A DNA stretch of 64,000 nucleotides from contig JBLDXI010000042.1 of the NCBI GenBank assembly GCA_047495785.1, positions 4,712,001 to 4,776,000 on the forward strand, written 5' to 3'. Positions 1 through 64,000 of the stretch are shown here, piece by piece (the stretch's first letter is position 1; each line of letters starts with the position of its first letter). The notes beneath the pieces were generated by a model. That model ran no database searches. It saw nothing but the letters and a program-made list of their open reading frames with translations, and was not told the origin of the DNA. The stretch is from Lepidodermella squamata (Eukaryota; Animalia; Gastrotricha). The translations under genes and the position numbers were made by a program.

Positions 1-12
1 CGCAAATTTCAG

Positions 13-3000
13 AACTCGACAAATTGTACGAGGAAAATCCGCGAATTTTTCACAGTTTAGTCGCAACACTAACTGGGCCCCTGCTTGATATCTGCCAAAC
101 AACAACGGCAGGTACTAGTGAGTTGAAGGCCAAGTGTTTAGAAACCCTGCAACGGCTGTTACTAGTCGCGCCTGATTCAGTGTTGGACACTATGATAAAA
201 GCCGCAGATTTGTCGAGTTGTCTCGCTCAGTTCTTAGCCACGCAACATCAAAGTGACCTTCGAGTCGCAGGCCTAGCCCTGCAGATTTGCCATTTGTTAC
301 TACGCAGAAGCCCGGAGTTGTTCGCAAGTCAAGCGATTAAGCAAGGCATTTCACATCAAATCACGCAAACGTTGAATTTCGTGCAAAATTCATCGAGCGC
401 AAACGTCGCAGATTTGAGGACTAGCCATAATGATTCGATTGGTTCGGTTGAAGACCAGGAAACTGAATCGCAAGATCAGGAGACGAAAAAACGGTCTCAG
501 CGATCGAAACAGGCCACCCCGAAAAATAATGAACCATCAACGTCGCGAAATGTTCGTTCTTCAAGCCGCGGTTCGGCTAATTTGGAGGAGGATGAAGCTG
601 CTGGGGCGACGTCTGGTTTCAGGAAATTACGTTCCACCGTAAAATCCGTATTGAGCCGGGGTAATAAGAATTCAGCGGAGAAGCCTGGTACTAGCCAGGT
701 GGGTAGTTCGTCGAGAAACGCGGCGAATTCGCGAAAATCTGACGGTTCACCCAGCTTATCCCGAGGCCGGGGCTCCGGGGCGGGTGCTTCGTCCAGCCAG
801 CGTTCCGGCGGGCAAAATCGGTCGAGTACCGCGGCTCAGAACAACGAAACCGCCCTGGCTGCTTACCACGCTAAATTGCGCAGTTGGATCCAACAATGGG
901 CGAAATTATTCCTCGAAAAGTTGGAGGAAGTCGTGAAAAAGAATGAAGAATCCTCGCCGAATTCGTCGTCTTACTCGGCCCTAAAAGCAGCGGCTAATTC
1001 GCTCATTGCCGGGCAAGAATCGATGAAATCGCTCGCTGAAATTCGCGATTTGATAATGACGCAAGATTTCTCGCTGTTCGAGCTCGGTTCTTCCGGGTTG
1101 ACTGATTCCTTAGTCAAATTTTTGACCTCAGCCCCGGCAGATCACTTGCGGGCTTTTCTCAGAATCTTCGCCGTGCTACCGCCTGGTCTAGAGCTGGCGA
1201 AAGATATCCGACCTCCTGAGTCGTTTCAGCGACAGCCTTTGGGTGAATTGGTATCTAAATTAGTTGGGTGTCTGCAACAAATTGAGCAATTTGAGGTCAA
1301 ATCAGCGATTGTAAGGGACCGCGCTCAGAGTTCGATTTTCGGCTCGTCTGGGCTGATGCCGTCCAGCCTGTTAGCCGCGGCTATGACGTCATCGAGCGGG
1401 GCTAATTCCGGCGCTGCGGCGTTTTCAGTGTCACCCGTCGTTCGGTTTTTCTCGACCTGTTCGCTGAAACTTGAATTGCGGCGGAAAACCAGCCAACAAC
1501 AGGCTCAATCTTCGCGTCTTTCAAACAATGCAGCGACTACGGCAGTCCCGAGTTGCCTGGTTCGCATCGACCCGCTGCTAACCGTCGACGTTTTATCGCG
1601 CTGGATCGTTCAAAAGGGGCTGCATTTGAATTCTGGGCCGTTGTCGTCACTTTCGTCTCAGCGAACTAGCCAACAGCAGCGGAGTCAGCCGAGGGCTAAC
1701 AATGACTCGCAATCTGGCGCTGAAACTTCGTCAGTTTCCGGCGCGGAAGATTTCGATGACGGCGATTCGTCGATTGCTGATTTCTCATCCACCTTAACAG
1801 ATGATGGTGGCATGAGTTCAGGCCCCGAATCGGGCGGCAATGCGCAGGAACCCGCGGCTGGAGCTTCGAGTAGCAGCGGTCTGCGAGGGGCGGAGTCGAA
1901 TGCGGCGAGGTCGAATTCCGGCGTTCAGGTCGAGTTGTTGCTTGATGACACCGTTTTACCACCCGAAATTACGCTATATCAAGCCGTGGCTCAGTTTGGT
2001 CTAGGGTTATCAGACGAGGCCCTATTCAGCCTATCTTCAAGCGATCCGCTATTCCAGCAACCCCACGCGATCAACTTCAGAATCCGAAATTCGACGTCGA
2101 TAAGCGAGGAATCGACTGAAAACACGGCTAAGTCTGGCAAATCAAGTCCGGTTGAGCGGAAATCGCCCGAGCCGAATTCTCTGGGAATTTTGGACGATTT
2201 TCTGCGCAAGCCTGTTGAATCGACAATTGAGTCGCAAGTTGGGCCGATTTTGTCGTTGTTACGAATGCTGTACGGCTTGAATCGCTACTGGTACTCGCTG
2301 TTCGATGTGACGCATATGAATGATGGCGATGGTCATTTTTGGTTCCCGAGCGCCCCGGTTAAGGTCCTGATGGCTGTTGAAGAGTTCATTTCTCCGAAGT
2401 TGAACTTGAAGGCTCAGCGCCAGTTGCGGGATACGTTCGTCCTAGCGACTGGAATTGTGCCGAAATGGCTGCAGCAAATCTGCTCGAACTGGCCGTTTTT
2501 GCTCTCGTATGACGTGCGGCAACAGATTTTCTACCTGACGACGTTCGGTAGGGATCGCGGCATTTTGCGGTTGAACCAACTGGCGAACGCGGCGTCGAAC
2601 AACCCCGCGGCTCAGCAAAGCTCGGCTAATTCTCAACAGGTAATCCATTTTTTTATTCACAATTCCAGCATTTTTGCGAGAGTAAGGTACGAGTTACGAG
2701 TTTCGGGGAGGAATATGTTGGGTAGATCGTTCCAGAAGTTTTAGCAAGCAACGGTAGGGCTATGTCTACTGGAGATGTGTATTTTTCGTCATTGAATCTC
2801 GAACTACAGTGAAAATCATAGCTGGGTACATCTACAAATTAAAAACGGAATGAAATTTCACTAGTTTTTTGGTTAATTTGATTTTTTTTATCGTGACTTA
2901 GGGACACAACGCTAGTGCAGGCGGATCCGGTGCCTTCGGCGGCAGTGCCTCGCTGTCCGCCTCGGACCAAGCCGTTCAGACCTGGCTGTCTCGCATTGTT

Positions 3001-5333
3001 CGCAGCGTCGAGAAACGCCGCTACGAAGTCTCGCGCAGTCAGCTGCTCGCCGATGCTATGCGTGTCCTCAAGCAGTCATCCGCGCCCGCTTTCCGCTCTT
3101 CGATCGTCGAAATCCAGTACAAAAACGAGGTCGGCGTCGGGCTGGGGCCTACCCTGGAATTCTACGCCCTTGTCTCGCGGCAGCTGCAATCGCCCGAGCT
3201 CGATTTGTGGCACGCAATGTCGACCTGCAACCAACCCGGCGCTCATCTCTACCCGAAAAGCCACAACTCCTCGTCCCAAACCAGGACAATTTCACCGATG
3301 GCCGAGCAGCACGGCGGTCAGGTGGAGTTGTTCCGCTTTTTGGGCCAATTTGTCGCGAGGGCAATAGTCGACGGGCGTATGGTGGATTTGAACTTCAACC
3401 CGCTGTTCATCGACCGGCTGCTGACCGCGCATCACCAAAACGAGACATTCCGCCCGCTGCCCACTGATTTGCTGTGGGTTGACAAGACTCTGGGCCGGTC
3501 TGTCGCCCAGTTGGTGAAAATTTCGCGCCACGACTCGCATGAGCATATCAATTCGCACTTGGACGATCTGATGTTGGACTTTGCCGTGCCCGGCCGGCCC
3601 GATGCCGATATTTCCGGTGACAATCCGCAGCATCGCGGCCCGCTGACGGCCGGCAACTTGGGCGCTTATATTTCGGCGCTGTTGGAGTTTTTCCTCGCGT
3701 CGGGCGTGGCTGATTTCCTGGACGCGTTCTGCGATGGGTTTAACACTGTCTTTCCGATTGAGGCGCTGCGGCGCTTCTTCTGCTCGCCTTCAGAAATTGA
3801 GGCCTTCCTGGGCGGCTGCAACGACACGGCGCCGTGGGATGCGCAGTTGCTGCGTGATGCCATCAGGCCCGATCACGGCTATAACCAGGTAAGACTCATT
3901 TTGGGTCCTTCGGCATGGAAAAACGGGGTGACTTCGGCATATCAAAAATTGAATGTGGTAAGGTAAAGAAGATCTCATTGGTGGGATACCGTTGAATAGC
4001 CTGGAGGAAGCGCAATCTGAAAATTGTATATGATTCCATTGGATCCAAGGCCATTTTCATCATCAAATGGGACCAATTTAAGGTGGAAACATCGCTTTGC
4101 AGTGCTTCTCACGAACTTCGTTTGGAAATTTGTCTTAAATCAAGGCTGGAAACGATCAAAATTAATGCCTGAAATTGAATCTGACCATTTTTTGTAATGC
4201 TTTTTTTCATTTGGGCAGGCTTAAGTGGTTCACCAAAATTGTGGGGAGCAAATTTTCCTCATCTGATTTCCTCGAAAAGCCTCATTTTAAGCTTAAAACC
4301 GCTATTTATTTAAAATGTGGTTAATTGCAGGAAGATTTAACCCATTAAAGCCCAGAAATTTCTTGGAGTAAATGTTGTTCATGAAACGTAACGCATTTAT
4401 TCGAATTCCAACCGAAACGTTGGAATTCGAATAAATGCGTTACGTTTCATAAAAAGCCCAGAAAGTTTTCGGAAAATGTTTATATTTTTCTTTCCCTATT
4501 GACACGTGCTTTTCCGATAGAGAACAATTCGGGGATTAAGAATCTGAAAACCGCATATTTTTATCATCTACCGTTATTGAGATGTTCAAGTGTCAAGTTG
4601 TCACGTGACCTTACCTTTTGTCACACCTTGACGATTATCTCAAGAAGGGTGATAGCTAGGAAGCCGCTCTCAAAGAAAAAGTTCATCAGCGTGATGAGAT
4701 CTATCTAGAAATGCATTCAGTTGGGTCATAGGTGATACTTCGTGCAAAATCGATTTTGAGTTTGGTGACAGTCCCAAAAAACGGCTCCTAGCTCATCTCC
4801 AAGCATACGAGACACTGGTTATTTATCCGTTTTCCCCGAATTTATACGATTTCCCAGCGCGGAGATATGCCTTTTAGACACCCTGGGGTTGTAGTCACCC
4901 TTCAGGATTTTTTAAATATAGGGTGGCAGGAAAAGATGCCGTTGGGCTTTAATGGGTTTTAAATTCAGATCTTGAACATTTTGAACCGGTTATTTTCATT
5001 TTTTTCATAATTGAAATTATTTTTCAGGATTCGCCTGTTGTTCACTGGCTCATCGAAACCCTGGTCACGCTCGACTACACTCAGCGCCGGCTGTTCCTGC
5101 AATTCGCAACCGGCACTCCGCGCCTGCCGCTCGGCGGTTTCGCCGCCCTATCCCCGCCGCTCACCGTGGTGCGGCGGGCGCTGGAGCAGTCTGCGAACCC
5201 GGACGACTTCCTGCCCTCGGTCATGACCTGCGCCAATTACCTGAAAATGCCCGAGTACTCGTCGCCGGAAATTCTACGCCGCAAGCTGCTGCTCGCCATC
5301 ACCGACGGCCAGGAGACATTCCACCTGTCCTAG
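13..5333 (+). CDS. TRIP12: HECT E3 ubiquitin ligase, TRIP12/UFD4 family (5' end outside window); exons ~13-2639, 2902-3888, 5028-5333
   Basis: ARM-like N-terminal region; [17 protein letters not shown] and [15 protein letters not shown] (TRIP12/HECTD1-type); HECT start [19 protein letters not shown]; catalytic-Cys segment [17 protein letters not shown]; C-terminal FHLS*. GT-AG junctions keep the frame. Confidence 0.9.
4341..4956. mobile_element. piggyBac-like MITE in a TRIP12 intron
   Basis: 14-bp TIRs CCCATTAAAGCCCA (4341-4354) and TGGGCTTTAATGGG (4943-4956); TTAA on the left, degenerate TTTT(AA) on the right; no ORF. Confidence 0.6.
4381..4450. repeat. Perfect 32-bp inverted repeat (hairpin) with a 6-nt loop
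   Basis: ATGAAACGTAACGCATTTATTCGAATTCCAAC-cgaaac-GTTGGAATTCGAATAAATGCGTTACGTTTCAT. Confidence 0.95.
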
Positions 5334-7630
5334 AAAATGGCTGCAAACCCGACTCGAAAAAATTTATATCAACAAAAGAGGAAAAATATATGAGAAACAA
5401 AATCACATCACTTCATTCTTTCTCCTTGCAAGGAAACTCTCTGTGCACTTTTGGGTATTTAGCTGTGTAGTCTTCAGATAAATTACTAATTATGTGCTGA
5501 TGATGATGATAGAGAAAAAAATCGATTTATGGCGGAGTATCACAATAATTTTTGATAATTATTTGTAGGCCACCGCACTTCAGTTTGGTTGACTAATTTG
5601 GCCCTGGAGAAAATCATAAAAAAATCGAAAAAATTGGGCAATTTTGAAACCGGCTGTTTGCGGCGTCCTGAACTTTCGCGTCGCTTTCAAACTACAAAGT
5701 TCTATATACAAATGTTGAAGCGATCATAAAAAAATAATTTTCGCTTCATATTAATTTGCTAATAAAAAATGAAAATTAGCGCGTTTTTTCTTCTTTCTAA
5801 AAAAATTAGTATGTATCTCATGTTATTATACCTTCTTATATACGCTGTTATATATCGAATAATTAACATTTGTGTTATATATCGACTTGTTTGTTTTCTT
5901 CATATCTTCATCCGCTTTCCTCCTCATCTCGCCCATTCGAAACTGAATATAATATTTCTCTTGGATTGTTGTTGTTGTTCTGTGGAAATTTAAGAAAGGC
6001 ACCATACCGTAAAATCTGCTCGAAAATTTTCCGACCCTCACCTGTAAAAAATGAAAATTTTTGCAATAATAATAATAATAAAATTTTGAGTCACAATTGA
6101 ATTTACAAGGTGAGAATTTTTCTAAAATGATTCACAAATACACGTCTTCTTCCATGATTTTTTTAATTCATTCGTAATCTGCTATCTCTTGTCGTAGGAT
6201 AACCCCTAAATGTTCCCCGTTCCCCAATTTTTCGTTGTTTTTTTCAGCAAATTCAGCTTTATAATAACCTTGCGTTGAAAAACTGGTATGTGGGTGTTTT
6301 GCTTCTTCTTTTTTGCTTGGAAAAATCCTGGAAACTTACCTTTCGTTGGAAGTTCAATCACATTTACGGCTGAATAACCCCTGAATTGTCGACGTGGTCA
6401 ACTATTTGTGCGATTGTGTGGTTTGGTGTGGATGAGGCAGGCTCTGCGTTATAATATGTAGACCGTGTTATATTCAAATATATCGATATATGAAAAATCT
6501 TGAAACTGAGGTATAAATACACAATAAAATAAATTGGCTTGTTCATATTAGCGGTGTTCATTTTGAAATTTCCAAGTGTTGCTGCTTTTATTTGTAGCTG
6601 TCTCCTCCGCTGATTTGGTAACTCATTTTCCGAATTCGAACAAAGCTGTTTTAGTTCGATCGCAATATCACATGATCGGTTTTCATGCCTCCCGATTCAA
6701 CAGACTTCGACTTGGTTCAAACTTTTGCCATTCCATAAACCCAATTTCCAGGAGCTCCTCCTTAACCAGAGGTAGAAACAGAATAACCCCACATTATCAG
6801 GCGTTTCCTCGCCTTTATGAAGCTATCGTTGATCGTTGCTCAAAGTTGCAAAAGGTTAAAATAAAAATAAACCCAAATAAACCTGAAAAATCGAAGGTAG
6901 CAATGTATAACCTGCTTCGATCCACATTTTCGATTGTATTTAATTTTTCGCTTCTCTTCTGGGGAGAAGTCCAAGAAATCGCCCGAAGGCTCATTGAATG
7001 TTCCCACTTGAATCTTTAGTAAAAGGCGAACGTTTTGCGCGGAAACCAGAGTAGTCTAAACGCCTTGGGAGTTTAAGGCGCCATTTTACAGACGTCATCA
7101 GAATAAAATACTATTCACAGACAGGAATAGCACGCTTAAATGCCAAGGCGCTGGCTGAAACCATCATTATTTCTATTATTTTGAGATACGAGCGATTCTT
7201 TGACAGTTCGCTGTATGGTCACCTTACTCCGTCGTGTTGGCAAATAATTCTCACACACAAGTCATTCGGGAAAATTATTTCCTTCAAAAAATTGTCAGCC
7301 TGTTAAACCCCAAACCTATCATAAATTACGTGGGTGCATCATATATTGTTTACTTTTTTCTGGCTAAAAACCCACCAGCTGAGCAATTTTCCACCCAACC
7401 CTTCGTGCTCTCGCGTCATGACGGCAGCAACTCCCAAGCAAAAACTACGAAATTTCTCCCAAAAGCAAAATTTCTCCATCCCTTTCATGTGAACTGTGTG
7501 TGAATAAAATTTTCACAGGTGCCTGCCGCTTAGCAGGCTATAAAAATCGGTTGACTCGCCGAAAAATTTCACAATCTGCCTAACTGCGGTAATATCATCT
7601 CGGTTCGCCTAAGACTGTTTCTCTGTCGCA

Positions 7631-8092
7631 ATGAACAAATTGCTAATCATCATCTTGCTAGCGGTTAGTCTACTTATAACAAATGAATGCTAAATGGCAT
7701 TAAGCAAACGTTTCTTCTTCCAACAGACTGTTGTAGCCGTATAAATGCTGAGCAGGAGGGAGCTCGTGGTCCGCGATTCAATAGATTCGTCAGTAAAGTA
7801 AAGGGAGGTATCAAAAAAGCAGTTGAGTGGGTGAAGACCTCTGGAGATGCCATAAAGGCTGCAGAGAAGGTCAAGGCCTCAGAAGCGGTGAAAACTGGTG
7901 CGAAAGTCTCTGAGAAACCTAAAGAAGCCAAACGCTCTGGCGATGAACCGGTTGAATCGGAACGCACATAGCGCAGCCGACAAAGTCAAGAAAGGTGTCG
8001 ACAAGGTGAAAGATGTTTATAAAAAGGCTGAAAATGCGAACGATAAGGTCAAGGCCGCCGTGGCCACGATTAAAGAGAAAGTTGGTGCGTGA
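7631..8092 (+). pseudogene. Small secreted Lys/Ala/Val-rich amphipathic protein (AMP- or LEA-like), frame-disrupted
   Basis: TATAAAA at ~7539; signal-peptide exon MNKLLIIILLA (7631-7663); GT-AG intron 7664-7726; then helical repeats (FVSKVKGGIKKAVEWVK; ADKVKKGVDKVKDVYKK) split over two frames, with stops. Confidence 0.45.
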
Positions 8093-8724
8093 TCAACGCG
8101 TGAAGATGCTTTTTCGTTCCTTGAAGAGTAAAGAAAATTGAGACTATGCAAGAAAATGGAAGAAAATTCGCACAGTGGTGTGATGTGTGACAATCGAGCA
8201 AGCATTGCGTTCGGGCGAACTATAAATGCATTCTCTTCCGAAACACGCGGCAAGCATTTCGCTAATTCGAGAGATTGCCCTCCTGCCGGCCATCGAACGG
8301 AACTCCCAGGAAATTGTGATTTCGCAAGAAATTAAAATTTCAAGACGGGTCGAGTGGTGACTGGACTTTCTGAGGAATGTTGCCTCCGCTCAAAATCGCA
8401 GAAAAAATATTAAGATATGGGATAGACGGGATTTCAAACAGTGGCTGTGGTCTGCCTGGGTGAAGACGGGGGTTGGTTATGCGGGCCCCGTCTATATAGC
8501 TTGGCGCATGACGATAACCTCTTGCCTGATCCTCTTTCCAAAATAAAACCAGGAATAATCACCAAATTTTTTTATTAATAAATAAAATATTCAGCGAAAA
8601 ATACATAATTTCATCACAGCTGTCGATTGATATTATCACAGTTCATAGTCACCACAACAGAGCAAAAATTTGAAAAAATACAACTCGAGAAATTTTTCTA
8701 TTCTAAAATCACTATCATGCGTCA

Positions 8725-11700
8725 TCATTTCGGGTGAATCATCGTCGTGATTTCGTTCAACGATGACGTCAACGCTTTCTCCAGGCTATCCAAGCCATTT
8801 TCGAGATCGTTAATTCGATTCGTGAGACCGCTCGAATCAACCACCGACTGGTTATGTAGCTGCTGGCTATTCAATTCAGAATTTTCACGCGCTAAACCCG
8901 CAATTCGACTGAGAGCTGATTGCGACGGCTTTGGCCTTTCTCGGACCGACTCTCTAGGCGGCCGATTTCTAGCAATCGAAGTTATGGTAGCTTTCCAATT
9001 CAGCTGCGCACGTTTCGTAGACGCTGATTTGTCTTGATCACGCTTGGCAATCACTAAATTAATTAGAGAAAATTATTAATAATAAATAAATAAATTATTT
9101 ACTTCAAGAAGAAGAAAGAAACTCATGTTTTATTGGAAAAAACACATATGGCAGATAATTAAAATAATTAAAATTAATTAATCATTAATTAACCAAAATT
9201 CAATTTTTTTAATTTTTTTGAAAATTTTCAAGAATTTCAAGAAAAACTTACAATCAAGATTGCGAAGACCAGCGACCCGGTCAACGATGTGCCCGATTGA
9301 TTCGCGAACTGCCTTAATTTGGCCCTCGATAGTCAGCCGATGCGCCTCCATTTGCGTTTTACTCATCGAAACTAGCATTTCACGCTCGAAAATTCGCAGT
9401 TGTTCAATGTGGCTAGCCTCGTACATCGATGACAAATTGTCACGCTTACAGGAGCCGAAAATGCCGTAGGGTGTGAAGTGGAAAATGAACCCGATGGGTG
9501 GCGGCAGCCAATTTTTCATTATGGCCCATTTAGCGACAAGGAAAAAGTTGTACTTCCATACTTGAAGAGAATTTTGCTGAACATCACCATAAACATTGCT
9601 GAAAAAATTTGAAATTTTTAACAATTGAAAATAGATTTTTTTTCAATTTTTTCATAATATTAAAGGCTTTTTAAAAGGTGATCCTTACTTGAGAATGGCG
9701 ATGAGGAGATTGCATAACATAATTTTGGCGACAATAAGATAGGCCGCCAGGGTGATGGGCAATAATTCGAAGTTTTGCGGGCACAGTTGGCCGTAAGAAT
9801 CGAGGCCATAAGCGTAGGTGTCGTTATCGGCGCAGAAATACTCTGACGAAGGGTTGAGGGTCATATCGTACGAGTTCCACAAGTTCCAGAACGGGAAGTA
9901 GATGATGTTGTCGAATGTTTTGTAATTCGCAATTTGATCGCCCCGAAACATTATCGCAGATCTGAGGACCCCAAAAGCAACTATAAAAGGAAGAGGTTAA
10001 GAGATGAACCCGAAATGAATTATTAGGCGTTATTTCTTACCCATGAAAATGATGAGAATTATCAGCCATCGTCCCAATTCGATCAACTGGAAAAATCGGA
10101 AAAATAAAGTTAAATAAAATTGATTCAAAATTCTAAAATTGATTGAAATTAAATTTACCATTTTAATTTAATTGAAACCTAAAATTTAATTTGGGTATAA
10201 AAATTGAGAATTTAGAATTGAGAGTCGCAAAAGAAATATGCAGAGAAAATCCCTAAATAATTCATGAATAATTCCAGTAATTCTAGGGAAAACGGGGGAA
10301 ATCAGAAAAATCCCGGGAATCAAACAGGTTTTCGCAAACATATTTCTCGATTAAAACGCCCCAAGTCTACAAATTTGGAAAAATTACCGAGAATTGCCAA
10401 ATATTCAAACCATTTCGGGACACAGATCAGGGCTAGGGTTATTAAATCATTTGGGAACTTCATTTAAACAATTGAATAAATGGATAAAACTGAGAATTTT
10501 GAATTCTCAAAAAAATTGAAATTTTATTAAAATTATCAAAAAATAAATATTTTAATTTAATTTTACCATCTTGCGAATCATGACCAGCTTCGGCCCAAGC
10601 CACGGATGTACGGAGAAAACGCGAGAAAATCGGCAAATGAGAATGAACAAACAGCTCGCTAGCAACACCTTGCCTCGATAATTCAGCCAGAAATCATTCT
10701 GAGCCGACAACCGACACGCAACGCCCGCAACGTGGAACACGTAGGCCGCTAACGAGGCCGGGTTCCACACGGACCATTTCAACCAGCGCTGGAACTTGCG
10801 CTGCATATTCATACCCTGCATGTGGCCTATCTCGGCCAGCGAATCGACAAACAACGTGAAAGTCCAGCAATAAATCGCAATTTCAACGGGAGACGCATCG
10901 TCGGAGAAATCGAAAATTAACACATAGGTATACATAAGTAGATAGAGCAAATACGACAAGTGCCATAGTAGGAATTTAGTGACTGGAGCTCGGTAGAAAG
11001 CGACTAGTTTTTGCGTAACCGACAACCGCCCGTCCGATTCATCGCCCGGCTTTTCAATGTCAAGCGCCGGGATGATGAAGGGTAGAAATAGCGCGAGAAA
11101 CGTGACCAGCGACCCAGGCTTTATGCCCTGCTTCCACAGGGTGTCCAACGCGTCCTGGCAGCACGTTGTCGATAGGAACGACTGCGTTTGAGCCGACGCG
11201 CCTAGCTCGAGGCAGTTCGACCCGCTGACGATTTCGTACCGCCGTTCGACGAGGATTAACGCGCGTTCGCTGTGCGCCTTGTAAGATTCGTTGCACAGCG
11301 AGCAGGCTAGTTCTTCGAAGTAGTTTTTCGACTCGAGGTAAGAGTTGCGCAGATCCAACTGGTGGCCTTCGCACGTGCCGGCGAGGGCGTGGAAAATTTT
11401 GGCGGCGACCAGAGCTAGGCACAGGCAGTCGTCGGTGCGTTTCCAGAAGAATTCAGCCATTTTGGGGCGGTTTAATAGAACGGCAAAGATGAAGAGTTCG
11501 CGGCAGGGATTGCTCAGGGCGAGGTTGGCTATTTCCGGCGTGAGGCTGAATTCGGATCGAGAGCTCAAGGCATCGAGATTGTACCTGGAAAGAGAGAATA
11601 AAAAAATGAAAATTGAGAAGAAACTCAAGTGAGTGGATATCAATTTGATCTTGGTTTGAAACTAGGCTCAGCTTTCAGAAGGCATCTTGAAACCTCTACA

Positions 11701-14700
11701 AATTTACTTTCAGTGATTCTTTGAATGAGAGCTTTAGACACATTTCTGGTTCAATAAATCACCAGGCTGATGGATGATTGCTTCATGGTAACCTTAAACA
11801 GGGCATCAATTACTGATCTTGTACATTTGTAGATAAAAATGAATCATCCCAATATCTCGATATGATTAATGGTTCTTGTTTTTAGTGTTCATTCCCCACA
11901 CCACGTGGGTGTGGGGGTGAGCCGAATCCCGGCGGTACTGCAATACCGGGCCGACTCGTGGACGGGGTCCAGCAAGCTGGCGACACCCGCCCTGATGGCC
12001 AAAAATCAGGCTAATATCGAAGCCCCCACTTGGAGGGCGTTGTAGATATTAAACTACAAAGAACAGATACTACACTTTGATCATAGCCAAAAAGGCCGAG
12101 AAGCGATAACCTGAAAGTGGCACCGGTCAAATCGCCGCGTTCTGGGATGAGAAGATAATAGGGTAATCATATCGTTTGAATAGGAATAGAACATCAATGA
12201 GAGATCTAGGATCGAAAATTGGCCATGGGACCAAAGCGAGACGAACCCATTGCTTCAAAAGATGCATATATATTAGGAAATCAAATCAACCAAAAATGGG
12301 ATTAAGGAAACTATAGGATTCTTCATTTAGAGGGTTCGAATCCTGATGGCCGATTGGGTCTTTTTCATTGATCCTTACTCTTGATCGACTTCAATAACCT
12401 AATTTGACTGAGTCTTCTGTTGTAATTCACCTTAGAGTGCGGCGATTTGACCGGTGCCACTTTCAGGCTATCGCTTCTCGGCCTTTTTGGCTATGATCAA
12501 AGTGTAGTATCTGTTCTTTGTAGTTTAATATCTACAACGCCCTCCAAGTGGGGGCTTCGATATTAGCCCGATTTTTGGCCTCCCGGGCGGGTGTCGCCAG
12601 CTTGCTGGACCCCGTCCACGAGTCGGCCCGGTATTGCAGTACCGCCGGGGTTCGGCTCACCCCCACACCCAAGTGGTGGGGGAATGAACACTAAAAACAA
12701 AGTACCTCCCAGAAACCTAATCTTGCAGTTTCACTCAATGTTGACTGCTTTAATTCCTGAGAAACAAATAGGCCATTGGCCGATTGAAAAAGCGTGACAA
12801 TTTTACAGCAGATCAGAAGATTAGCAGCCTGTGCTGATAGCTGATAGATGATGAATCATCAGATCGTGGGATTAAATTTAGATCAGAAATCAAATGCATC
12901 AAGCAGGAGTAAACTTGCTAATCTGAAAAGGATTCAACTTAGGGAATTTCTAATCTGAATGTGAATCTGAATCTGATCCATGCTGAATTTTTTGTTACAG
13001 AGGTAAATGACCGGAATTTCAAAGATCAACCAACAAGTTTCTACAGAACTCAGTGAAATTCAACTGGGAAATCTTCTCAGTTTGGGCAAGCTCACTCGAA
13101 TTGACCTTTTATTGATTACTGCTCCACTTTGGAAAATTGACCTGAGTGATTACGCTTGGGATCATTAGTCACCCAGCTGCTATGCCCGAGTGGTTAAGGG
13201 GTCTGACTTGAAATCAGATGCGGTCTCCGCGCGTAGGTTCAAATCCTACTGGCAGCGAATCACTTTTTACTAATTCAAATTTCTAATCGAGGCATTATCA
13301 CTCGAAGATTCATATTCTGGGATCCTAATCTCCTTATTTTAATGTCATTGCCTCGTTCACCTTACTCAAGTGTTCTAGAACTTTAATCTATTTAATTCAT
13401 TTCTATTGGCCCGATATTAAAACTTGGAGTTAGTCTATATAATTCATATCATAAATAATCATGAAAACAAAGTTCATTGATTTACGCCACAAAACTTACT
13501 CGTCATACGGATCGTCGTTAATTGGCCTCACAATCGATGAATAGTAGCATCCAATCAGCGAACTGATCAATTTATGCACCGTACACAGCCGGATATTGCC
13601 ATGGCTAAGCTCGCGTTGCAAGGTCGAATCCAAGCCTCGAGCCGCTATTCTCAACCTCCGATGCAAATGGTTAGCATCCGGCGTGTTCCTATTCGAATCG
13701 GCCAGCACTTCTTTGTAGAGCCGCCTCAACATTCCAACCGTCAACAAATCGTTGATTACGATCCCGTTCGATAGCGATACATTGAGAAATTCAACTCGGT
13801 CTTTGACTATAGCTTCGAAAATGATATCAGCCACTGAACTTGAATCAAAAGATTCATTTTGATTGGCGAAAATATTTTTCTCAGCGATATCGGACCGGTT
13901 CCACGTCAAAGCGAGCCTTAATTGTTCCTTCAAATCTTCCACAGTTTTTGTTTCTAAAAAAAAATTCGGAAAATCATTAAAATTTTTTATTTGGAACAGC
14001 CAAAAGTAGAAATTGAAAATTTTCGGTTTCGGAATAAAACTTGTGAAACTTCAAATGAATACGAAAATTTTAAAATTGTTTTGTTTTTACAAGATTGAAA
14101 AAAATTTGAAATTAAATTTTTGAAAAAGCCTTCTCACGTTTTTTATTAGCAAGGGCTGCTAAAATCGCGTAATCGAAGTCCTCCTTATCCGAGACGCAAT
14201 CGAAGGCGGTTAACAGTCGCGAATCAACACAGCAAGCCTTGACATCGACTACAATTTGATCTATCCGCTCATTGCAATACTTGAGTAGCGCAAAGGGCAA
14301 GTTGTTCAGGTAGAGAAGTCGGGGCAACACGTCAGTTTTCATGTCCTTGTAAGCTTGTTTCACTTTGAGCAATTTATCGCCGTCCTGGTCGTTAGCTGCA
14401 ATTGGCTGGTCGAAGAATTTTTGCAAAAATTTCTCATAATAAGACCGGTAAATTTTGTCACGGAGTTGCTTTAGCGCAAAATCGCTGAAAGTGCTGAAAA
14501 ATTGAAAATTTGAAATTAGATTCCTAATAACAAAAATGAAATATTTTCTTACATTTCAGACCCATTTCGAATGCAGTTTTGAATAGCATAAGCTAAAATA
14601 TCCGCAGCTCGGCCGGTTCCAGCGCAAGAAACCACCGGAATGCCAGCTTTTATCGACTGGGCACAACCTTTTATAGAATCATCACCGCCCTCGACTAGAA

Positions 14701-17700
14701 CGACAACAACCGGAATTCCGAAGTAGTCACCGTCAATATTGGCCGCTTTTTTCTTAGCTGAAACTAGATTCTCGAGCTTAGCCCGAAAATCGCCGACTTT
14801 TGGGTCGAACGTGTTTCGAGTGCCGTTGTCGATGAGTAAATAATGCGTATGATGGGGGTTGAGGCTAAGCGTGGAGCCGTGCTCGATTATGGTCGAAGGT
14901 TGATAGTCGAAAACACCGCCGAGCTGTTTATTCGGCATGTAATCTTGAGCCGCTTCAAAATTGTTGTTCGATTCAACGCCACCTAAATAAAATAAAAAAA
15001 TTAGAGAAAGGAAATTCAAAATTTATTTTATTTTTCAATCTTGAATTTAAATTTGCTACTACCTTAAAAATTTCGATTTTATTATTGAAATCTAAAATTT
15101 TGAATTTTGAATTTAAAATTTGAATTTTGAAATTGTTTGTTTGTTCACTAAAATTTTTCAATTCGAAAATTACTTAAAAATACTGGCAATTTGAGAAAAA
15201 AAATATGTTCAATTTAAATGGAATAAAATTATGATTGAACTTCAAATACAAATCCAAAATTTCTAAAATGGGAAAATACCAATTGGAGCTGTTTGCGCCA
15301 ATCCATTTCTGGCCCGATTCAAACGCCGCATTCTGCCCTCTTCGGCTATGAGCTTTTCACGATTTTTCACGTAGCCCCAGGGTGCGATTCCAATGCACCG
15401 AACGGCCTCTCTCGGCTGGCCATTTTCATCGAATGTGACACCCTGCCATTCAGCAACCGCATCACCGACCAATTTCATGACCCCGGCATTGAAACCGCCA
15501 GTTATGATCCACGCATTGGTCGACTTGGCCGCCATGATTAAGCCAGATTTGAAAGTTTCACTTATTTTCGAGTCCATTTTCAAATTTTTCGCACCGCCTA
15601 GAATTGATATGACTAAACTTGGCTTCGGCGTGAATAGGGACCAGTGCTTTTTGAATAGGTCCAACACAACGCCCATGTCTGTATCGTCGGATATTCTGAT
15701 AAAGTCTGATATCCTTCGAACGCCTTCTTCCTGGAGAAATCGAATTTTCCCAGCGGCGTTTGTTGGCAATTTGTCTATTGCAACTTTTGCTTCCCATTTT
15801 TCGGCCGGGGCTAGATGGGCTGGCTTTTGTTGCGGGATTTGAGCATCTTCCAAGGTGGTTGGCAAACTATTCTTGCCGTTGTTTTGCTGCTGCGATTTAC
15901 TTCTGTGAAGCTCGTAGTAGTGATTTTCCAAAGTTTCTCCGCAATGACACCTGAAAAATTCAAATTAGCTTCAGAATTATAAATTTGATCATCAGTTATG
16001 AAGAATCTCCAGTGTAATCCTTAATCTTGGAAAAAGCTTCCGTGGGTTCTGTTAAGGAGATAAATGAATAGCAAAAATGATTCGCTGCCAGTAGGATTTG
16101 AACCTACGCGCGGAGACCGCATCTGATTTCAAGTCAGACCCCTTAACCACTCGGGCATAGCAGCTGGGTGACTAATGATCTCAAATCTAAATAATTCAAT
16201 TTAGCGATTAGGTCATCAGTCAAGAACATGTAAACTGGCCCAAGGATCATATTATACCTACTAATCATTAGCATAGCAGTATCAGTGTGAAGCTGATATA
16301 ATATTGCTGGCTGGTATTCATAAATTGGCAATCCAAGGGAAACATCGATAAGATTATCAGCATTCAGATTTAAAATTTCCTCGATATAGATCCCTTACTA
16401 GGATAAATTGTAAAACTTTGAAGGGGACCTGAGTTATGATCTAAATTTAATCCAACGATCAAATGATTCATCATCTATCAGCTATCAGCTTTGCCGGCTA
16501 GTTTCATTTTCAGCGTGAAAACGTCATGTTTTCACTCCACGGATGGCTGATTGCTTCTCCGATAAAGCAGTCTACAATGAGTCAAGCTGCCAAATCAGAT
16601 TCGAGGAAGATATTTGTATTTAGTGTTCATTCCCCACACCACGTGGGTGTGGGGGTGAGCCGAATCCCGGCGGTACTGCAATACCGGGCCGACTCGTGGA
16701 CGGGGTCCAGCAAGCTGGCGACACCCGCCCGGGAGGCCAAAAATCGGGCTAATATCGAAGCCCCCACTTGGAGGGCGTTGTAGATATTAAACTACAAAGA
16801 ACAGATACTACACTTTGATCATAGCCAAAAAGGCCGAGAAGCGATAGCCTGAAAGTGGCACCGGTCGTCTCGCCGCATTCTGGGATGAGAAGATAATGGG
16901 ATATTCGTATCGTTTGAATAGGAACAGAACATCAATGAGAGATCTAGGATCGAAAATTGGCATTGAGGCAGGAACGAGACGAACTCATCGTTTCAAAAGA
17001 TCCATGAAATTGCATGTATATTAGGAAATCAAATCAAGCAATAATAGGATTAAGGAAACTATAGGATTCTTCATTTAGAGGGTTCGAACCCTAATTGCCG
17101 CCTGGATCTTTTTTCATAGATCCTTACTCTTGATCGATTTTTATAAGCAAATTTGACTGAGGTTACTATTGGAATTCACCCCAGAATGCGGCGAGACGAC
17201 CGGTGCCACTTTCAGGCTATCGCTTCTCGGCCTTTTTGGCTATGATCAAAGTGTAGTATCTGTTCTTTGTAGTTTAATATCTACAACGCCCTCCAAGTGG
17301 GGGCTTCGATATTAGCCTGATTTTTGGCCATCAGGGCGGGTGTCGCCAGCTTGCTGGACCCCGTCCACGAGTCGGCCCGGTATTGCAGTACCGCCGGGAC
17401 TCGGCTCACCCCCACACCCACGTGGTGTGGGGAATGAACACTAAAAACAATAATCATTCGAGTCCCCCGCCACTCACCAGCCCTTTGCTGATGTTTACAA
17501 TCCCACGTCGAAGCAGCAAAATAAGATCAGTCATCGATCAAATACTAAGTGCTGAATCATTAAAAACATTATTACTTACTTGGCACTTTGCTTCCCATTA
17601 TCGTGAGCTTTCTTGTCTTTCGATGGCTCTTTCAGAACCGGCATCAGACACTCCTTCATCTGAACCTCGTTCTTCTGAAGAAACTTGGCCAACTTCTCCA

Positions 17701-17725
17701 CATCATGCTTCGTGTTCATCGTCAT
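8725..17725 (-). CDS. TRPM-family (melastatin-like) cation channel, ~10 exons: 17725-17580, 15950-~15279, ~14982-14553, ~14483-14136, ~13954-13500, 11584-~10567, ~10087-10042, ~9981-9688, ~9598-9252, ~9054-8725
   Basis: Exon 1/2 junction gives MKEC...KCHCG...H; MHR/SLOG motifs PSLVISILGGAKN, AWIITGGFNAGVMKLVGDA, CIGIAPWG, LNPHHTHYLLIDNG, IPVVVVLVEGG; LRLALTWNRSDIA; FYRAPVTKF; LGPKLVMIRKM; NLLIA; TRP-box-like WKYNFF; C-terminal coiled coil; no NUDT9-H or kinase domain seen. Confidence 0.9.
11916..12107 (-). ncRNA. U2: U2 snRNA, copy A (variant 1)
   Basis: Reverse complement reads ATCGCTTCTCGGCCTTTTTGGCTATGATCAAAGTGTAGTATCTGTTCT..., with branch-pairing GTAGTA, stem IIa TTGTAG/CTACAA, Sm site GATTTTTGG and stem-loop IV loop TATTGCAGTAC. 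Confidence 0.97.
12108..12469. promoter_or_regulatory. Bidirectional snRNA promoter spacer of U2 pair 1
   Basis: PSE-like TCAYCYYAGARYGCGGCG at about -43 from both U2 starts; B-box consensus GGTTCGAATCC at 12333-12343. Confidence 0.65.
12470..12661 (+). ncRNA. U2: U2 snRNA, copy B (variant 2)
   Basis: Same U2 hallmarks on the + strand; divergent from copy A across a ~360-bp spacer. Confidence 0.97.
13176..13257 (+). tRNA. tRNA-Ser(TGA)
   Basis: 82-nt cloverleaf GCTGCTA...TGGCAGC-G; D-loop GAGTGGTTAAG; anticodon arm TCTGA-CTTGAAA-TCAGA; long variable arm; GGTTCAAATCC; T-run terminator downstream. Confidence 0.96.
16083..16164 (-). tRNA. tRNA-Ser(TGA), identical inverted copy
   Basis: Reverse complement of 13176-13257, with shared flanks (GATCATTAGTCACCCA upstream). 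Confidence 0.96.
16654..16845 (-). ncRNA. U2: U2 snRNA, copy C (variant 2)
   Basis: U2 hallmarks; Sm-flanking sequence GCCCGATTTTTGGCCTCCCGGGC, as in copy B. Confidence 0.97.
16846..17218. promoter_or_regulatory. Bidirectional snRNA promoter spacer of U2 pair 2
   Basis: Homologous to 12108-12469 in direct orientation; PSE-like motifs at about -43; B-box GGTTCGAACCC at 17081-17091. Confidence 0.65.
17219..17410 (+). ncRNA. U2: U2 snRNA, copy D (variant 1)
   Basis: U2 hallmarks; Sm-flanking sequence GCCTGATTTTTGGCCATCAGGGC, as in copy A. Confidence 0.97.
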
Positions 17726-17892
17726 TTTGGTCTAAGAATTACTAAACGAATAGAACACCAAAACATAAAGAATATGTCGTAATTTTATCAAAATTTTAGA
17801 ATAATACTCTGGAAGCAGCTCAAGTTATAGGAAGATTTGTGATGAAAAAGCTCAACATGATATCACAGTGCATTGGCATATAAAATGAAAGA

Positions 17893-19755
17893 CTAGCTCG
17901 ATTCCAACAAAGCAGAACATTTCACGGCTAGTTCATCAGTCGGAAATTTGTGATCTGTTCTCAAAACTGAGTCGTAAAGTTCAACATTCGCAATATCGTA
18001 ATGCGCTTCACTCGCTAACTGCCGCTCGAATTCCGTCTCATCCGATAGGCGGCCAACGGCTCGTCTCGCTAACCAAATTCCAGTCAGCGGGGCAACGTTA
18101 AATTGCGAAAATCCAGTCGAATTTATCTTAAAATCAGTCGATTCAACAATGGCAAATTTTTCGCTGTTATTCGCACATTTTCCGTGGATTCTCAGCGAAT
18201 AAGCCCCAGCGTCGACTGAAATTGAGACATAATTCCAGCTAAACGGCTCGATTTCAGCCTGGGAGCTTTCAATGCCCTGTTGAGTTAACAGCAAACTTTT
18301 CCCGCCTATTGTCTCTAGATTCATCACTTGATTAGCCGGATCGCCGTATTCGATTGATAAAACAATCGCGCGACGATTTTTTCGGAATCGAACTTGCGTA
18401 TTGATTTCGTGAAGTCGAAGCCAAAAAATGAGTGAAAACTGGCGAAATGTAACTTCAGGCAGCATTGGTAAATAAACGTGATCACCGCCTCGAAATGACA
18501 TGAAATTTTTGTTGATTTCAAGGTCTTTCTGAACTAAATCATAGCTATTCAACGGGCTCAAAATGCCATGCATCCGATTTCCGGATGAATCGGGTATTTT
18601 CGGTAGAATTTCCAAACTCAAATCTTGCATGGTCCATTTCCCAACCAGCCCTTTAGCTCTTTTGGAAGAATCTTTGTAGATAGGCTCGCAATTTTTAAGC
18701 TCCTCATCGTACCACTTCCCAGCTCCATCTTCGTCCAGCGTAAAATTTCGTAGTTTACAAAATAAACCGGTGCTAAGCCGCCAAATTTTTTCGGTAGTCA
18801 AATTTCTCAGGTAAGTTTTCCCCGTTAAACTAGCCCACATGTGAGTCATTAAATTCGTTTTGTAGTCGTAATTTCTGTCGTAATAAGCCTCCTTCAATCC
18901 TTCGTGTTCATAGTAAGGCTTCATCGTGTCTTGAAAAGCGATAATTTCCGCCGCATCTGGGTATTGGTATTGTAGAGATCGAGGTAATTGATGGAAAAAT
19001 TGCTCCAAATTAGTTTCGTCAAACATAAAATTCAGCTGTTCCATCCAATGCGCGAGAAAGGAAGACGATTTGTTAGCCATAATAAACGACATTGAAAGCC
19101 CGTTCCGGGCATTTTCGCCACTTTGAGCCATAGCAAAATCCTTTTCGAAAAGATCGCCCAAATCGCGTAGAATAATCAAATCGAGATCCAGAAAAACCCC
19201 GCCGAGTTTTTGCAGCGTTTGAAGCTTGAAAATTCCTGTCCGAGCTCTGTAATGTACAAGTGGGCGATTGGTGTTTGCAATATTTGGCAATTTGTCGATT
19301 TTTGTTGGTTTATCGACCAACTTCAGAGCTTTTTCAAACCAGAAACCACTTGGTTTATAATAGTAATACAGGTATATCGACTCGGGCTTTAGGATCATTT
19401 TAGCCGATTTGATAGCTAAATACTGATAGAATTCAAAATTGTAAGAAGTTTCATTCGCGTGAGCTGAATCTAGCCCCGTGACGAAATGAACTATTCGAGG
19501 TATTTGAGTTTTCCGTTTTGCAGTTGTCGTTTCTGGCTGAGCAGTTGTAGTTGTAGCTTCTGTTTCAGATTCCACTGTCCTTGTTTCATGTAAAGCATTT
19601 GTGATTGAAGCACCCGTGGTTTTCGTCACGAATTTCGGTTTCGGGGATGAATCCACCTCAACGTTTCCACCTGGAAGATAGCTTCGCCAAATCGCCAGCA
19701 ATAAGACGATATTGATGCATACCAGAGCAAGTATTTTCTTTTGATTAGGATGCAT
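17893..19755 (-). CDS. Type II membrane DXD glycosyltransferase (GT32-like) with a C-terminal LamG/ConA-like domain; intronless
   Basis: N-terminal TM helix; Thr-rich stem; IPRIVHF...YLAIKSA; LGGVFLDLD; HMW; C-terminal LVGKWTM...DSSGNRMHG and WNYVSISVD (LamG-like). Confidence 0.75.
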   Translation of the reverse strand: MHPNQKKILALVCINIVLLLAIWRSYLPGGNVEVDSSPKPKFVTKTTGASITNALHETRTVESETEATTTTAQPETTTAKRKTQIPRIVHFVTGLDSAHANETSYNFEFYQYLAIKSAKMILKPESIYLYYYYKPSGFWFEKALKLVDKPTKIDKLPNIANTNRPLVHYRARTGIFKLQTLQKLGGVFLDLDLIILRDLGDLFEKDFAMAQSGENARNGLSMSFIMANKSSSFLAHWMEQLNFMFDETNLEQFFHQLPRSLQYQYPDAAEIIAFQDTMKPYYEHEGLKEAYYDRNYDYKTNLMTHMWASLTGKTYLRNLTTEKIWRLSTGLFCKLRNFTLDEDGAGKWYDEELKNCEPIYKDSSKRAKGLVGKWTMQDLSLEILPKIPDSSGNRMHGILSPLNSYDLVQKDLEINKNFMSFRGGDHVYLPMLPEVTFRQFSLIFWLRLHEINTQVRFRKNRRAIVLSIEYGDPANQVMNLETIGGKSLLLTQQGIESSQAEIEPFSWNYVSISVDAGAYSLRIHGKCANNSEKFAIVESTDFKINSTGFSQFNVAPLTGIWLARRAVGRLSDETEFERQLASEAHYDIANVELYDSVLRTDHKFPTDELAVKCSALLESS

Positions 19756-19872
19756 CCAGATTGTAAAACCCTAAGAATATAAAAAAATACATTGAATGAT
19801 AATTTATTCACTTTAATATTATTATATCGCAGAACAATAGCTATAAATTTATTCAAGTTATGTGTTGTCATC

Positions 19873-21798
19873 TCAATTTTTAGTCGGTGCAATCTCGTGA
19901 TAATGACCATCTCGAACATCCATAGTAAGGTCCAATTTGACAAATTTAGCAGGATCTGTGCAGCTCTTATCGTAACCTCGGAGTCCAGCCAGGTATGTTT
20001 GCGGCTTTGGCACAACACTGTTTCCATCTTGTCGAACTTGGGTGGCCTGATCTTTCGGCAGATAGACCTGTGAAACGTTATCACGACGCAGTTGGCTGAG
20101 AACTGTCTGAACTGAATGCGTGGCCTTCTTCCGCATATTAGCGAGGCGCAGAGCTTGCCTTCGGAGTTCCCACTCGTTCCATTCGTAGCTTCGAACTATT
20201 GTTGGCTCCAGAATATGTGTGTCGGTTTGCGAATCAACATCAGCCTTCATTCCAACGGAAGCGCGTTTATGGTCATCAGTCGGAGCCATAAAACGGCCCG
20301 TGAAATGGCGGTGAAGCTCTAAAAATTGAATCAACTCAGGATTACGTCTAGCTCTTTCAATTATAGCGGCCACGTAAGTCGCAGGGTCGATGGCAAATTC
20401 CAAAGCAGCGGATTTTGAACTGAAAGTGAAGATCGAATCGTTTTTGAAACGCAACACGCCGATTTCAGGGTGGCCTCTCAGAATCAAACCTCGCTTCGCT
20501 AAGGCTAGCGGGCAAAACCCTCGCAGTTGAAGCTGTAGCTTCTCAAAATCACGCATAGCGTCAGGGTAGAGCCATTCGTGATCCTGAGGCGGGCAGACAA
20601 TAGAGACTCGGTTAGCTACACCGCCGTGTTCTGCACTTCGTTGCTCATCTGTCAAGACAGTCGCTCCTCCGAGCAGAGTCACCAGAGCATCATCAGGCAA
20701 GCGTTCATGGCATCTAGTGAACTGCTCCAAAGAGCTGAGTAAATTGCTTAAAACACTGAGAACGACCATCTCGTCTTGCAAAGATGACCAAATTTGGGCC
20801 AAATGAACGAATTGAGGATAAACTTGAGCAGTCGGAACTGCGGTTCGCTGCTGCACTGTAGCGCGTAACTGGTCCAAACGACGGCCTAGCTGGCTTTGCA
20901 GAGCCTCAACTTGTTCAGCGCAACGAGCCAAATCAGCAAGAATTATTGTAAGAAAGTGGTAGTGCTGACGAACATTGTACAAGCAATCTTTAACCAGTTC
21001 AATAATTTCAGCGTTGTTCGACTGGCCATTACCGGTATTCTGGAGAGCATATGCATCCATGCGCTCTAAAATTGTGACGTATCTCGCCGCACGTTCCGAT
21101 GCATTTCTCAGAGCCATTTCAAGCATTTGACTCAGGGCAGGAACAGCTTCATTTAGGATGGCTGGTAAATCATCTATGCCTTCGCCGCCGCGACCACAGT
21201 CTCTGTTGAATAACCGAATTCCAGTCACTATCAGAGCAAGCTCAATAATTTGCCGTTCTTTTTCATGCTTATGTAGTGCCAGAAATGTGGCCATTTCTGA
21301 TTGAGGAAATACACTCTGAAGTGCAGCGGCCGTTTCTCTAACAACGCCCAGCTCAGTAGGGCTTCCAAGCCCAGATCGCAGAAGAACTGCAGTTACAATT
21401 TTTCTGTAAAGTGCCTCCAGTTCATCGCGCGTTCTTGGCCGAGAATCAGTGATCTCCCTGACAGCAGGCATCATTCTTTGCTCAAGAACTCGGTGATGCT
21501 CTCTAAGAAATTCACTACGAGAAGCGTAGTTCATGTCAAAGTAAACCTGCATCTTTATTGTTTGCAGCGATGGGGCCCCAACATCCATCAGCCTGTCAAC
21601 GCATACTTTAACAAGATTCTCGACATCAGCTTTTGTCAAAGCCCGGTCAGTGCTCAGATTGTTTTGAGGATCAAGAACGGCGGCTTTCACGATAAACGCA
21701 ACCAATGTTTCCGTAACTGCCTGTCCTCGACTGGCACATTGATCTGCTATCTCACGAATGATATTCTTTATAACTGCTTCCGCGTGTACTCTTGCCAT
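19873..21798 (-). CDS. CFAP206: Cilia- and flagella-associated protein 206; intronless
   Basis: AEAVIKNIIREI, TIKMQVYFDMNY, LQSVFPQSE, IVTGIRLFNRDCG, VPTAQVYPQF, QTDTHILE, YEWNEWELRRQAL. Confidence 0.93.
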   Translation of the reverse strand: MARVHAEAVIKNIIREIADQCASRGQAVTETLVAFIVKAAVLDPQNNLSTDRALTKADVENLVKVCVDRLMDVGAPSLQTIKMQVYFDMNYASRSEFLREHHRVLEQRMMPAVREITDSRPRTRDELEALYRKIVTAVLLRSGLGSPTELGVVRETAAALQSVFPQSEMATFLALHKHEKERQIIELALIVTGIRLFNRDCGRGGEGIDDLPAILNEAVPALSQMLEMALRNASERAARYVTILERMDAYALQNTGNGQSNNAEIIELVKDCLYNVRQHYHFLTIILADLARCAEQVEALQSQLGRRLDQLRATVQQRTAVPTAQVYPQFVHLAQIWSSLQDEMVVLSVLSNLLSSLEQFTRCHERLPDDALVTLLGGATVLTDEQRSAEHGGVANRVSIVCPPQDHEWLYPDAMRDFEKLQLQLRGFCPLALAKRGLILRGHPEIGVLRFKNDSIFTFSSKSAALEFAIDPATYVAAIIERARRNPELIQFLELHRHFTGRFMAPTDDHKRASVGMKADVDSQTDTHILEPTIVRSYEWNEWELRRQALRLANMRKKATHSVQTVLSQLRRDNVSQVYLPKDQATQVRQDGNSVVPKPQTYLAGLRGYDKSCTDPAKFVKLDLTMDVRDGHYHEIAPTKN

Positions 21799-21903
21799 TG
21801 CAGCTTAATATTATAATTCAGTAAAAGACCAGCGGTAATCGAAGAGTTAGTTCTCAAAGATAGGGCCCATTTTTAGCAAGATGCGTGCGTGGAGCATTCA
21901 TCG

Positions 21904-21915
21904 GTTGCTAAGAAC
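21904..21915. promoter_or_regulatory. Candidate RFX X-box upstream of CFAP206
   Basis: GTTGCTAAGAAC, ~106 bp upstream of the ATG of a ciliary gene. Confidence 0.45.
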
Positions 21916-22259
21916 GCAATTAATACATATTATTGCATTATAACAAGATTTACTACGATTATATTATTGTCAATAATTTACATTTATTATATGTCAGAAA
22001 TTTTTAATTGGTGTTTTATCATATGCCAGGTAGTACATGCCAGGTAGTATAGGCAGTGTGAGTCGCAGTTTTTGCCAATTCACATCCTAGAACATTTCAA
22101 ATGATTTAGAATCAAATGCTCCTGCGATTGAATATTAAATTTTCTGAGGTTTCTTAATACAATATTTGGTCTCTGTCTGCGGGTTTTCGCGACAGGACTT
22201 TACTACTTCTTCTCCAAATACTGTCATCAAGTGATAGTACCTCATCGGCTGCTGGTGGC

Positions 22260-23912
22260 ATGGCAGCAGCTGAAAACACGGCGGCTGAGTGGCGAAAGGC
22301 TGAGGCGCTTCAAATGGAGCTGCTAGCGGTTCTTCAACACTTGGCGAGTGGAAAGGGCGGCAGTGTCCTGCCCGGTAGACGCCGGTCAATGTCAGTTCTA
22401 GCTGACTCGAGCAAAGCGATTCCTGCGCCACATGTGCTCCAGACACGAGTGCAGAAGTGTATGTTCTTGCTTCTCAATGGCTTCTTGCCGCCTGATGATG
22501 GCCATGAACCGGATGCAGCACAAACCCCAAATGGGTCGAGGAAGAGGGCTCAATCGATTACGAGGTCCAAAGGTCGAAAGCCTGAAGAAAGTAGCGATAC
22601 AACCAAGCTAAGTCCACTCGACAAGCGGTCAAAAGCCCAGGAAGAAGGGGAGTGTAGCTCCGACGAGATGGACGCCGAACAACAGCCTCAGGAGCGCCGT
22701 ACGTACGGAGAAGTTGCCAAGCAAGGGGCATCGACGGAACAGTGGTCAAGGGCGCCCGTCGACGTGAAGAACGATAAGAAAAAAGGTGACGGCAGGAAAG
22801 AGACGGCCGCCAAGGTGCTCTGCATCGACGGCTACGACCGAGAGCGATTTCCTAATGTCATGAGCGTCGTAAAAGCACTGAAAGCGATCTGCGATTGCGA
22901 ATTTGCGAAAGTCAGAGGCATGATGCGCGGTGGTGTTTCCGTGACCTGCAAAACGACAGAAGATGCTGAAGCTATCCTGAATAGCGACCTCTGGAAGAGC
23001 GATGACTTGGCGGCAAGACCATTGGGCCCGGACGCCCGGGTGCATCGACCGACTTCTGCAACGGGCGGTGTCGTCGGCGAGACAATTATCGAGTCGAAGA
23101 AAGTAGTTGTTGAGGGGTTGCCCCATGATGTGCTGGAAGATGAGCTACTGGCCGAACTGAACGAAGTAGGCGTTACCCGAGTCCATGGATTCGCTGGTAA
23201 GAAGAGGGAGAAGCCCTCGTGGGGGACGGACTGGCTACTCGTTTTCGAGGACGAAAGCCTGGCGAAGGTCGCCCTGGACGGAGGGGTGCTCCTATACAAT
23301 GTTCGCTTCCGATGTCGGCCGTGCAAAAATACACGGGGTCCGCCGCGCTGCCTGAACTGCCTAGAGTTTGGGCATCGGACAGGTACCTGTCTACGACAGC
23401 CGACGGCTTGCTCTGAGTGTGGGCAACCAGGAGTCAAGTACGGACACGCCGAATGTACGGCACCGAAAAAAGGAGACCCAGGAAAGATCTGCTGGGCGTG
23501 CAAGGAGGCTGGCGGGGACAAATTCAACCACTCAGCTGGATCGCTGGGCTGCCCCATTGCCAAGGAGCTGAGTCGAAGGGCCCACGAAGACGCACGGCGC
23601 AAGGCGCAGCTTGAGGAAGAAAGAAGGCGGAAAGCGAGAGACGAAGCCGCTGAAAGAGAAAATGCGAAACGCGAAGAGCCACAACGTCGAAATAAGGCTG
23701 GTATCAGCAAAGAAGAGGTACACAAGGTTATAAACGATTCGGTCGGAAGCGTTGCTGCGTCGGTCATTATGGAGGTAATGATGGGGCTTATCAAGTCGTT
23801 CGAAGGTATGAAGGTCAAAAACGCAAGCAACATCGTCATCGACTCGTTCGAGGCTACTATCTCTGAAAAGATCGACTGGGCTGAACTCCGAAAATACAGT
23901 AATGGAAATTAG
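22260..23912 (+). CDS. LINE ORF1, gag-like nucleic-acid-binding protein
   Basis: Three zinc knuckles: CLNCLEFGHRTGTC, CSECGQPGVKYGHAEC, CWACKEAGGDKFNHSAGSLGC; RRM-like upstream region. Confidence 0.9.
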   Translation: MAAAENTAAEWRKAEALQMELLAVLQHLASGKGGSVLPGRRRSMSVLADSSKAIPAPHVLQTRVQKCMFLLLNGFLPPDDGHEPDAAQTPNGSRKRAQSITRSKGRKPEESSDTTKLSPLDKRSKAQEEGECSSDEMDAEQQPQERRTYGEVAKQGASTEQWSRAPVDVKNDKKKGDGRKETAAKVLCIDGYDRERFPNVMSVVKALKAICDCEFAKVRGMMRGGVSVTCKTTEDAEAILNSDLWKSDDLAARPLGPDARVHRPTSATGGVVGETIIESKKVVVEGLPHDVLEDELLAELNEVGVTRVHGFAGKKREKPSWGTDWLLVFEDESLAKVALDGGVLLYNVRFRCRPCKNTRGPPRCLNCLEFGHRTGTCLRQPTACSECGQPGVKYGHAECTAPKKGDPGKICWACKEAGGDKFNHSAGSLGCPIAKELSRRAHEDARRKAQLEEERRRKARDEAAERENAKREEPQRRNKAGISKEEVHKVINDSVGSVAASVIMEVMMGLIKSFEGMKVKNASNIVIDSFEATISEKIDWAELRKYSNGN

Positions 23913-26742
23913 ATCGAATAGCATATTCAGAGTTGGCGAATGGAATCCTAGAAGCATCGTCAACGCTGGCAAACAATACGAAGTTGAAATTGTATCGAAT
24001 GAACTAGATCTGGATGGCATAGTGATGCCGGAGTCTTGGCTTAAACCGGGAAATCGGGTGAATGCGTCCGGGTATAAAGTATTTAGGAACGACCGAACCG
24101 AAACCGATGGCGGAAGTGTCTCTATTTTAATAAGAAAAAGCATCAAGGTTCTGAAAGTCAAGCGATCAATTAATGCAAACAATGTCGAGTGGCTAGCCGT
24201 TAAACTAGCCTTGAAAAATCGTGCCCCTTTGTGGTTAATCGGCGTCTACATCCCGAACGGAAATCGAGCGACTTCGTTGACTTTCCTCGACGAGTTCCTG
24301 GCAGAAGGTTCATGCCTCATCTGTGGCGACTTCAATGCTAAACACCCGGAATGGCTGGAAGGAGCGAGAGCTAACCGCGCTGGTCGAGATCTTATGAAAT
24401 TCGCGGAAACCAGACGTCTTACCGTACTAGGCGATAAAGTCCCGACTCATGAAGATGGAAATCGCCTCGACTTATGGCTGTCTACGCCTGATTTGGTTAA
24501 TCTCGTTGAGGCCTTTGAGGTTGGCGAGTCGTACGGTAGCGACCACTTTGTCACAAAGCTGGACGTTCGTCTCGAGACAATTCGTGCGGAGAAAAGCAAT
24601 AATCGATTCAACTATGCGCGGGGAAATTTCTCGAAGAAAGGCTACGAAGCTGGAGTGGAAAAAAGGCTACCAAAGAAGGGCGAAATTGAAATCCTCGAAG
24701 CTACGCCACTCTTAGTCGATTTGATGAGCAAGCAAGCGATAAATGCAATGTTGGGCTCAGCCGAAGAATTTATTCCGAAGTGTGAAATCAAAGATGTCGT
24801 GGGTTGGGTTCCGAATACGGAAATTCGAAGCGCGATAAGAGAACGTCACCAAGAGCGTAGAGCCTACAAGCTGACTGGCGATCCGTACCATTGCTACCTC
24901 GCAAACCGCGCCTATGATAGATTCAAAGAACTAATCAAGAAAAACGAGTCGGCCAGGGCGATACGAAAAATGGCCCATATGGAAAGAAACCGGAGAACAA
25001 ATTTGAAGAACTTTTTTGCCGTGTACAGCCAGCTAACTACTGGAGACGGGGCTAAATGCGGTAGCGTTCAACCACTACGGCTAAAACCCGAAGACGACCT
25101 GGTTGTCGAAGAAGGTGAGCAGGCTAAATTACTCGCAAACCATCTGCAAAAGGCCCTCGCAAAACGTGACAATGTCGACCCGGACGAAGCGGTTCGCAAT
25201 CACCACAAATCCGTGGAGAACTACTGCAAAGAAAACGAGGAAAAGTTAAAGCCGCTCGAACGAGGCGATGTCAAAATGCTAGAAAAAACCACCAAAATCT
25301 CGAAAAAGGAATTCAAGTTGGCTGTTCGAAAATTGAAATTGAAGGCACCGGGACATGATGGCGTTCAGAATATCCTGATAAAGCGAGGTGGCAACCAGCT
25401 GTGGTGGCATTTAAGGCGCATGTTCAACACGTCGCTTGCATGTGGGTACATCCCCCAGAGCTGGAAAAAGGCACTAATCGTACCGATACCGAGACCAGGA
25501 AAGGATTTGAGCTCACCTAATGGATATAGGCCGGTTTCACTGCTGCCGACAATAGCTAAGCTGATGGAGCTGTGTTTGGCTGTGAAACTGCGGGATTTAC
25601 TCGAGAAGAAGTTGCTACTGCCGTTTCACCAAAGCGGCTTTCGACGGCTCAGATCGACAAATGATCACACATTCACATTGGCTCAGTTGGCATCCATGGC
25701 AAGACTCAAGAAAGAAGTTTTGTTAGTCGCTCTATTGGACTTCGAGGGTGCGTTCAATGCTGTTGACCACTCCAGTCTGATCTACAAGCTAGAGAAGTGC
25801 GAGCATATACCGAGAGAATGGGTTAGGTGGATAGCAGCATTCCTGATCGACAGAACCTTCCAAGTTCGGGTTGGCGACACCATCAGCGATGAAACGCCTA
25901 TTGGAGCGGGGGTGCCGCAAGGATCACCGTTGAGCCCGATCTTGTTCTGCTTCTTCACTGCCGACTTGGTCACTGAACCCTCCGGTCTAATGGACGCAAC
26001 TCCGGCATCTTTTGCCGACGACGTCATGCTCTACGCGTGCGAGGTCGCGCAGGATGTGGCGATCTCCAAGTTGCAAAAATCGCTACGCGTGGTAGGTACC
26101 TGGAGTCGGCTGTGGAAACTACCTCTGAGTCCACCCAAGTGCCAAGTGTTGTGTTTTGGTTCTTGGGATCGACCTGTTCGCCTTTTTATCGGCGCAACCG
26201 AGCTGCCCATCGTGAACGAGGCGCGCTATCTCGGCATAACATTTACGACGGACTTGGTGTGGGCCAAACACATAGACGAAGTGGCGGCCAAGGCAAAGAA
26301 GGCGGTCGGCGCGCTATACAGCGTTAGTTCCAGAGGCTCGCCACTGAGCATGGCCAGCAAAATCTTGCTATACGTTACCATGATCCGCCCAATCTTGGAA
26401 TACGGATGTATGTGTTTCTTAAATGCCAGCGAGACTCAGCTGGAGAAACTGTATATCATTGAGCACGACGCCCTTAGGTGTATTGTTGGCATCACTCGGC
26501 GCGAACAATTTGAGCGAAAAATTGGCATGAATGCGCTGTATACCCAAACGGGCTTGGTTCCCCTGCGTCTAAGGTTCCGCCAATTGACAGCAAAATTTCT
26601 GCGACGCGTCACGCTGGTCGTCCCCGCGGTGGCAAAGTTGATCCAGGAGCACCGAACAAGTCCGGCGGTGGGTGGCACTCCGCTTGGCAAGGTTGTTGCT
26701 GACCTCCCCGCGCCTATGAAGGCCTTGGAGATGAAAAAATAA
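23902..26742 (+). CDS. LINE ORF2, APE endonuclease plus reverse transcriptase
   Basis: WNPRS, ESWL, GDFNA, SDH (APE); KAPGHDG, YRPVSLL, QSGFR, LDFEGAFNAVDH, GVPQGSPLSP, FADD, YLGI, RPILEYG (RT); no RNase H. Confidence 0.96.
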   Translation: MEIRSNSIFRVGEWNPRSIVNAGKQYEVEIVSNELDLDGIVMPESWLKPGNRVNASGYKVFRNDRTETDGGSVSILIRKSIKVLKVKRSINANNVEWLAVKLALKNRAPLWLIGVYIPNGNRATSLTFLDEFLAEGSCLICGDFNAKHPEWLEGARANRAGRDLMKFAETRRLTVLGDKVPTHEDGNRLDLWLSTPDLVNLVEAFEVGESYGSDHFVTKLDVRLETIRAEKSNNRFNYARGNFSKKGYEAGVEKRLPKKGEIEILEATPLLVDLMSKQAINAMLGSAEEFIPKCEIKDVVGWVPNTEIRSAIRERHQERRAYKLTGDPYHCYLANRAYDRFKELIKKNESARAIRKMAHMERNRRTNLKNFFAVYSQLTTGDGAKCGSVQPLRLKPEDDLVVEEGEQAKLLANHLQKALAKRDNVDPDEAVRNHHKSVENYCKENEEKLKPLERGDVKMLEKTTKISKKEFKLAVRKLKLKAPGHDGVQNILIKRGGNQLWWHLRRMFNTSLACGYIPQSWKKALIVPIPRPGKDLSSPNGYRPVSLLPTIAKLMELCLAVKLRDLLEKKLLLPFHQSGFRRLRSTNDHTFTLAQLASMARLKKEVLLVALLDFEGAFNAVDHSSLIYKLEKCEHIPREWVRWIAAFLIDRTFQVRVGDTISDETPIGAGVPQGSPLSPILFCFFTADLVTEPSGLMDATPASFADDVMLYACEVAQDVAISKLQKSLRVVGTWSRLWKLPLSPPKCQVLCFGSWDRPVRLFIGATELPIVNEARYLGITFTTDLVWAKHIDEVAAKAKKAVGALYSVSSRGSPLSMASKILLYVTMIRPILEYGCMCFLNASETQLEKLYIIEHDALRCIVGITRREQFERKIGMNALYTQTGLVPLRLRFRQLTAKFLRRVTLVVPAVAKLIQEHRTSPAVGGTPLGKVVADLPAPMKALEMKK

Positions 26743-27469
26743 GCATCTATGCAGTGATTATATACAGTGATTCTGAAATCTATAATTTGTAAAGTCCGAA
26801 TCTAAGCCGATAGACGGGCTATTAGTTTTTACCTGCTATTTTTGAGTAGCATACCTTAGATAAGTGCCCGTTTTGTACACAATAAAACAAGAAAATGTGC
26901 AAAAAAAAAAAAAAAAAAATCAAATGCTCCCAAAGCAGTTGATTGCCAATCAGCTATGTTAAAGCAAGCAGATTTGCAATCAATGTTCAGCCTTTGCTTC
27001 CAAAGCAAACCACTACGGTTGCTTCCAGATCACTGATTCCAAATCTTATGGAGCTGTGTTTTGCTTTCATATCATTTTCCGTAGTTTTTGTGGAAAAATC
27101 TTCGGAATAATGGCCAATGATTAGGTTAGTGTTATTTCTTATGTTTTGAAGTATTATTTTATTCATGCTCACGTGACTGTGTTCCCTTTTGACTTTCTCT
27201 GAGGAGCCCGTCACAGTTGCCCTTTGTCATTATTCGCTCGCGGTTGGTGTATTGTTATGTGCGTAGATTCTCATTTTTAACCTATTCTGCACCATGTCTT
27301 ATTAGACAACTTTTAAATGTTGTTTGTTTCATGCAACGAAACAGAAAGCCGAATCAATCGTTTATTTCGCTTAATGAACAATCAAATGTTAAATGAAAAC
27401 GAAGTCCGAGGTGTTAATGTAGTACCAAGGAGGCAGCTAAAGCAGCTGTACAAAATGAAGAAAGATGAA

Positions 27470-29085
27470 TCACATTGCACATGTAAAAATAGCGTCATTA
27501 ATTTCCAGTTCCTTGAATTCAACGGCAACTGCTTCGAAGTCGTTATTTAAGCGAGCAACCGACCACTGGAAGGTTTTCATCAAGAACTGGCCGCGCTCGG
27601 ACTCGATATCGCCGAAGACGTCCACTTGGCCCTGACCTGCGAGATGGAAATGCAGGCCTCCGGGTGGTACTTCGACTGCCTTCTCATGGCTCTCGTTTCC
27701 GTTGCCTTTGATCGGAAGAACCTTTGTGGGATTGTCAAGGGCGCTCGCAGGACGCCGTTGTCGAGTCTTAGGTGGTTTATGCCGTGCGTCTTCATTTCGC
27801 AAGAGCGTCGTCGATAGCCTGATGTGACGCCTTGACTTCACCATGAATTGCTGGCAAATTTGGACGCATCATGTGCTTGTTTTTATCAAGAAACTCGACA
27901 ACTGGCTTGTTTTAAACCATGTCAGCTTCCTCTGGGTTGGTTTGCTGTTCGAGCATGCCAGCAAGAGACCGATCGAGGAAGTCGATGGCTACCGTTAAAG
28001 CCAAGCTAGAAGCACCTTTGTTGTAATCGTCAGAGTGCAGGCTGCAGCTAGCTAGAGCCATGAAAAAAATGAAGGAGGATGATCATATATTACATCTCAA
28101 ATGTAAAACAGCGTCATTTAATTGAAGTTCCTTGAATTCGACGGCCACCGCTTCCAAGTTGTTTTTAAATCTGTCACAATCTGCTGGAAGGTCTTGAACT
28201 AGAACTGGGCGCGTTCAGTGGTGACCTGAACTTCGCCCAAAGCTGCAAGATGAAATCGCATGCCGCCAGGTGGTATTTCTGCTACCGGCTCTTCGACCGC
28301 GTTAGTCAACCGTTCAATCGCGGTAATAGGTAATAGGCAATGGGCTTATCTGCCTTCGATTCGGTTATTTCGGGGTCATTCGGGGTCATTTGGCTGAGTG
28401 GATTTCCGGAGCATTGCGCTTGAGAGCGTAATAGTGCGTTGCTGTCGTACGGAACACCACGCTGATGCATTGTTCATCCGAAGTCTCATCGACAGCGCAT
28501 CTACCAATGCGTATATCTCTCAAACTAGTTGCGGTGATAATGAAAACTGATGCCACGTGCACACGCACTGATGGCTTAGACCTCGGCAAAATATCCAGGT
28601 TGCGCCAATGCCTCAACGTAGGCGAAGACCAGTTGTAAGCTTCGTTAGCGTTTTCAAAGTGTCGCCGTCTTCTGTCTATGCAAGTTGCGGACACCATCCA
28701 GAAGTCCTGAGTGCGTTGTTGATCAAGATGAGTACCAATCGAGTCCAAGAAGGATTCGCAGCTGGCGTCAAAGAAGCAATTAACAATGTTTAATGAATTA
28801 TGTTCTTCCCAAGTCTGAGCTACATAGAGCGGCTTAAGAAAATCTTTAAACCTGACGAAAGCTCTCGCAAAGCTTCGATTTCATTGAAGTCTTTCTCGAC
28901 AATGAAAATCTTCGGGACCTTTTCGGTTGTCCCAGAAAAACACATCGAGGCAATCTGTTAATACCGGCCTCGTCTCTTTGGGCGTGAAAGGCGTGAAAGA
29001 TTGGCTGCCTTTTACCGTTCTCGTCAACAGTCATAATAATGTTTAGTGGCATGCCACGATTGTTAGTCTTGTAAGTGCCATCCAT
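27470..29085 (-). mobile_element. Decayed Mutator-like (MULE) transposase
   Basis: MDGTYKTNNRGMPLNIIMTVDENGKRQPIFHAF (first catalytic D); IVEKDFNEIEALRE in another frame (second D region); frameshifts and stops; 3' part duplicated (~27470-27680 vs ~28080-28290). Confidence 0.75.
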
Positions 29086-29395
29086 TAGACAGCATCAGAA
29101 AACCGTTTTAGCTTGCAGCTTAGCAAGTAACCACTTGGATCTTCGTGGTATCTGGATCTTCAATTGTGCACACTGACTCACAAGGCTTGAATCGGGAGTA
29201 GTTCTTCAAGTGTTGGCGTCTAATTTTTATAGTTCAAAAAATGAATGAAATTAGACGCACATAGAATCTAGATTTATAGGCTAGCAGTATTTCGCATCCT
29301 GAAATAACACAATTTTGAAAATTTTGAAAATTCGATCGCTGAAATATTGATTTGAATTTTTGATAAAATTCTTAGATATCTTAATAACGCGAAAA

Positions 29396-30423
29396 ATGAC
29401 GGACGTTAAAATTGCGATGCCGCCAGCGAGCTCGCCGAGCTACAGCAAGTTTCGCGAGGCGACTCTAGAAGACGATTTCGCGTACAGCAACAACGTCGCT
29501 CAAGCCCACAAGTCGATTCGCCTCGGCTTCCTGCGCAAGGTCTACGGCATTCTATCCATCCAGCTCGCCCTCACCTGCGCTATAGCCGGCGTCATTCTTA
29601 CCGTCGAAAGCGTTCATACTTACATGAAGGCCAGGTATAAAATACATTTTCGAAAATTTATATTGACTGAATTAATTTTAAATCCAAATTGCAGCCCGGT
29701 GTTTTTGATGTTTTCGATGTTTGGTTCTTTCGGTTCGTTGATCGCCCTGATGATTTTGCGCAATAAAGTTCCGGCCAATTACATTTTATTGGGCACCTTC
29801 GTAAGAGAATTGTTCGTTTTCAACGCTGTGATATGATTTTTTTTTAAATTGCAGACCTTTTTCGAATCGATTATGGTCGGAATTTTCTGTAAGTTTATTC
29901 AATTTTTACTTTGAAGAAATGATTACGAAATATTTATAATTTTTGTCCATTTGGAGAAATTTAAAAATATTTGATTTATTGTTTTTTTCCAGCTTCCCAA
30001 TACGAGAAAACTGAAGTCCTCGAAGCTTTTGTTATCACTGCCTCGGTTACTCTTGCCCTGACGATGTTCACGCTTCAAAGCCGCTACGACTATTCGGCAT
30101 GGGGAGCTGGGTAATTTTCACTCAATTTTTCTAGATAATATTTTCTATTTTTTCCTGAATTTATTCGCAGACTTTTCGCATGTTTGTGGGTGCTGATTAT
30201 CTCCGGAATCTTCCAGATTTTCATCCAGAGTGCAATGATGGACCTGTTGATGTGCGTAGGCGGTGCTGTTCTGTTCAGTCTTTTCATCGTCTTCGACACG
30301 TACATGATCATGCACCGCCATTCGGCCGAGGAGTACATCCTCGCCGTCGTTGATTTGTACCTCGACATTCTCAACCTGTTCATCAACATTCTGCGCATCA
30401 TTGGCAAGTCGAATGAGGGATAG
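29396..30423 (+). CDS. TMBIM4: Lifeguard 4 / GAAP (Bax inhibitor-1 family), about 5 exons
   Basis: EDDFAYSNNVAQAHKSIRLGFLRKVYGILSIQL; FDTYMIMHRHSAEEYILAVVDLYLDILNLF; short GT-AG introns. Confidence 0.92.
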
Positions 30424-30549
30424 ACCTAGAAAATCGAGTCGTTTTCTAGGAAAAATGGACGTTTCTTTCTTATTCCTACGAAAAAATTATCCAAGAAAAA
30501 TCTGGCGCTCGGTGTGATAATATAATTAATAAAAATCATACTATTTTAT

Positions 30550-31110
30550 AACAACCCATGGCGCTGTTATTATTGCTGTTTTTGTTGTCGAGAAGTCGAT
30601 TGATTCTCGGATAAAAATGTGTGTAAATTATTATTATTCATTATTAATTTTTCTTGTGGTCGAAGTAACAATAAAAGTCGTTCAGCACGAAGAAAACGGG
30701 TGTTTTTTGCCTCCTGAAGGTCAATTATTTTGCGGAGAGCGTGAATAAAAGATAACTCAGGTGTGAATGCGCAAATTAGCGCCGACTTTTGCTCCATTTG
30801 ATCGCAATTTTTATGTGCATACCTGACAATTTTCACACGAGTCGAGTGGCATTATTCGTTTCTGCTTGGTATAATGATAGACAAACCGCGTGGTCATAGT
30901 GGATATGCGAGTTTACGAGGAAATACGAGGTAGCGCAGCTGCCACATGTGTTGCAAAGCTCGAGACCCACGAGGCGTAGCCGAGTTTTAGTCGAGGGCTT
31001 AGCAAAACTGAAACGAGACTCACGAGGCGAAGACGAGAGATTCAAGTTTATGTGGCAGCTGGCTTCCGAGTTTTTTGCTCGTCAACTCGCATAACAGGCG
31101 GTTTGTTGCT
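30550..31110. repeat. Degenerate MITE-like element with CACGAGGCGNAGNCGAG palindromic subrepeats
   Basis: cacgaggcgtagccgag (~30968) and cacgaggcgaagacgag (31021); weak terminal inverted similarity (aacaa..ctgttat). Confidence 0.3.
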
Positions 31111-31467
31111 CATGTCCTGATTGTTTTCGCGTAGGTAATTGGTCTTTTTACCTACAATTTTGGTCCATATCCCTATTGAATTCAACCGAACTGAATTTGA
31201 AGGTGATACTCATGAATACCTTTCTGCTTTTTGTTGACCGCCTGTAGCCCCTGTCTTAATTTGAGCAATGCCTATATAACAATTCAGAAATTACATCACT
31301 CGCTTTCCACGGCTTTTCCGGTCCATAATTTTGTAAAACATTCTTACCACGTTGCAAGCAGTTTCCTAACTTAACGGAAAATGTAGGGCACTTTCCTAAA
31401 TAGGTAACTTATACTGCAATTCGAGGATGAACTTTGAAGATTTCAGTAACAAAGCAGCTCTTCTGAA

Positions 31468-32520
31468 ATGAAGTCCGCAGCCAATCGTCGAAATTTGGAA
31501 CGATATTGCTTCAGAGGATGCCTAATCCTAGCAGGTATCGCCTTAACTATTACCCTAGTCAACAACCGAAACCTCGTCTATGACGACCCGATAGAGCTCA
31601 CAATCTCAACAACTCACAAACCAGTTGAAATCACTATTGAGTTTATGAAAAATACCCAGCCCAAAAAGCCAAATAATGATAAGGCCCCGTTAAAACTTCC
31701 GATTCTCATCGCTGTTATTTCGGCTGCTGGTCAGTTTGAAAAACGAGCCGCGATTCGGTCGACCTGGGGCGATCAAAAACTGCTGAAAACGCAATTAGGA
31801 CCTGACGTTCACGGGCCTTATTTTTTCATCGGAAAGCCTGAAAAGTACAACAAAACAACCAGTGATAAATTGAAGCAAGAAAAGGAGGATTTTCGCGACA
31901 TAGTCACTCTGAAAACAATGGACGATTTTCGACTTTTGACGCCGAAAGTCCAAGAGACATTCGAATGGGTCCGTGGCAAAGTACAAACGTTGGCGCGATA
32001 TTTGCCCGAATTTCATATTTTGAAAACTGACGATGACGCCTACATCAACGTTATTGAAATCGTTCGCAGTTTCTACCCGATGCTGTCGAGGAAAGTCGAG
32101 GATAAAACCATTTATTGCCGCATTATTCAAGGCGCGGCTGTTGTTCGTAGTAACACATCAAAACTTTACGTCTCGAAAGAAGTCTATAAACCAAATTTTT
32201 ATCCGACATATTGCTCCGGAATCGCTTACCTATTCCAAGCTAGTCTGATAGAACCGATTTTGAGCCAGGCAGTGAAATGGCGGAATCGACTGCTACCGAA
32301 TGAGGACACGTTTTTTACGGGCACGATTGCGGAATTTTTGGGCTTGAAGCATGTGGATCTTGGCAGGGTCGAGCCGTTCGCGGAGCCGGGGTTGTGGCCA
32401 GCTGAAACTTTGTGCAAATTCGGCTCGCGGACTGGCGATTTCAGGCACGTTGTTCACCGAGTGACCCCGGATGAAATGCGACAAATTCATGCATGTGTCG
32501 CTCAAAATGTGACAAAATAA
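31468..32520 (+). CDS. Beta-1,3-galactosyltransferase family (GT31); intronless
   Basis: N-terminal TM helix; RAAIRSTWG; LKTDDDAYIN; YPTYCSGIAY; EDTFFTG. Confidence 0.9.
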   Translation: MKSAANRRNLERYCFRGCLILAGIALTITLVNNRNLVYDDPIELTISTTHKPVEITIEFMKNTQPKKPNNDKAPLKLPILIAVISAAGQFEKRAAIRSTWGDQKLLKTQLGPDVHGPYFFIGKPEKYNKTTSDKLKQEKEDFRDIVTLKTMDDFRLLTPKVQETFEWVRGKVQTLARYLPEFHILKTDDDAYINVIEIVRSFYPMLSRKVEDKTIYCRIIQGAAVVRSNTSKLYVSKEVYKPNFYPTYCSGIAYLFQASLIEPILSQAVKWRNRLLPNEDTFFTGTIAEFLGLKHVDLGRVEPFAEPGLWPAETLCKFGSRTGDFRHVVHRVTPDEMRQIHACVAQNVTK

Positions 32521-33924
32521 TTTATATTTTTCTAGTCGAAACTTCTTATTTTATTACTTTTAGAAAATAATAAAAGCTATTGTGATATTTGTCAACAAAA
32601 CTATTCAAGGTATACGCCAAATTATAGCAAATTCTGCTGTTTTAAGCGAGGAATGACCAAAAAACATCATTTTTGACCACTTTTACAACGATTATCCGAG
32701 CAATTCCGCTGGATCACTCTCGGCCGCAGGTTACCTGGCCTATACAGAATTTTGCAGGCTTGAGTTGAGGTAAATTTGAGATAAACTCCGAATAAGTTGA
32801 GTTGAAGTAGCCACCTGGAATCACTTGTCACTTGCGTTGATTTGACTCCGTTATAGTGACAAGTCAAAAACTGACCACGCGACCATCAAGAATGCAAAAA
32901 CTGTTCCTGAATCATTTTGGCACACGTAAAAGTACTAGCGTGTTCGATCTATCTATTTAATTTATCTATGATAAACGACAGCAAGATATTGAAAATCGGA
33001 TGCGCGATTAGGACTATATATAGCTTTCTAACTCAATGGCAGCGGATCGCGTGTTCCACGTTTTCTATGGGCGGGTTTATGGCAGCGCGAGTCGATCAAC
33101 AGTCTTTCGTCGGTCAAATGGACGTCGAAAATGTTATCGCCGTTTTCGGCCAAGCGGGCTGTGGCCTCAAGTACTTATGCTTGCATGAACGCCAGAAAAA
33201 TGATGTGCATGTTGTTTGGCCGGCCGGAAACCGAACACTGTCGCTGCAGGAGTGCCGCAATTGCCTGGTCATCCTCAAAAAATGTATAATCTACGTTTAG
33301 CCTTGTTAGCTTGTTTTAACTAAAACTTGTTGACCTCTTCCACGGTTTCGATGAACTCTGTTTTAAAGACGGTGCTCACCTAGAGCCTCCTGTTATTCTA
33401 CCCATATTTTATAATTCTACATTCGCCAGGATTTTTATTTGTAAACCTAGCTTATAACTTAACCGCCAACCAAGGATTACGGGAGAGCTGCTAAACAACA
33501 ATGGGGCGTTGACCCCTTGGAGGAATGAGGTTGACCCGCCCCACTGCTCCGTTACGTAACACTCACTACACGCACACTCTGCGTATGCGCTCTAGTACTT
33601 TCTAATGGGTTCTATCGGATTAAATAACGAATTCGCGCAAGAAGTGTTACGCTCTGCGCACTATCGTTGGCAGTTCTGGAGCATGTCGATAGAGAACTTC
33701 GACGTTTCGTCAGTGAAGCATACTCTCTCCTCTTTTAATGTCGCATTTATAATTGTTTTGTATTATGATACATATTGATCTTTTATATTGGGGGAAAAGG
33801 AAAAACTGGTCAAAAAAGGGTCGCCAAAACGGGATTTCACCGTAGGTAAGAACTGCTTGAAACTAGTCTGACTGTCTGACCGCTTATCGATGAGGTTTTA
33901 CTCGATTATTTCTATCTTTCTGTC

Positions 33925-35220
33925 ATGGTTTATAGACTTGTTACTGACATGACGTATATCTTCTGCAAAGATTGTGAAATTGATCAGTCGTTACAAAAGA
34001 ATGACGAATGCGACATTAAACGAGGAGAGAAAGGCTGCTTCACGGACGAAATTCCGTCGAAATGCCGAAGTTGTGGGCATCTTCTCCACCGGCATGCTCC
34101 AGAACTACCAACCGTACCAGGTTAGTCTCTTTGAACTTATTTTTTCGACGAGTAGCTTAACTCAGCTCTGACTCGCAACGAGAAATTCGATGTCTCGAAT
34201 TATAATCTAAATTGTTCGTATTTCATTTCATTATAATAAGACAATTTCATAGAAGAACGTAGGAAATGATAAAACCTTATCTTGAGTGATTCTATAGAAG
34301 TGTTACGTCTTTTTGCAGCTTACTCACCTATAGATCGATTTCGAAAGCTGCTCCCGGCAGAGTATGAACTGGACGACGAAACAGAAAGTGTGATTAAGCA
34401 ATATTTCTCTAGCCGACTACTAACTGATAACAAACCGGATGATGCCGTTCAGATTTTTCTTGACGCTAAATACCATCCACGAAAAATGACGCAACTGTGT
34501 TTTGAGCGAACGCATAACTTGCTCGTTGATGGCAAGTTTGATGTTAGCTCGACAGCTGCGAAAGCGAATTTACTCCTTGCTTTCCATACAAGGACAGCTC
34601 AACCTTTTCTGCTCAAGTTTGGATCTCATGATGCTGTTAAGAACGAGTTTGCAGCTTACGAAAGGTTGCGATTTGAGGACGATGATGCTGCTATTCGGAA
34701 TTTTATTGTTCCCATGGCGCTTCTCACGGTTGAGGATTCTGGGCGAGTTTGGTCTGCTATTCGAATGCCTCTCATGCACAATTCGCTGGAAGTGGTTGCC
34801 CATCTTGCTGAAGATCTCATTTACGAGAAGCTGCGGAATAATACTTTCCCAGCGTTGAAATTCATGCACGCTAATTCTGTCTATCATATGGATGTCAAAC
34901 CTGCCAACATCCTCATCGGACCCGGGCTGAATTGGTTTTTATGTGATCTGGGATCTGCTGTCGTCGGAGAACACAAGAAGTCTAATAGTGCCACACCATG
35001 CTACATTCCAAAGGATTTATTTCAGCGATCTTCCGTTGGATTCGATTATGCGCTATTGGCTGTTACCGGGCTTGTCATGATCGACAGAAGTTTGCAAGTA
35101 AGCGCGAAAACAGTCAACGACCTCCGAGGCATGGTTCGTTGTTCAATCCAGCTCGATAACTTCCGGGTATGGCTCTTGGAATTACTGTCACTTGCTGAAA
35201 CCTTTGACTTGTTTTGTTGA
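33925..35220 (+). CDS. Orphan protein kinase with an N-terminal Cys/His-rich domain; exons ~33925-34120 and 34298-35220
   Basis: Exon 1 CKDC...C...CF...CRSCGHLLHRH; phase-1 intron 34121-34297 joins in frame; kinase motifs LLK, NE, HMDVKPANIL, DLG, TPCYIP, DY. Confidence 0.7.
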
Positions 35221-35337
35221 TTACGTTAGTTTAGTTAAGTTTGAAAAGTAAAGTTGAAAAAAGAATTATCGAAGTCTCTTGTGAAAGTGTCTCATCTTTA
35301 ACGAGTAAGTTCCGGAACCGTATCTTGACCAGCTGAT

Positions 35338-35482
35338 GACCGGCGATTTCAGGCATATTGTTCACCGAGTTACCTGAAAAGCGACAAATTCATGCATATG
35401 CTGCTCAAACTGTTACACCATATTAATTTATTTTTCTAGTCCAAACTTTATAATTTTATAAAATAATAAAAGCCTTTGTGAC
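35338..35482 (+). pseudogene. Degenerate copy of the GT31 gene 3' end and 3'UTR (32430-32587)
   Basis: Shared GGCGATTTCAGGCA..TTGTTCACCGAGT, GCGACAAATTCATGCAT, TTTTTCTAGTC, AAAATAATAAAAGC. Confidence 0.85.
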
Positions 35483-36868
35483 AGTTATAGGTCTCTCTGG
35501 CAATTTATTCATCTAAAATTACTGACTGATTCATACTGCGCTTGTAGGTATATTACAGTCCTTATCTTTTAGTGGCATTAGTGCGCGCGCCCTGTGACAT
35601 GTGTATGTGAATCAACCAATCAGCGCGCGTATATAAAACTATGCGAAAGTGTGCATATGCAAATATCGTTACCCGCTGTGAGGGGTGTTATCTCAGAAAG
35701 CAGTCGAGAATTGGAGCAATTTAGAGTACTCTGGTTTCCGCGCAAAACGTACAAATCTTTCGCCTTTTACTAAAGATTTCCGTGCGTGGGAACATTCAAT
35801 GAGCCTTCGGGCGATTTCTTGGGCTTCTCCTCAGAAGGGAAGCGAAATGTCAAACACAATTCATGTTCATGGTAAATCAGCACTAGTCTCTCAAATCTTG
35901 CGCGCCGGAAGGGATGAGAATGGGTCTCATGCAGCATTCTCCAACTGGGCCATGGGCCGTGGGTCGGGGAGCCGCTTGATGTCTTTGATATAACTAACGA
36001 TTTCAAAGATTTGTTCTATTTTCTGGTCGCTCTCGCGGCTCAAACACCGGCTGAAACATCGTTAAAAATGAAAGAGGAACTCTATACTTATTTAAGTTAG
36101 GTGTTGAGAAGCCCTGACGTAGATAACCGCCACGACGAGTTACACATTTCTATCGGATTAGTTTCAGCATCACCCGTCTTTCCTATATTACAAGAATAAG
36201 TCTCTTTTATAATACGACAATATTTCCAGAAAAATGATGAAAAATGCATGATTCCATCTTCTATTTTATTGCAAGTTTTTCGTCAACATCGACAAAGTAT
36301 CATTTTTAAGTAGGTATAATTGGAACAGTTTGAAGCACATTTTGACAATAATAAACATTCAAATTATCACATCAGTAGAAATAATAGTGGACGGTTATAC
36401 AATATTGCAACTAAGCTCTCATGATCTGTCGAAAAATTCGCAGCGCCCCAACACCGTATTTAAGAGCAATTTCATCTTTATATTTTTGCGTGAAAAAACC
36501 TAAGTAAGCATCATTGTCTACAATTTTCTGATAGTCCAGCTAGGTCTTGGAGCCATTCATACAGGCAAGAAACAAGTAACAGGTAAAACGATTTTTAATC
36601 ATGAAATTTCATTGTGGTAAATTGTAACGAATAAGGCAGGATTAGAAATATATCTCATCGAGTGACACAAAAAGATACGACCTGGGTGCTGCATGCAACG
36701 TTGAAATTGCGATAATTTATTACTATAAGATAAACATTTAGCACGACAAAAATCCGAGAAAATCTCAACGACCGGATTTTTATTAATTTTTTTTTTGAAA
36801 AATCAGGTCATTACCAAGCGACATTTTTATACTCACAATAATGTTAATACAATAGAATAACAGGGTGT

Positions 36869-37964
36869 TCAAAACTCAATCCAACTGTTGTTCGATTGTT
36901 GTTGCGAGGGCGCGGGGGCAGCCTGTTGAGCCGGAACCGGGTTTTTACCGCCGCTAGACCCGAAATCTAGGCCTAACAAGTCGTCGGAAGTGTCTCGCTT
37001 GATTTGCTGCGGCGCGGGCGCTGTTGTAGTCGCCGAAGTTAGACTGTTATTACTGCCGCTGTTCGACATGCTGCCAGACGGCGGCGGCGCGATGCCGGTC
37101 GCCGGTCTCACATGCGCCACCCTGGAGCCGGGCGGCGGGGGCGGAGGTAGCAGGGCGCCGCCTGGCCCGCCCAAGCCACCACCTGTTGATTTCTCCTTCA
37201 CCTTCATCGCGCCCATTTTGATGGTTATCGACTCGCCCTCGCGGAAACCGAGGTCCAGCTTCGGCCCGGCTGGCGCTGCACCGGCGGCGGCGGAATTCTG
37301 AGCCGCAACAGTCGCAACTTTGGCCTCTTCCTCGCGTTTCACGCCCTTGAAGTAGTCTTGCAGGGCGACGTTCATGTCGAAACTGTCGGCTCTATCGCGG
37401 AATCCCATGCCGACAAAGGCGTTTCTAGTGCCTGATTCGTCGGTGATTCGGATGACGAAAAAGCGCGACGAGTCGAGGACGGGTTCGATGGCGGGCGATG
37501 GGAAGGCTTCGATGGGGCACTGCGCATACAACTTGCCGCTTTCTTTGTCTTCGAGCTTCAGAAAGCATTTCGAACCAATTGAGATCACTTTCAACCGCCC
37601 TGTCCAGTCTGGATTGTCCAAATTCCAATCTTGAGCTCTAAAAACGACAAAAGAGAGATATCAAACTCAAGTTCTCGATAAAATATCGTTGGAAAATATG
37701 AAATTTATACAAGGATTTGAAAATGAATTTTTTAATAATTCATCAAATTTCGATTTTACCTTCAAATTCTCTCGCGTCTTTCGATTCAATTTTGAAATTA
37801 TTTTTAAAATATGTCATCATTTTATGAATTTTTCTCTCTACATTTTTGTAAAAATATTTCTATGCAACTCACTTGAAGCCACGAGCTGAAGGCCGGGGCG
37901 GGATTTTGTAGACCAGAACTTCGCTTTTCACGCAAAGCACGCTTTCATAGTGATCCTCGGACAT
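36869..37964 (-). CDS. NECAP: Adaptin ear-binding coat-associated protein; exons 37964-37873 and 37637-36869
   Basis: YESVLCVK..VYKIPPR; WNLDNPDWTGRL; DSSRFFVIRI; FDMNVALQD; LDLGFREGESI; C-terminal WIEF (WxxF). Confidence 0.95.
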
Positions 37965-38443
37965 TATTAATAAAAAATAATAACGCCTAAAAATACAGGA
38001 AAAATTTGTAGTAAAATCAAATGCTATTTCGCTCAATTTTCCATACAGAAGCCATTTTTATTTTCGCCGATTCGCAAATAAATAATTTTAAATATCGCTA
38101 TGATTACAATAATGAAGATGTTATCGCGTTAAATTGATACAAACAGGTGCGTATAATTCACAGATTTTTTCGAACCACATTCACCAATTAGTTTTCCAAT
38201 GCCAGTTTGAATTTGAAAGGCAAGTCGCCGGCAGAGAAATCGGACCAACTTCACTCGAATCAGTGAAAAACATCGAAACGACAAAAGAAAACGAACGAAT
38301 GGAGGCTCAAGAAAAATATCACCAACAAATTACGTAGTAGTAGTAGCAATAATAATATATTCCTTACTATATATCACCATATTTAAATCAAGACAGATAT
38401 ATATATGCGAGTAGAAATAGTTTTTTGTTGTTCGATAAAATAA

Positions 38444-41400
38444 TCAATGATATTGGATTTCATTCTGCTGGTATTGCAACCAGTCGTAGGCTCCAGAGCG
38501 CCAATTCTGGCAGCAGTATCGAATAACTTGCAGCATATGATCAGCCGCTTGCTTCTCAGACATTTGCCTGCCCAGCCGCGCCCTCAACTGCTCGATAGTC
38601 CTGCCTCGGAAACACGGCAGCCCCGTGTCGAGCATCAGCGAAACCAGGGTGATGATCGGCTCATCCATCTGCCTAGCGACCAAAAACGCCCGGATGCATA
38701 GATCGATGAATTGCTGGAATCCGGGCGTTGTTTCAGGCCAGGTGGTCGCCGACCCGGACGGGCCACTAGTCGGCAGGGTCTGCCCTGATGAGCCCTGCCC
38801 TGGCCCAGAGGCGCTGGTCGTAACAACCGACTGAACCGGCATAGCTCCAGCCATGACTATCAACAACTCGCGGCTTAGCTTGAAATCAGGCTCAAAGCCT
38901 AAATTTCCACCCGGACTTGATTCGAACAAAAACCCGAAATCAATGTGGACAATACGCCCGGATCCGTCAATCATCAAATTTCCGTTATGCCGGTCTTTGA
39001 TTTGAAGGAGATAGCAAATCAACGAATACGCAGCCATCGATTTGATGAAATTCGCTCGAACTTTTTGAAAAGCCGGCGCCTGTTCTTCGCCGCCGTATTG
39101 CGCTAAGAAATACTCGTATAAACTAGTATCAGTTTGCTTCCCGATTTGATCGATCGATTTCGAATCTGGGACACATTCGATGACCCCGCAACCCGGGGCG
39201 GTGGCTACGACCCGGTACGGCGCTAGGCCCCCGGCGACACTCGACAACCCAGCGGCTGCGAACGAGGCCTGAAGACCTCGAATAATCTGCAGGGCTAAGA
39301 TATCCTGCCTGACATCGTCGCCCACCTTGAAAATCGCACCCTGTTTCCGTGGGTCGAGATTGCGTGGTATCGACATGTCGCCCCGGCCGATTTTTTCAAC
39401 AGCATCCAACCCGCAGGGTAGGATTGAAAAGCGGGCTAGATACGGCGCTTTCGCCGCGCTTTGCATCGGAGTCGCTGATTGATAGTCGATATCAACGACC
39501 AGCGACTCGGGATTCGACGGCAGGTACACCGCACCCTCGGTTGGCAGTTTGACCTGCCGAATTGCGTCCTGGCACGCCTGTTTCCGCTGCGGGCCTTTCG
39601 GGTACGGCCGGATTGTTGCCGAGACGTCGGTTAATTCCTTGAAGAACTCAAACTCGCGGCGGAAAAATTCAAGCCCTGTCCCGGCTAGTTGCTTCTCAAT
39701 CGCGCTCAACAACGAGTCAACAATCGGACCGAGAACGCCGTCGCGTTGCGCCCCGGAATCGTCTCTAAACGCGTTAGTTTGCATGTTCCAAATCAATTGA
39801 TGGGTTAACAGCTGCGAATGAGAGGCGAGCCAGACCAAAACCGATGCCATATAACCCATTGGGTCGTGTCTAAGGGCCTGTACCATTTGTGGGATGTATG
39901 GTAGCAACGCGCTGGGTGGGGATGTTTTCAGCACCCTAGCTGCGTATTGATGGGTCAGAGGGTGCGGCGGGTACAATCGCGAGAAGTAGGCCAATGCAGT
40001 GATAGGGCTAACTGGCGCCCAATGCAACACGTAAGTCAGTTGTTTTGCGTCTGCTTCGAGGTTTTTGATACTCGCGAGGGATGTTAAGGCGGCTGGGATG
40101 TGAACGGCGCCCAGTGGGTCGGCGGTGATGATGCGGGACAGTTCGTTTTTGATGACATCGAGCGGGAATCGACGGGCTAGGCTGAGCGCAACAGCTGGAG
40201 CGATTGTCCAAGCATGTTTCACGATATCACGCCAGACCTAAGAGACGAAAATTGAGCAATAAAGCAATCAAGAATTTCAATTTTAAAATTTTGAAATTAA
40301 CTTTGTACCCTATGGGGTCAAAGGTCAACCTCGAGCCTCGAGCCTCGAGCGATATTTTCGAGCCTCATGAAGAAGATTCCACAAAAATTGAAAAAATGGA
40401 GAAACTGAGTTCAGATCAATTCCCTGGCAACCAACCGCATCATAAGATAATTTGAATTTTTGCGCATCTAGAATTATTGATTATTGAAAAATATATTTTA
40501 CGATACAGAGGTGACAGAGGCATTACTGCTTCTTATATGAAAACAAGAAAAACTAAATTTTGGGTTAGTCTATCGGTGGCTTGTTGGCCCTAGGGATATT
40601 GACTACAGTAAAACCTGTTATCTCGAAGGCTCACGGTGCCATTCGACCCATTCGACTTCCAGAGAGATTCGAGATAGAGGGAGACTGACATATATCGCAT
40701 GAAATCACCACTGGGCCTATTTTAAAGCGTTCATTTAATCACCCCAATATTTTAGAGCACAAATAGCAACATTTTATTGAATATTAGCGCTAGATTTGAA
40801 ATATTCTGTAATTACCCAAGTCACAAGCCGCGTTGTCGGCCCTAAATGCGCTGGGATAGGCCGCGTGACCTGAAATAAAGTGTTCAAGTAGGATTACGCA
40901 ACGCGGGGGTTGACGATTACGAGCAGCTTTAGCATTTCGCCGAGAGCGCTGCAGGTAGGTTAACAACACGCTTAGACCCTCTTTAGCCACTTCGCGCCTT
41001 GCCTTGCGCGCGCGGTATCGCTCAAACTTAAGAAAGAGCTTCGAACATTCGATTTCAAAGAGTCACAATAATGCACCATATGGCTACAGTTCCTTTCCCG
41101 CCCTTCGACTTTCGAGATAGACAGAGTTCGACTTCACAGAGTGAATAATATGGGCTACATGCTGAAAAACCCACGGTTCCTCGGCAAGACTTCGACATAC
41201 ACAGGTTTTCGAGATACACAGAGTTCGAGATAACAGGTTTTACTGTATAAAAATTCGAGAAAATATTAACGTTTTATAATTTTTCTGCTACAACTTTCCA
41301 AATCCAATATACCGTAAATAATGAACCAGTAGACCAGATCGGGGGTTTCAGGTAGGCAAGAAAACCCCAACATGTGAAATGTCTTCAGATTTCAGTTCCT

Positions 41401-44400
41401 GAGATTTTCCATGCTTAGGGATTGAAAACTCAGAAGCCCGGACTGCTATTTCTACGTTTACAGTCTTTTCATTTAGGGAAGTGAATTTTTTATGCTTAAT
41501 GACCTTCAAACTAACTTTCCTACATTTTCCAAGTTTTTAAAGATAAATCGAAAGTTCTTTCAAAAACAAGGACATTTCCCGTTATTTTCTAAATTTTTCC
41601 TCATCATATCAAGATTTTCATGCTTTTCTCAGATTTTACTGGTTTTGATATATTTCCCTTTCTAAAATTTGTATAGATTTCTACTATCTGGCAAATGCAA
41701 TCCTAATCGAATAAATCACACAAAATTTGGGTCTCACCTTGTCTTTAGTTTGCGGGATAATCTCGCGGAACTGCCGAATTTGCTCCCAGCCGGGTATATT
41801 TCGATTCGCCTGGCCCGTCGGGTTATGCCACACCTGCAACCGCTCGATTTCATGCGCGAGCAACAGCAACAACAACGTTCTCTTCGAGCGCCACGAGCGA
41901 ACATACCCCGCCTCGGCATTCATCTCCGTCGAATTCGCCAAACGATGCCGGCGGGCTGAGTTCGACGAAAACGTCGACCCAGCCGTTGAGCGGTAGTAAG
42001 ACCGCTGCTGGCTAACCTCAGCATCGTGCCGAATTATGCCGCCCGTGTTCACAAAACTCGACCCGCCAATCGACACCGAATTCGGCAGGGGGCTAGTTGC
42101 ATTTCCGCCGCCTGAAACCAACCCAGAAGCGCTGTTCACAATCACGCTAGGCAAATTCGCCGCCGAAGATCCGGGTCGAACCGGCGATGGGAAGAATTTC
42201 TTTTCGTTATTAATCGCGTTCCATAACCGGATCAAATCGGTTAGCAACGGCCGCAAATCAGCCCGCTCGTCCAGGGCGAGCATTGTTTGCAACGGTGCGG
42301 CGAAATGGTCGAGTAGAGTCGCGTAAACTCGATCTCGCAACGCCGTTCGAATGATCGAAGACCCCGGCGAGGACCTGGCTCGACTCATCGGAACAGCCCC
42401 GGGTACTAACGCCTCAGATTGCAGAAGATTCAACGCGACTAATGAAAATAGGGCCTTGGCTGATAGGGCTGAAAAACTTCGGCTCATTAAGCAGGGCCTG
42501 AGGCAACGCATAGCCAGGGCGCATAGAATTTCGGCATCAGCCGATTCGGAATATTGGGCTAAAACAGCTTTTTCCGTCAAAAATCGCAAAATAATGACAT
42601 GAGCAAGTACTGGATCGTCGTAATTCGCGGTGGAACTCGGGCTCAACAACGATTCAGACATTTGCTGGGCGAAAATATCAGCCGGTGGGGCTGGGTCGAT
42701 GGAAAACAAGCCCTGTCTCAACACGCTCGACACTTGAAACGCGGCCGAAAGCGACGAAACTAACCGTCCGCTCAAGTCAGACCTAGCCGATAGCAACCAG
42801 TCGAAACACGCCACGGCAGCCGCGGCACAGTCCTGTTTCTGATGGGTAACAGCGTGGCGGCATATCGCGGCAAGCAACGCTCGATCTCGACCGATTTTAT
42901 CACTCGTTTTTTCTTCTGAAACTAACAAGGCAGTCGCGCTGAATAGCAAATCTTGGCACGTATGAGGTTTGCCCGGGTTCAAACTCGGAATTCGCAACGA
43001 GTCGATGTACATTTGGTACAGGGCCCCTGTTTTCTTCTCCTGGGTTGAGAAACCAGTGCGAAACCCGGCTAATTTCGCGGCATACTGGCAACGGTTCATC
43101 AACTGCTGCCAGAGTGATAGCGCCGGGCCTGGAGTACTGGCTAACGAGCTAGAAACCGCCCCGCCATGGCCGATTCCGACAAATCTTAACACACCCTGGG
43201 CAGTCGGGGCCAAGCCGGCCATGCCCATTTCGCCGCTTTTCAACAGGTAATGAATCGCGTGGGATCGGGTAGTCGATGGGGCCCATCGCATAGCCTCGCG
43301 GAAAATATCAGCCGCCCTAAGGCCGAAATCAGTCAGCAACGACTCGCGACCAGCTGGGTTATCAGGCAACTGGATCGAATAACCAGGCGTGTCTGGGACC
43401 GTCAATTCAACTGTTTGCCCTTGAGGCGCGCTGACCAACGCATCGGAGAGGACTTGCAGAATGTCTAAAACCGTCGCTAACACAGTTTTCGACCACAAAA
43501 CGTGCGAAAATCTAGCGACAAGGCGCGTTAAAAAACTATCAGCCGTTCTACGGATGATTTTATGCTGATGGTTGAATTTAACCAGAAGCAACTGGGTTAG
43601 TCTATCCAACAACTGTTCTCGGGCTAATTCTCGCGGCTGGTCGGCAATTGCGCTCAATAAACTGCTGAAAACTGAATCAGCAATTGCGATCAAGGCGGAA
43701 TAAACGCCGGATTTTTCTCGCTGTAACACGCGGTCTTCGAGGTAAATGAACATCCCGTCAATACCGGCCGGGGTTAACGATTGATCCCCGCTTGAACACC
43801 TCATTTCAGCCCGATATTTCTCGATTTTATACACTGACAGTAGGTAAGTGCAATGGGCGAATGATAGACGGGAGACCATGGATGCTGTATCAGCGGCTAG
43901 GGTGTTCGAATTACCAGGCCCGTTTGGTCCGGTCGTGTTACCCTGGTTCGGATTTCCAGCAATATTAGTCGTACTATTCGAATTGGCCGGGCCTAGATTT
44001 GTCGAGGCCGGGACTGCTAACGACACTAGGGACTGGCGGTACTCACTCAACTCAGCCGAAGTAGCTGCGTCCTCACCCAGGGCGCAGGTCGATAGTAACG
44101 ACCGGGTTAAAGCCGGGTCGTTTGGTGAGACTAAAAACGGCGATTTCGCCGCTAAAATCCGCACACTTTCCGCCCACTGTGGGAACCAAAGTGGTTGAGG
44201 CGCGTCTATCGCGAGGCCTGAGGTTATAACAAACAGCCAAACGTCTCGAAACAACTTTTGCTGCTCGGCTAAAATCGGAAGGGAATCACATGCTTGCGAC
44301 ATAGCCGGCAATAATTGGCCTAGACCAACCGCAATCGACGAGGTTGAAACTACAGTGCCTTGATCACGCTTCCTCTTTGCTTCTAATCCAAGCGAGACAA

Positions 44401-46632
44401 ACGATCGGAGTAACCTCAGTAAAAGATCTGCCAATCGTTTCGACCCTGTTACACCCTGATTCTTCAACTGACCAGCCACGCTAGCTAATGTAGTGACTGT
44501 ATCTGAGACTAAATGGCGAAATTGCGCCGAGCCTGATGTGTCGTTCGAAGTTTGATACGCCGCCATTAAAATTCGCGTGAAAATGTCCATGATAGTCGCG
44601 GCTGATTCTTGCCTAGTGTTCGGGCTCGCGTATATCAAGCCAAGCTGTCTAACGATCAAAACGTCCAAAATTGGCGATGGAGGTCGAGCTAAACGTTGCT
44701 GGAGTACATTCAAAGCGAAATCATGAGACCAAGCTGGGGCGTCATCGGCAGTTGCTAAATGGCCAACTGCCAGTAAAATCGACTGAGAAACGAAGTCTCG
44801 TGCCACGCCTGATTTCGACGACTCAACTACATATAACCGTTTAGGTAGCGCCCTTAAAATCGAATTTGACATTGAATCGTTATCTGTGTTCGATAGACTC
44901 TGGCAGCGAACTAAGCCGAGAATGGCAGCTTGGCGTAAGTTATGAAGTACCTCCCCTGCTGCTCCTGGCACGCCTGGGGAGCTTGCGTAGTCATTTAAAG
45001 CGACCATGTGCGTTGGAGTTAGAGTGTTATCTCCGCCCATAGATTTAGAGGTAGAACTCGTAGAAGGTTCGCTGGTTGATTGAGCACCGGCGATATGCCG
45101 AGCTAAACGAAGCAACAGCGGCGCTGGCTCAGTAACAAATTGCTGTAGTACATTCGAAGCTGCGTCAACTGCGCCGGGAAATCGGCTTGCCAATTCAATA
45201 ATTGCCTGAAATTTAGAGAGATGTTACAGAAATCTAATCAATTCCTGATTTTTCTTACGTTTATGCAAATCATGTAGAGCTCTCTATGTGAGCTGACTGA
45301 ATTAGTTGTAACAGCGGCTTCTCGTGACATTAGCTGGCTACCTAGCCGTCGAATAATCGACTCGGCTTCATGCTGTGTAACAGTTATTCCAGCCAATATC
45401 GAAACACAAACCGCCGTTGAAGCAATATGCAATGTGCGAGCTTGAGGACTTCGCGGCACAGAGGCTGCATTGCCATGTTGCTGATGGTCGAGCAACTCGT
45501 GGGAAAGAGCCGAAATCGCCGAGGTCAGAGATTTCAACGACTCGCTGTTATCGACTCCAGAGGAATTTGTTGTGTTTATAGCGTTGGCAAATGCAGGCCA
45601 TAATTCCTTGATTGCGATCAGAATGTTGTAACGGAAAGATTCAATAATAGACGTTGAGTATATGAATCGACGCCTTGAAACACGCTTTGTCGCTATCATT
45701 TCGGATAAATGATCACCAACGCCAAATACGGGAATAATACTGAGTAGTTTGCATAGCGATCGCAGAATGCGAGACAGATCGGCAAATTGAAGAGGTAATA
45801 TCATCTTCGCCTCATTCTGATTGTTTCCAGACGCAGAAAATAGCGTTGAACCAATGTCGTCGTAAAATTTGTGGTTGTATTCTTGCTTTTGATTTTCATT
45901 TCCAGGTATAGATTTGTAGTGTTCGGTAATTCGCGCTAAGAAAGGTGATACTTTCGTATCATTCTTGTTAGTCAAAACACGACCGAATGCACGGCAAAAA
46001 CCGAAAAATTGCGGTATGGCTGAAGTCAGCAACGCTGGAACGCTATTAGCAGCAGCTGAAGAAGACTCGTCAGTTGTATTGGTTGAAACACAAGGCGCGA
46101 GTACAGGGCCCAAAGCCGCAACAAGACTGTCGAAATATGCCATAAGCCCTGTAGTTATTTGAGGCCTTAGCTGGGTTTGCTGCCAAGCAACTTCCGATAA
46201 CGTAGACACAATTATGAAAGATATACACTCGCCAGGAGGTAATGCTAAATAAATTCAGGTTAGCGGCAAATAATAGCACCTTTTCACAGACTTACAATAA
46301 TGGAAGTCGAAATTTCCGGAAAGCGATGCAGTAGGTAGAACTCGAAGCATTGCCAGTAGTTGTCTAATGATATCAGAGAGAGTTCCATCCTAGAATAGCA
46401 GAATGAAAGAAATTACTTGGTACAACAACGATTCAATTGCACTTACGTCATCTCGTTTAGAAAGGTGACTTAGAGCGCTGATACATAGACTTGACGCACT
46501 AAGCAACTGCCGCGAGCCATCAAGCAGCTTAGGGGCGCGAATGTTGCTGACAGTACCCAATATAGTTTTCTTCAAATCAGATGAACTGACTTTGGAGGAA
46601 ACGAGTCCCAGCAATACAAACGTCTCATCCAT
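38444..46632 (-). CDS. PI4KA: Phosphatidylinositol 4-kinase III alpha; exons 46632-46447, 46389-46296, 46244-45259, 45205-41738, 40237-38444
   Basis: KLFRDVWLF; YLLSVYKIE; YIPQMVQALRHD; PMQSAAKAPYLARF; IFKVGDDVRQD; IKDRHNGN; HIDFGFLFESSPGGNLGFE; YQQNEIQY. Confidence 0.96.
40606..41245. mobile_element. Tc1/mariner (pogo/Tigger-like) MITE in a PI4KA intron
   Basis: Perfect 22-bp TIRs CAGTAAAACCTGTTATCTCGAA; TA TSD on both sides; many internal TTCGAG/TTCGAC subterminal motifs. Confidence 0.9.
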
Positions 46633-46804
46633 GTTTTATATCATCATTATAAATTCAACTAGAAAGGGAGTAACATAGAAAAAAACATATCTCCATTACA
46701 TGCAAGTAGGCGATTTTCCATTCACCATTCACGACCTGTAAACAGAAGGGTCACGAAGACCGAAGACTCCATTTGCTATTGCTACCGTTTCCCATATCGT
46801 GGGT

Positions 46805-46953
46805 CGTGGGTAGAAGTGCCCTTTAAGAGGGCGTTGCTCTCAGAAGGTTTAGTAGTAGTTTAGTTTAGCTACGTTTAGGGTTGGGGGTAAGGTTGCCCCC
46901 TAAGAGTGAGCCCTCTGAGAGCCACGCCCTCTTGGAGGGCACTTCTACTCGCG
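46805..46953. repeat. Imperfect ~40-bp inverted repeat (small foldback/MITE) in the PI4KA-CRELD divergent promoter
   Basis: GTAGAAGTGCCCTTTAAGAGGGCGTTGCTCTCAGA ... TCTGAGAGCCACGCCCTCTTGGAGGGCACTTCTAC, with a TTAG/TTAGGG-like loop. Confidence 0.7.
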
Positions 46954-47436
46954 AAATTGGAGGAGGCCCTCACGACCACCTTAGACCTCAGACCTCATAT
47001 TGCAGCTCCTTCCGGTAATCCGGTAATCCCCACAAAAACTTGCCCTCTCCTTAGTTACCCTCGATCATTCTGCAAAAATATATTAAAAAATCCTTTTTAG
47101 AATTACAAGGTTCGATACGTTTGATAAAATTTTCGTCGTTAAGCATTATTTATATATAAAAAAATGTCACAAGGTCGTATGAAAAAATCTTGTAGCCGGT
47201 TTTCGGCGCCAAGTCGTCGTCAGCTTTTTTGCTCAGAAAACCAGCCTGATTTTTTTTCCAGAAAGGTACAAAAGCTGAGTGATGAAGTTTCAGTTTTTGT
47301 CCGTTCAGTCATAATTTGATTTTGAAACACCCTAAACACGTTACGATCGTTATCTTATTCACCGATTAATATTGAGCTGTAACTCTCTGTAACTCTTGAT
47401 AGGTGTTTACTGTTCCTCAATTTTCGCTGTTCTTCA

Positions 47437-48909
47437 ATGCTGCAAAACATTTCTGCAGCTGTACTAATATTAGCCGCCTTTGCACTTTCGACCTCCGCAG
47501 AAAAGTTCACGCTATCTGAAAAATGTGATAAGTGTAAAACCATCTCACGAGAGTTCAAGGAAGGTTTAGTTCGGACTGCGAAATCGAATTTCGGGGGTGG
47601 AAATACTGCGTGGGAAGAAAAGAAGCTGAAAGGTTTCGCTGCTAGTGAAACTCGACTCATTGAAATCGTCGAATCTATTTGCTCCAGTGATAAGTTCTGC
47701 AGTTTATTCATGGAGTCCCATGAAGAAACTATAGAGAAGTGGTGGTTTGATAATGCGGAACTACTTAGAACTTCAAGTACGACTGACGAAGGCGCTGCTC
47801 AAGTTGCTGACAAGTTTGCAGATTTCCTTTGTGTCAAAGAAACTTCAGTTTGTTGTCCAAATAATACATACGGTCCAAGCTGCACTCCATGCCCTACTAA
47901 AATATCCGGGCTGTCTTGCTCGGCTAATGGCAAGTGTGATGGTGATGGAACTCGATCAGGAACTGGTAAATGCTCTTGCAATCAAGGCTACAACGGCGAT
48001 GAATGCTCTTCGTGTTCTGATGGTTATTTCTCTTCGGCGCCCGACGATAAGTCTTACGTATGTACTGCCTGCGAATCGAACTGCGAAAGTTGCAGCGCAG
48101 CTGGTCCCGGTCAATGCGAGGAATGTGCGAAAGGATTTGAATTAAGAACACCCGAAGGCAGCGAAACAGGATCATGCCATGATATCGACGAATGCGGAGC
48201 GGAAGAATCGCCGTGCAAAGCACCATCAACGTACTGCGAAAATACACCAGGTTCGCACAAATGTATGTCGTGCGATTCATCGTGTGATTCTGCAGGCTGT
48301 ACAGGCGCAGGCCCAGGAGCTTGCATCGGTGACTGTGTCACTGGCTATTCGAAAATCGAGGGTCGGTGCGAGGATATTGATGAATGTACTGCAGCTGAGG
48401 CTAATGGTCAGAAAATATGCGGGGAGCCTAAAGCTGGCGAATCCGTGTCACCCGTTTGCGTCAATACCCCTGGGTCTTACCGATGCAGTTGCTCCGAAGA
48501 GGGTTACGAGTATGGCGAGGGCACTTGCTCTGCTGTGAAAAAGGAGGAGCCTAAGGAAGAGTCGACTGAACATGGGAAGAAAAAGTATACTGACCCGAAA
48601 AAGAAGACTAAGAAGGAGAAGAAAGATACCAATAAACCGTTGACCAACAAATCTGCTGCTCCAACGAAAGGCTCGTCGTCGCTCGAAACTGATTTTAACC
48701 TCATCCACTTTTGTGCCCTTCTCGTTATTAGCATCATTGTGATTTCCTTCCTTGCGTCAAAGCCGCGACCGTGGCCCGCTGTGGCCGGTGTCTTGCTGGT
48801 TCTAATGGCTGTGTACGTGTATTATTACGTGGGAACGCACGAGCCGAAGAAAGGTGCTGATTCTGATTCTTCAAGCTCTAGCAAACCCAAAGCGTCGCGA
48901 AGAAGTTGA
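47437..48909 (+). CDS. CRELD: Cysteine-rich with EGF-like domains protein (membrane-anchored, CRELD1-type); intronless
   Basis: Signal peptide; CDKC; NFGGGNTAWEE; SETRLIEIVE; furin-like and Ca-EGF repeats (DIDEC, CVNTPGSYRC); two C-terminal TM helices. Confidence 0.93.
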   Translation: MLQNISAAVLILAAFALSTSAEKFTLSEKCDKCKTISREFKEGLVRTAKSNFGGGNTAWEEKKLKGFAASETRLIEIVESICSSDKFCSLFMESHEETIEKWWFDNAELLRTSSTTDEGAAQVADKFADFLCVKETSVCCPNNTYGPSCTPCPTKISGLSCSANGKCDGDGTRSGTGKCSCNQGYNGDECSSCSDGYFSSAPDDKSYVCTACESNCESCSAAGPGQCEECAKGFELRTPEGSETGSCHDIDECGAEESPCKAPSTYCENTPGSHKCMSCDSSCDSAGCTGAGPGACIGDCVTGYSKIEGRCEDIDECTAAEANGQKICGEPKAGESVSPVCVNTPGSYRCSCSEEGYEYGEGTCSAVKKEEPKEESTEHGKKKYTDPKKKTKKEKKDTNKPLTNKSAAPTKGSSSLETDFNLIHFCALLVISIIVISFLASKPRPWPAVAGVLLVLMAVYVYYYVGTHEPKKGADSDSSSSSKPKASRRS

Positions 48910-49295
48910 GAAACGAATTCCATGGTACCGCTGATAAAATATTTACGTAGCTCTACAAAAACCGTATGCAATTTTGTTCAAAGTGTGTTGTAGCAATGTT
49001 GTAACGTTGTTATTTCTGGCTTTAACTGGGTTCAACTCGGTTTGAGCAAGGCAGTGTGTTTCAATATTATGATAATATTGGAGGGTGTAGTCTTTCTTTT
49101 TGTTTTTTTTTTCTCGCCGTGTGTTCACGCCCGATGGCTAAAATGACAGATGTCAATCTATCTATAGGCTCCTTGCTGTTTTAAGTTGATGAAAAGTGAA
49201 TTAAATTATTTCAATTTCATAATAAATTCCGAAAATTCTGCAATTTCTTCTGCTTTTGTTTCTAGTTAGTTTTATCTGATTTTTTCTATTGAAAA

Positions 49296-52200
49296 ATGGT
49301 GTTGACGTCGGCAGCTGGTGTCATCGCGCTGTTGCAAGAGCGCGAGACTGAGATGAAAGTGTTCGCGCTCAAGCGTCTGAACTTGCTAGTCGACGAATTC
49401 TGGCCCGAAATCAGCGAGGCAATCGAACAACTCGAAGTACTATACGAAGACGCCGCTTTTCGCGAACGCGAACTAGCCGCTCTGGTCGCCTCAAAAGTCT
49501 ACTACCACCTCGGCGCCTACGAAGAAGCCATGCGATTCGCCCTAGCCGCCGGTCGTCATTTCGACATCAATCAGCGCAGCGAATATGTCGACACCATTGT
49601 CGCGAAATGCCTGGATGAATACGTCCGTCTACGCGTCGAATCTTGGGGGTCGAGCAACTCGGCTGACGTTAGGATCGACGCCCGACTCGAATCTGTTGTC
49701 CAGCGTATGTTCCACCGGTGTGTTGAGCATCGCCAATATCAACAAGCCATTGGAATGGCGCTCGAAACTCGCCACGTCGAGGTGCTCGAGAAGGCAATCA
49801 TGGCCGCGGCTGCGAATTCCGAAGACCACGCCGCTGTCCCTGCTGCCCTGACCTACTGCTACCGGGTCGCTATGTCCCTGGTTGATTGCCGCAAGTTCCG
49901 CGATGAGGTCTTGCGAGTTCTAGTCCGTCTGTACTCGGCTCTTCCCGAGCCTGATTACCTTAGCATGGCCGCTTGTCTGATTCACTTGGACGATGCTGAT
50001 TCTGTTGCTAGGGCGCTGGAGCAGCTGCTTCACCGTGGCTCCTCGCAAGAATCTGGCGCTGAACGGTCGTTATTGATCTGCTACCAATTGGCCTTTGATT
50101 TGTACGACACGGCTAGTCAGCAATTTGTCCACCGTGTGATTTCAGCCCTGAGAGCCGGTCCATCCCCTGCCCCGGTGTCTACCATTCCCGCCTCGACTGA
50201 GCCGCCCGCTTCAGCCCTGGCCGCGACCGGACCCGGTTCGCCCTTTAAAACGCCTAGGGTTACCGACACGCGAAGTGTCGCCCTTCCGCCGATGACCGGC
50301 AGCGGTTCCGGGTCGGTTGAAGAGCCGCTGCGTCGCCTGGTGTCAATTCTCCAGGGCGACGTGACGACTTCGTTGCATTTGCAGTTTTTGATCCGCAATA
50401 ACCATGCGGATTTGACGATTCTGAAGCAGACGAAGGAGCAGGTTCGCCAGTTGGTGTGCCATACGGCTACGATTCTGACGAACGCCTTCATGCACTGCGG
50501 CACCACTATGGATGCGTTTTTGCGCGACAACCTCGAATGGCTGGCTCGTGCGACCAACTGGGCTAAATTCACTGCAACTGCCTCGTTAGGTAAGGAACTT
50601 GAAAATTTACATATAGGAAAATTGGAGATTGAAGCTAAACTTACACGCTAAAACTCAGGCTATCAACTAGTCTGAGCTATGTATTTGATTGAAAATTGTC
50701 TCAGACCTAAATTTAGATCGTGACTCATTTTCTCTTAGTTTTTCTCTATTTTTCAATAATTTTTCTTCGAATTCGCTTTTATTAAGACGGGAAATATCTC
50801 GTAGGAATATTTGCGATGTTTTATTGCGGGAAAATCTGTTCAATATATTCTGCTCCAACATTCAATATTCAGTCGGATCGTACAATTTTAGTAGTTGCAT
50901 TTCAAGTTTTTTGGGTGAGAACATCGTATTTTTATTTGGAAAAATTACACAATTAAAATACCAACTTGTAGACGCTTCTGGGGCCAAAAATGACAGATTT
51001 CAATATTTTTAGTATTTTTGATTTTTTCAATATTTAAAGGGGAACAGCAAAAATCTAGGATACTCATGACGTGAAATATTTGATTTATTCCACATTTATT
51101 TCCTAAACAATCTCAGAATTGTTTAAATCATGGATGATTTGGAAATTACATTTCATCTTCAAATAAAGTCGAAATTATTTATTTACTCGATTACAAAGAC
51201 CTTCGGCCTCTAGGTTTATTCCGAATAAATTTTTTTCAGTGCTTAAATGAGGAAGCACGCTTCACCCAAGCCTGAATGGATTATTTTTATGAAGAAGGCT
51301 TGGGGACCAAGAATTTCCCAAAATCATTGAAATCATTGAAATTCGACTAGGCTCGTCGTATTCCAGGTATCCTTTAGTTCAACCAGTTTGATGGCTAAAA
51401 TAGGGGATGTTTGTTTTTTCAAAAATTCTCTCATTGTTTTAACATTTTCAGGCATCATTCACCGCGGTCATGAACGCGATGCTCTGACCATGTTGGCTCA
51501 ATATTTGCCGCGCGAGGAAGCTGGTGGAGCCGCGCCTGCTGCCGGAGCCGGCGGCAACGCAGCCGGCGGAGGGGCTGGTGGCCACACCTCCGGCTCGCCC
51601 TACTCAGACGGCGGCGGTCTCTACGCCCTGGGCCTCATCTACGCCAACCACGGCCGCGACGTTGTCGACTACCTGCTGAACCAGCTGAAAAACGCCAAGT
51701 CGGACATCGTGAAACACGGCGCCTGCCTCGGCCTCGGTCTCGCCGCAATGGGATCGGCCCGTCGCGACGCCTACGAGCAGCTGCGTTTCGAGCTGTACCA
51801 GGACTCAGCTATTAGCGGAGAAGCGGCCGCCATCGGCATTGGCCTTACTATGATGGGAACGGGCAGTGACGAGGCAATCCGCGATCTGCTGCAATACGCG
51901 AAAGACACGCAACACGAGAAAATCCAACGCGGCCTCGCTCTAGGCCTTGCCTTCGCCACAATCGGCCGCATGGAGGAGTCAGACACCCTGATCGAGCAAC
52001 TCCTCACCGATAAAGAGGCTGTTCTCCGCTGGGCTGGTTGCCTGGTCGTCGCGGCGTCCTACGCCGGCACTGGCAGTAACGTTGCACTGAGGAAGCTGCT
52101 CCACTCGGCTGTGACTGACGTGAGCGACGATGTGCGCCGCACGGCTGTCACGTCGATTGGTTTCGTGCTGTGCCGCCAGCCTGAGCAAGTCCCGGCTGTT

Positions 52201-55073
52201 GTTTCGCTCCTGTTGGAGTCGTACAACCCGCACGTGCGTTACGGCGCTGCCATGGCCCTGGGTGTTGCCTGCGCTGGGTCGGGCAATCGCGACGCTCTGC
52301 AACTGCTCGAACCCCTTCTTCAGGTAATTTAAACAAAAAAATAACAATCAAAACCCACGAATACTTATTAAAGCAGCCTTTTCTACTACTAATGGAATTT
52401 ATTGACTAGCATTTCACTGTTTACAAGTTGCCGTTGCTTTTTCTCACAATATTGTTGCAAATTCAAATTTTTTACACAATTCAAGCTTTATGCAATTTAA
52501 AACTGGGTCATTCCCAGGCAAAAGTGCACAAAAGAATTTGAAAATGCATCATAGATGTCAAAACAGGTGACGAGGAATGCTATAATGAAAATAAAAACCA
52601 TGAAAATTAGTTTACGAAAACGCGAAATATTAGCCGTATAAGTGCGTATTAGTATCTTATGGCCGTGATATAATTTCCCAAAATCTTTGAATTATGCAGG
52701 ATATTTTCAAGTATTTTTAACTCAAAATACACGCGAGTTATTTAGCGTTTAATTGGATTTAAATTGCATGCTCAGTGCTTTCAGTGCTGCGAAAGGAAAA
52801 TAATACGAACTTGTTGCTGCCATTAACTTTTTCGCGTGTCAAGTGGTGAACTGTTGAAATAATTGGCTGCCATTCAATTCTATGCACTTATTCTTACTTC
52901 TACTCGGCAAATTTTTTTTAATTAGTTCTAATTAAATTCAATTATATTCAATTTTGTAATTCAATTACTTTTTTTTAAGATTGTCTACTTTCGACCTAGA
53001 TTACTGACGCTAAAAATTTTTAACTAATTGTAATTCTGCAGGACTCTTTCTTCAGTACATTTGAAAAAAACTGGGAGAACTGAAAATTCTTAAAATTAAA
53101 TTGATTGAGATGAAAAAAATCAGATGTCCATTCAATAGCGTTTATCAGTCAAATTTTGATAATCAAAAATGAAAATCTGAATGAAAATAGCCTAAATATG
53201 TCTATTAATCACTAAAACTTAAAAATCTCGAAATTCTTCGATTATCGAAGTGTTATTTAGTCGTAAATGAGCCATCAATTTAGCTTTCTTGACGTGATGT
53301 GATGAAGATTCAAAACCTGAATAATAAAAAGCAATATTTTCAATTCTTTGTATTTCAATTAGGATTCGGCTGGATTCGTCCGTCAAGGTGTCCTCATCGC
53401 CTCGGCGCTCATTCTGATCCAACACAACGACGTGACCTGCCCGCGCGTTGCCGCCAACTTCCGCGGCATCTACGCCCGCCTGGTCGCCGATAAGCACGAA
53501 GACCCGTTGGTCAAATTCGGCGCCATCCTCGCTCAAGGCATCATCGACGCCGGCGGCCGCAACCTGACCATCGCCCTGTGCTCCCGCACCGGCCAGCACT
53601 TGTACCTGCCGGGCATTGTCGGCCTGCTCGGTTTCGTGCAAATGTGGTTCTGGTTCCCATTGTCGAATTTCCTCGCTCTCGCCTTCACGTCGTCGTGCTT
53701 GATCGGCCTGAACGGCCAACTTCGCATGCCTCGGACCAATTTCCTGTCCTCAGCCCGCCCTTCAACCTTCGCCTACGTGCCGCCGGTTGAAGACCGTCGC
53801 GCCAAGCGAGTTGAGCGCATTGAGGCCGCTGTTTTGAGTGTTGCTGAGAAGCAGCGCCGCAAACAGGAGGCCGTTGCTAAGGCGAAGGATGACACGAAGG
53901 CGGATGCGGCGAAAGCGGCTGGTGAGGCGATGGAGGTCGACTCGAAGAAAACGGAGAAGACCGAGACAACCACTGCAGCTGCTGCAACGACTACCACCAC
54001 TGCAACCCCAGCTGTAAGTTTTAAATTATCACGAAATAGGACATTTCTAGTTACTTCACTAAGTTCAATAAGTGAAGATTTTATTAGATTTTCCATTCCG
54101 TAAAATTTTAAATGGAAGATCTCAGTATCGAAGTTGAAAAATGAAAAATTCGAAGCTTGAATGTGAACTTGAAACTTGGTAATCATTAAGATTGATATTT
54201 TTTAATTTTCATGCCAAATTTTTGGCTTGAACTTCTAACTTGAACTTCTAAATAGGAAAATCCTATTTTTTCTACGCTTAGCCCTTGCTCTTTTGAAGTT
54301 CTAAAATTGTAACCTAAGGTTGGTGAAGTAATTCCTGATTTTTCTGCAATTTTTGGGAATTTTTTTTAGATTTTATGGCCTCGTGAATTTCAAGGGTTAA
54401 AGCCGTTGAGAAGGAGAATTAGTAAAAAATTTACACATTTCTTAAGTTGTAAAAGGTGAAGCCCTGAAACTTTCGCAAAACATCACCCAACTGTTGAGAG
54501 AATTCCGGAAAATCTTCAAGAAATATTTTCTTTTCTTGAACAAGCCAAGAGATTTAAGCCAATTTCCACCAAGTTAATTTGCTCGGTTGTTTACTGTACT
54601 TATTGTCTGAACTGTTTAATTAATGTTCGTTAATTTTATAGGCCGAAGGCGGGGAAGCTGCTGCCACTGGTGACAAACCAGCCGAGAAAACCGAGAAGGA
54701 GAAAGCTGCCCCGGAGCCGACGAGCCAATTGCTGGCGAACCCAGCCCGCGTGTTGCTGCAACAACTGCGCGTCATGTCGCTCCCCGCCGACTCCGGCTAC
54801 GAAGCTGTGCGCGACCTCCGCTCCGGCGGTTCTGGCATCATCATGCTGGCGCGGCGGTTGCCGCCCGGCGACTCGGCCGACTCAGCGCAGGCCGAGGAGG
54901 ACCTGCTCGATATGGACGTTTTAGGAGCGGCTGCGCCTAGCGCAACCAGCGGGACCACCTCGGCCGCGACCGGATCTTCGACAGCCGGCGGGGCTTCTCG
55001 GGGCGCGGCTCAAGAAGACGACGACCAGCCTGAACCCGAACCGCCAGCGCCGTTCGAGTGGACCGATGAGTAG
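49296..55073 (+). CDS. PSMD1: 26S proteasome regulatory subunit Rpn2; exons 49296-50589, 51452-52323, 53363-54013, 54642-55073
   Basis: [11 protein letters not shown]; FWPEISE; [12 protein letters not shown]; PC repeats; [10 protein letters not shown]; [13 protein letters not shown]; NPARV; C-terminal [10 protein letters not shown]. Confidence 0.97.
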
Positions 55074-57413
55074 CCGCCGGCCGGTATAACGTTCTCTCTC
55101 TCCCCTCCCGTTTTTTGACAGAAATAAATGTATAGAAAAAACAAAACTATAACCAACAACAAAACGTTCTTTTCAAGCTTTTCTAGCCTCGTCAAGACAG
55201 GCTCTAATACAGTATGAAAACCATGATTATTCTCGCAACAAATATCTGTTACAATAACGATTGCCGAAAGTTGCTCCTTGGAAGCGTATTCTCTGTCCAA
55301 CAGAGGCGTTTCCGCTGTGTGATGAAATGACTTTGCGCACATTCTATGGTACGGAATGCTTTCGGTTGTGTTTGCTGCATCTCTTGTCGAGCTAGGATTC
55401 TATACGTTATAATAAGGCAGAGTTTGGAAATAAATTAAACGCGACAAGAACGGGCGGTTGTCTTTTGAAATCTTGGTAACGGAAGTTGACGAGCTAAATC
55501 TTGGCTGCTGGCATTTGGTTGCAGTTTAACGTAATCCAGGCCTAGACAACTAGGTCAAGGTCATTCGCCATGCAAAATTAAATTTTCCATTTCAAAAGCG
55601 CGTGCAACAATTACCAAATACCAAACGATTCACCGTCATTGAAAGCCTTTTATCAAGTTTCATGAAATTTGGTTGGAATCTGAGCGCTCACTCGAAAATT
55701 TGGCGATTTTGTCGGAATTGCCACGGTTGAGTAGCCCTGGCGTAGTCGCATGTCAAGTCCACGCCTAATGATTTCGAATAATACTTCGACCATGCAAACT
55801 TTTAGCTTCTTGCGAACCGTTCACATTTTGGCAGATACCGCCTTTGAGCTTGTACAATTTACAATAATCTATGAACTATTGGAGGAGTAACTACCGAAAA
55901 GAATAGGGTGACAAAAATCGAACCCGGGAAGGTAACGACCAAATGAGAGCGGTACCGTTGGCTAGCCCAAAAAAGCCAGCCTGGCTGTGTACAATACACC
56001 GATAGCTGCTAACTATATCAGGACATGAAATAACATGCATGAGTTATTGGAAAATGTTTATTCTCGGAACTTTTCGGGTCTTTACCTTACTACATTCGAT
56101 TCTTGATTTGCCAAAAGTTCAGATTTGCGATCCAATCGATTCAATCGCTAAGCCTAAGTCGTTTCAGCATAATACGCTGGTTGCGACGCTTTGTTCTCTA
56201 AATTCTATATTATTATTCTTTTTCTACTCATAGAAAGTATATTGCGTGCTCGTTGAAGTTCCTGGACGATCCTTTGGTTTCACAACACAGCAAAAGTGTA
56301 GGTAATGGTCGCTCCATATCGTGTCGCGGAAACACAATGGAGCGACCGTTACACGCAGCGAACACAGATGCATGGTTCCGATACGAGAAAAGCTTGGAAA
56401 TATCGTCACCCTAAAGCCTTTAAGCCCGTACCCCGCGTTTCACGTGATCAACTTTCGCATCGGGCTTTATTCTCGTGTTGAATGTGTCCAATGTGTTTTT
56501 CATGTTCTCCCTAATTTCGAAACAAAACTGTCTGGTCGTTTTTTGACCTCATGTTAACCTAGTAAAACACCGCGACGAAAGGAAAGTAATTCAAAGGGTA
56601 GTTTTATTCAAATAATAGTTTATAATGGAGGTGTATATAATTTTTCGTGAAGAAGTTGCAACTTTTAACTCCAATAGAAAATCGCCATGACACACCTTTA
56701 CCCGCTTTACCCAGCCAATATTTAACGTGAGCAATCGGCTATATTTGAGAAGCAGTATTAGGTACATAGTATTTATAATAACTTCGTTCGAATCATCTGC
56801 GTGTACATTTCGGCAGCTAGGCATGAAATCAAATTCAATCGCGGGAATAATAGTTAGTTTATGAAAAGCATGCTTTTTTAAACCCTTGTTATTGCTGTAG
56901 TAAGATGCTGCTTAGCAAATAAAGAAAATCGACACACGTGAAAAAATTAAAAACAACATGCACCTCCATAGATAGTCTTCTCGCAACTGGAGAGCGGAAC
57001 GGGTGGCTTCGGTTCGCTGAACATATTTTGTTACCCTAATAAAATCTATCCCTGAAAAAATAAAATGAAAAACTCGGAAAAAAAATCATCAAAATTTATT
57101 CCTCATCACAATGATAATCCAAAACAATCAAAAAAGATGGAAGACAATGAAGTTTTCGCAAAACCATATTTCAGCCGGAGCCCTCGCGAAAAATGGAGCC
57201 GAAAAATGAAAACTATAAAAAAAACAAGAAAAAATTAAAAAAAATCCTTGATGAATTTCATACCAATAAGATGCTCATAAAATAAAACGATCCCCTCAAT
57301 TTAATCAATGCATTGATTCGACCTGACTGAAAAAAATAAAAAATAAATAAAAATAAAAAATAAAAAAAAATGAGAAAATGAAAGAAATTGGAAAAATGAT
57401 GTCAATGTTGATT

Positions 57414-59297
57414 TCACGGTATTATCCCGAAGGTTTGGCTCATTTCTTGCCAATGCGGATGGCAAATTAATGACTGGGGTAAGAATTTATCCATCCAGCG
57501 TAATGCTTCTATGAAAGCAGATGTTACAGATTCCCGAAAAAAATAGAAAGTATGCTCTATGCCCGTTGAATCTTCCCGCATCATCCCCGATGCATCCCGT
57601 GGTGCAGTAAGTGCAGTATAATAGGTGTGGCAATACCTTGAGAACAAGGAATTTCCATTGTTCTGACAGAAGAACAGATTCGCACACAACAAGGCAAAGT
57701 CTAATTGGGAAGGTCTTAACGCAAACATTTGCGCAACGGCTTCACCAATTTTAGCCTGGATGATGTCGTGGAAGCCGCTGAAATGGCGCTGGAAAAGATC
57801 TACAGAGTATGGATCTCCCAGGGAGAAGAAGTTGACGGCCGAAGGTGGCGCTTGTTGGTTGTACGTGTTGTATGCCAACGAGGCTGTCATTATTGGAAAG
57901 ATGGATCTAGCGAACATTTCCCTTCTCTCATCGTGTGTCAGTTGCCGAAATCCTGGAAAGGGAAAATGTTTCACCGGAAAAGGAATAAGTAATATTTCAT
58001 ACCTGGTAAATTGCGAATAAATGCTGCGATGAAGCTGAGATTCTTTTCAAAGCTTTGGGTCAGCACTGTCTCCCACAACTGCAGTGAATTTTGAGCAGAG
58101 CCCGGAGGTATAATGACGGCTGGATTGTTGCACATCTCAATCAGGTATTTACTCGCTTCGCTAACTGCGTTGTGGAACTCAAGCGGTAGATCAACAGCAG
58201 GCGAATTTTGAACCACGCTCGACACTGATTGAGGAGGCTCGACTTCTTTCGGGGAAAGCTTTGGCTCCTGCAAAACTTCTGGCGGAATACTTGGTGCAGT
58301 GGGGACATAATTATTCAGAGTTGATTGGATGCTATGTGTGGAATTGTTATCAGAGGAAGCAGGCGTATCCATGTTTTTCACCATAGCCATCTTCCGCCGC
58401 AAAACAGGGCCCGCAAGAAGCTTCTTCCGATTCTCCAAATGCCTAACGTATTTCGCTGCATCTAACCGCTGCGTTAGAGATCTGCGACCACGTTTTGAGG
58501 CGTCGAGTGACATCCCTGCCGTTAGGCACTCCTCGAATCTGCAGTGTTTGCATCGCTCGATACGCTCCTTTCTTCCTACGCTCGTGGCGATGCCGAATCC
58601 GAACGCGCATCTCAGATTGCGTCCGATGTTGCGCCGAAAGAAGCCTTTACAGCCCTCACAAGTCATGGCGCCGAAGTGATACCTTGTACATCATTCGAGT
58701 AACAACAAAATCCCATTAAAAAATTCAAAATGCCATACCCACTACTTGATGCCTCGCATACAACGCATGGAATGAGGCGAATGCTTACTCGTCGACCATC
58801 TGGCTTAGCAGCTACAGGTTGAACACGCTGTGAAGGAGATGGGGCATCTTGAGGCTCCAATTTCGGCTCAAGCACGGCTCTTTGCACATTCGGCGCCATG
58901 AGTTCATGGCACTTTCTCGCACGGCAAGGTCTGCAAAGATCGGAACCAACACTGTAAGACCGGTCGGCCGGGCAGTAGCATGATTTTTCGCATAATTTGA
59001 GTTCATTCAGGACGACCCTTCTGTAGAATTTCTGAAGAATTTATAAACACTATTATATTCGAGTTAAATTAATCATGAAATCCTAACCTTGCAAGCCGTG
59101 CAGACCGAGGATCGATTTTTGGCCAAGATGCTTTTTTCTGATTTTTGACCGAATGCTGCCGATTTGTCGTCGGTTTTCGATGTCGGGTAGCGCCTGACAC
59201 CCTCGACCTCAATGAGGTCTTCCAAGGGTTTGTCAGTTTTCGCCGAGGCAATTCTGCGCGAGCAAACCGAGCACGTGTCAACTTTGCAGGAAGTCAT
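57414..59297 (-). CDS. Nuclear receptor with two tandem DBDs (2DBD-NR-like); exons 59297-59088, 59031-58739, 58682-58003, 57952-57414
   Basis: DBD1: CSVC...CTACK|KFYRR...CEKSCYC...CRPCRARKC. DBD2: CVVC...YHFGAMTCEGCKGFFRR...CKHCRFEECLTAGM. Grip-box-like KRGRRS; LBD signature FIRNLPG|FRQLTHDER. All three introns (56, 56, 50 nt) are GT-AG and in frame. Confidence 0.8.
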
Positions 59298-60660
59298 TAT
59301 GCGGAAACTCAGCTTCAAAATCCACTGAGGCTCTGCAGTCGACCTCGAATATGACAATTTATAATGAAATTGCAAGTGATGTTTTTTTCCAACACATAGC
59401 TGAAGTATTCTTACCTTTCACAACAAAGAGAGCAACATTCCAGGTATTATTTTTGTGCAAGCGTACTAAGACCTAAATTTTTACTACGAGTTGTGTTGCG
59501 TAGTCACGCTTGGTGTAAAGACATACAATGACCCAGGGATTATTTGCCGCTGTGCTGCCGCGCTCGCTGCAGCCTTTTTATTGTGCGCAATGAATAATGG
59601 TCAAACTTGTGTGCCGGAGTAATTTTAGGAACTGCGGCAACGCGGCAACTTCTCACTCAGCTGTTTGGTGAATGCGATGATGTTTTTGTCTAATCTCACG
59701 CCATTAAATTACGCCGCGTTGACCAAGTGAATAACGTATAACGTACACTTGCTCACATGCTTTAGCCGGTGCAAACTTGCATCAACTGTTTTAGGAATAC
59801 GTCAGTTAATACACTCAAGCCCTCTCTTCTCTCGTGCGGGTAAGATTGATGTCTAACTTTGGAGACGTAAATTTATTTTCACGTTTCACACTGCTGCTTT
59901 AGCTTGCCTTTTTACCTACGTGTTGGGCTGTGGTAATAGATGGCTCGTGTAATCGTATGGTGTGGTTAGATGTTGAGTTGACATTATAGAAGAAGGCCGC
60001 TGTGAACTCACTAATTAATCTGATTACAGCTTTTAACCCGAGTTAGAAATCAGACAGCTGCAGCTGCAGTCTTTGAAGACATGAAATTATTGCAGCAGTG
60101 AACAATTGTTTCAGACGCCCAAATTAAGCCTAATCAACTTTTTTCATTATTTTTATAACGCCAGCCCTTACTCAGATTCAAACCGAATTTTTTTAAACAA
60201 TTTGATGAATAATGCCCTGAAGATGTGGGAATCATGTGGAATCAAATTCGTCATTATCTGATGCGTGGGTGAACTGCAAAATGGAATATTAACTTTCGCA
60301 TGGCAAACGATCTTGACCGCGTTTACTAGACCTGGCTCAACCTCTGAATAGGAACTCCATAATAAGTGAGGAATTACTTGATCAGTACTCAATAACCATC
60401 CTCAAATATCTGAAATTAAACTATATTTTTTCATGTATCTTTGACGTAAAAGACTCGTGACTGGCGAGGCTAATTTAAAAAATAGCTCCATGGTCAAAAT
60501 TCAGTAATTTTTAATTTGATCACTTTTATAAAGCTCAAGTGATTGCACTCAATTTTTTAAGCATTCACAGTACAAAAAACACAGTTGAACCAATATATGA
60601 ACGTGATATTAGCAACGTTATTCGCTATACTCCGTGAGCGTGAATTCCAGGCTGCTCGCA

Positions 60661-62010
<1,350 letters not shown>

Positions 62011-62496
62011 TAAAATCAGCGATACCTAAACTATATAATAAAGTTGGCGATTAGTTGATGGCATTGGAAATGGGCAGACACCAGCTGTCTCAGCCTTAGT
62101 TTGCCCAGTGCGAAATATATGCAGGTTTTAAGAAAATTTTGATGTAAGTTTACACGACTTGACAGAAGACAAAAGACAGAATTCAATCGACAAAAATGGC
62201 AAAGAAGAAAACAAACGGGTAGAATCGCCGCTGAAGCAATCATACATGCGGGTCTCACGCTCCCAAAGAGGCGAACTGTATCGACCAGAAGCCCGATGAT
62301 GTAGGAAAAAAACGGAAAGGGGCTCACCGCTCACACTGGAAACCGGCAAACGCGATTTCCTTGGAACTGACGAGCAAGAAAAATCGCGCGCGCGAATTAT
62401 TAAAAGTCAACACCAACTTTAAATTTTTGTCTGATAAATTAAGTTTAAATGAATATGTTTACCTTTGTATTGACATTTTTATATTACATCGATACA

Positions 62497-62510
62497 GTTG
62501 CTAAGGGCGC
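62497..62510. promoter_or_regulatory. Candidate RFX X-box half-site upstream of PP2D1
   Basis: GTTGCTAAGG; same 9-mer core as the site upstream of CFAP206. Confidence 0.3.
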
Positions 62511-62873
62511 TAAAAAGCTCAGCCGGTGTCGCGCTCCGGCGCGAGGTCCTGACTTCCTGAACTTACTTAGGTACTTAATTCTTGACCTATCGGTGATTGT
62601 AGTCTTTCGCGTTGAAATAGTCAAGTGTTTCTCCTGGTTATCTGTTTATTGAACAAGTAATAGGGCTAATATTACCACGGTGTTATTACTTCCGTACCTT
62701 GAATGATGCTGAACTCACTGAAATCATTTGAGCTATAGCCATAGAATATTCCACACAGACATTTTGACGTCCGCCTTTTTGGTGGTTCAAAGTTTATCCT
62801 TATTGAAGTTTTGTCGATTTTCTTGTGCTTGTAGATGGTGTTGACTTGATATCCTACTATGGCGGTTAATTTT

Positions 62874-64000
62874 ATGGACATCGGAAAACTTGGCGCCAGG
62901 GAGCAGACTACTCAAAGTATTTGCGGTTTTGTGCAATCTTTGTATTATCAATATATAATTTGCTGATTTAAGGTTTGCTTTCTGTGCCGCCGGACGTCGG
63001 CATATTTTGCAGCAAATGCCGCGAATTCATTCAAATAAACAAATTGCGTGATCATAGAGCTGCTCATAAAGCTCTGAGCATCTTCGGCTTCAGAAGTAAT
63101 GATGGTGTAGGCTGTTTATCGCTGATTCATTGCTTTCTATTGCCACACAGGAATGTCACAAGTCAAAACTCTCGATCAACTCGCGTTGAAGCGAGTAGAG
63201 TTGCAGCAGAATATTGCTAGGGAACATCGCTACACCGCCAACAACAAAGATCTATCCAGCAGTAGTCAATTTGAGCTGCCGGTGCTAAGAGCTCCTGGTT
63301 AGCGTGTATTTTCTATTTAACGAAACACGCGAACCTCTTTTTCTTCATTCAAGGTCGACCTAAGCCTCCAAACAGCTTGGATACCCTTGTTATGGCAAAG
63401 CGGGAATATCTGCTTATTGACGAAGCTTACCAGATAATTCGAGACTACTGCTTTTTCGACAAGAGTCCTTTCATTTTGAAGTAAGAATATAGACAATGTG
63501 CTTTAATATATACCTAGCGAAAACGACATTATTTACAGGCCTAAATCTGACGTTAGACACTGTGTTGGGTTACCTTCTCTTACCTCTGGAATATTAGCTG
63601 TTGGCGTCGCTGCTGATCAGAACGAAGCATATCGACCTACAATGGAAGACTGGTAACAGTTCATGCAATTAGCAACGTTCAGAATGTTATATAAAATGTA
63701 TATCATAGTCGGGTCTTTGTCGACCCATATGGGCCAGCTGAAGTTGGTGCCGCTATGTTTGGCATATTTGATGGCTATAACGGAACTAGGTCAGCTCATC
63801 CTTCAAAGTCAATTTGAATAATGTGAATATTTGTTTAATTGAACAGAGCTGCCAATTTTGTATGCAAATCGATTTCACATCTTCTGATGGAAGAACTCGC
63901 ACGACTAGACCCAAGTTTTACGGATAGCGCAAATCCAACCTCGGAAAATGAGGACTCATTCGCCAAAGAAATGGCTGAAAAGGCCGAAGTTTTGAAACTG
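62874..64000 (+). CDS. PP2D1: PP2C-like domain-containing protein (5' part, many mini-introns; runs off the window)
   Basis: IFCSKCREFI...HRAAHKALSIFGF (PP2D1-type N-terminal C2H2-like motif); VGVAADQNEAYRPTMED; FGIFDGYNG (PP2C motifs 1 and 2). Confidence 0.7.

Follow-up and report, generated by a model that had tools for sequence, protein, structure and literature searches.

The window analysed here is a stretch of 64,000 nucleotides from Lepidodermella squamata (assembly GCA_047495785.1, contig JBLDXI010000042.1, positions 4,712,001 to 4,776,000), and coordinates below count from its first nucleotide. It contains two head-to-head pairs of U2 snRNA genes, A/B and C/D, each pair adjoining one tRNA-Ser(TGA) gene. 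Genes A (11912-12107, minus strand, 160.3 bits) and B (12470-12665, plus strand, 158.4 bits) belong to cassette 1, and genes C (16650-16845, minus strand, 158.4 bits) and D (17219-17414, plus strand, 159.6 bits) to cassette 2. All four are full-length matches to Rfam model RF00004 (158-160 bits against a gathering score of 46, covering model positions 1-192), and every copy has the branch-point recognition sequence GTAGTA and the Sm site AUUUUUGG at positions 102-109. The tRNA genes were found with both ARAGORN and Rfam, at 13176-13257 on the plus strand in cassette 1 (63.3 bits with the Rfam tRNA model) and at 16083-16164 on the minus strand in cassette 2.

Between the cassettes lie the 5′ coding exons of a TRPM channel gene (13496-15931, minus strand). 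Its SLOG and TRPM2-like domains (Pfam PF18139 and PF25508) are found in ORFs at 15263-15931, 14549-15019 and 13496-13942, and the gene continues at 10552-11643. The original prediction put both cassettes in TRPM introns. This is right for cassette 1, but cassette 2 lies on the 5′ side of the coding exons identified here, beyond the SLOG exon, the earliest of TRPM that can be recognised, and an intron location for it is not demonstrable.

The U2 genes come in two variants that differ at four nucleotides adjoining the Sm site and are alike in U2 model score. Variant 1, carried by the outer genes A and D, has T, A, T and A at +100, +112, +113 and +115, where variant 2, carried by the inner genes B and C, has C, T, C and C. 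D and A are identical but for one site. We dropped the idea that the four variant sites are compensatory stem changes, because the local hairpins that are predicted have the Sm site within them, and that site is normally single-stranded.

The cassettes match each other in inverted orientation over 11868-12150 and 17176-17458 (97%, by repeat and BLAST analysis), over 12434-12892 and 16881-16430 (87% across 460 nt, by BLAST, with the 3′ flanks of B and C included), and in the tRNA region over 13156-13277 and 16184-16065 (97%, by BLAST). BLAST identifies the 3′ flanks of B (12666-12892, plus strand) and C (16430-16649, minus strand) as inverted homologues. Their alignment from +45 to +230 has 138 matches, 40 mismatches and 16 gap columns, where non-homologous pairs need at least 74 gap columns. 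On the outer side, A and D have only ~44 nt in common past U2. Variant sites, B/C 3′ flank and tRNAs all agree on an inverted duplication in which A corresponds to D and B to C. Repeat and BLAST analysis also gave a match in direct orientation, between 11876-12700 and 16614-17450 (91% over 837 nt).

Each cassette is itself a palindrome, in which a unique, non-palindromic spacer lies between highly similar inverted arms. The arms are 11895-12150 and 12427-12682 in cassette 1 (95% identity) and 16609-16888 and 17176-17455 in cassette 2 (97% identity); at 256-283 bp, they consist of the U2 gene together with proximal promoter (~45 bp) and 3′ flank (~44 bp). The centre between the arms is asymmetric and about 280-320 bp long.

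Measured from gene to gene, spacer 1 (12108-12469) has 362 bp and spacer 2 (16846-17218) has 373 bp. The proximal ~45 bp at each spacer end is part of the inverted arms and common to all four copies. Further in, each spacer has two distal halves, L and R, which are unrelated sequences; the L-type half is towards A in spacer 1 and towards C in spacer 2, and the R-type half towards B and D, respectively. Although the cassettes are inverted, their spacers are in direct orientation: spacer 1 aligns directly to spacer 2 with a score of 467 (317 matches, 42 mismatches and 17 gap columns; 88% identity), against 30, with 125 gap columns, for the reverse complement of spacer 2. Scores of each spacer with its own reverse complement are 50-80, and neither centre is palindromic. 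Each promoter half is therefore paired once with each U2 variant, with all four distal-half/variant combinations present. Up to this point the original prediction was borne out: it had described the two cassettes, their inverted duplication, the outer variant 1 and inner variant 2 genes, the inverted match of the U2-to-tRNA flank, the direct spacers and the fourfold pairing of promoter halves with variants. A search for a shared PSE among the upstream regions of these U2 genes, of U5 and of the U2 genes of relatives yielded loose resemblances on which we do not rely: TCACC/TTACCC-like motifs, and the octamer ATGCAAAT, which occurs 5′ of U5 and of relatives' U2 and is not clear in these spacers.

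A four-way alignment of the arms can be read as a mosaic of site patterns. Upstream of -40 there are 52 two-state sites, every one of which groups A with C and B with D (AC|BD), whereas the four informative sites inside U2 all group A with D and B with C (AD|BC), a contrast with a Fisher p-value of 2e-7. The AC|BD sites end at -40 and the AD|BC sites begin at +100; over the 138 nt in between, -39 to +99, the four copies are nearly identical. Because the switch from one pattern to the other falls there, we place the exchange within this interval, which corresponds to 12009-12146 in arm A (minus strand), 12431-12568 in B, 16747-16884 in C and 17180-17317 in D. Spacer orientation is thus reversed relative to the flanks, with breakpoints inside the arms, in a comparison of paralogues, not of alleles.

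A different pattern, AB|CD, is found at a 3-nt marker inside this interval, at -24 to -22. Read in the direction of U2 transcription, the two arms of cassette 1 carry TTT (12129-12131 and 12446-12448), and the two of cassette 2 carry GAC (16867-16869 and 17195-17197). [quoted passage not shown] The central parts of the spacers have diverged less between cassettes (31 mismatches among 273 aligned sites, 11%) than the neutral B/C flank (40 of 178, 22%; p = 0.002), which would fit either later exchange or constraint.

The explanation that we favour, at a probability of roughly 0.7, is that past recombination through the inverted U2 arms re-oriented one spacer, the result being a frozen product and no dedicated switch. 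A unit of ~1.4 kb, made up of U2(-), spacer, U2(+), 0.5 kb and tRNA-Ser, would have been duplicated in inverted orientation around the TRPM 5′ exons, each copy forming a small palindrome with an asymmetric centre. Homologous recombination via the near-identical part of the arms (-39 to +99) would later have turned the centre of one unit, either by a crossover between both arms of that unit, inverting the spacer, or by use of the other cassette as template, in direct register, to repair a gap in one spacer or to convert it. The same recombination would keep the 5′ half of U2 and its proximal promoter identical from copy to copy, a form of concerted evolution, and the layout in this assembly would be what the re-orientation event left behind. 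The order and type of these events are what we infer from the mosaic. The original prediction held that recombination between the U2 arms of one cassette had flipped the spacer. An exchange within -39 to +99 does give the simplest history, but repair or conversion from the other cassette in direct register is permitted by the arms, is an equally good route, and fits a spacer that is less diverged than the neutral flank.

Inversion of a palindrome spacer by recombination between its arms is already well described, and the locus is a clean miniature case of palindrome dynamics on snRNA genes. According to a study of primate X palindromes (PMC8327919), non-allelic homologous recombination (NAHR) between arms has inverted the spacers of ~50% of orthologous palindromes, with small spacers the least stable. 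Those palindromes resemble the present ones in their high-identity inverted arms, their unique asymmetric spacer, an orientation that differs between homologous copies, derived variants common to both arms, and rearrangement centred on the symmetry point. They are large (>8 kb), whereas those described here are ~100 times smaller, with arms of 0.26 kb and spacers of 0.28 kb; here, moreover, Pol II snRNA genes form the arms and share the spacer as their upstream region, and the comparison is between two paralogous palindromes of one genome rather than between species or individuals. Within 5.6 kb the locus displays three layers of history, namely inverted duplication, arm-to-arm homogenisation and spacer re-orientation.

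Flipping could also be going on still, as an unprogrammed effect of arm recombination that leaves both orientations in populations or in some cells and serves no regulatory purpose. We regard this as unlikely. The arms, at 95-97% identity and with a 138-nt near-identical core, would lend themselves to it, they do exchange sequence at -24 to -22, and primate palindrome spacers are commonly polymorphic in orientation (PMC8327919). The four variant sites, however, are 100-115 nt into the arms and are unmixed in both cassettes, which argues against frequent exchange reaching that far.

Some evidence on this question comes from X1, an independent sample and the only run of the species found, whose k=31 contigs break in the 119-138-nt stretch common to the copies. 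X1 contigs agree with the cassette flanks at 11700-11905, 12673-12898 and 16195-16662. One contig of single-copy depth (36.8) has an opposite-strand joint, 12203|17143, and a further joint from 12281 to 17110. These joints point to structural variation of the spacer within the species and suggest, as a lead only, a U2-pair spacer that is built differently; given such a spacer, a single frozen event may understate how dynamic the locus is, and if spacers do still flip, this would be a sign of that dynamism. Another opposite-strand joint in X1, 13110|16170, was rejected as a rearrangement, being most simply a case of the aligner picking the near-identical inverted tRNA copy.

The locus is known from one assembled haplotype, and assemblies built from short reads or polished by consensus are classically prone to misplace the orientation of a short unique centre between inverted repeats, so that one spacer might simply have been turned the wrong way round between near-identical inverted arms. 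Such an artefact is very unlikely. The window is free of any N across its 64 kb, repeats notwithstanding, which suggests a long-read assembly, and reads of a few kilobases easily span a 0.8-kb U2 pair. The two spacers are also different at 12% of sites, and the -24 to -22 marker of the respective cassette stands at either end of each, which makes both coherent with the cassette they sit in.

A different duplication history would do without any inversion: only B, its flank and the tRNA would have been duplicated in inverted orientation, for example, with the partner gene and spacer converted later from cassette 1. The younger look of the spacer relative to the flank would suit this, as would the outer flanks, in which A and D are alike for only ~44 nt past U2. 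It predicts, however, that D is B-like, of variant 2, when D is of variant 1 and one site away from A; it also requires additional conversion steps, and we find it very improbable.

Pfam detected no serine or tyrosine recombinase gene among ten selected ORFs of 104-946 aa at positions 24-26742; the ten comprise TRPM domains, FAP206 and a LINE reverse transcriptase/endonuclease, and four are without a Pfam match. Inversion of the segment, which is bidirectional, would neither join a promoter to a gene nor part it from one, as each U2 gene keeps its own proximal ~45-bp block and is given one distal half. With a promoter left to each gene in either orientation, there is no on/off logic; from the sequence layout, only distal sequence would be re-paired with genes while the proximal ~45 bp stays in place. 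Summed X1 contig depth over U2 is ~3600 against a single-copy level of ~40, a rough sign only that genes A-D may be a minority of the U2 genes of the genome.

There is a slim chance that the spacers still flip, in germ line or soma, and that the L and R halves are unequal in strength or tissue specificity, in which case the ratio of the two U2 isoforms would shift and the segment would be an animal invertible promoter that needs no recombinase. The functional switch that the original prediction proposed, an invertible bidirectional promoter choosing which half drives which U2 isoform, would be remarkable if true, but nothing found here supports it and it is scarcely credible: all four distal-half/variant combinations occur, and the unrelated L and R halves could differ in strength or specificity, but the scanned ORFs include no recombinase gene, both genes are promoted in both orientations, each gene retains the proximal block that is common to all of them, the variants are 4 nt apart beside the Sm site and equal as U2 by score, the four genes are perhaps a minority, and our literature search found invertible promoters described in bacteria only.

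Those bacterial invertons (fimS and the Bacteroides CPS promoters; PMC11602134) resemble the locus in having a promoter segment between inverted repeats, inversion of which alters the pairing of promoter and gene. They have short inverted repeats, a dedicated site-specific invertase, on/off expression and both states in one clone; in the present case the genes themselves serve as the repeats, the scanned ORFs include no recombinase, and both orientations are 'on' for both genes. Plastid flip-flop isomers (PMC12659086) are similar in that homologous recombination between inverted repeats reverses a segment with no dedicated switch function, but they belong to a multicopy organellar genome, with kilobase-scale repeats and an equimolar mix of isomers, whereas this is a nuclear locus with 0.26-kb repeats.

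Searches for the locus outside this assembly used the 35-nt spacer motif, a U2-specific 34-mer, a neighbouring ORF and FAP206 homologues, and none led to an orthologous locus in another strain or species. The spacer motif had no match among metagenome contigs. The neighbouring ORF (17893-19755) had no homologues, and no relative of the neighbouring FAP206 exceeded 58% identity. The U2 34-mer found two contigs (L001 and L002), each with a single U2 gene in an rDNA intergenic spacer, not a pair, and thus uninformative on orientation.

Multicopy snRNA genes undergo concerted evolution, as in the primate RNU2 tandem array. As in that array, the U2 coding and promoter sequences are near-identical among copies here while the flanks have diverged; unlike it, the genes are paired head to head and belong to an inverted duplication that lies partly within a protein-coding gene and partly upstream of it, and two variants persist. 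The locus is a textbook-style case of concerted evolution together with NAHR that shuffles promoter-gene pairings. Its two distal halves and two U2 variants make a natural two-by-two design, usable to ask if, in this species, distal upstream sequence matters for snRNA expression.

Four complete U2 snRNA genes were identified with Rfam, each scoring 158-160 bits (gathering score 46): A (11912-12107, minus strand), B (12470-12665, plus), C (16650-16845, minus) and D (17219-17414, plus). A and B stand head to head across a gap of 362 bp, and C and D across one of 373 bp. With each pair goes a tRNA-Ser(TGA) gene, called by ARAGORN and also as a tRNA by Rfam, at 13176-13257 (plus) in cassette 1 and 16083-16164 (minus) in cassette 2. 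The window contains no Ns. A differs from D at one site and B from C at one site; the A/D variant differs from the B/C variant at four positions, with similar Rfam U2 scores, reading T, A, T, A versus C, T, C, C at +100, +112, +113 and +115, on both sides of the Sm site AUUUUUGG (102-109). About 44 nt 3′ of all U2 copies are also conserved (11868-11911, 12666-12709, 16606-16649 and 17415-17458). This stretch and the U2 3′ end hold a possible hairpin (…CCCCACACCCAC/GTGGTGTGGGG…), then an A-rich stretch, and the hairpin may be a 3′-end processing signal.

Repeat finding and BLAST matched A with D in inverted orientation (11868-12150 with 17176-17458, 97%), B and its 3′ flank with C and its 3′ flank (12434-12892 with 16881-16430, 87% over 460 nt), and the tRNA genes with about 20 nt on each side (13156-13277 with 16184-16065, 97%). 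A direct match between the cassettes pairs 11876-12700 with 16614-17450 (91% over 837 nt). Aligned directly, the two spacers score 467 (317 matches, 42 mismatches and 17 gap columns), while spacer 1 against the reverse complement of spacer 2 scores 30 with 125 gap columns; each spacer resembles its own reverse complement only at the ends. The original prediction, that the two cassettes are an inverted duplication whose spacers are in direct orientation despite the inverted flanks, is thus borne out, far beyond chance, by these matches and by the U2 variants.

The four arms, each a U2 gene with its short proximal flanks, were aligned 5′ to 3′ with respect to U2. At every one of the 52 two-state sites upstream of -40, A agrees with C and B with D; this direct pattern defines an L-type distal spacer half (A, C) and an R-type half (B, D). 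Within U2, the four informative sites all follow the inverted pattern, pairing A with D and B with C (Fisher p = 2e-7 for the one against the other). Beyond +44 the 3′ flanks are homologous between B and C only: over +45 to +230 this pair shows 138 matches, 40 mismatches and 16 gap columns, and other pairs have at least 74 gap columns. The change of pattern falls within -39 to +99, an interval near-identical across the four copies (A, 12009-12146; B, 12431-12568; C, 16747-16884; D, 17180-17317). A third, cassette-specific pattern is given by a 3-nt marker at -24 to -22: the two arms of cassette 1 carry TTT there (12129-12131 and 12446-12448), those of cassette 2 GAC (16867-16869 and 17195-17197). 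A complex marker shared by both arms of one palindrome implies arm-to-arm exchange within the cassette.

The locus most probably began as an inverted duplication of a unit made up of U2, spacer, U2, flank and tRNA-Ser. Each unit is a small palindrome whose arms can pair with one another or with those of its counterpart. By route (a), the one put forward in the original prediction, a crossover of one unit's two arms within -39 to +99 would invert everything between the exchange points. By route (b), a break in one spacer would be mended with the other unit as template: the resected U2 ends would invade it in direct register (C on A, D on B), and the spacer would be copied in direct orientation. 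Mismatches between cassettes amount to 11.4% in the central spacer against 22.5% in the B/C flank (p = 0.002), which would be explained by route (b) or by promoter constraint. Each route amounts to ordinary homologous recombination, and both belong to the concerted evolution by which the U2 5′ halves and proximal promoters stay identical. Recombination through the arms is a reasonable reading of the sequence, and the mosaic of site patterns now supports it. Route (a) corresponds to a documented outcome in palindromes, where intrachromatid non-allelic homologous recombination (NAHR) inverts the spacer (PMC8327919); in primate X palindromes the orthologous spacer orientation differs between species in about half, and stability is lowest for small spacers (PMC8327919). 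We file the U2 locus as a very small instance of this known class, shaped by NAHR and gene conversion and here built of snRNA genes.

An invertible-promoter switch, in which the spacer would still flip and so change U2 isoform output, had also been suggested; it is unsupported, and we consider active flipping with such an effect very improbable. The segment is bidirectional, providing upstream sequence for both U2 genes in either orientation. A block at about -45 to -1, conserved upstream of A-D (TCAYCYYAGARYGCGGCGA, then TTT or GAC, then GACCGGTGCCACTTTCAGGYT), is part of the arms and stays put when the spacer is inverted. The proximal elements of snRNA genes usually lie around -40 to -65, and from the position of the block part of the core promoter may stay with each U2 gene. 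The variants to be switched differ by 4 nt and score alike as U2. Furthermore, summed contig depth in X1, a run of an independent sample of the species, is about 3600 over U2 against about 40 over single-copy flanks; this depth is not a copy number, but roughly read it would fit most U2 genes of the genome lying outside A-D. Neither an invertase-like gene nor any recombinase domain was seen among the ten ORFs scanned with Pfam. A literature search found invertible promoters described in bacteria only; this agrees with the original prediction, which knew of no animal case, and is not evidence for one here.

X1 was the only run of the species found, and its contigs (k=31) were aligned to 11700-17600. 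They stop at the 119-138 nt common to the copies, where spacer orientation relative to flanks or variants is not readable. Contigs fall into a major depth class of about 35-46, roughly 2-5% different from the window, and a minor one of about 6-7, identical to it (e.g. 13739-14627 and 15006-15331). We read these as a major second genotype and a minor window-like one, which points to a pooled or mixed sample dominated by a diverged haplotype. Major-genotype contigs are consistent with the assembled flanks of each cassette (11700-11905, 12673-12898 and 16195-16662); across 13770-14597 no contig of the major haplotype was found at 88% likeness or more. One contig at single-copy depth (36.8) has an opposite-strand joint 12203|17143 (shorter side 52 letters) and a second joint, 12281 to 17110. 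We read it as a left-pointing R-type half (17143-17194, reverse-complemented), then 12203-12281, then a right-pointing R-type half (17110 onwards). This would make it a U2-pair spacer about 100 bp shorter, flanked by R-type halves. The contig may represent a third locus or an allele of cassette 1 or 2; it hints at continuing change in the centres of these small palindromes within the species, and is no demonstration of reversible flipping. Summed X1 depth over tRNA-Ser(TGA) (13079-13275 and 16034-16230) is about 28,000 against about 40 in the flanks, again not a copy number.

In metagenome contigs a motif from the spacer had no match, and a U2 34-mer found two contigs of a relative (L001:1661-1855 and L002:1487-1681). 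In both, a lone U2 gene sharing the 5′ half sits between 28S and 18S, in the rDNA intergenic spacer; they are uninformative on the orientation of U2-pair spacers. An octamer, ATGCAAAT, lies about 70 nt upstream of these U2 genes. Proteins neighbouring the cassettes (the 17893-19755 ORF and FAP206) led to no close relatives.

Among the surrounding ORFs, Pfam picks out a minus-strand TRPM channel gene, with its SLOG domain at 15263-15931 and 14549-15019 and its TRPM2-like domain at 13496-13942 and 10552-11643. Because these ORFs surround it, cassette 1 (about 11868-13277) is placed inside a TRPM intron; cassette 2 (about 16065-17458) lies between the ORF at 17893-19755 and the first recognisable TRPM exon, directly upstream of the latter. 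The cassettes bracket the TRPM 5′ exons as inverted repeats, and inter-cassette recombination of the kind inferred for the spacers would invert these exons. In the assembly the 5′ coding exons (13277-16065, between the 1.4-kb cassettes) are in intact orientation. The adjoining ORF (17893-19755, minus, 620 aa) lacks any Pfam domain, and a search of 5.8 billion proteins gave no homologue. Next to it lies an apparently intronless FAP206 gene (19873-21798, minus, an uninterrupted ORF of 641 aa), whose best relatives are from a brachiopod, hemichordates and molluscs at only 52-58% identity, which places the genome in a thinly sampled lineage of ciliated invertebrates. An apparently intact non-LTR retrotransposon ORF of 946 aa (23902-26742, plus) carries AP-endonuclease and reverse-transcriptase domains. 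A U5 snRNA gene was found at 35726-35843 (plus; Rfam, 90.3 bits); no clear promoter motif is common to the U5 and U2 genes, and the ATGCAAAT octamer lies at about -66 of U5.

What the first reader, a model, noticed from the sequence alone, without database searches (positions are those of the whole stretch)
57414..59297. Hidden two-DBD nuclear receptor with both DBDs atypical
Seen: splicing 59088 to 59031 (GTTAGG...CTTCAG, 56 nt) creates CTACKKFYRR and a second finger (C..C..C...CRPCRARKC), in frame with the CEGCKG DBD. Established: 2DBD-NRs, first described in flatworms, have P-boxes CEACKK and CEGCKG. Unusual here: the first P-box is CTACKK (the base-reading Glu is replaced by Thr); finger 1 of DBD1 has a 53-aa loop instead of 13; the inter-DBD linker is about 44 aa; and finger 2 of DBD2 lacks its second Cys (CAFGFGI). 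Inference: altered DNA specificity or a repurposed first DBD. The gene may also help place the organism taxonomically.
Basis: partly seen in the sequence, partly recalled or inferred. Interest (0 to 1): 0.75.

Follow-up and report, generated by a model that had tools for sequence, protein, structure and literature searches.

The report
Expressed two-DBD nuclear receptor, remodelled fingers
This is a real, transcribed gene for a hormone-receptor-type gene switch of the rare class with two DNA-binding modules; both modules are rebuilt in ways absent from the published catalogue, but it is one more member of a divergent family already met elsewhere in this genome.

Summary
The four coding exons give an uninterrupted 573-codon frame.

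- **First DBD:** C-x2-C, a 53-residue loop, CTACKK|KFYRR, then C-x5-C-x12-C-x2-C.
- **Tether:** 47 residues.
- **Second DBD:** CEGCKG, with only three cysteines in its second finger.
- **LBD:** the exon 4 model matches only solved nuclear-receptor LBDs.

Differences between the window and two runs are 24 synonymous to 4 non-synonymous, and 6 of 6 are synonymous in exons 1-2.

The closest relatives are two paralogues in this genome and an unnamed metagenome scaffold of another species. All three carry the same hidden first DBD and the same K|K intron. Beyond unnamed relatives, the best outside matches are canonical two-DBD receptors (amphioxus, Clonorchis 2DBD-gamma). A canonical CEACKK/CEGCKG gene of this genome sits at the base of the gene's clade.

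Verdict: a new variant of a known kind (2DBD-NR, NR7). Zinc and DNA binding of the rebuilt modules are untested. The scan has reported the same remodelled family on other DNA of this genome (s1-379641, s1-394149, s1-398218 and others). The joined protein was not sent to any search or fold tool.

The parts
59415..59483 (-). 5'UTR exon. This is the minimal extent; the 5' end is not determined. It holds a 6-codon uORF starting at 59438.
   Evidence: X1 joint 59341/59413 (cut +2), 69 letters on the shorter side. Sequence and frames.
59344..59414 (-). 5'UTR intron, 71 nt, GT..AG
59088..59343 (-). Exon 1. Start codon at 59297. Codes residues 1-70, the whole first zinc finger of DBD1 up to CTACK.
59103..59261 (-). 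The 53-residue insertion loop of DBD1 finger 1 (residues 13-65). The published norm is 13.
   Evidence: Three listed differences inside it are all synonymous. Partly conserved with paralogue L002.
59032..59087 (-). Intron 1, 56 nt, phase 0, splitting the P-box/recognition helix between K70 and K71.
   Evidence: X1 spliced contig. Same position in L002, L003, L008 and L014.
58739..59031 (-). Exon 2: rest of the DBD1 helix (KFYRR), DBD1 finger 2, the tether, and the first two Cys of DBD2.
58909..58992 (-). DBD1 finger 2: C84, C88, C90, x12, C103-x2-C106, RARK, C111.
   Evidence: Aligned in register to the canonical first-DBD profile: 12.0 bits, 0 of 2000 shuffles.
58768..58908 (-). Inter-DBD tether, 47 residues (residues 112-158). 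Its end (RVSIRLIP) is conserved with relatives.
   Evidence: Published range is 17-22 (PMC10497141).
58683..58738 (-). Intron 2, 56 nt, inside DBD2 finger 1 (SSSG|YHFG).
   Evidence: X1 joint 58678/58735 (cut +4).
58511..58767 (-). DBD2 (residues 159-225, interrupted by intron 2): CVVC, 13-residue loop, CEGCKGFFRR, then a three-Cys second finger.
   Evidence: Pfam zf-C4 5.5e-14 on exon 3. AlphaFold model pLDDT 86.6; all 50 listed PDB matches are NR DBDs.
58541..58609 (-). DBD2 finger 2 (C193 ... C212-x2-C215) lacking the sixth cysteine.
58003..58682 (-). Exon 3: DBD2 from YHFG, the C-terminal extension, the hinge, and the start of the LBD.
57953..58002 (-). Intron 3, 50 nt.
   Evidence: X1 joint 57951/58002 (cut +1).
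57414..57952 (-). Exon 4: the rest of the LBD and the stop codon (57416-57414).
   Evidence: Colinear with paralogues to the last residue. Pfam Hormone_recep 0.0016, below cut-off. AlphaFold pLDDT 90.5; all 50 listed PDB matches are NR LBDs.
57085..57413 (-). Probable 3'UTR with a 51-nt intron (57263-57213). Its link to this transcript is not shown, because contigs break at a T-rich repeat.
   Evidence: X1 depth and joint 57212/57264. AATAAA near 57100.

Best explanation
The locus is an intact, expressed gene for a 573-residue transcription factor descended from the two-DBD nuclear receptors (2DBD-NR, NR7).

**Shown here**
- The exon structure and the continuous reading frame.
- Purifying selection on all exons.
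- A canonical recognition helix and first zinc module in DBD2.
- A nuclear-receptor LBD fold.
- Membership of a lineage-specific clade that has a canonical 2DBD-NR at its base.

**Inferred mechanism**
- DBD2 with its C-terminal extension reads an AGGTCA-type half-site, much as the monomer-binding NR1 receptors (ROR, Rev-erb) do.
- DBD1 keeps a full set of cysteines and the Lys/Arg residues of the reading helix, but has Thr in place of the base-reading Glu. It acts as a second reader of different specificity, held on a 47-residue flexible tether.
- The 53-residue loop is a surface excursion from the tip of finger 1.
- The second zinc module of DBD2 has lost one ligand and its D-box, so D-box-mediated dimerisation on DNA is unlikely. 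The two DBDs of one chain may take the place of a dimer.
For: - **Splicing:** X1 contigs show spliced joints at all four introns. X2 shows none; it spans intron 3, and its listed pieces break inside introns 1 and 2.
- **Frame:** 1722-nt open frame. The first long-ORF ATG follows an in-frame stop in the spliced leader.
- **Selection:** 24 synonymous to 4 non-synonymous differences, and 6 of 6 synonymous in exons 1-2.
- **DBD2:** Pfam zf-C4 5.5e-14.
- **DBD1 exons** match a canonical first-DBD profile in register: 12.0 bits with 0/2000 shuffles, and 5.3 bits with 63/2000.
- **Paralogues** L002, L003 and L008 share the CxACK|KF[FY]xR intron and the Cys pattern.
- **Another species:** scaffold L014 (GC 37%) has the same module upstream of the called gene P0006.
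- **Profile search:** unnamed ENA relatives come first, then canonical 2DBD-NRs.
- **Tree:** this gene with L002, L003 and P0006 at SH-aLRT 98; an 18-row clade including the canonical L010 and P0028 at 100.
- **HFG signature of DBD2:** 32/32 canonical 2DBD-NRs have it, against HYG in 33/42 single-DBD rows.
- **Models:** LBD pLDDT 90.5 and DBD2 pLDDT 86.6. Both match only NR LBDs or NR DBDs among the 50 listed; ROR and Rev-erb are the most identical DBDs at 40-48%.
Against: - Pfam finds nothing in exon 1 or exon 2 taken alone at E up to 1. Exon 1's profile match is weak (p about 0.03).
- No zinc or DNA binding was tested.
- The joined protein could not be scanned or folded, so DBD1 as a whole has no model.
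- The tree is unrooted and used the simpler LG+G4 model.
- X1 is only guessed to be RNA by its record; its spliced contigs are what show it.
- Only 28 of 62 differences were listed.
- The DBD2 second finger may not hold zinc at all.
Confidence: 0.78

Rival explanations
1. The first module is a decayed relic. It no longer folds round zinc or touches DNA, and survives as a disordered N-terminal regulatory (A/B-like) region of an otherwise single-DBD receptor.
For: - No Pfam match in exons 1 or 2.
- A 53-residue loop, where the published norm is 13 (PMC10497141).
- The base-reading Glu is replaced.
- The tether is more than twice the published length.
- Loop length and sequence vary freely among relatives, from 13 to 53 residues.
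Against: - All eight ligand positions are filled by Cys in this gene. The ligand Cys pattern recurs across paralogues and in another species, although some relatives replace one ligand.
- Lys70, Arg74 and Arg75 of the reading helix are kept.
- All 6 listed differences in exons 1-2 are synonymous.
- The profile match is in register.
Confidence: 0.15
2. Exons 1 and 2 up to Met114 are untranslated leader. The protein is a single-DBD receptor starting at 58899.
For: - Public gene calls for relatives (P0001, P0004, P0006) begin after or inside the first module.
- A short uORF shows that the leader is not free of ATGs.
Against: - ATG 59297 opens the whole 573-codon frame and has A at -3.
- Only synonymous differences are listed in exons 1-2.
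- The frame and the Cys pattern are conserved in L002, L003, L008 and L014.
- The public calls come from an intron-blind caller on metagenome contigs.
Confidence: 0.04
3. The two-DBD layout arose independently in this lineage by internal duplication of a single-DBD NR1-like gene, so the likeness to NR7 is convergent.
For: - The exon 2 piece scores the same against first-DBD and second-DBD profiles (12.0 and 12.3 bits).
- The tree has no outgroup beyond NR1.
- Nematode 2DBD-NRs also fall outside the main group in the literature (PMC10497141).
Against: - The clade contains canonical members with the CEACKK-CEGCKG pair and a 22-residue tether (L010, P0028) at its base.
- The ACKKF signature of the first P-box region and the HFG signature of the second are those of NR7.
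Confidence: 0.03

Closest known systems
2DBD-NRA (NR7A) receptors, e.g. Schistosoma mansoni and Clonorchis sinensis 2DBD-NRs and the amphioxus 2DBD-NRA (Wu et al. 2007, PMC1810520; Wu & LoVerde 2023, PMC10497141)
   Same: - Two zf-C4-type modules ahead of one LBD.
- The IPCxVC..SSGxHFG start of DBD2.
- Beyond unnamed relatives, these are the best outside matches of the family profile.
- A canonical member of this genome roots the gene's clade.
   Different: - First P-box residue is Thr, not Glu.
- Finger-1 loop is 53 residues, not 13.
- Finger 2 of DBD1 has a 12-residue, not 9-residue, second loop and an extra Cys.
- Tether is 47 residues, not 17-22.
- DBD2 lacks its sixth Cys.
- DBD1 is split by a K|K intron.
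- The paper reports canonical zinc modules in both DBDs 'with very little exception'.
Nematode 2DBD-NRs (2DBD-NRC of Caenorhabditis remanei, C. brenneri and Aphelenchus avenae; PMC10497141)
   Same: A lineage-specific, fast-evolving set of two-DBD receptors with highly variable P-boxes, inside a genome with a very large NR expansion. Here at least 150 zf-C4 matches were scored out of 438 candidates.
   Different: - The organism here has motile-cilium genes, and its NECAP gene is closest to those of molluscs and a brachiopod.
- The clade here still contains a canonical CEACKK/CEGCKG member.
- No nematode protein was identified among the few top matches whose source was looked up.
Monomer-binding NR1 receptors (ROR/HR3, Rev-erb/E75)
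   Same: - CEGCKGFFRR reading helix and a helical C-terminal extension.
- The most identical solved DBDs to the DBD2 model: 40-48% identity, rmsd 3.1-3.9 over about 70 columns.
- NR1 receptors form the neighbouring clade in the tree.
   Different: - They have a single DBD.
- HYG, not HFG, in finger 1.
- An intact four-Cys second finger.

Membership tests
Nuclear receptor superfamily | zf-C4 DNA-binding domain (Pfam PF00105) above the curated cut-off | tested here: met
   Exon 3 alone: 52.8 bits, E 5.5e-14, cut-off 21.1, profile positions 13-69. The model matches only NR DBDs among the 50 listed.
Nuclear receptor superfamily | C-terminal ligand-binding domain (Pfam PF00104, helical sandwich) | tested here: met
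   Pfam on exon 4 alone is below the cut-off (18.4 against 23.5 bits). The AlphaFold model of exon 4 (pLDDT 90.5) matches NR LBDs in all 50 listed PDB hits (TM 0.48-0.70 by query, though no Foldseek E-value reaches 0.001). Paralogue L008 passes Pfam at 30.7 bits.
2DBD-NR (NR7) | A second, N-terminal zf-C4 DBD in the same chain | tested here: inconclusive
   Pfam finds none in exon 1 or exon 2 taken apart, and the joined protein was not scanned. A profile of 48 canonical first DBDs matches both exons in register: 12.0 bits with 0/2000 shuffles, and 5.3 bits with 63/2000. All eight Cys are present.
2DBD-NR (NR7) | P-box pair CEACKK - CEGCKG (group A) | tested here: not met
   The second box is exact (CEGCKG). 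The first is CTACKK, 5 of 6. Relatives have T, G, S, L or E at that place.
2DBD-NR (NR7) | Canonical modules C-X2-C-X13-C-X2-C and C-X5-C-X9-C-X2-C in both DBDs | tested here: not met
   DBD1 is X2, X53, X2, then X5, X12, X2. DBD2 finger 1 is canonical, and finger 2 has three Cys only.
2DBD-NR (NR7) | 17-22 residues between the DBDs | tested here: not met
   47 residues by the same count that gives 22 for the canonical L010 and 21 for L014.
2DBD-NR (NR7) | Groups with named 2DBD-NRs in a tree | tested here: inconclusive
   The gene lies in an 18-row clade (SH-aLRT 100) that includes canonical two-DBD genes (L010, P0028). Named 2DBD-NRs and NR1 receptors form the two other clades. The tree is unrooted and uses the LG+G4 quick search.

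The most novel reading that the evidence does not exclude
The family has turned the first DBD into a tunable second reader. The zinc core and the Lys/Arg contacts are kept. The base-reading P-box residue (T, G, S, L, E), the finger-1 loop (13 to 53 residues) and the tether (21 to over 100 residues) vary from gene to gene. Each paralogue would then recognise a different two-part site from a single chain, without dimerising. Here the D-box is lost in DBD2, and in the paralogues it is also cut to one residue in DBD1. This would be a spiralian counterpart of the nematode receptor radiation, built on a different principle.
Probability: 0.3. Interest if true: 0.65.

Novelty: new variant of a known kind. 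Interest (0 to 1): 0.5.

Why it matters
Two-DBD receptors are a small, little-studied subfamily. No DNA target logic for the tandem DBDs has been worked out, and the published catalogue describes their zinc modules as almost invariant.

This gene, with its paralogues and a relative in another species, shows three things:
- The first DBD tolerates a fourfold longer finger loop.
- The reading residue can change.
- The second DBD can lose a zinc ligand while staying under purifying selection.

That gives natural variants for asking what each DBD contributes. It also shows that intron-blind or Pfam-only annotation hides the first DBD, so counts of 2DBD-NRs in poorly annotated spiralians are probably too low.

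On its own the gene is one member of a family that this scan has already reported several times in this genome.

Tried and rejected
- **Pfam on exons 1 and 2 alone:** no family at E up to 1.
- **Word-index protein searches:**
  - The L002 open frame at a threshold I set too strictly (1e-5) found nothing.
  - Exon 3 at 1e-3 also found nothing. The hoped-for RNA-derived spliced fragment of this gene is therefore not in that collection.
- **Possible extra intron in exon 4:** there is a GT at 57637, where an X1 contig begins with 28 unplaced letters. I rejected it because the unspliced exon is colinear with L002, L003 and L008 to the last residue. The break lies between two contigs, as at other variant sites.
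- **In-frame start upstream of 59297:** none; the spliced leader has an in-frame stop.
- **MAFFT alignment A3 of exon fragments:** it put exon 1's CTACK under the CRPCR column, so I did not use it.
- **Mixture-model tree:** it did not finish in two runs. The LG+G4 quick tree was used instead.
- **Exon 1 of L009/L011:** not found within the fetched flank.
- **Organism:** could not be named. Run and organism names are coded, and a findings search by words gave nothing.
- It was never sent to a family scan, protein search or fold. Hence there is no Pfam two-hit test and no model of the whole DBD1.

Full report
**What is in the sequence.** The gene lies on the minus strand. Reading 59297 downwards gives a start codon and 70 codons ending in CTACK. 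A GT..AG intron of 56 nt (59087-59032) follows, then an exon opening with KFYRR. Two further short introns (58738-58683, 56 nt; 58002-57953, 50 nt) link this to the exon with CEGCKGFFRR and to the last exon. The four pieces make 1722 nt, 573 codons plus a stop, with no internal stop. I built the joined frame only inside a script, to count positions.

**Is it transcribed and spliced as claimed?** Two public runs hold the stretch.
- Run X1 is marked only as 'RNA?', but its contigs carry joints with GT..AG ends at exactly the four introns.
- One 868-nt contig holds 119 letters of exon 1, all of exon 2 and 452 letters of exon 3.
- Another contig joins a 5'UTR exon across a 71-nt intron (59414-59344).
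- Run X2 shows no joint at any of these introns and reads straight through intron 3, as DNA would. Its listed pieces break inside introns 1 and 2.
- So the acceptor is 59031, not 59020.
- In the spliced leader the frame of ATG 59297 is closed by a stop with no ATG after it. A six-codon uORF lies in another frame.

**Is it coding?** The listed differences between the window and the two runs fall on 28 coding positions: 24 synonymous and 4 non-synonymous. The three in exon 1 all lie inside the long loop, and the three in exon 2 are spread along it. All six are synonymous. By my own rough estimate, only about a quarter of random changes would be synonymous. The table showed 28 coding differences, and 34 more differences were not listed.

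**Anatomy**.

| Part | Layout |
|---|---|
| DBD1 finger 1 | C9-x2-C12, 53 residues, C66-x2-C69 |
| DBD1 reading helix | CTACKK then FYRR, split by intron 1 between K70 and K71 |
| DBD1 finger 2 | C84, C88, C90, twelve residues, C103-x2-C106, then RARK and C111 |
| Tether | 47 residues, ending in a conserved RVSIRLIP |
| DBD2 finger 1 | C159-x2-C162, 13 residues, CEGCKG at 176 |
| DBD2 finger 2 | C193, then no Cys until C212-x2-C215 |

Pfam sees zf-C4 in exon 3 (5.5e-14). It gives a sub-threshold Hormone_recep match in exon 4 (0.0016) and nothing in exons 1 or 2 alone.

**Is the first module homologous to a receptor DBD?** I built profiles from the first and second DBDs of 48 canonical two-DBD receptors found.
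- The first 50 residues of exon 2 score 12.0 bits against the first-DBD profile. They match profile positions 25-67 from the exon's first residue, and 0 of 2000 shuffles reach this score.
- The end of exon 1 matches positions 13-24 at 5.3 bits, reached by 63 of 2000 shuffles.
- The two matches therefore abut exactly at the intron.
- The alignment puts C84 and C90 on the canonical fifth and sixth cysteines (C-x5-C). The paralogues keep only the C88/C90-type C-x-C.

**Relatives in the same genome.**
- Exon-by-exon searches of the assembly found two close paralogues. L002 lies on the same contig 2 Mb away, with 49% identity in exons 2 and 3. L003 lies on contig 13 and has P-box CTPCKK. More distant copies are L008, L009/L011, L005 and L004.
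- L002, L003 and L008 share the K|K intron, a long finger-1 loop (51 residues in L002), the KF[FY]xR helix, the C-x-C (C-x-H in L003) and the closing C-x2-CR of finger 2.
- On contig 17 the genome also has a fully canonical two-DBD receptor, L010. It has CEACKK and CEGCKG, 13-residue loops, C-x5-C, a 22-residue tether and two Pfam zf-C4 stretches (E 2.9e-35).
- L005 is intermediate: its single-exon first DBD gives Pfam 17.1 bits and 29.2 bits against my profile.
- The genome as a whole has at least 150 scored zf-C4 matches out of 438 candidates.

**Relatives elsewhere.**
- Two word-index searches found nothing.
- An exhaustive profile search with the family alignment A2 found 9839 proteins. 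The best six are unnamed proteins from ENA metagenome assemblies. Canonical two-DBD receptors follow: amphioxus P0007, Ptychodera P0008, Spirometra P0010 and Clonorchis '2DBD gamma' P0012.
- P0006 is the closest to this gene. Its scaffold (L014, GC 37%, so another species) carries a hidden first DBD upstream of the called start. It reads M-E-T-T-C-R, a predicted short intron, VCERS, 30 residues, VCSACK, an intron at the same K|K place, KFFRR, ECSC and CRPCRARRC. A tether of 21 residues follows.
- The public gene calls P0001, P0004 and P0006 all start after or inside the first module. It is therefore hidden there too.

**Tree.** It was built on DBD2 to the C-terminus with 92 rows and 397 columns, using LG+G4 in a quick search. 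The mixture model did not finish.
- This gene groups with L002, L003 and P0006 (SH-aLRT 98).
- That group sits in an 18-row clade of all the own-genome and ENA relatives (SH-aLRT 100). The first split inside this clade separates the canonical L010 and P0028 from the rest.
- The named 2DBD-NRs and the NR1 receptors (HR3, Rev-erb, LXR-like) form the two other clades.
- The tree is unrooted. It therefore shows that the family descends from a canonical two-DBD gene, but not by itself that it lies inside NR7A.
- One independent character agrees. Finger 1 of DBD2 reads HFG in 32 of 32 canonical two-DBD receptors and in this gene, whereas 33 of 42 single-DBD rows read HYG.

**The three-Cys finger of DBD2.** In an alignment of 69 DBDs the sixth-Cys column is filled in at least 90% of rows but not here. 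The same loss is seen in L002, L008, L009, P0001 and P0006. L003 has a Cys next to the fifth. P0013 and P0024 have C-x-H. So this is an old, tolerated state and not a private defect.
- The AlphaFold model of exon 3's first 95 residues is confident (pLDDT 86.6; 81-86 over the odd loop).
- It shows a helix running into C212.
- All 50 listed PDB matches are receptor DBDs. ROR and Rev-erb are the most identical, at 40-48%.
- The tool returns no coordinates, so I could not look for a replacement ligand.

**LBD.** The model of exon 4 has pLDDT 90.5. All 50 listed PDB matches are receptor LBDs, with TM up to 0.70 by the query.

**How it probably works.**
- Shown: an expressed, constrained protein with two receptor-type zinc modules and an LBD.
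- Inferred from established DBD-DNA structures, recalled from memory: DBD2 reads an AGGTCA-type half-site with help from its helical extension, as monomeric NR1 receptors do.
- DBD1 keeps the Lys and the two Arg that contact DNA but has Thr for the base-reading Glu, so it should read something else.
- The 47-residue tether would allow variable spacing between the two sites.
- The 53-residue hydrophilic loop is probably a flexible excursion.
- The loss of the D-box in DBD2 argues against dimer contacts on DNA.
- None of this was tested.

**Comparison and novelty.**
- By descent and layout the gene is a two-DBD receptor.
- It fails three descriptive criteria of the published class: the P-box pair, the canonical Cys spacing, and the 17-22-residue tether (PMC10497141). 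I therefore file it as a new variant of a known kind.
- The scan's earlier notes on other DNA of this genome describe the same remodelled family and large tandem arrays of it. My results agree with them.
- New here for this gene's branch are the RNA proof of this gene's junction, the cross-species hidden DBD1 in L014, the register test and the HFG character.

**Organism.** It remains unnamed. A NECAP gene in the window is closest to an unnamed ENA protein. Its next-best matches are molluscs and a brachiopod, which points to a spiralian without an annotated proteome.

Noticed in passing
window 57213-57263 (minus strand): X1 contigs skip a 51-nt GT..AG intron about 150 nt downstream of the receptor's stop codon. 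Depth then falls near an AATAAA at about 57100. If it belongs to this transcript, it is a 3'UTR intron of the kind that can trigger nonsense-mediated decay.
   Followed up: no
window 59421-59438 (minus strand): A six-codon uORF (ATG at 59438) lies in the spliced 5'UTR exon, out of frame with the main ORF.
   Followed up: partly
window 22260-26742 (+ strand): Two long adjacent open frames look like an intact non-LTR retrotransposon. The first is 550 aa with Cys/His knuckle-like motifs. The second is 946 aa with endonuclease and reverse-transcriptase-like sequence.
   Followed up: no
window 56378-56997 and 57470-57581: Seven low-depth 'opposite strands' joints in X1 contigs lie downstream of the gene, and one lies inside exon 4. 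They are probably library hairpin artefacts, but this is unexplained.
   Followed up: no
G000 contig pairs C31/C48, C25/C26, C15/C105, C28/C33: Receptor loci recur in pairs on different contigs with equal or nearly equal scores. For example, L009 and L011 differ by a few residues and one short indel. These are haplotigs or very recent segmental duplicates, so gene counts for the expansion may be inflated.
   Followed up: partly
L014 (ENA ERZ23486787 scaffold), 3620-4000: The public gene call P0006 starts at an internal Met. The open frame runs 49 codons further upstream into finger 2 of a first DBD, and two more small exons complete that DBD. The calls for P0001 and P0004 look truncated in the same way.
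   Followed up: partly
window 36869-55073 and 60796-61590: The neighbours are ordinary housekeeping genes: NECAP, a PI4KA-like kinase, a PSMD1/Rpn2-like proteasome subunit and an RNF121-like RING membrane protein. This receptor is therefore a singleton and not part of a tandem array.
   Followed up: partly
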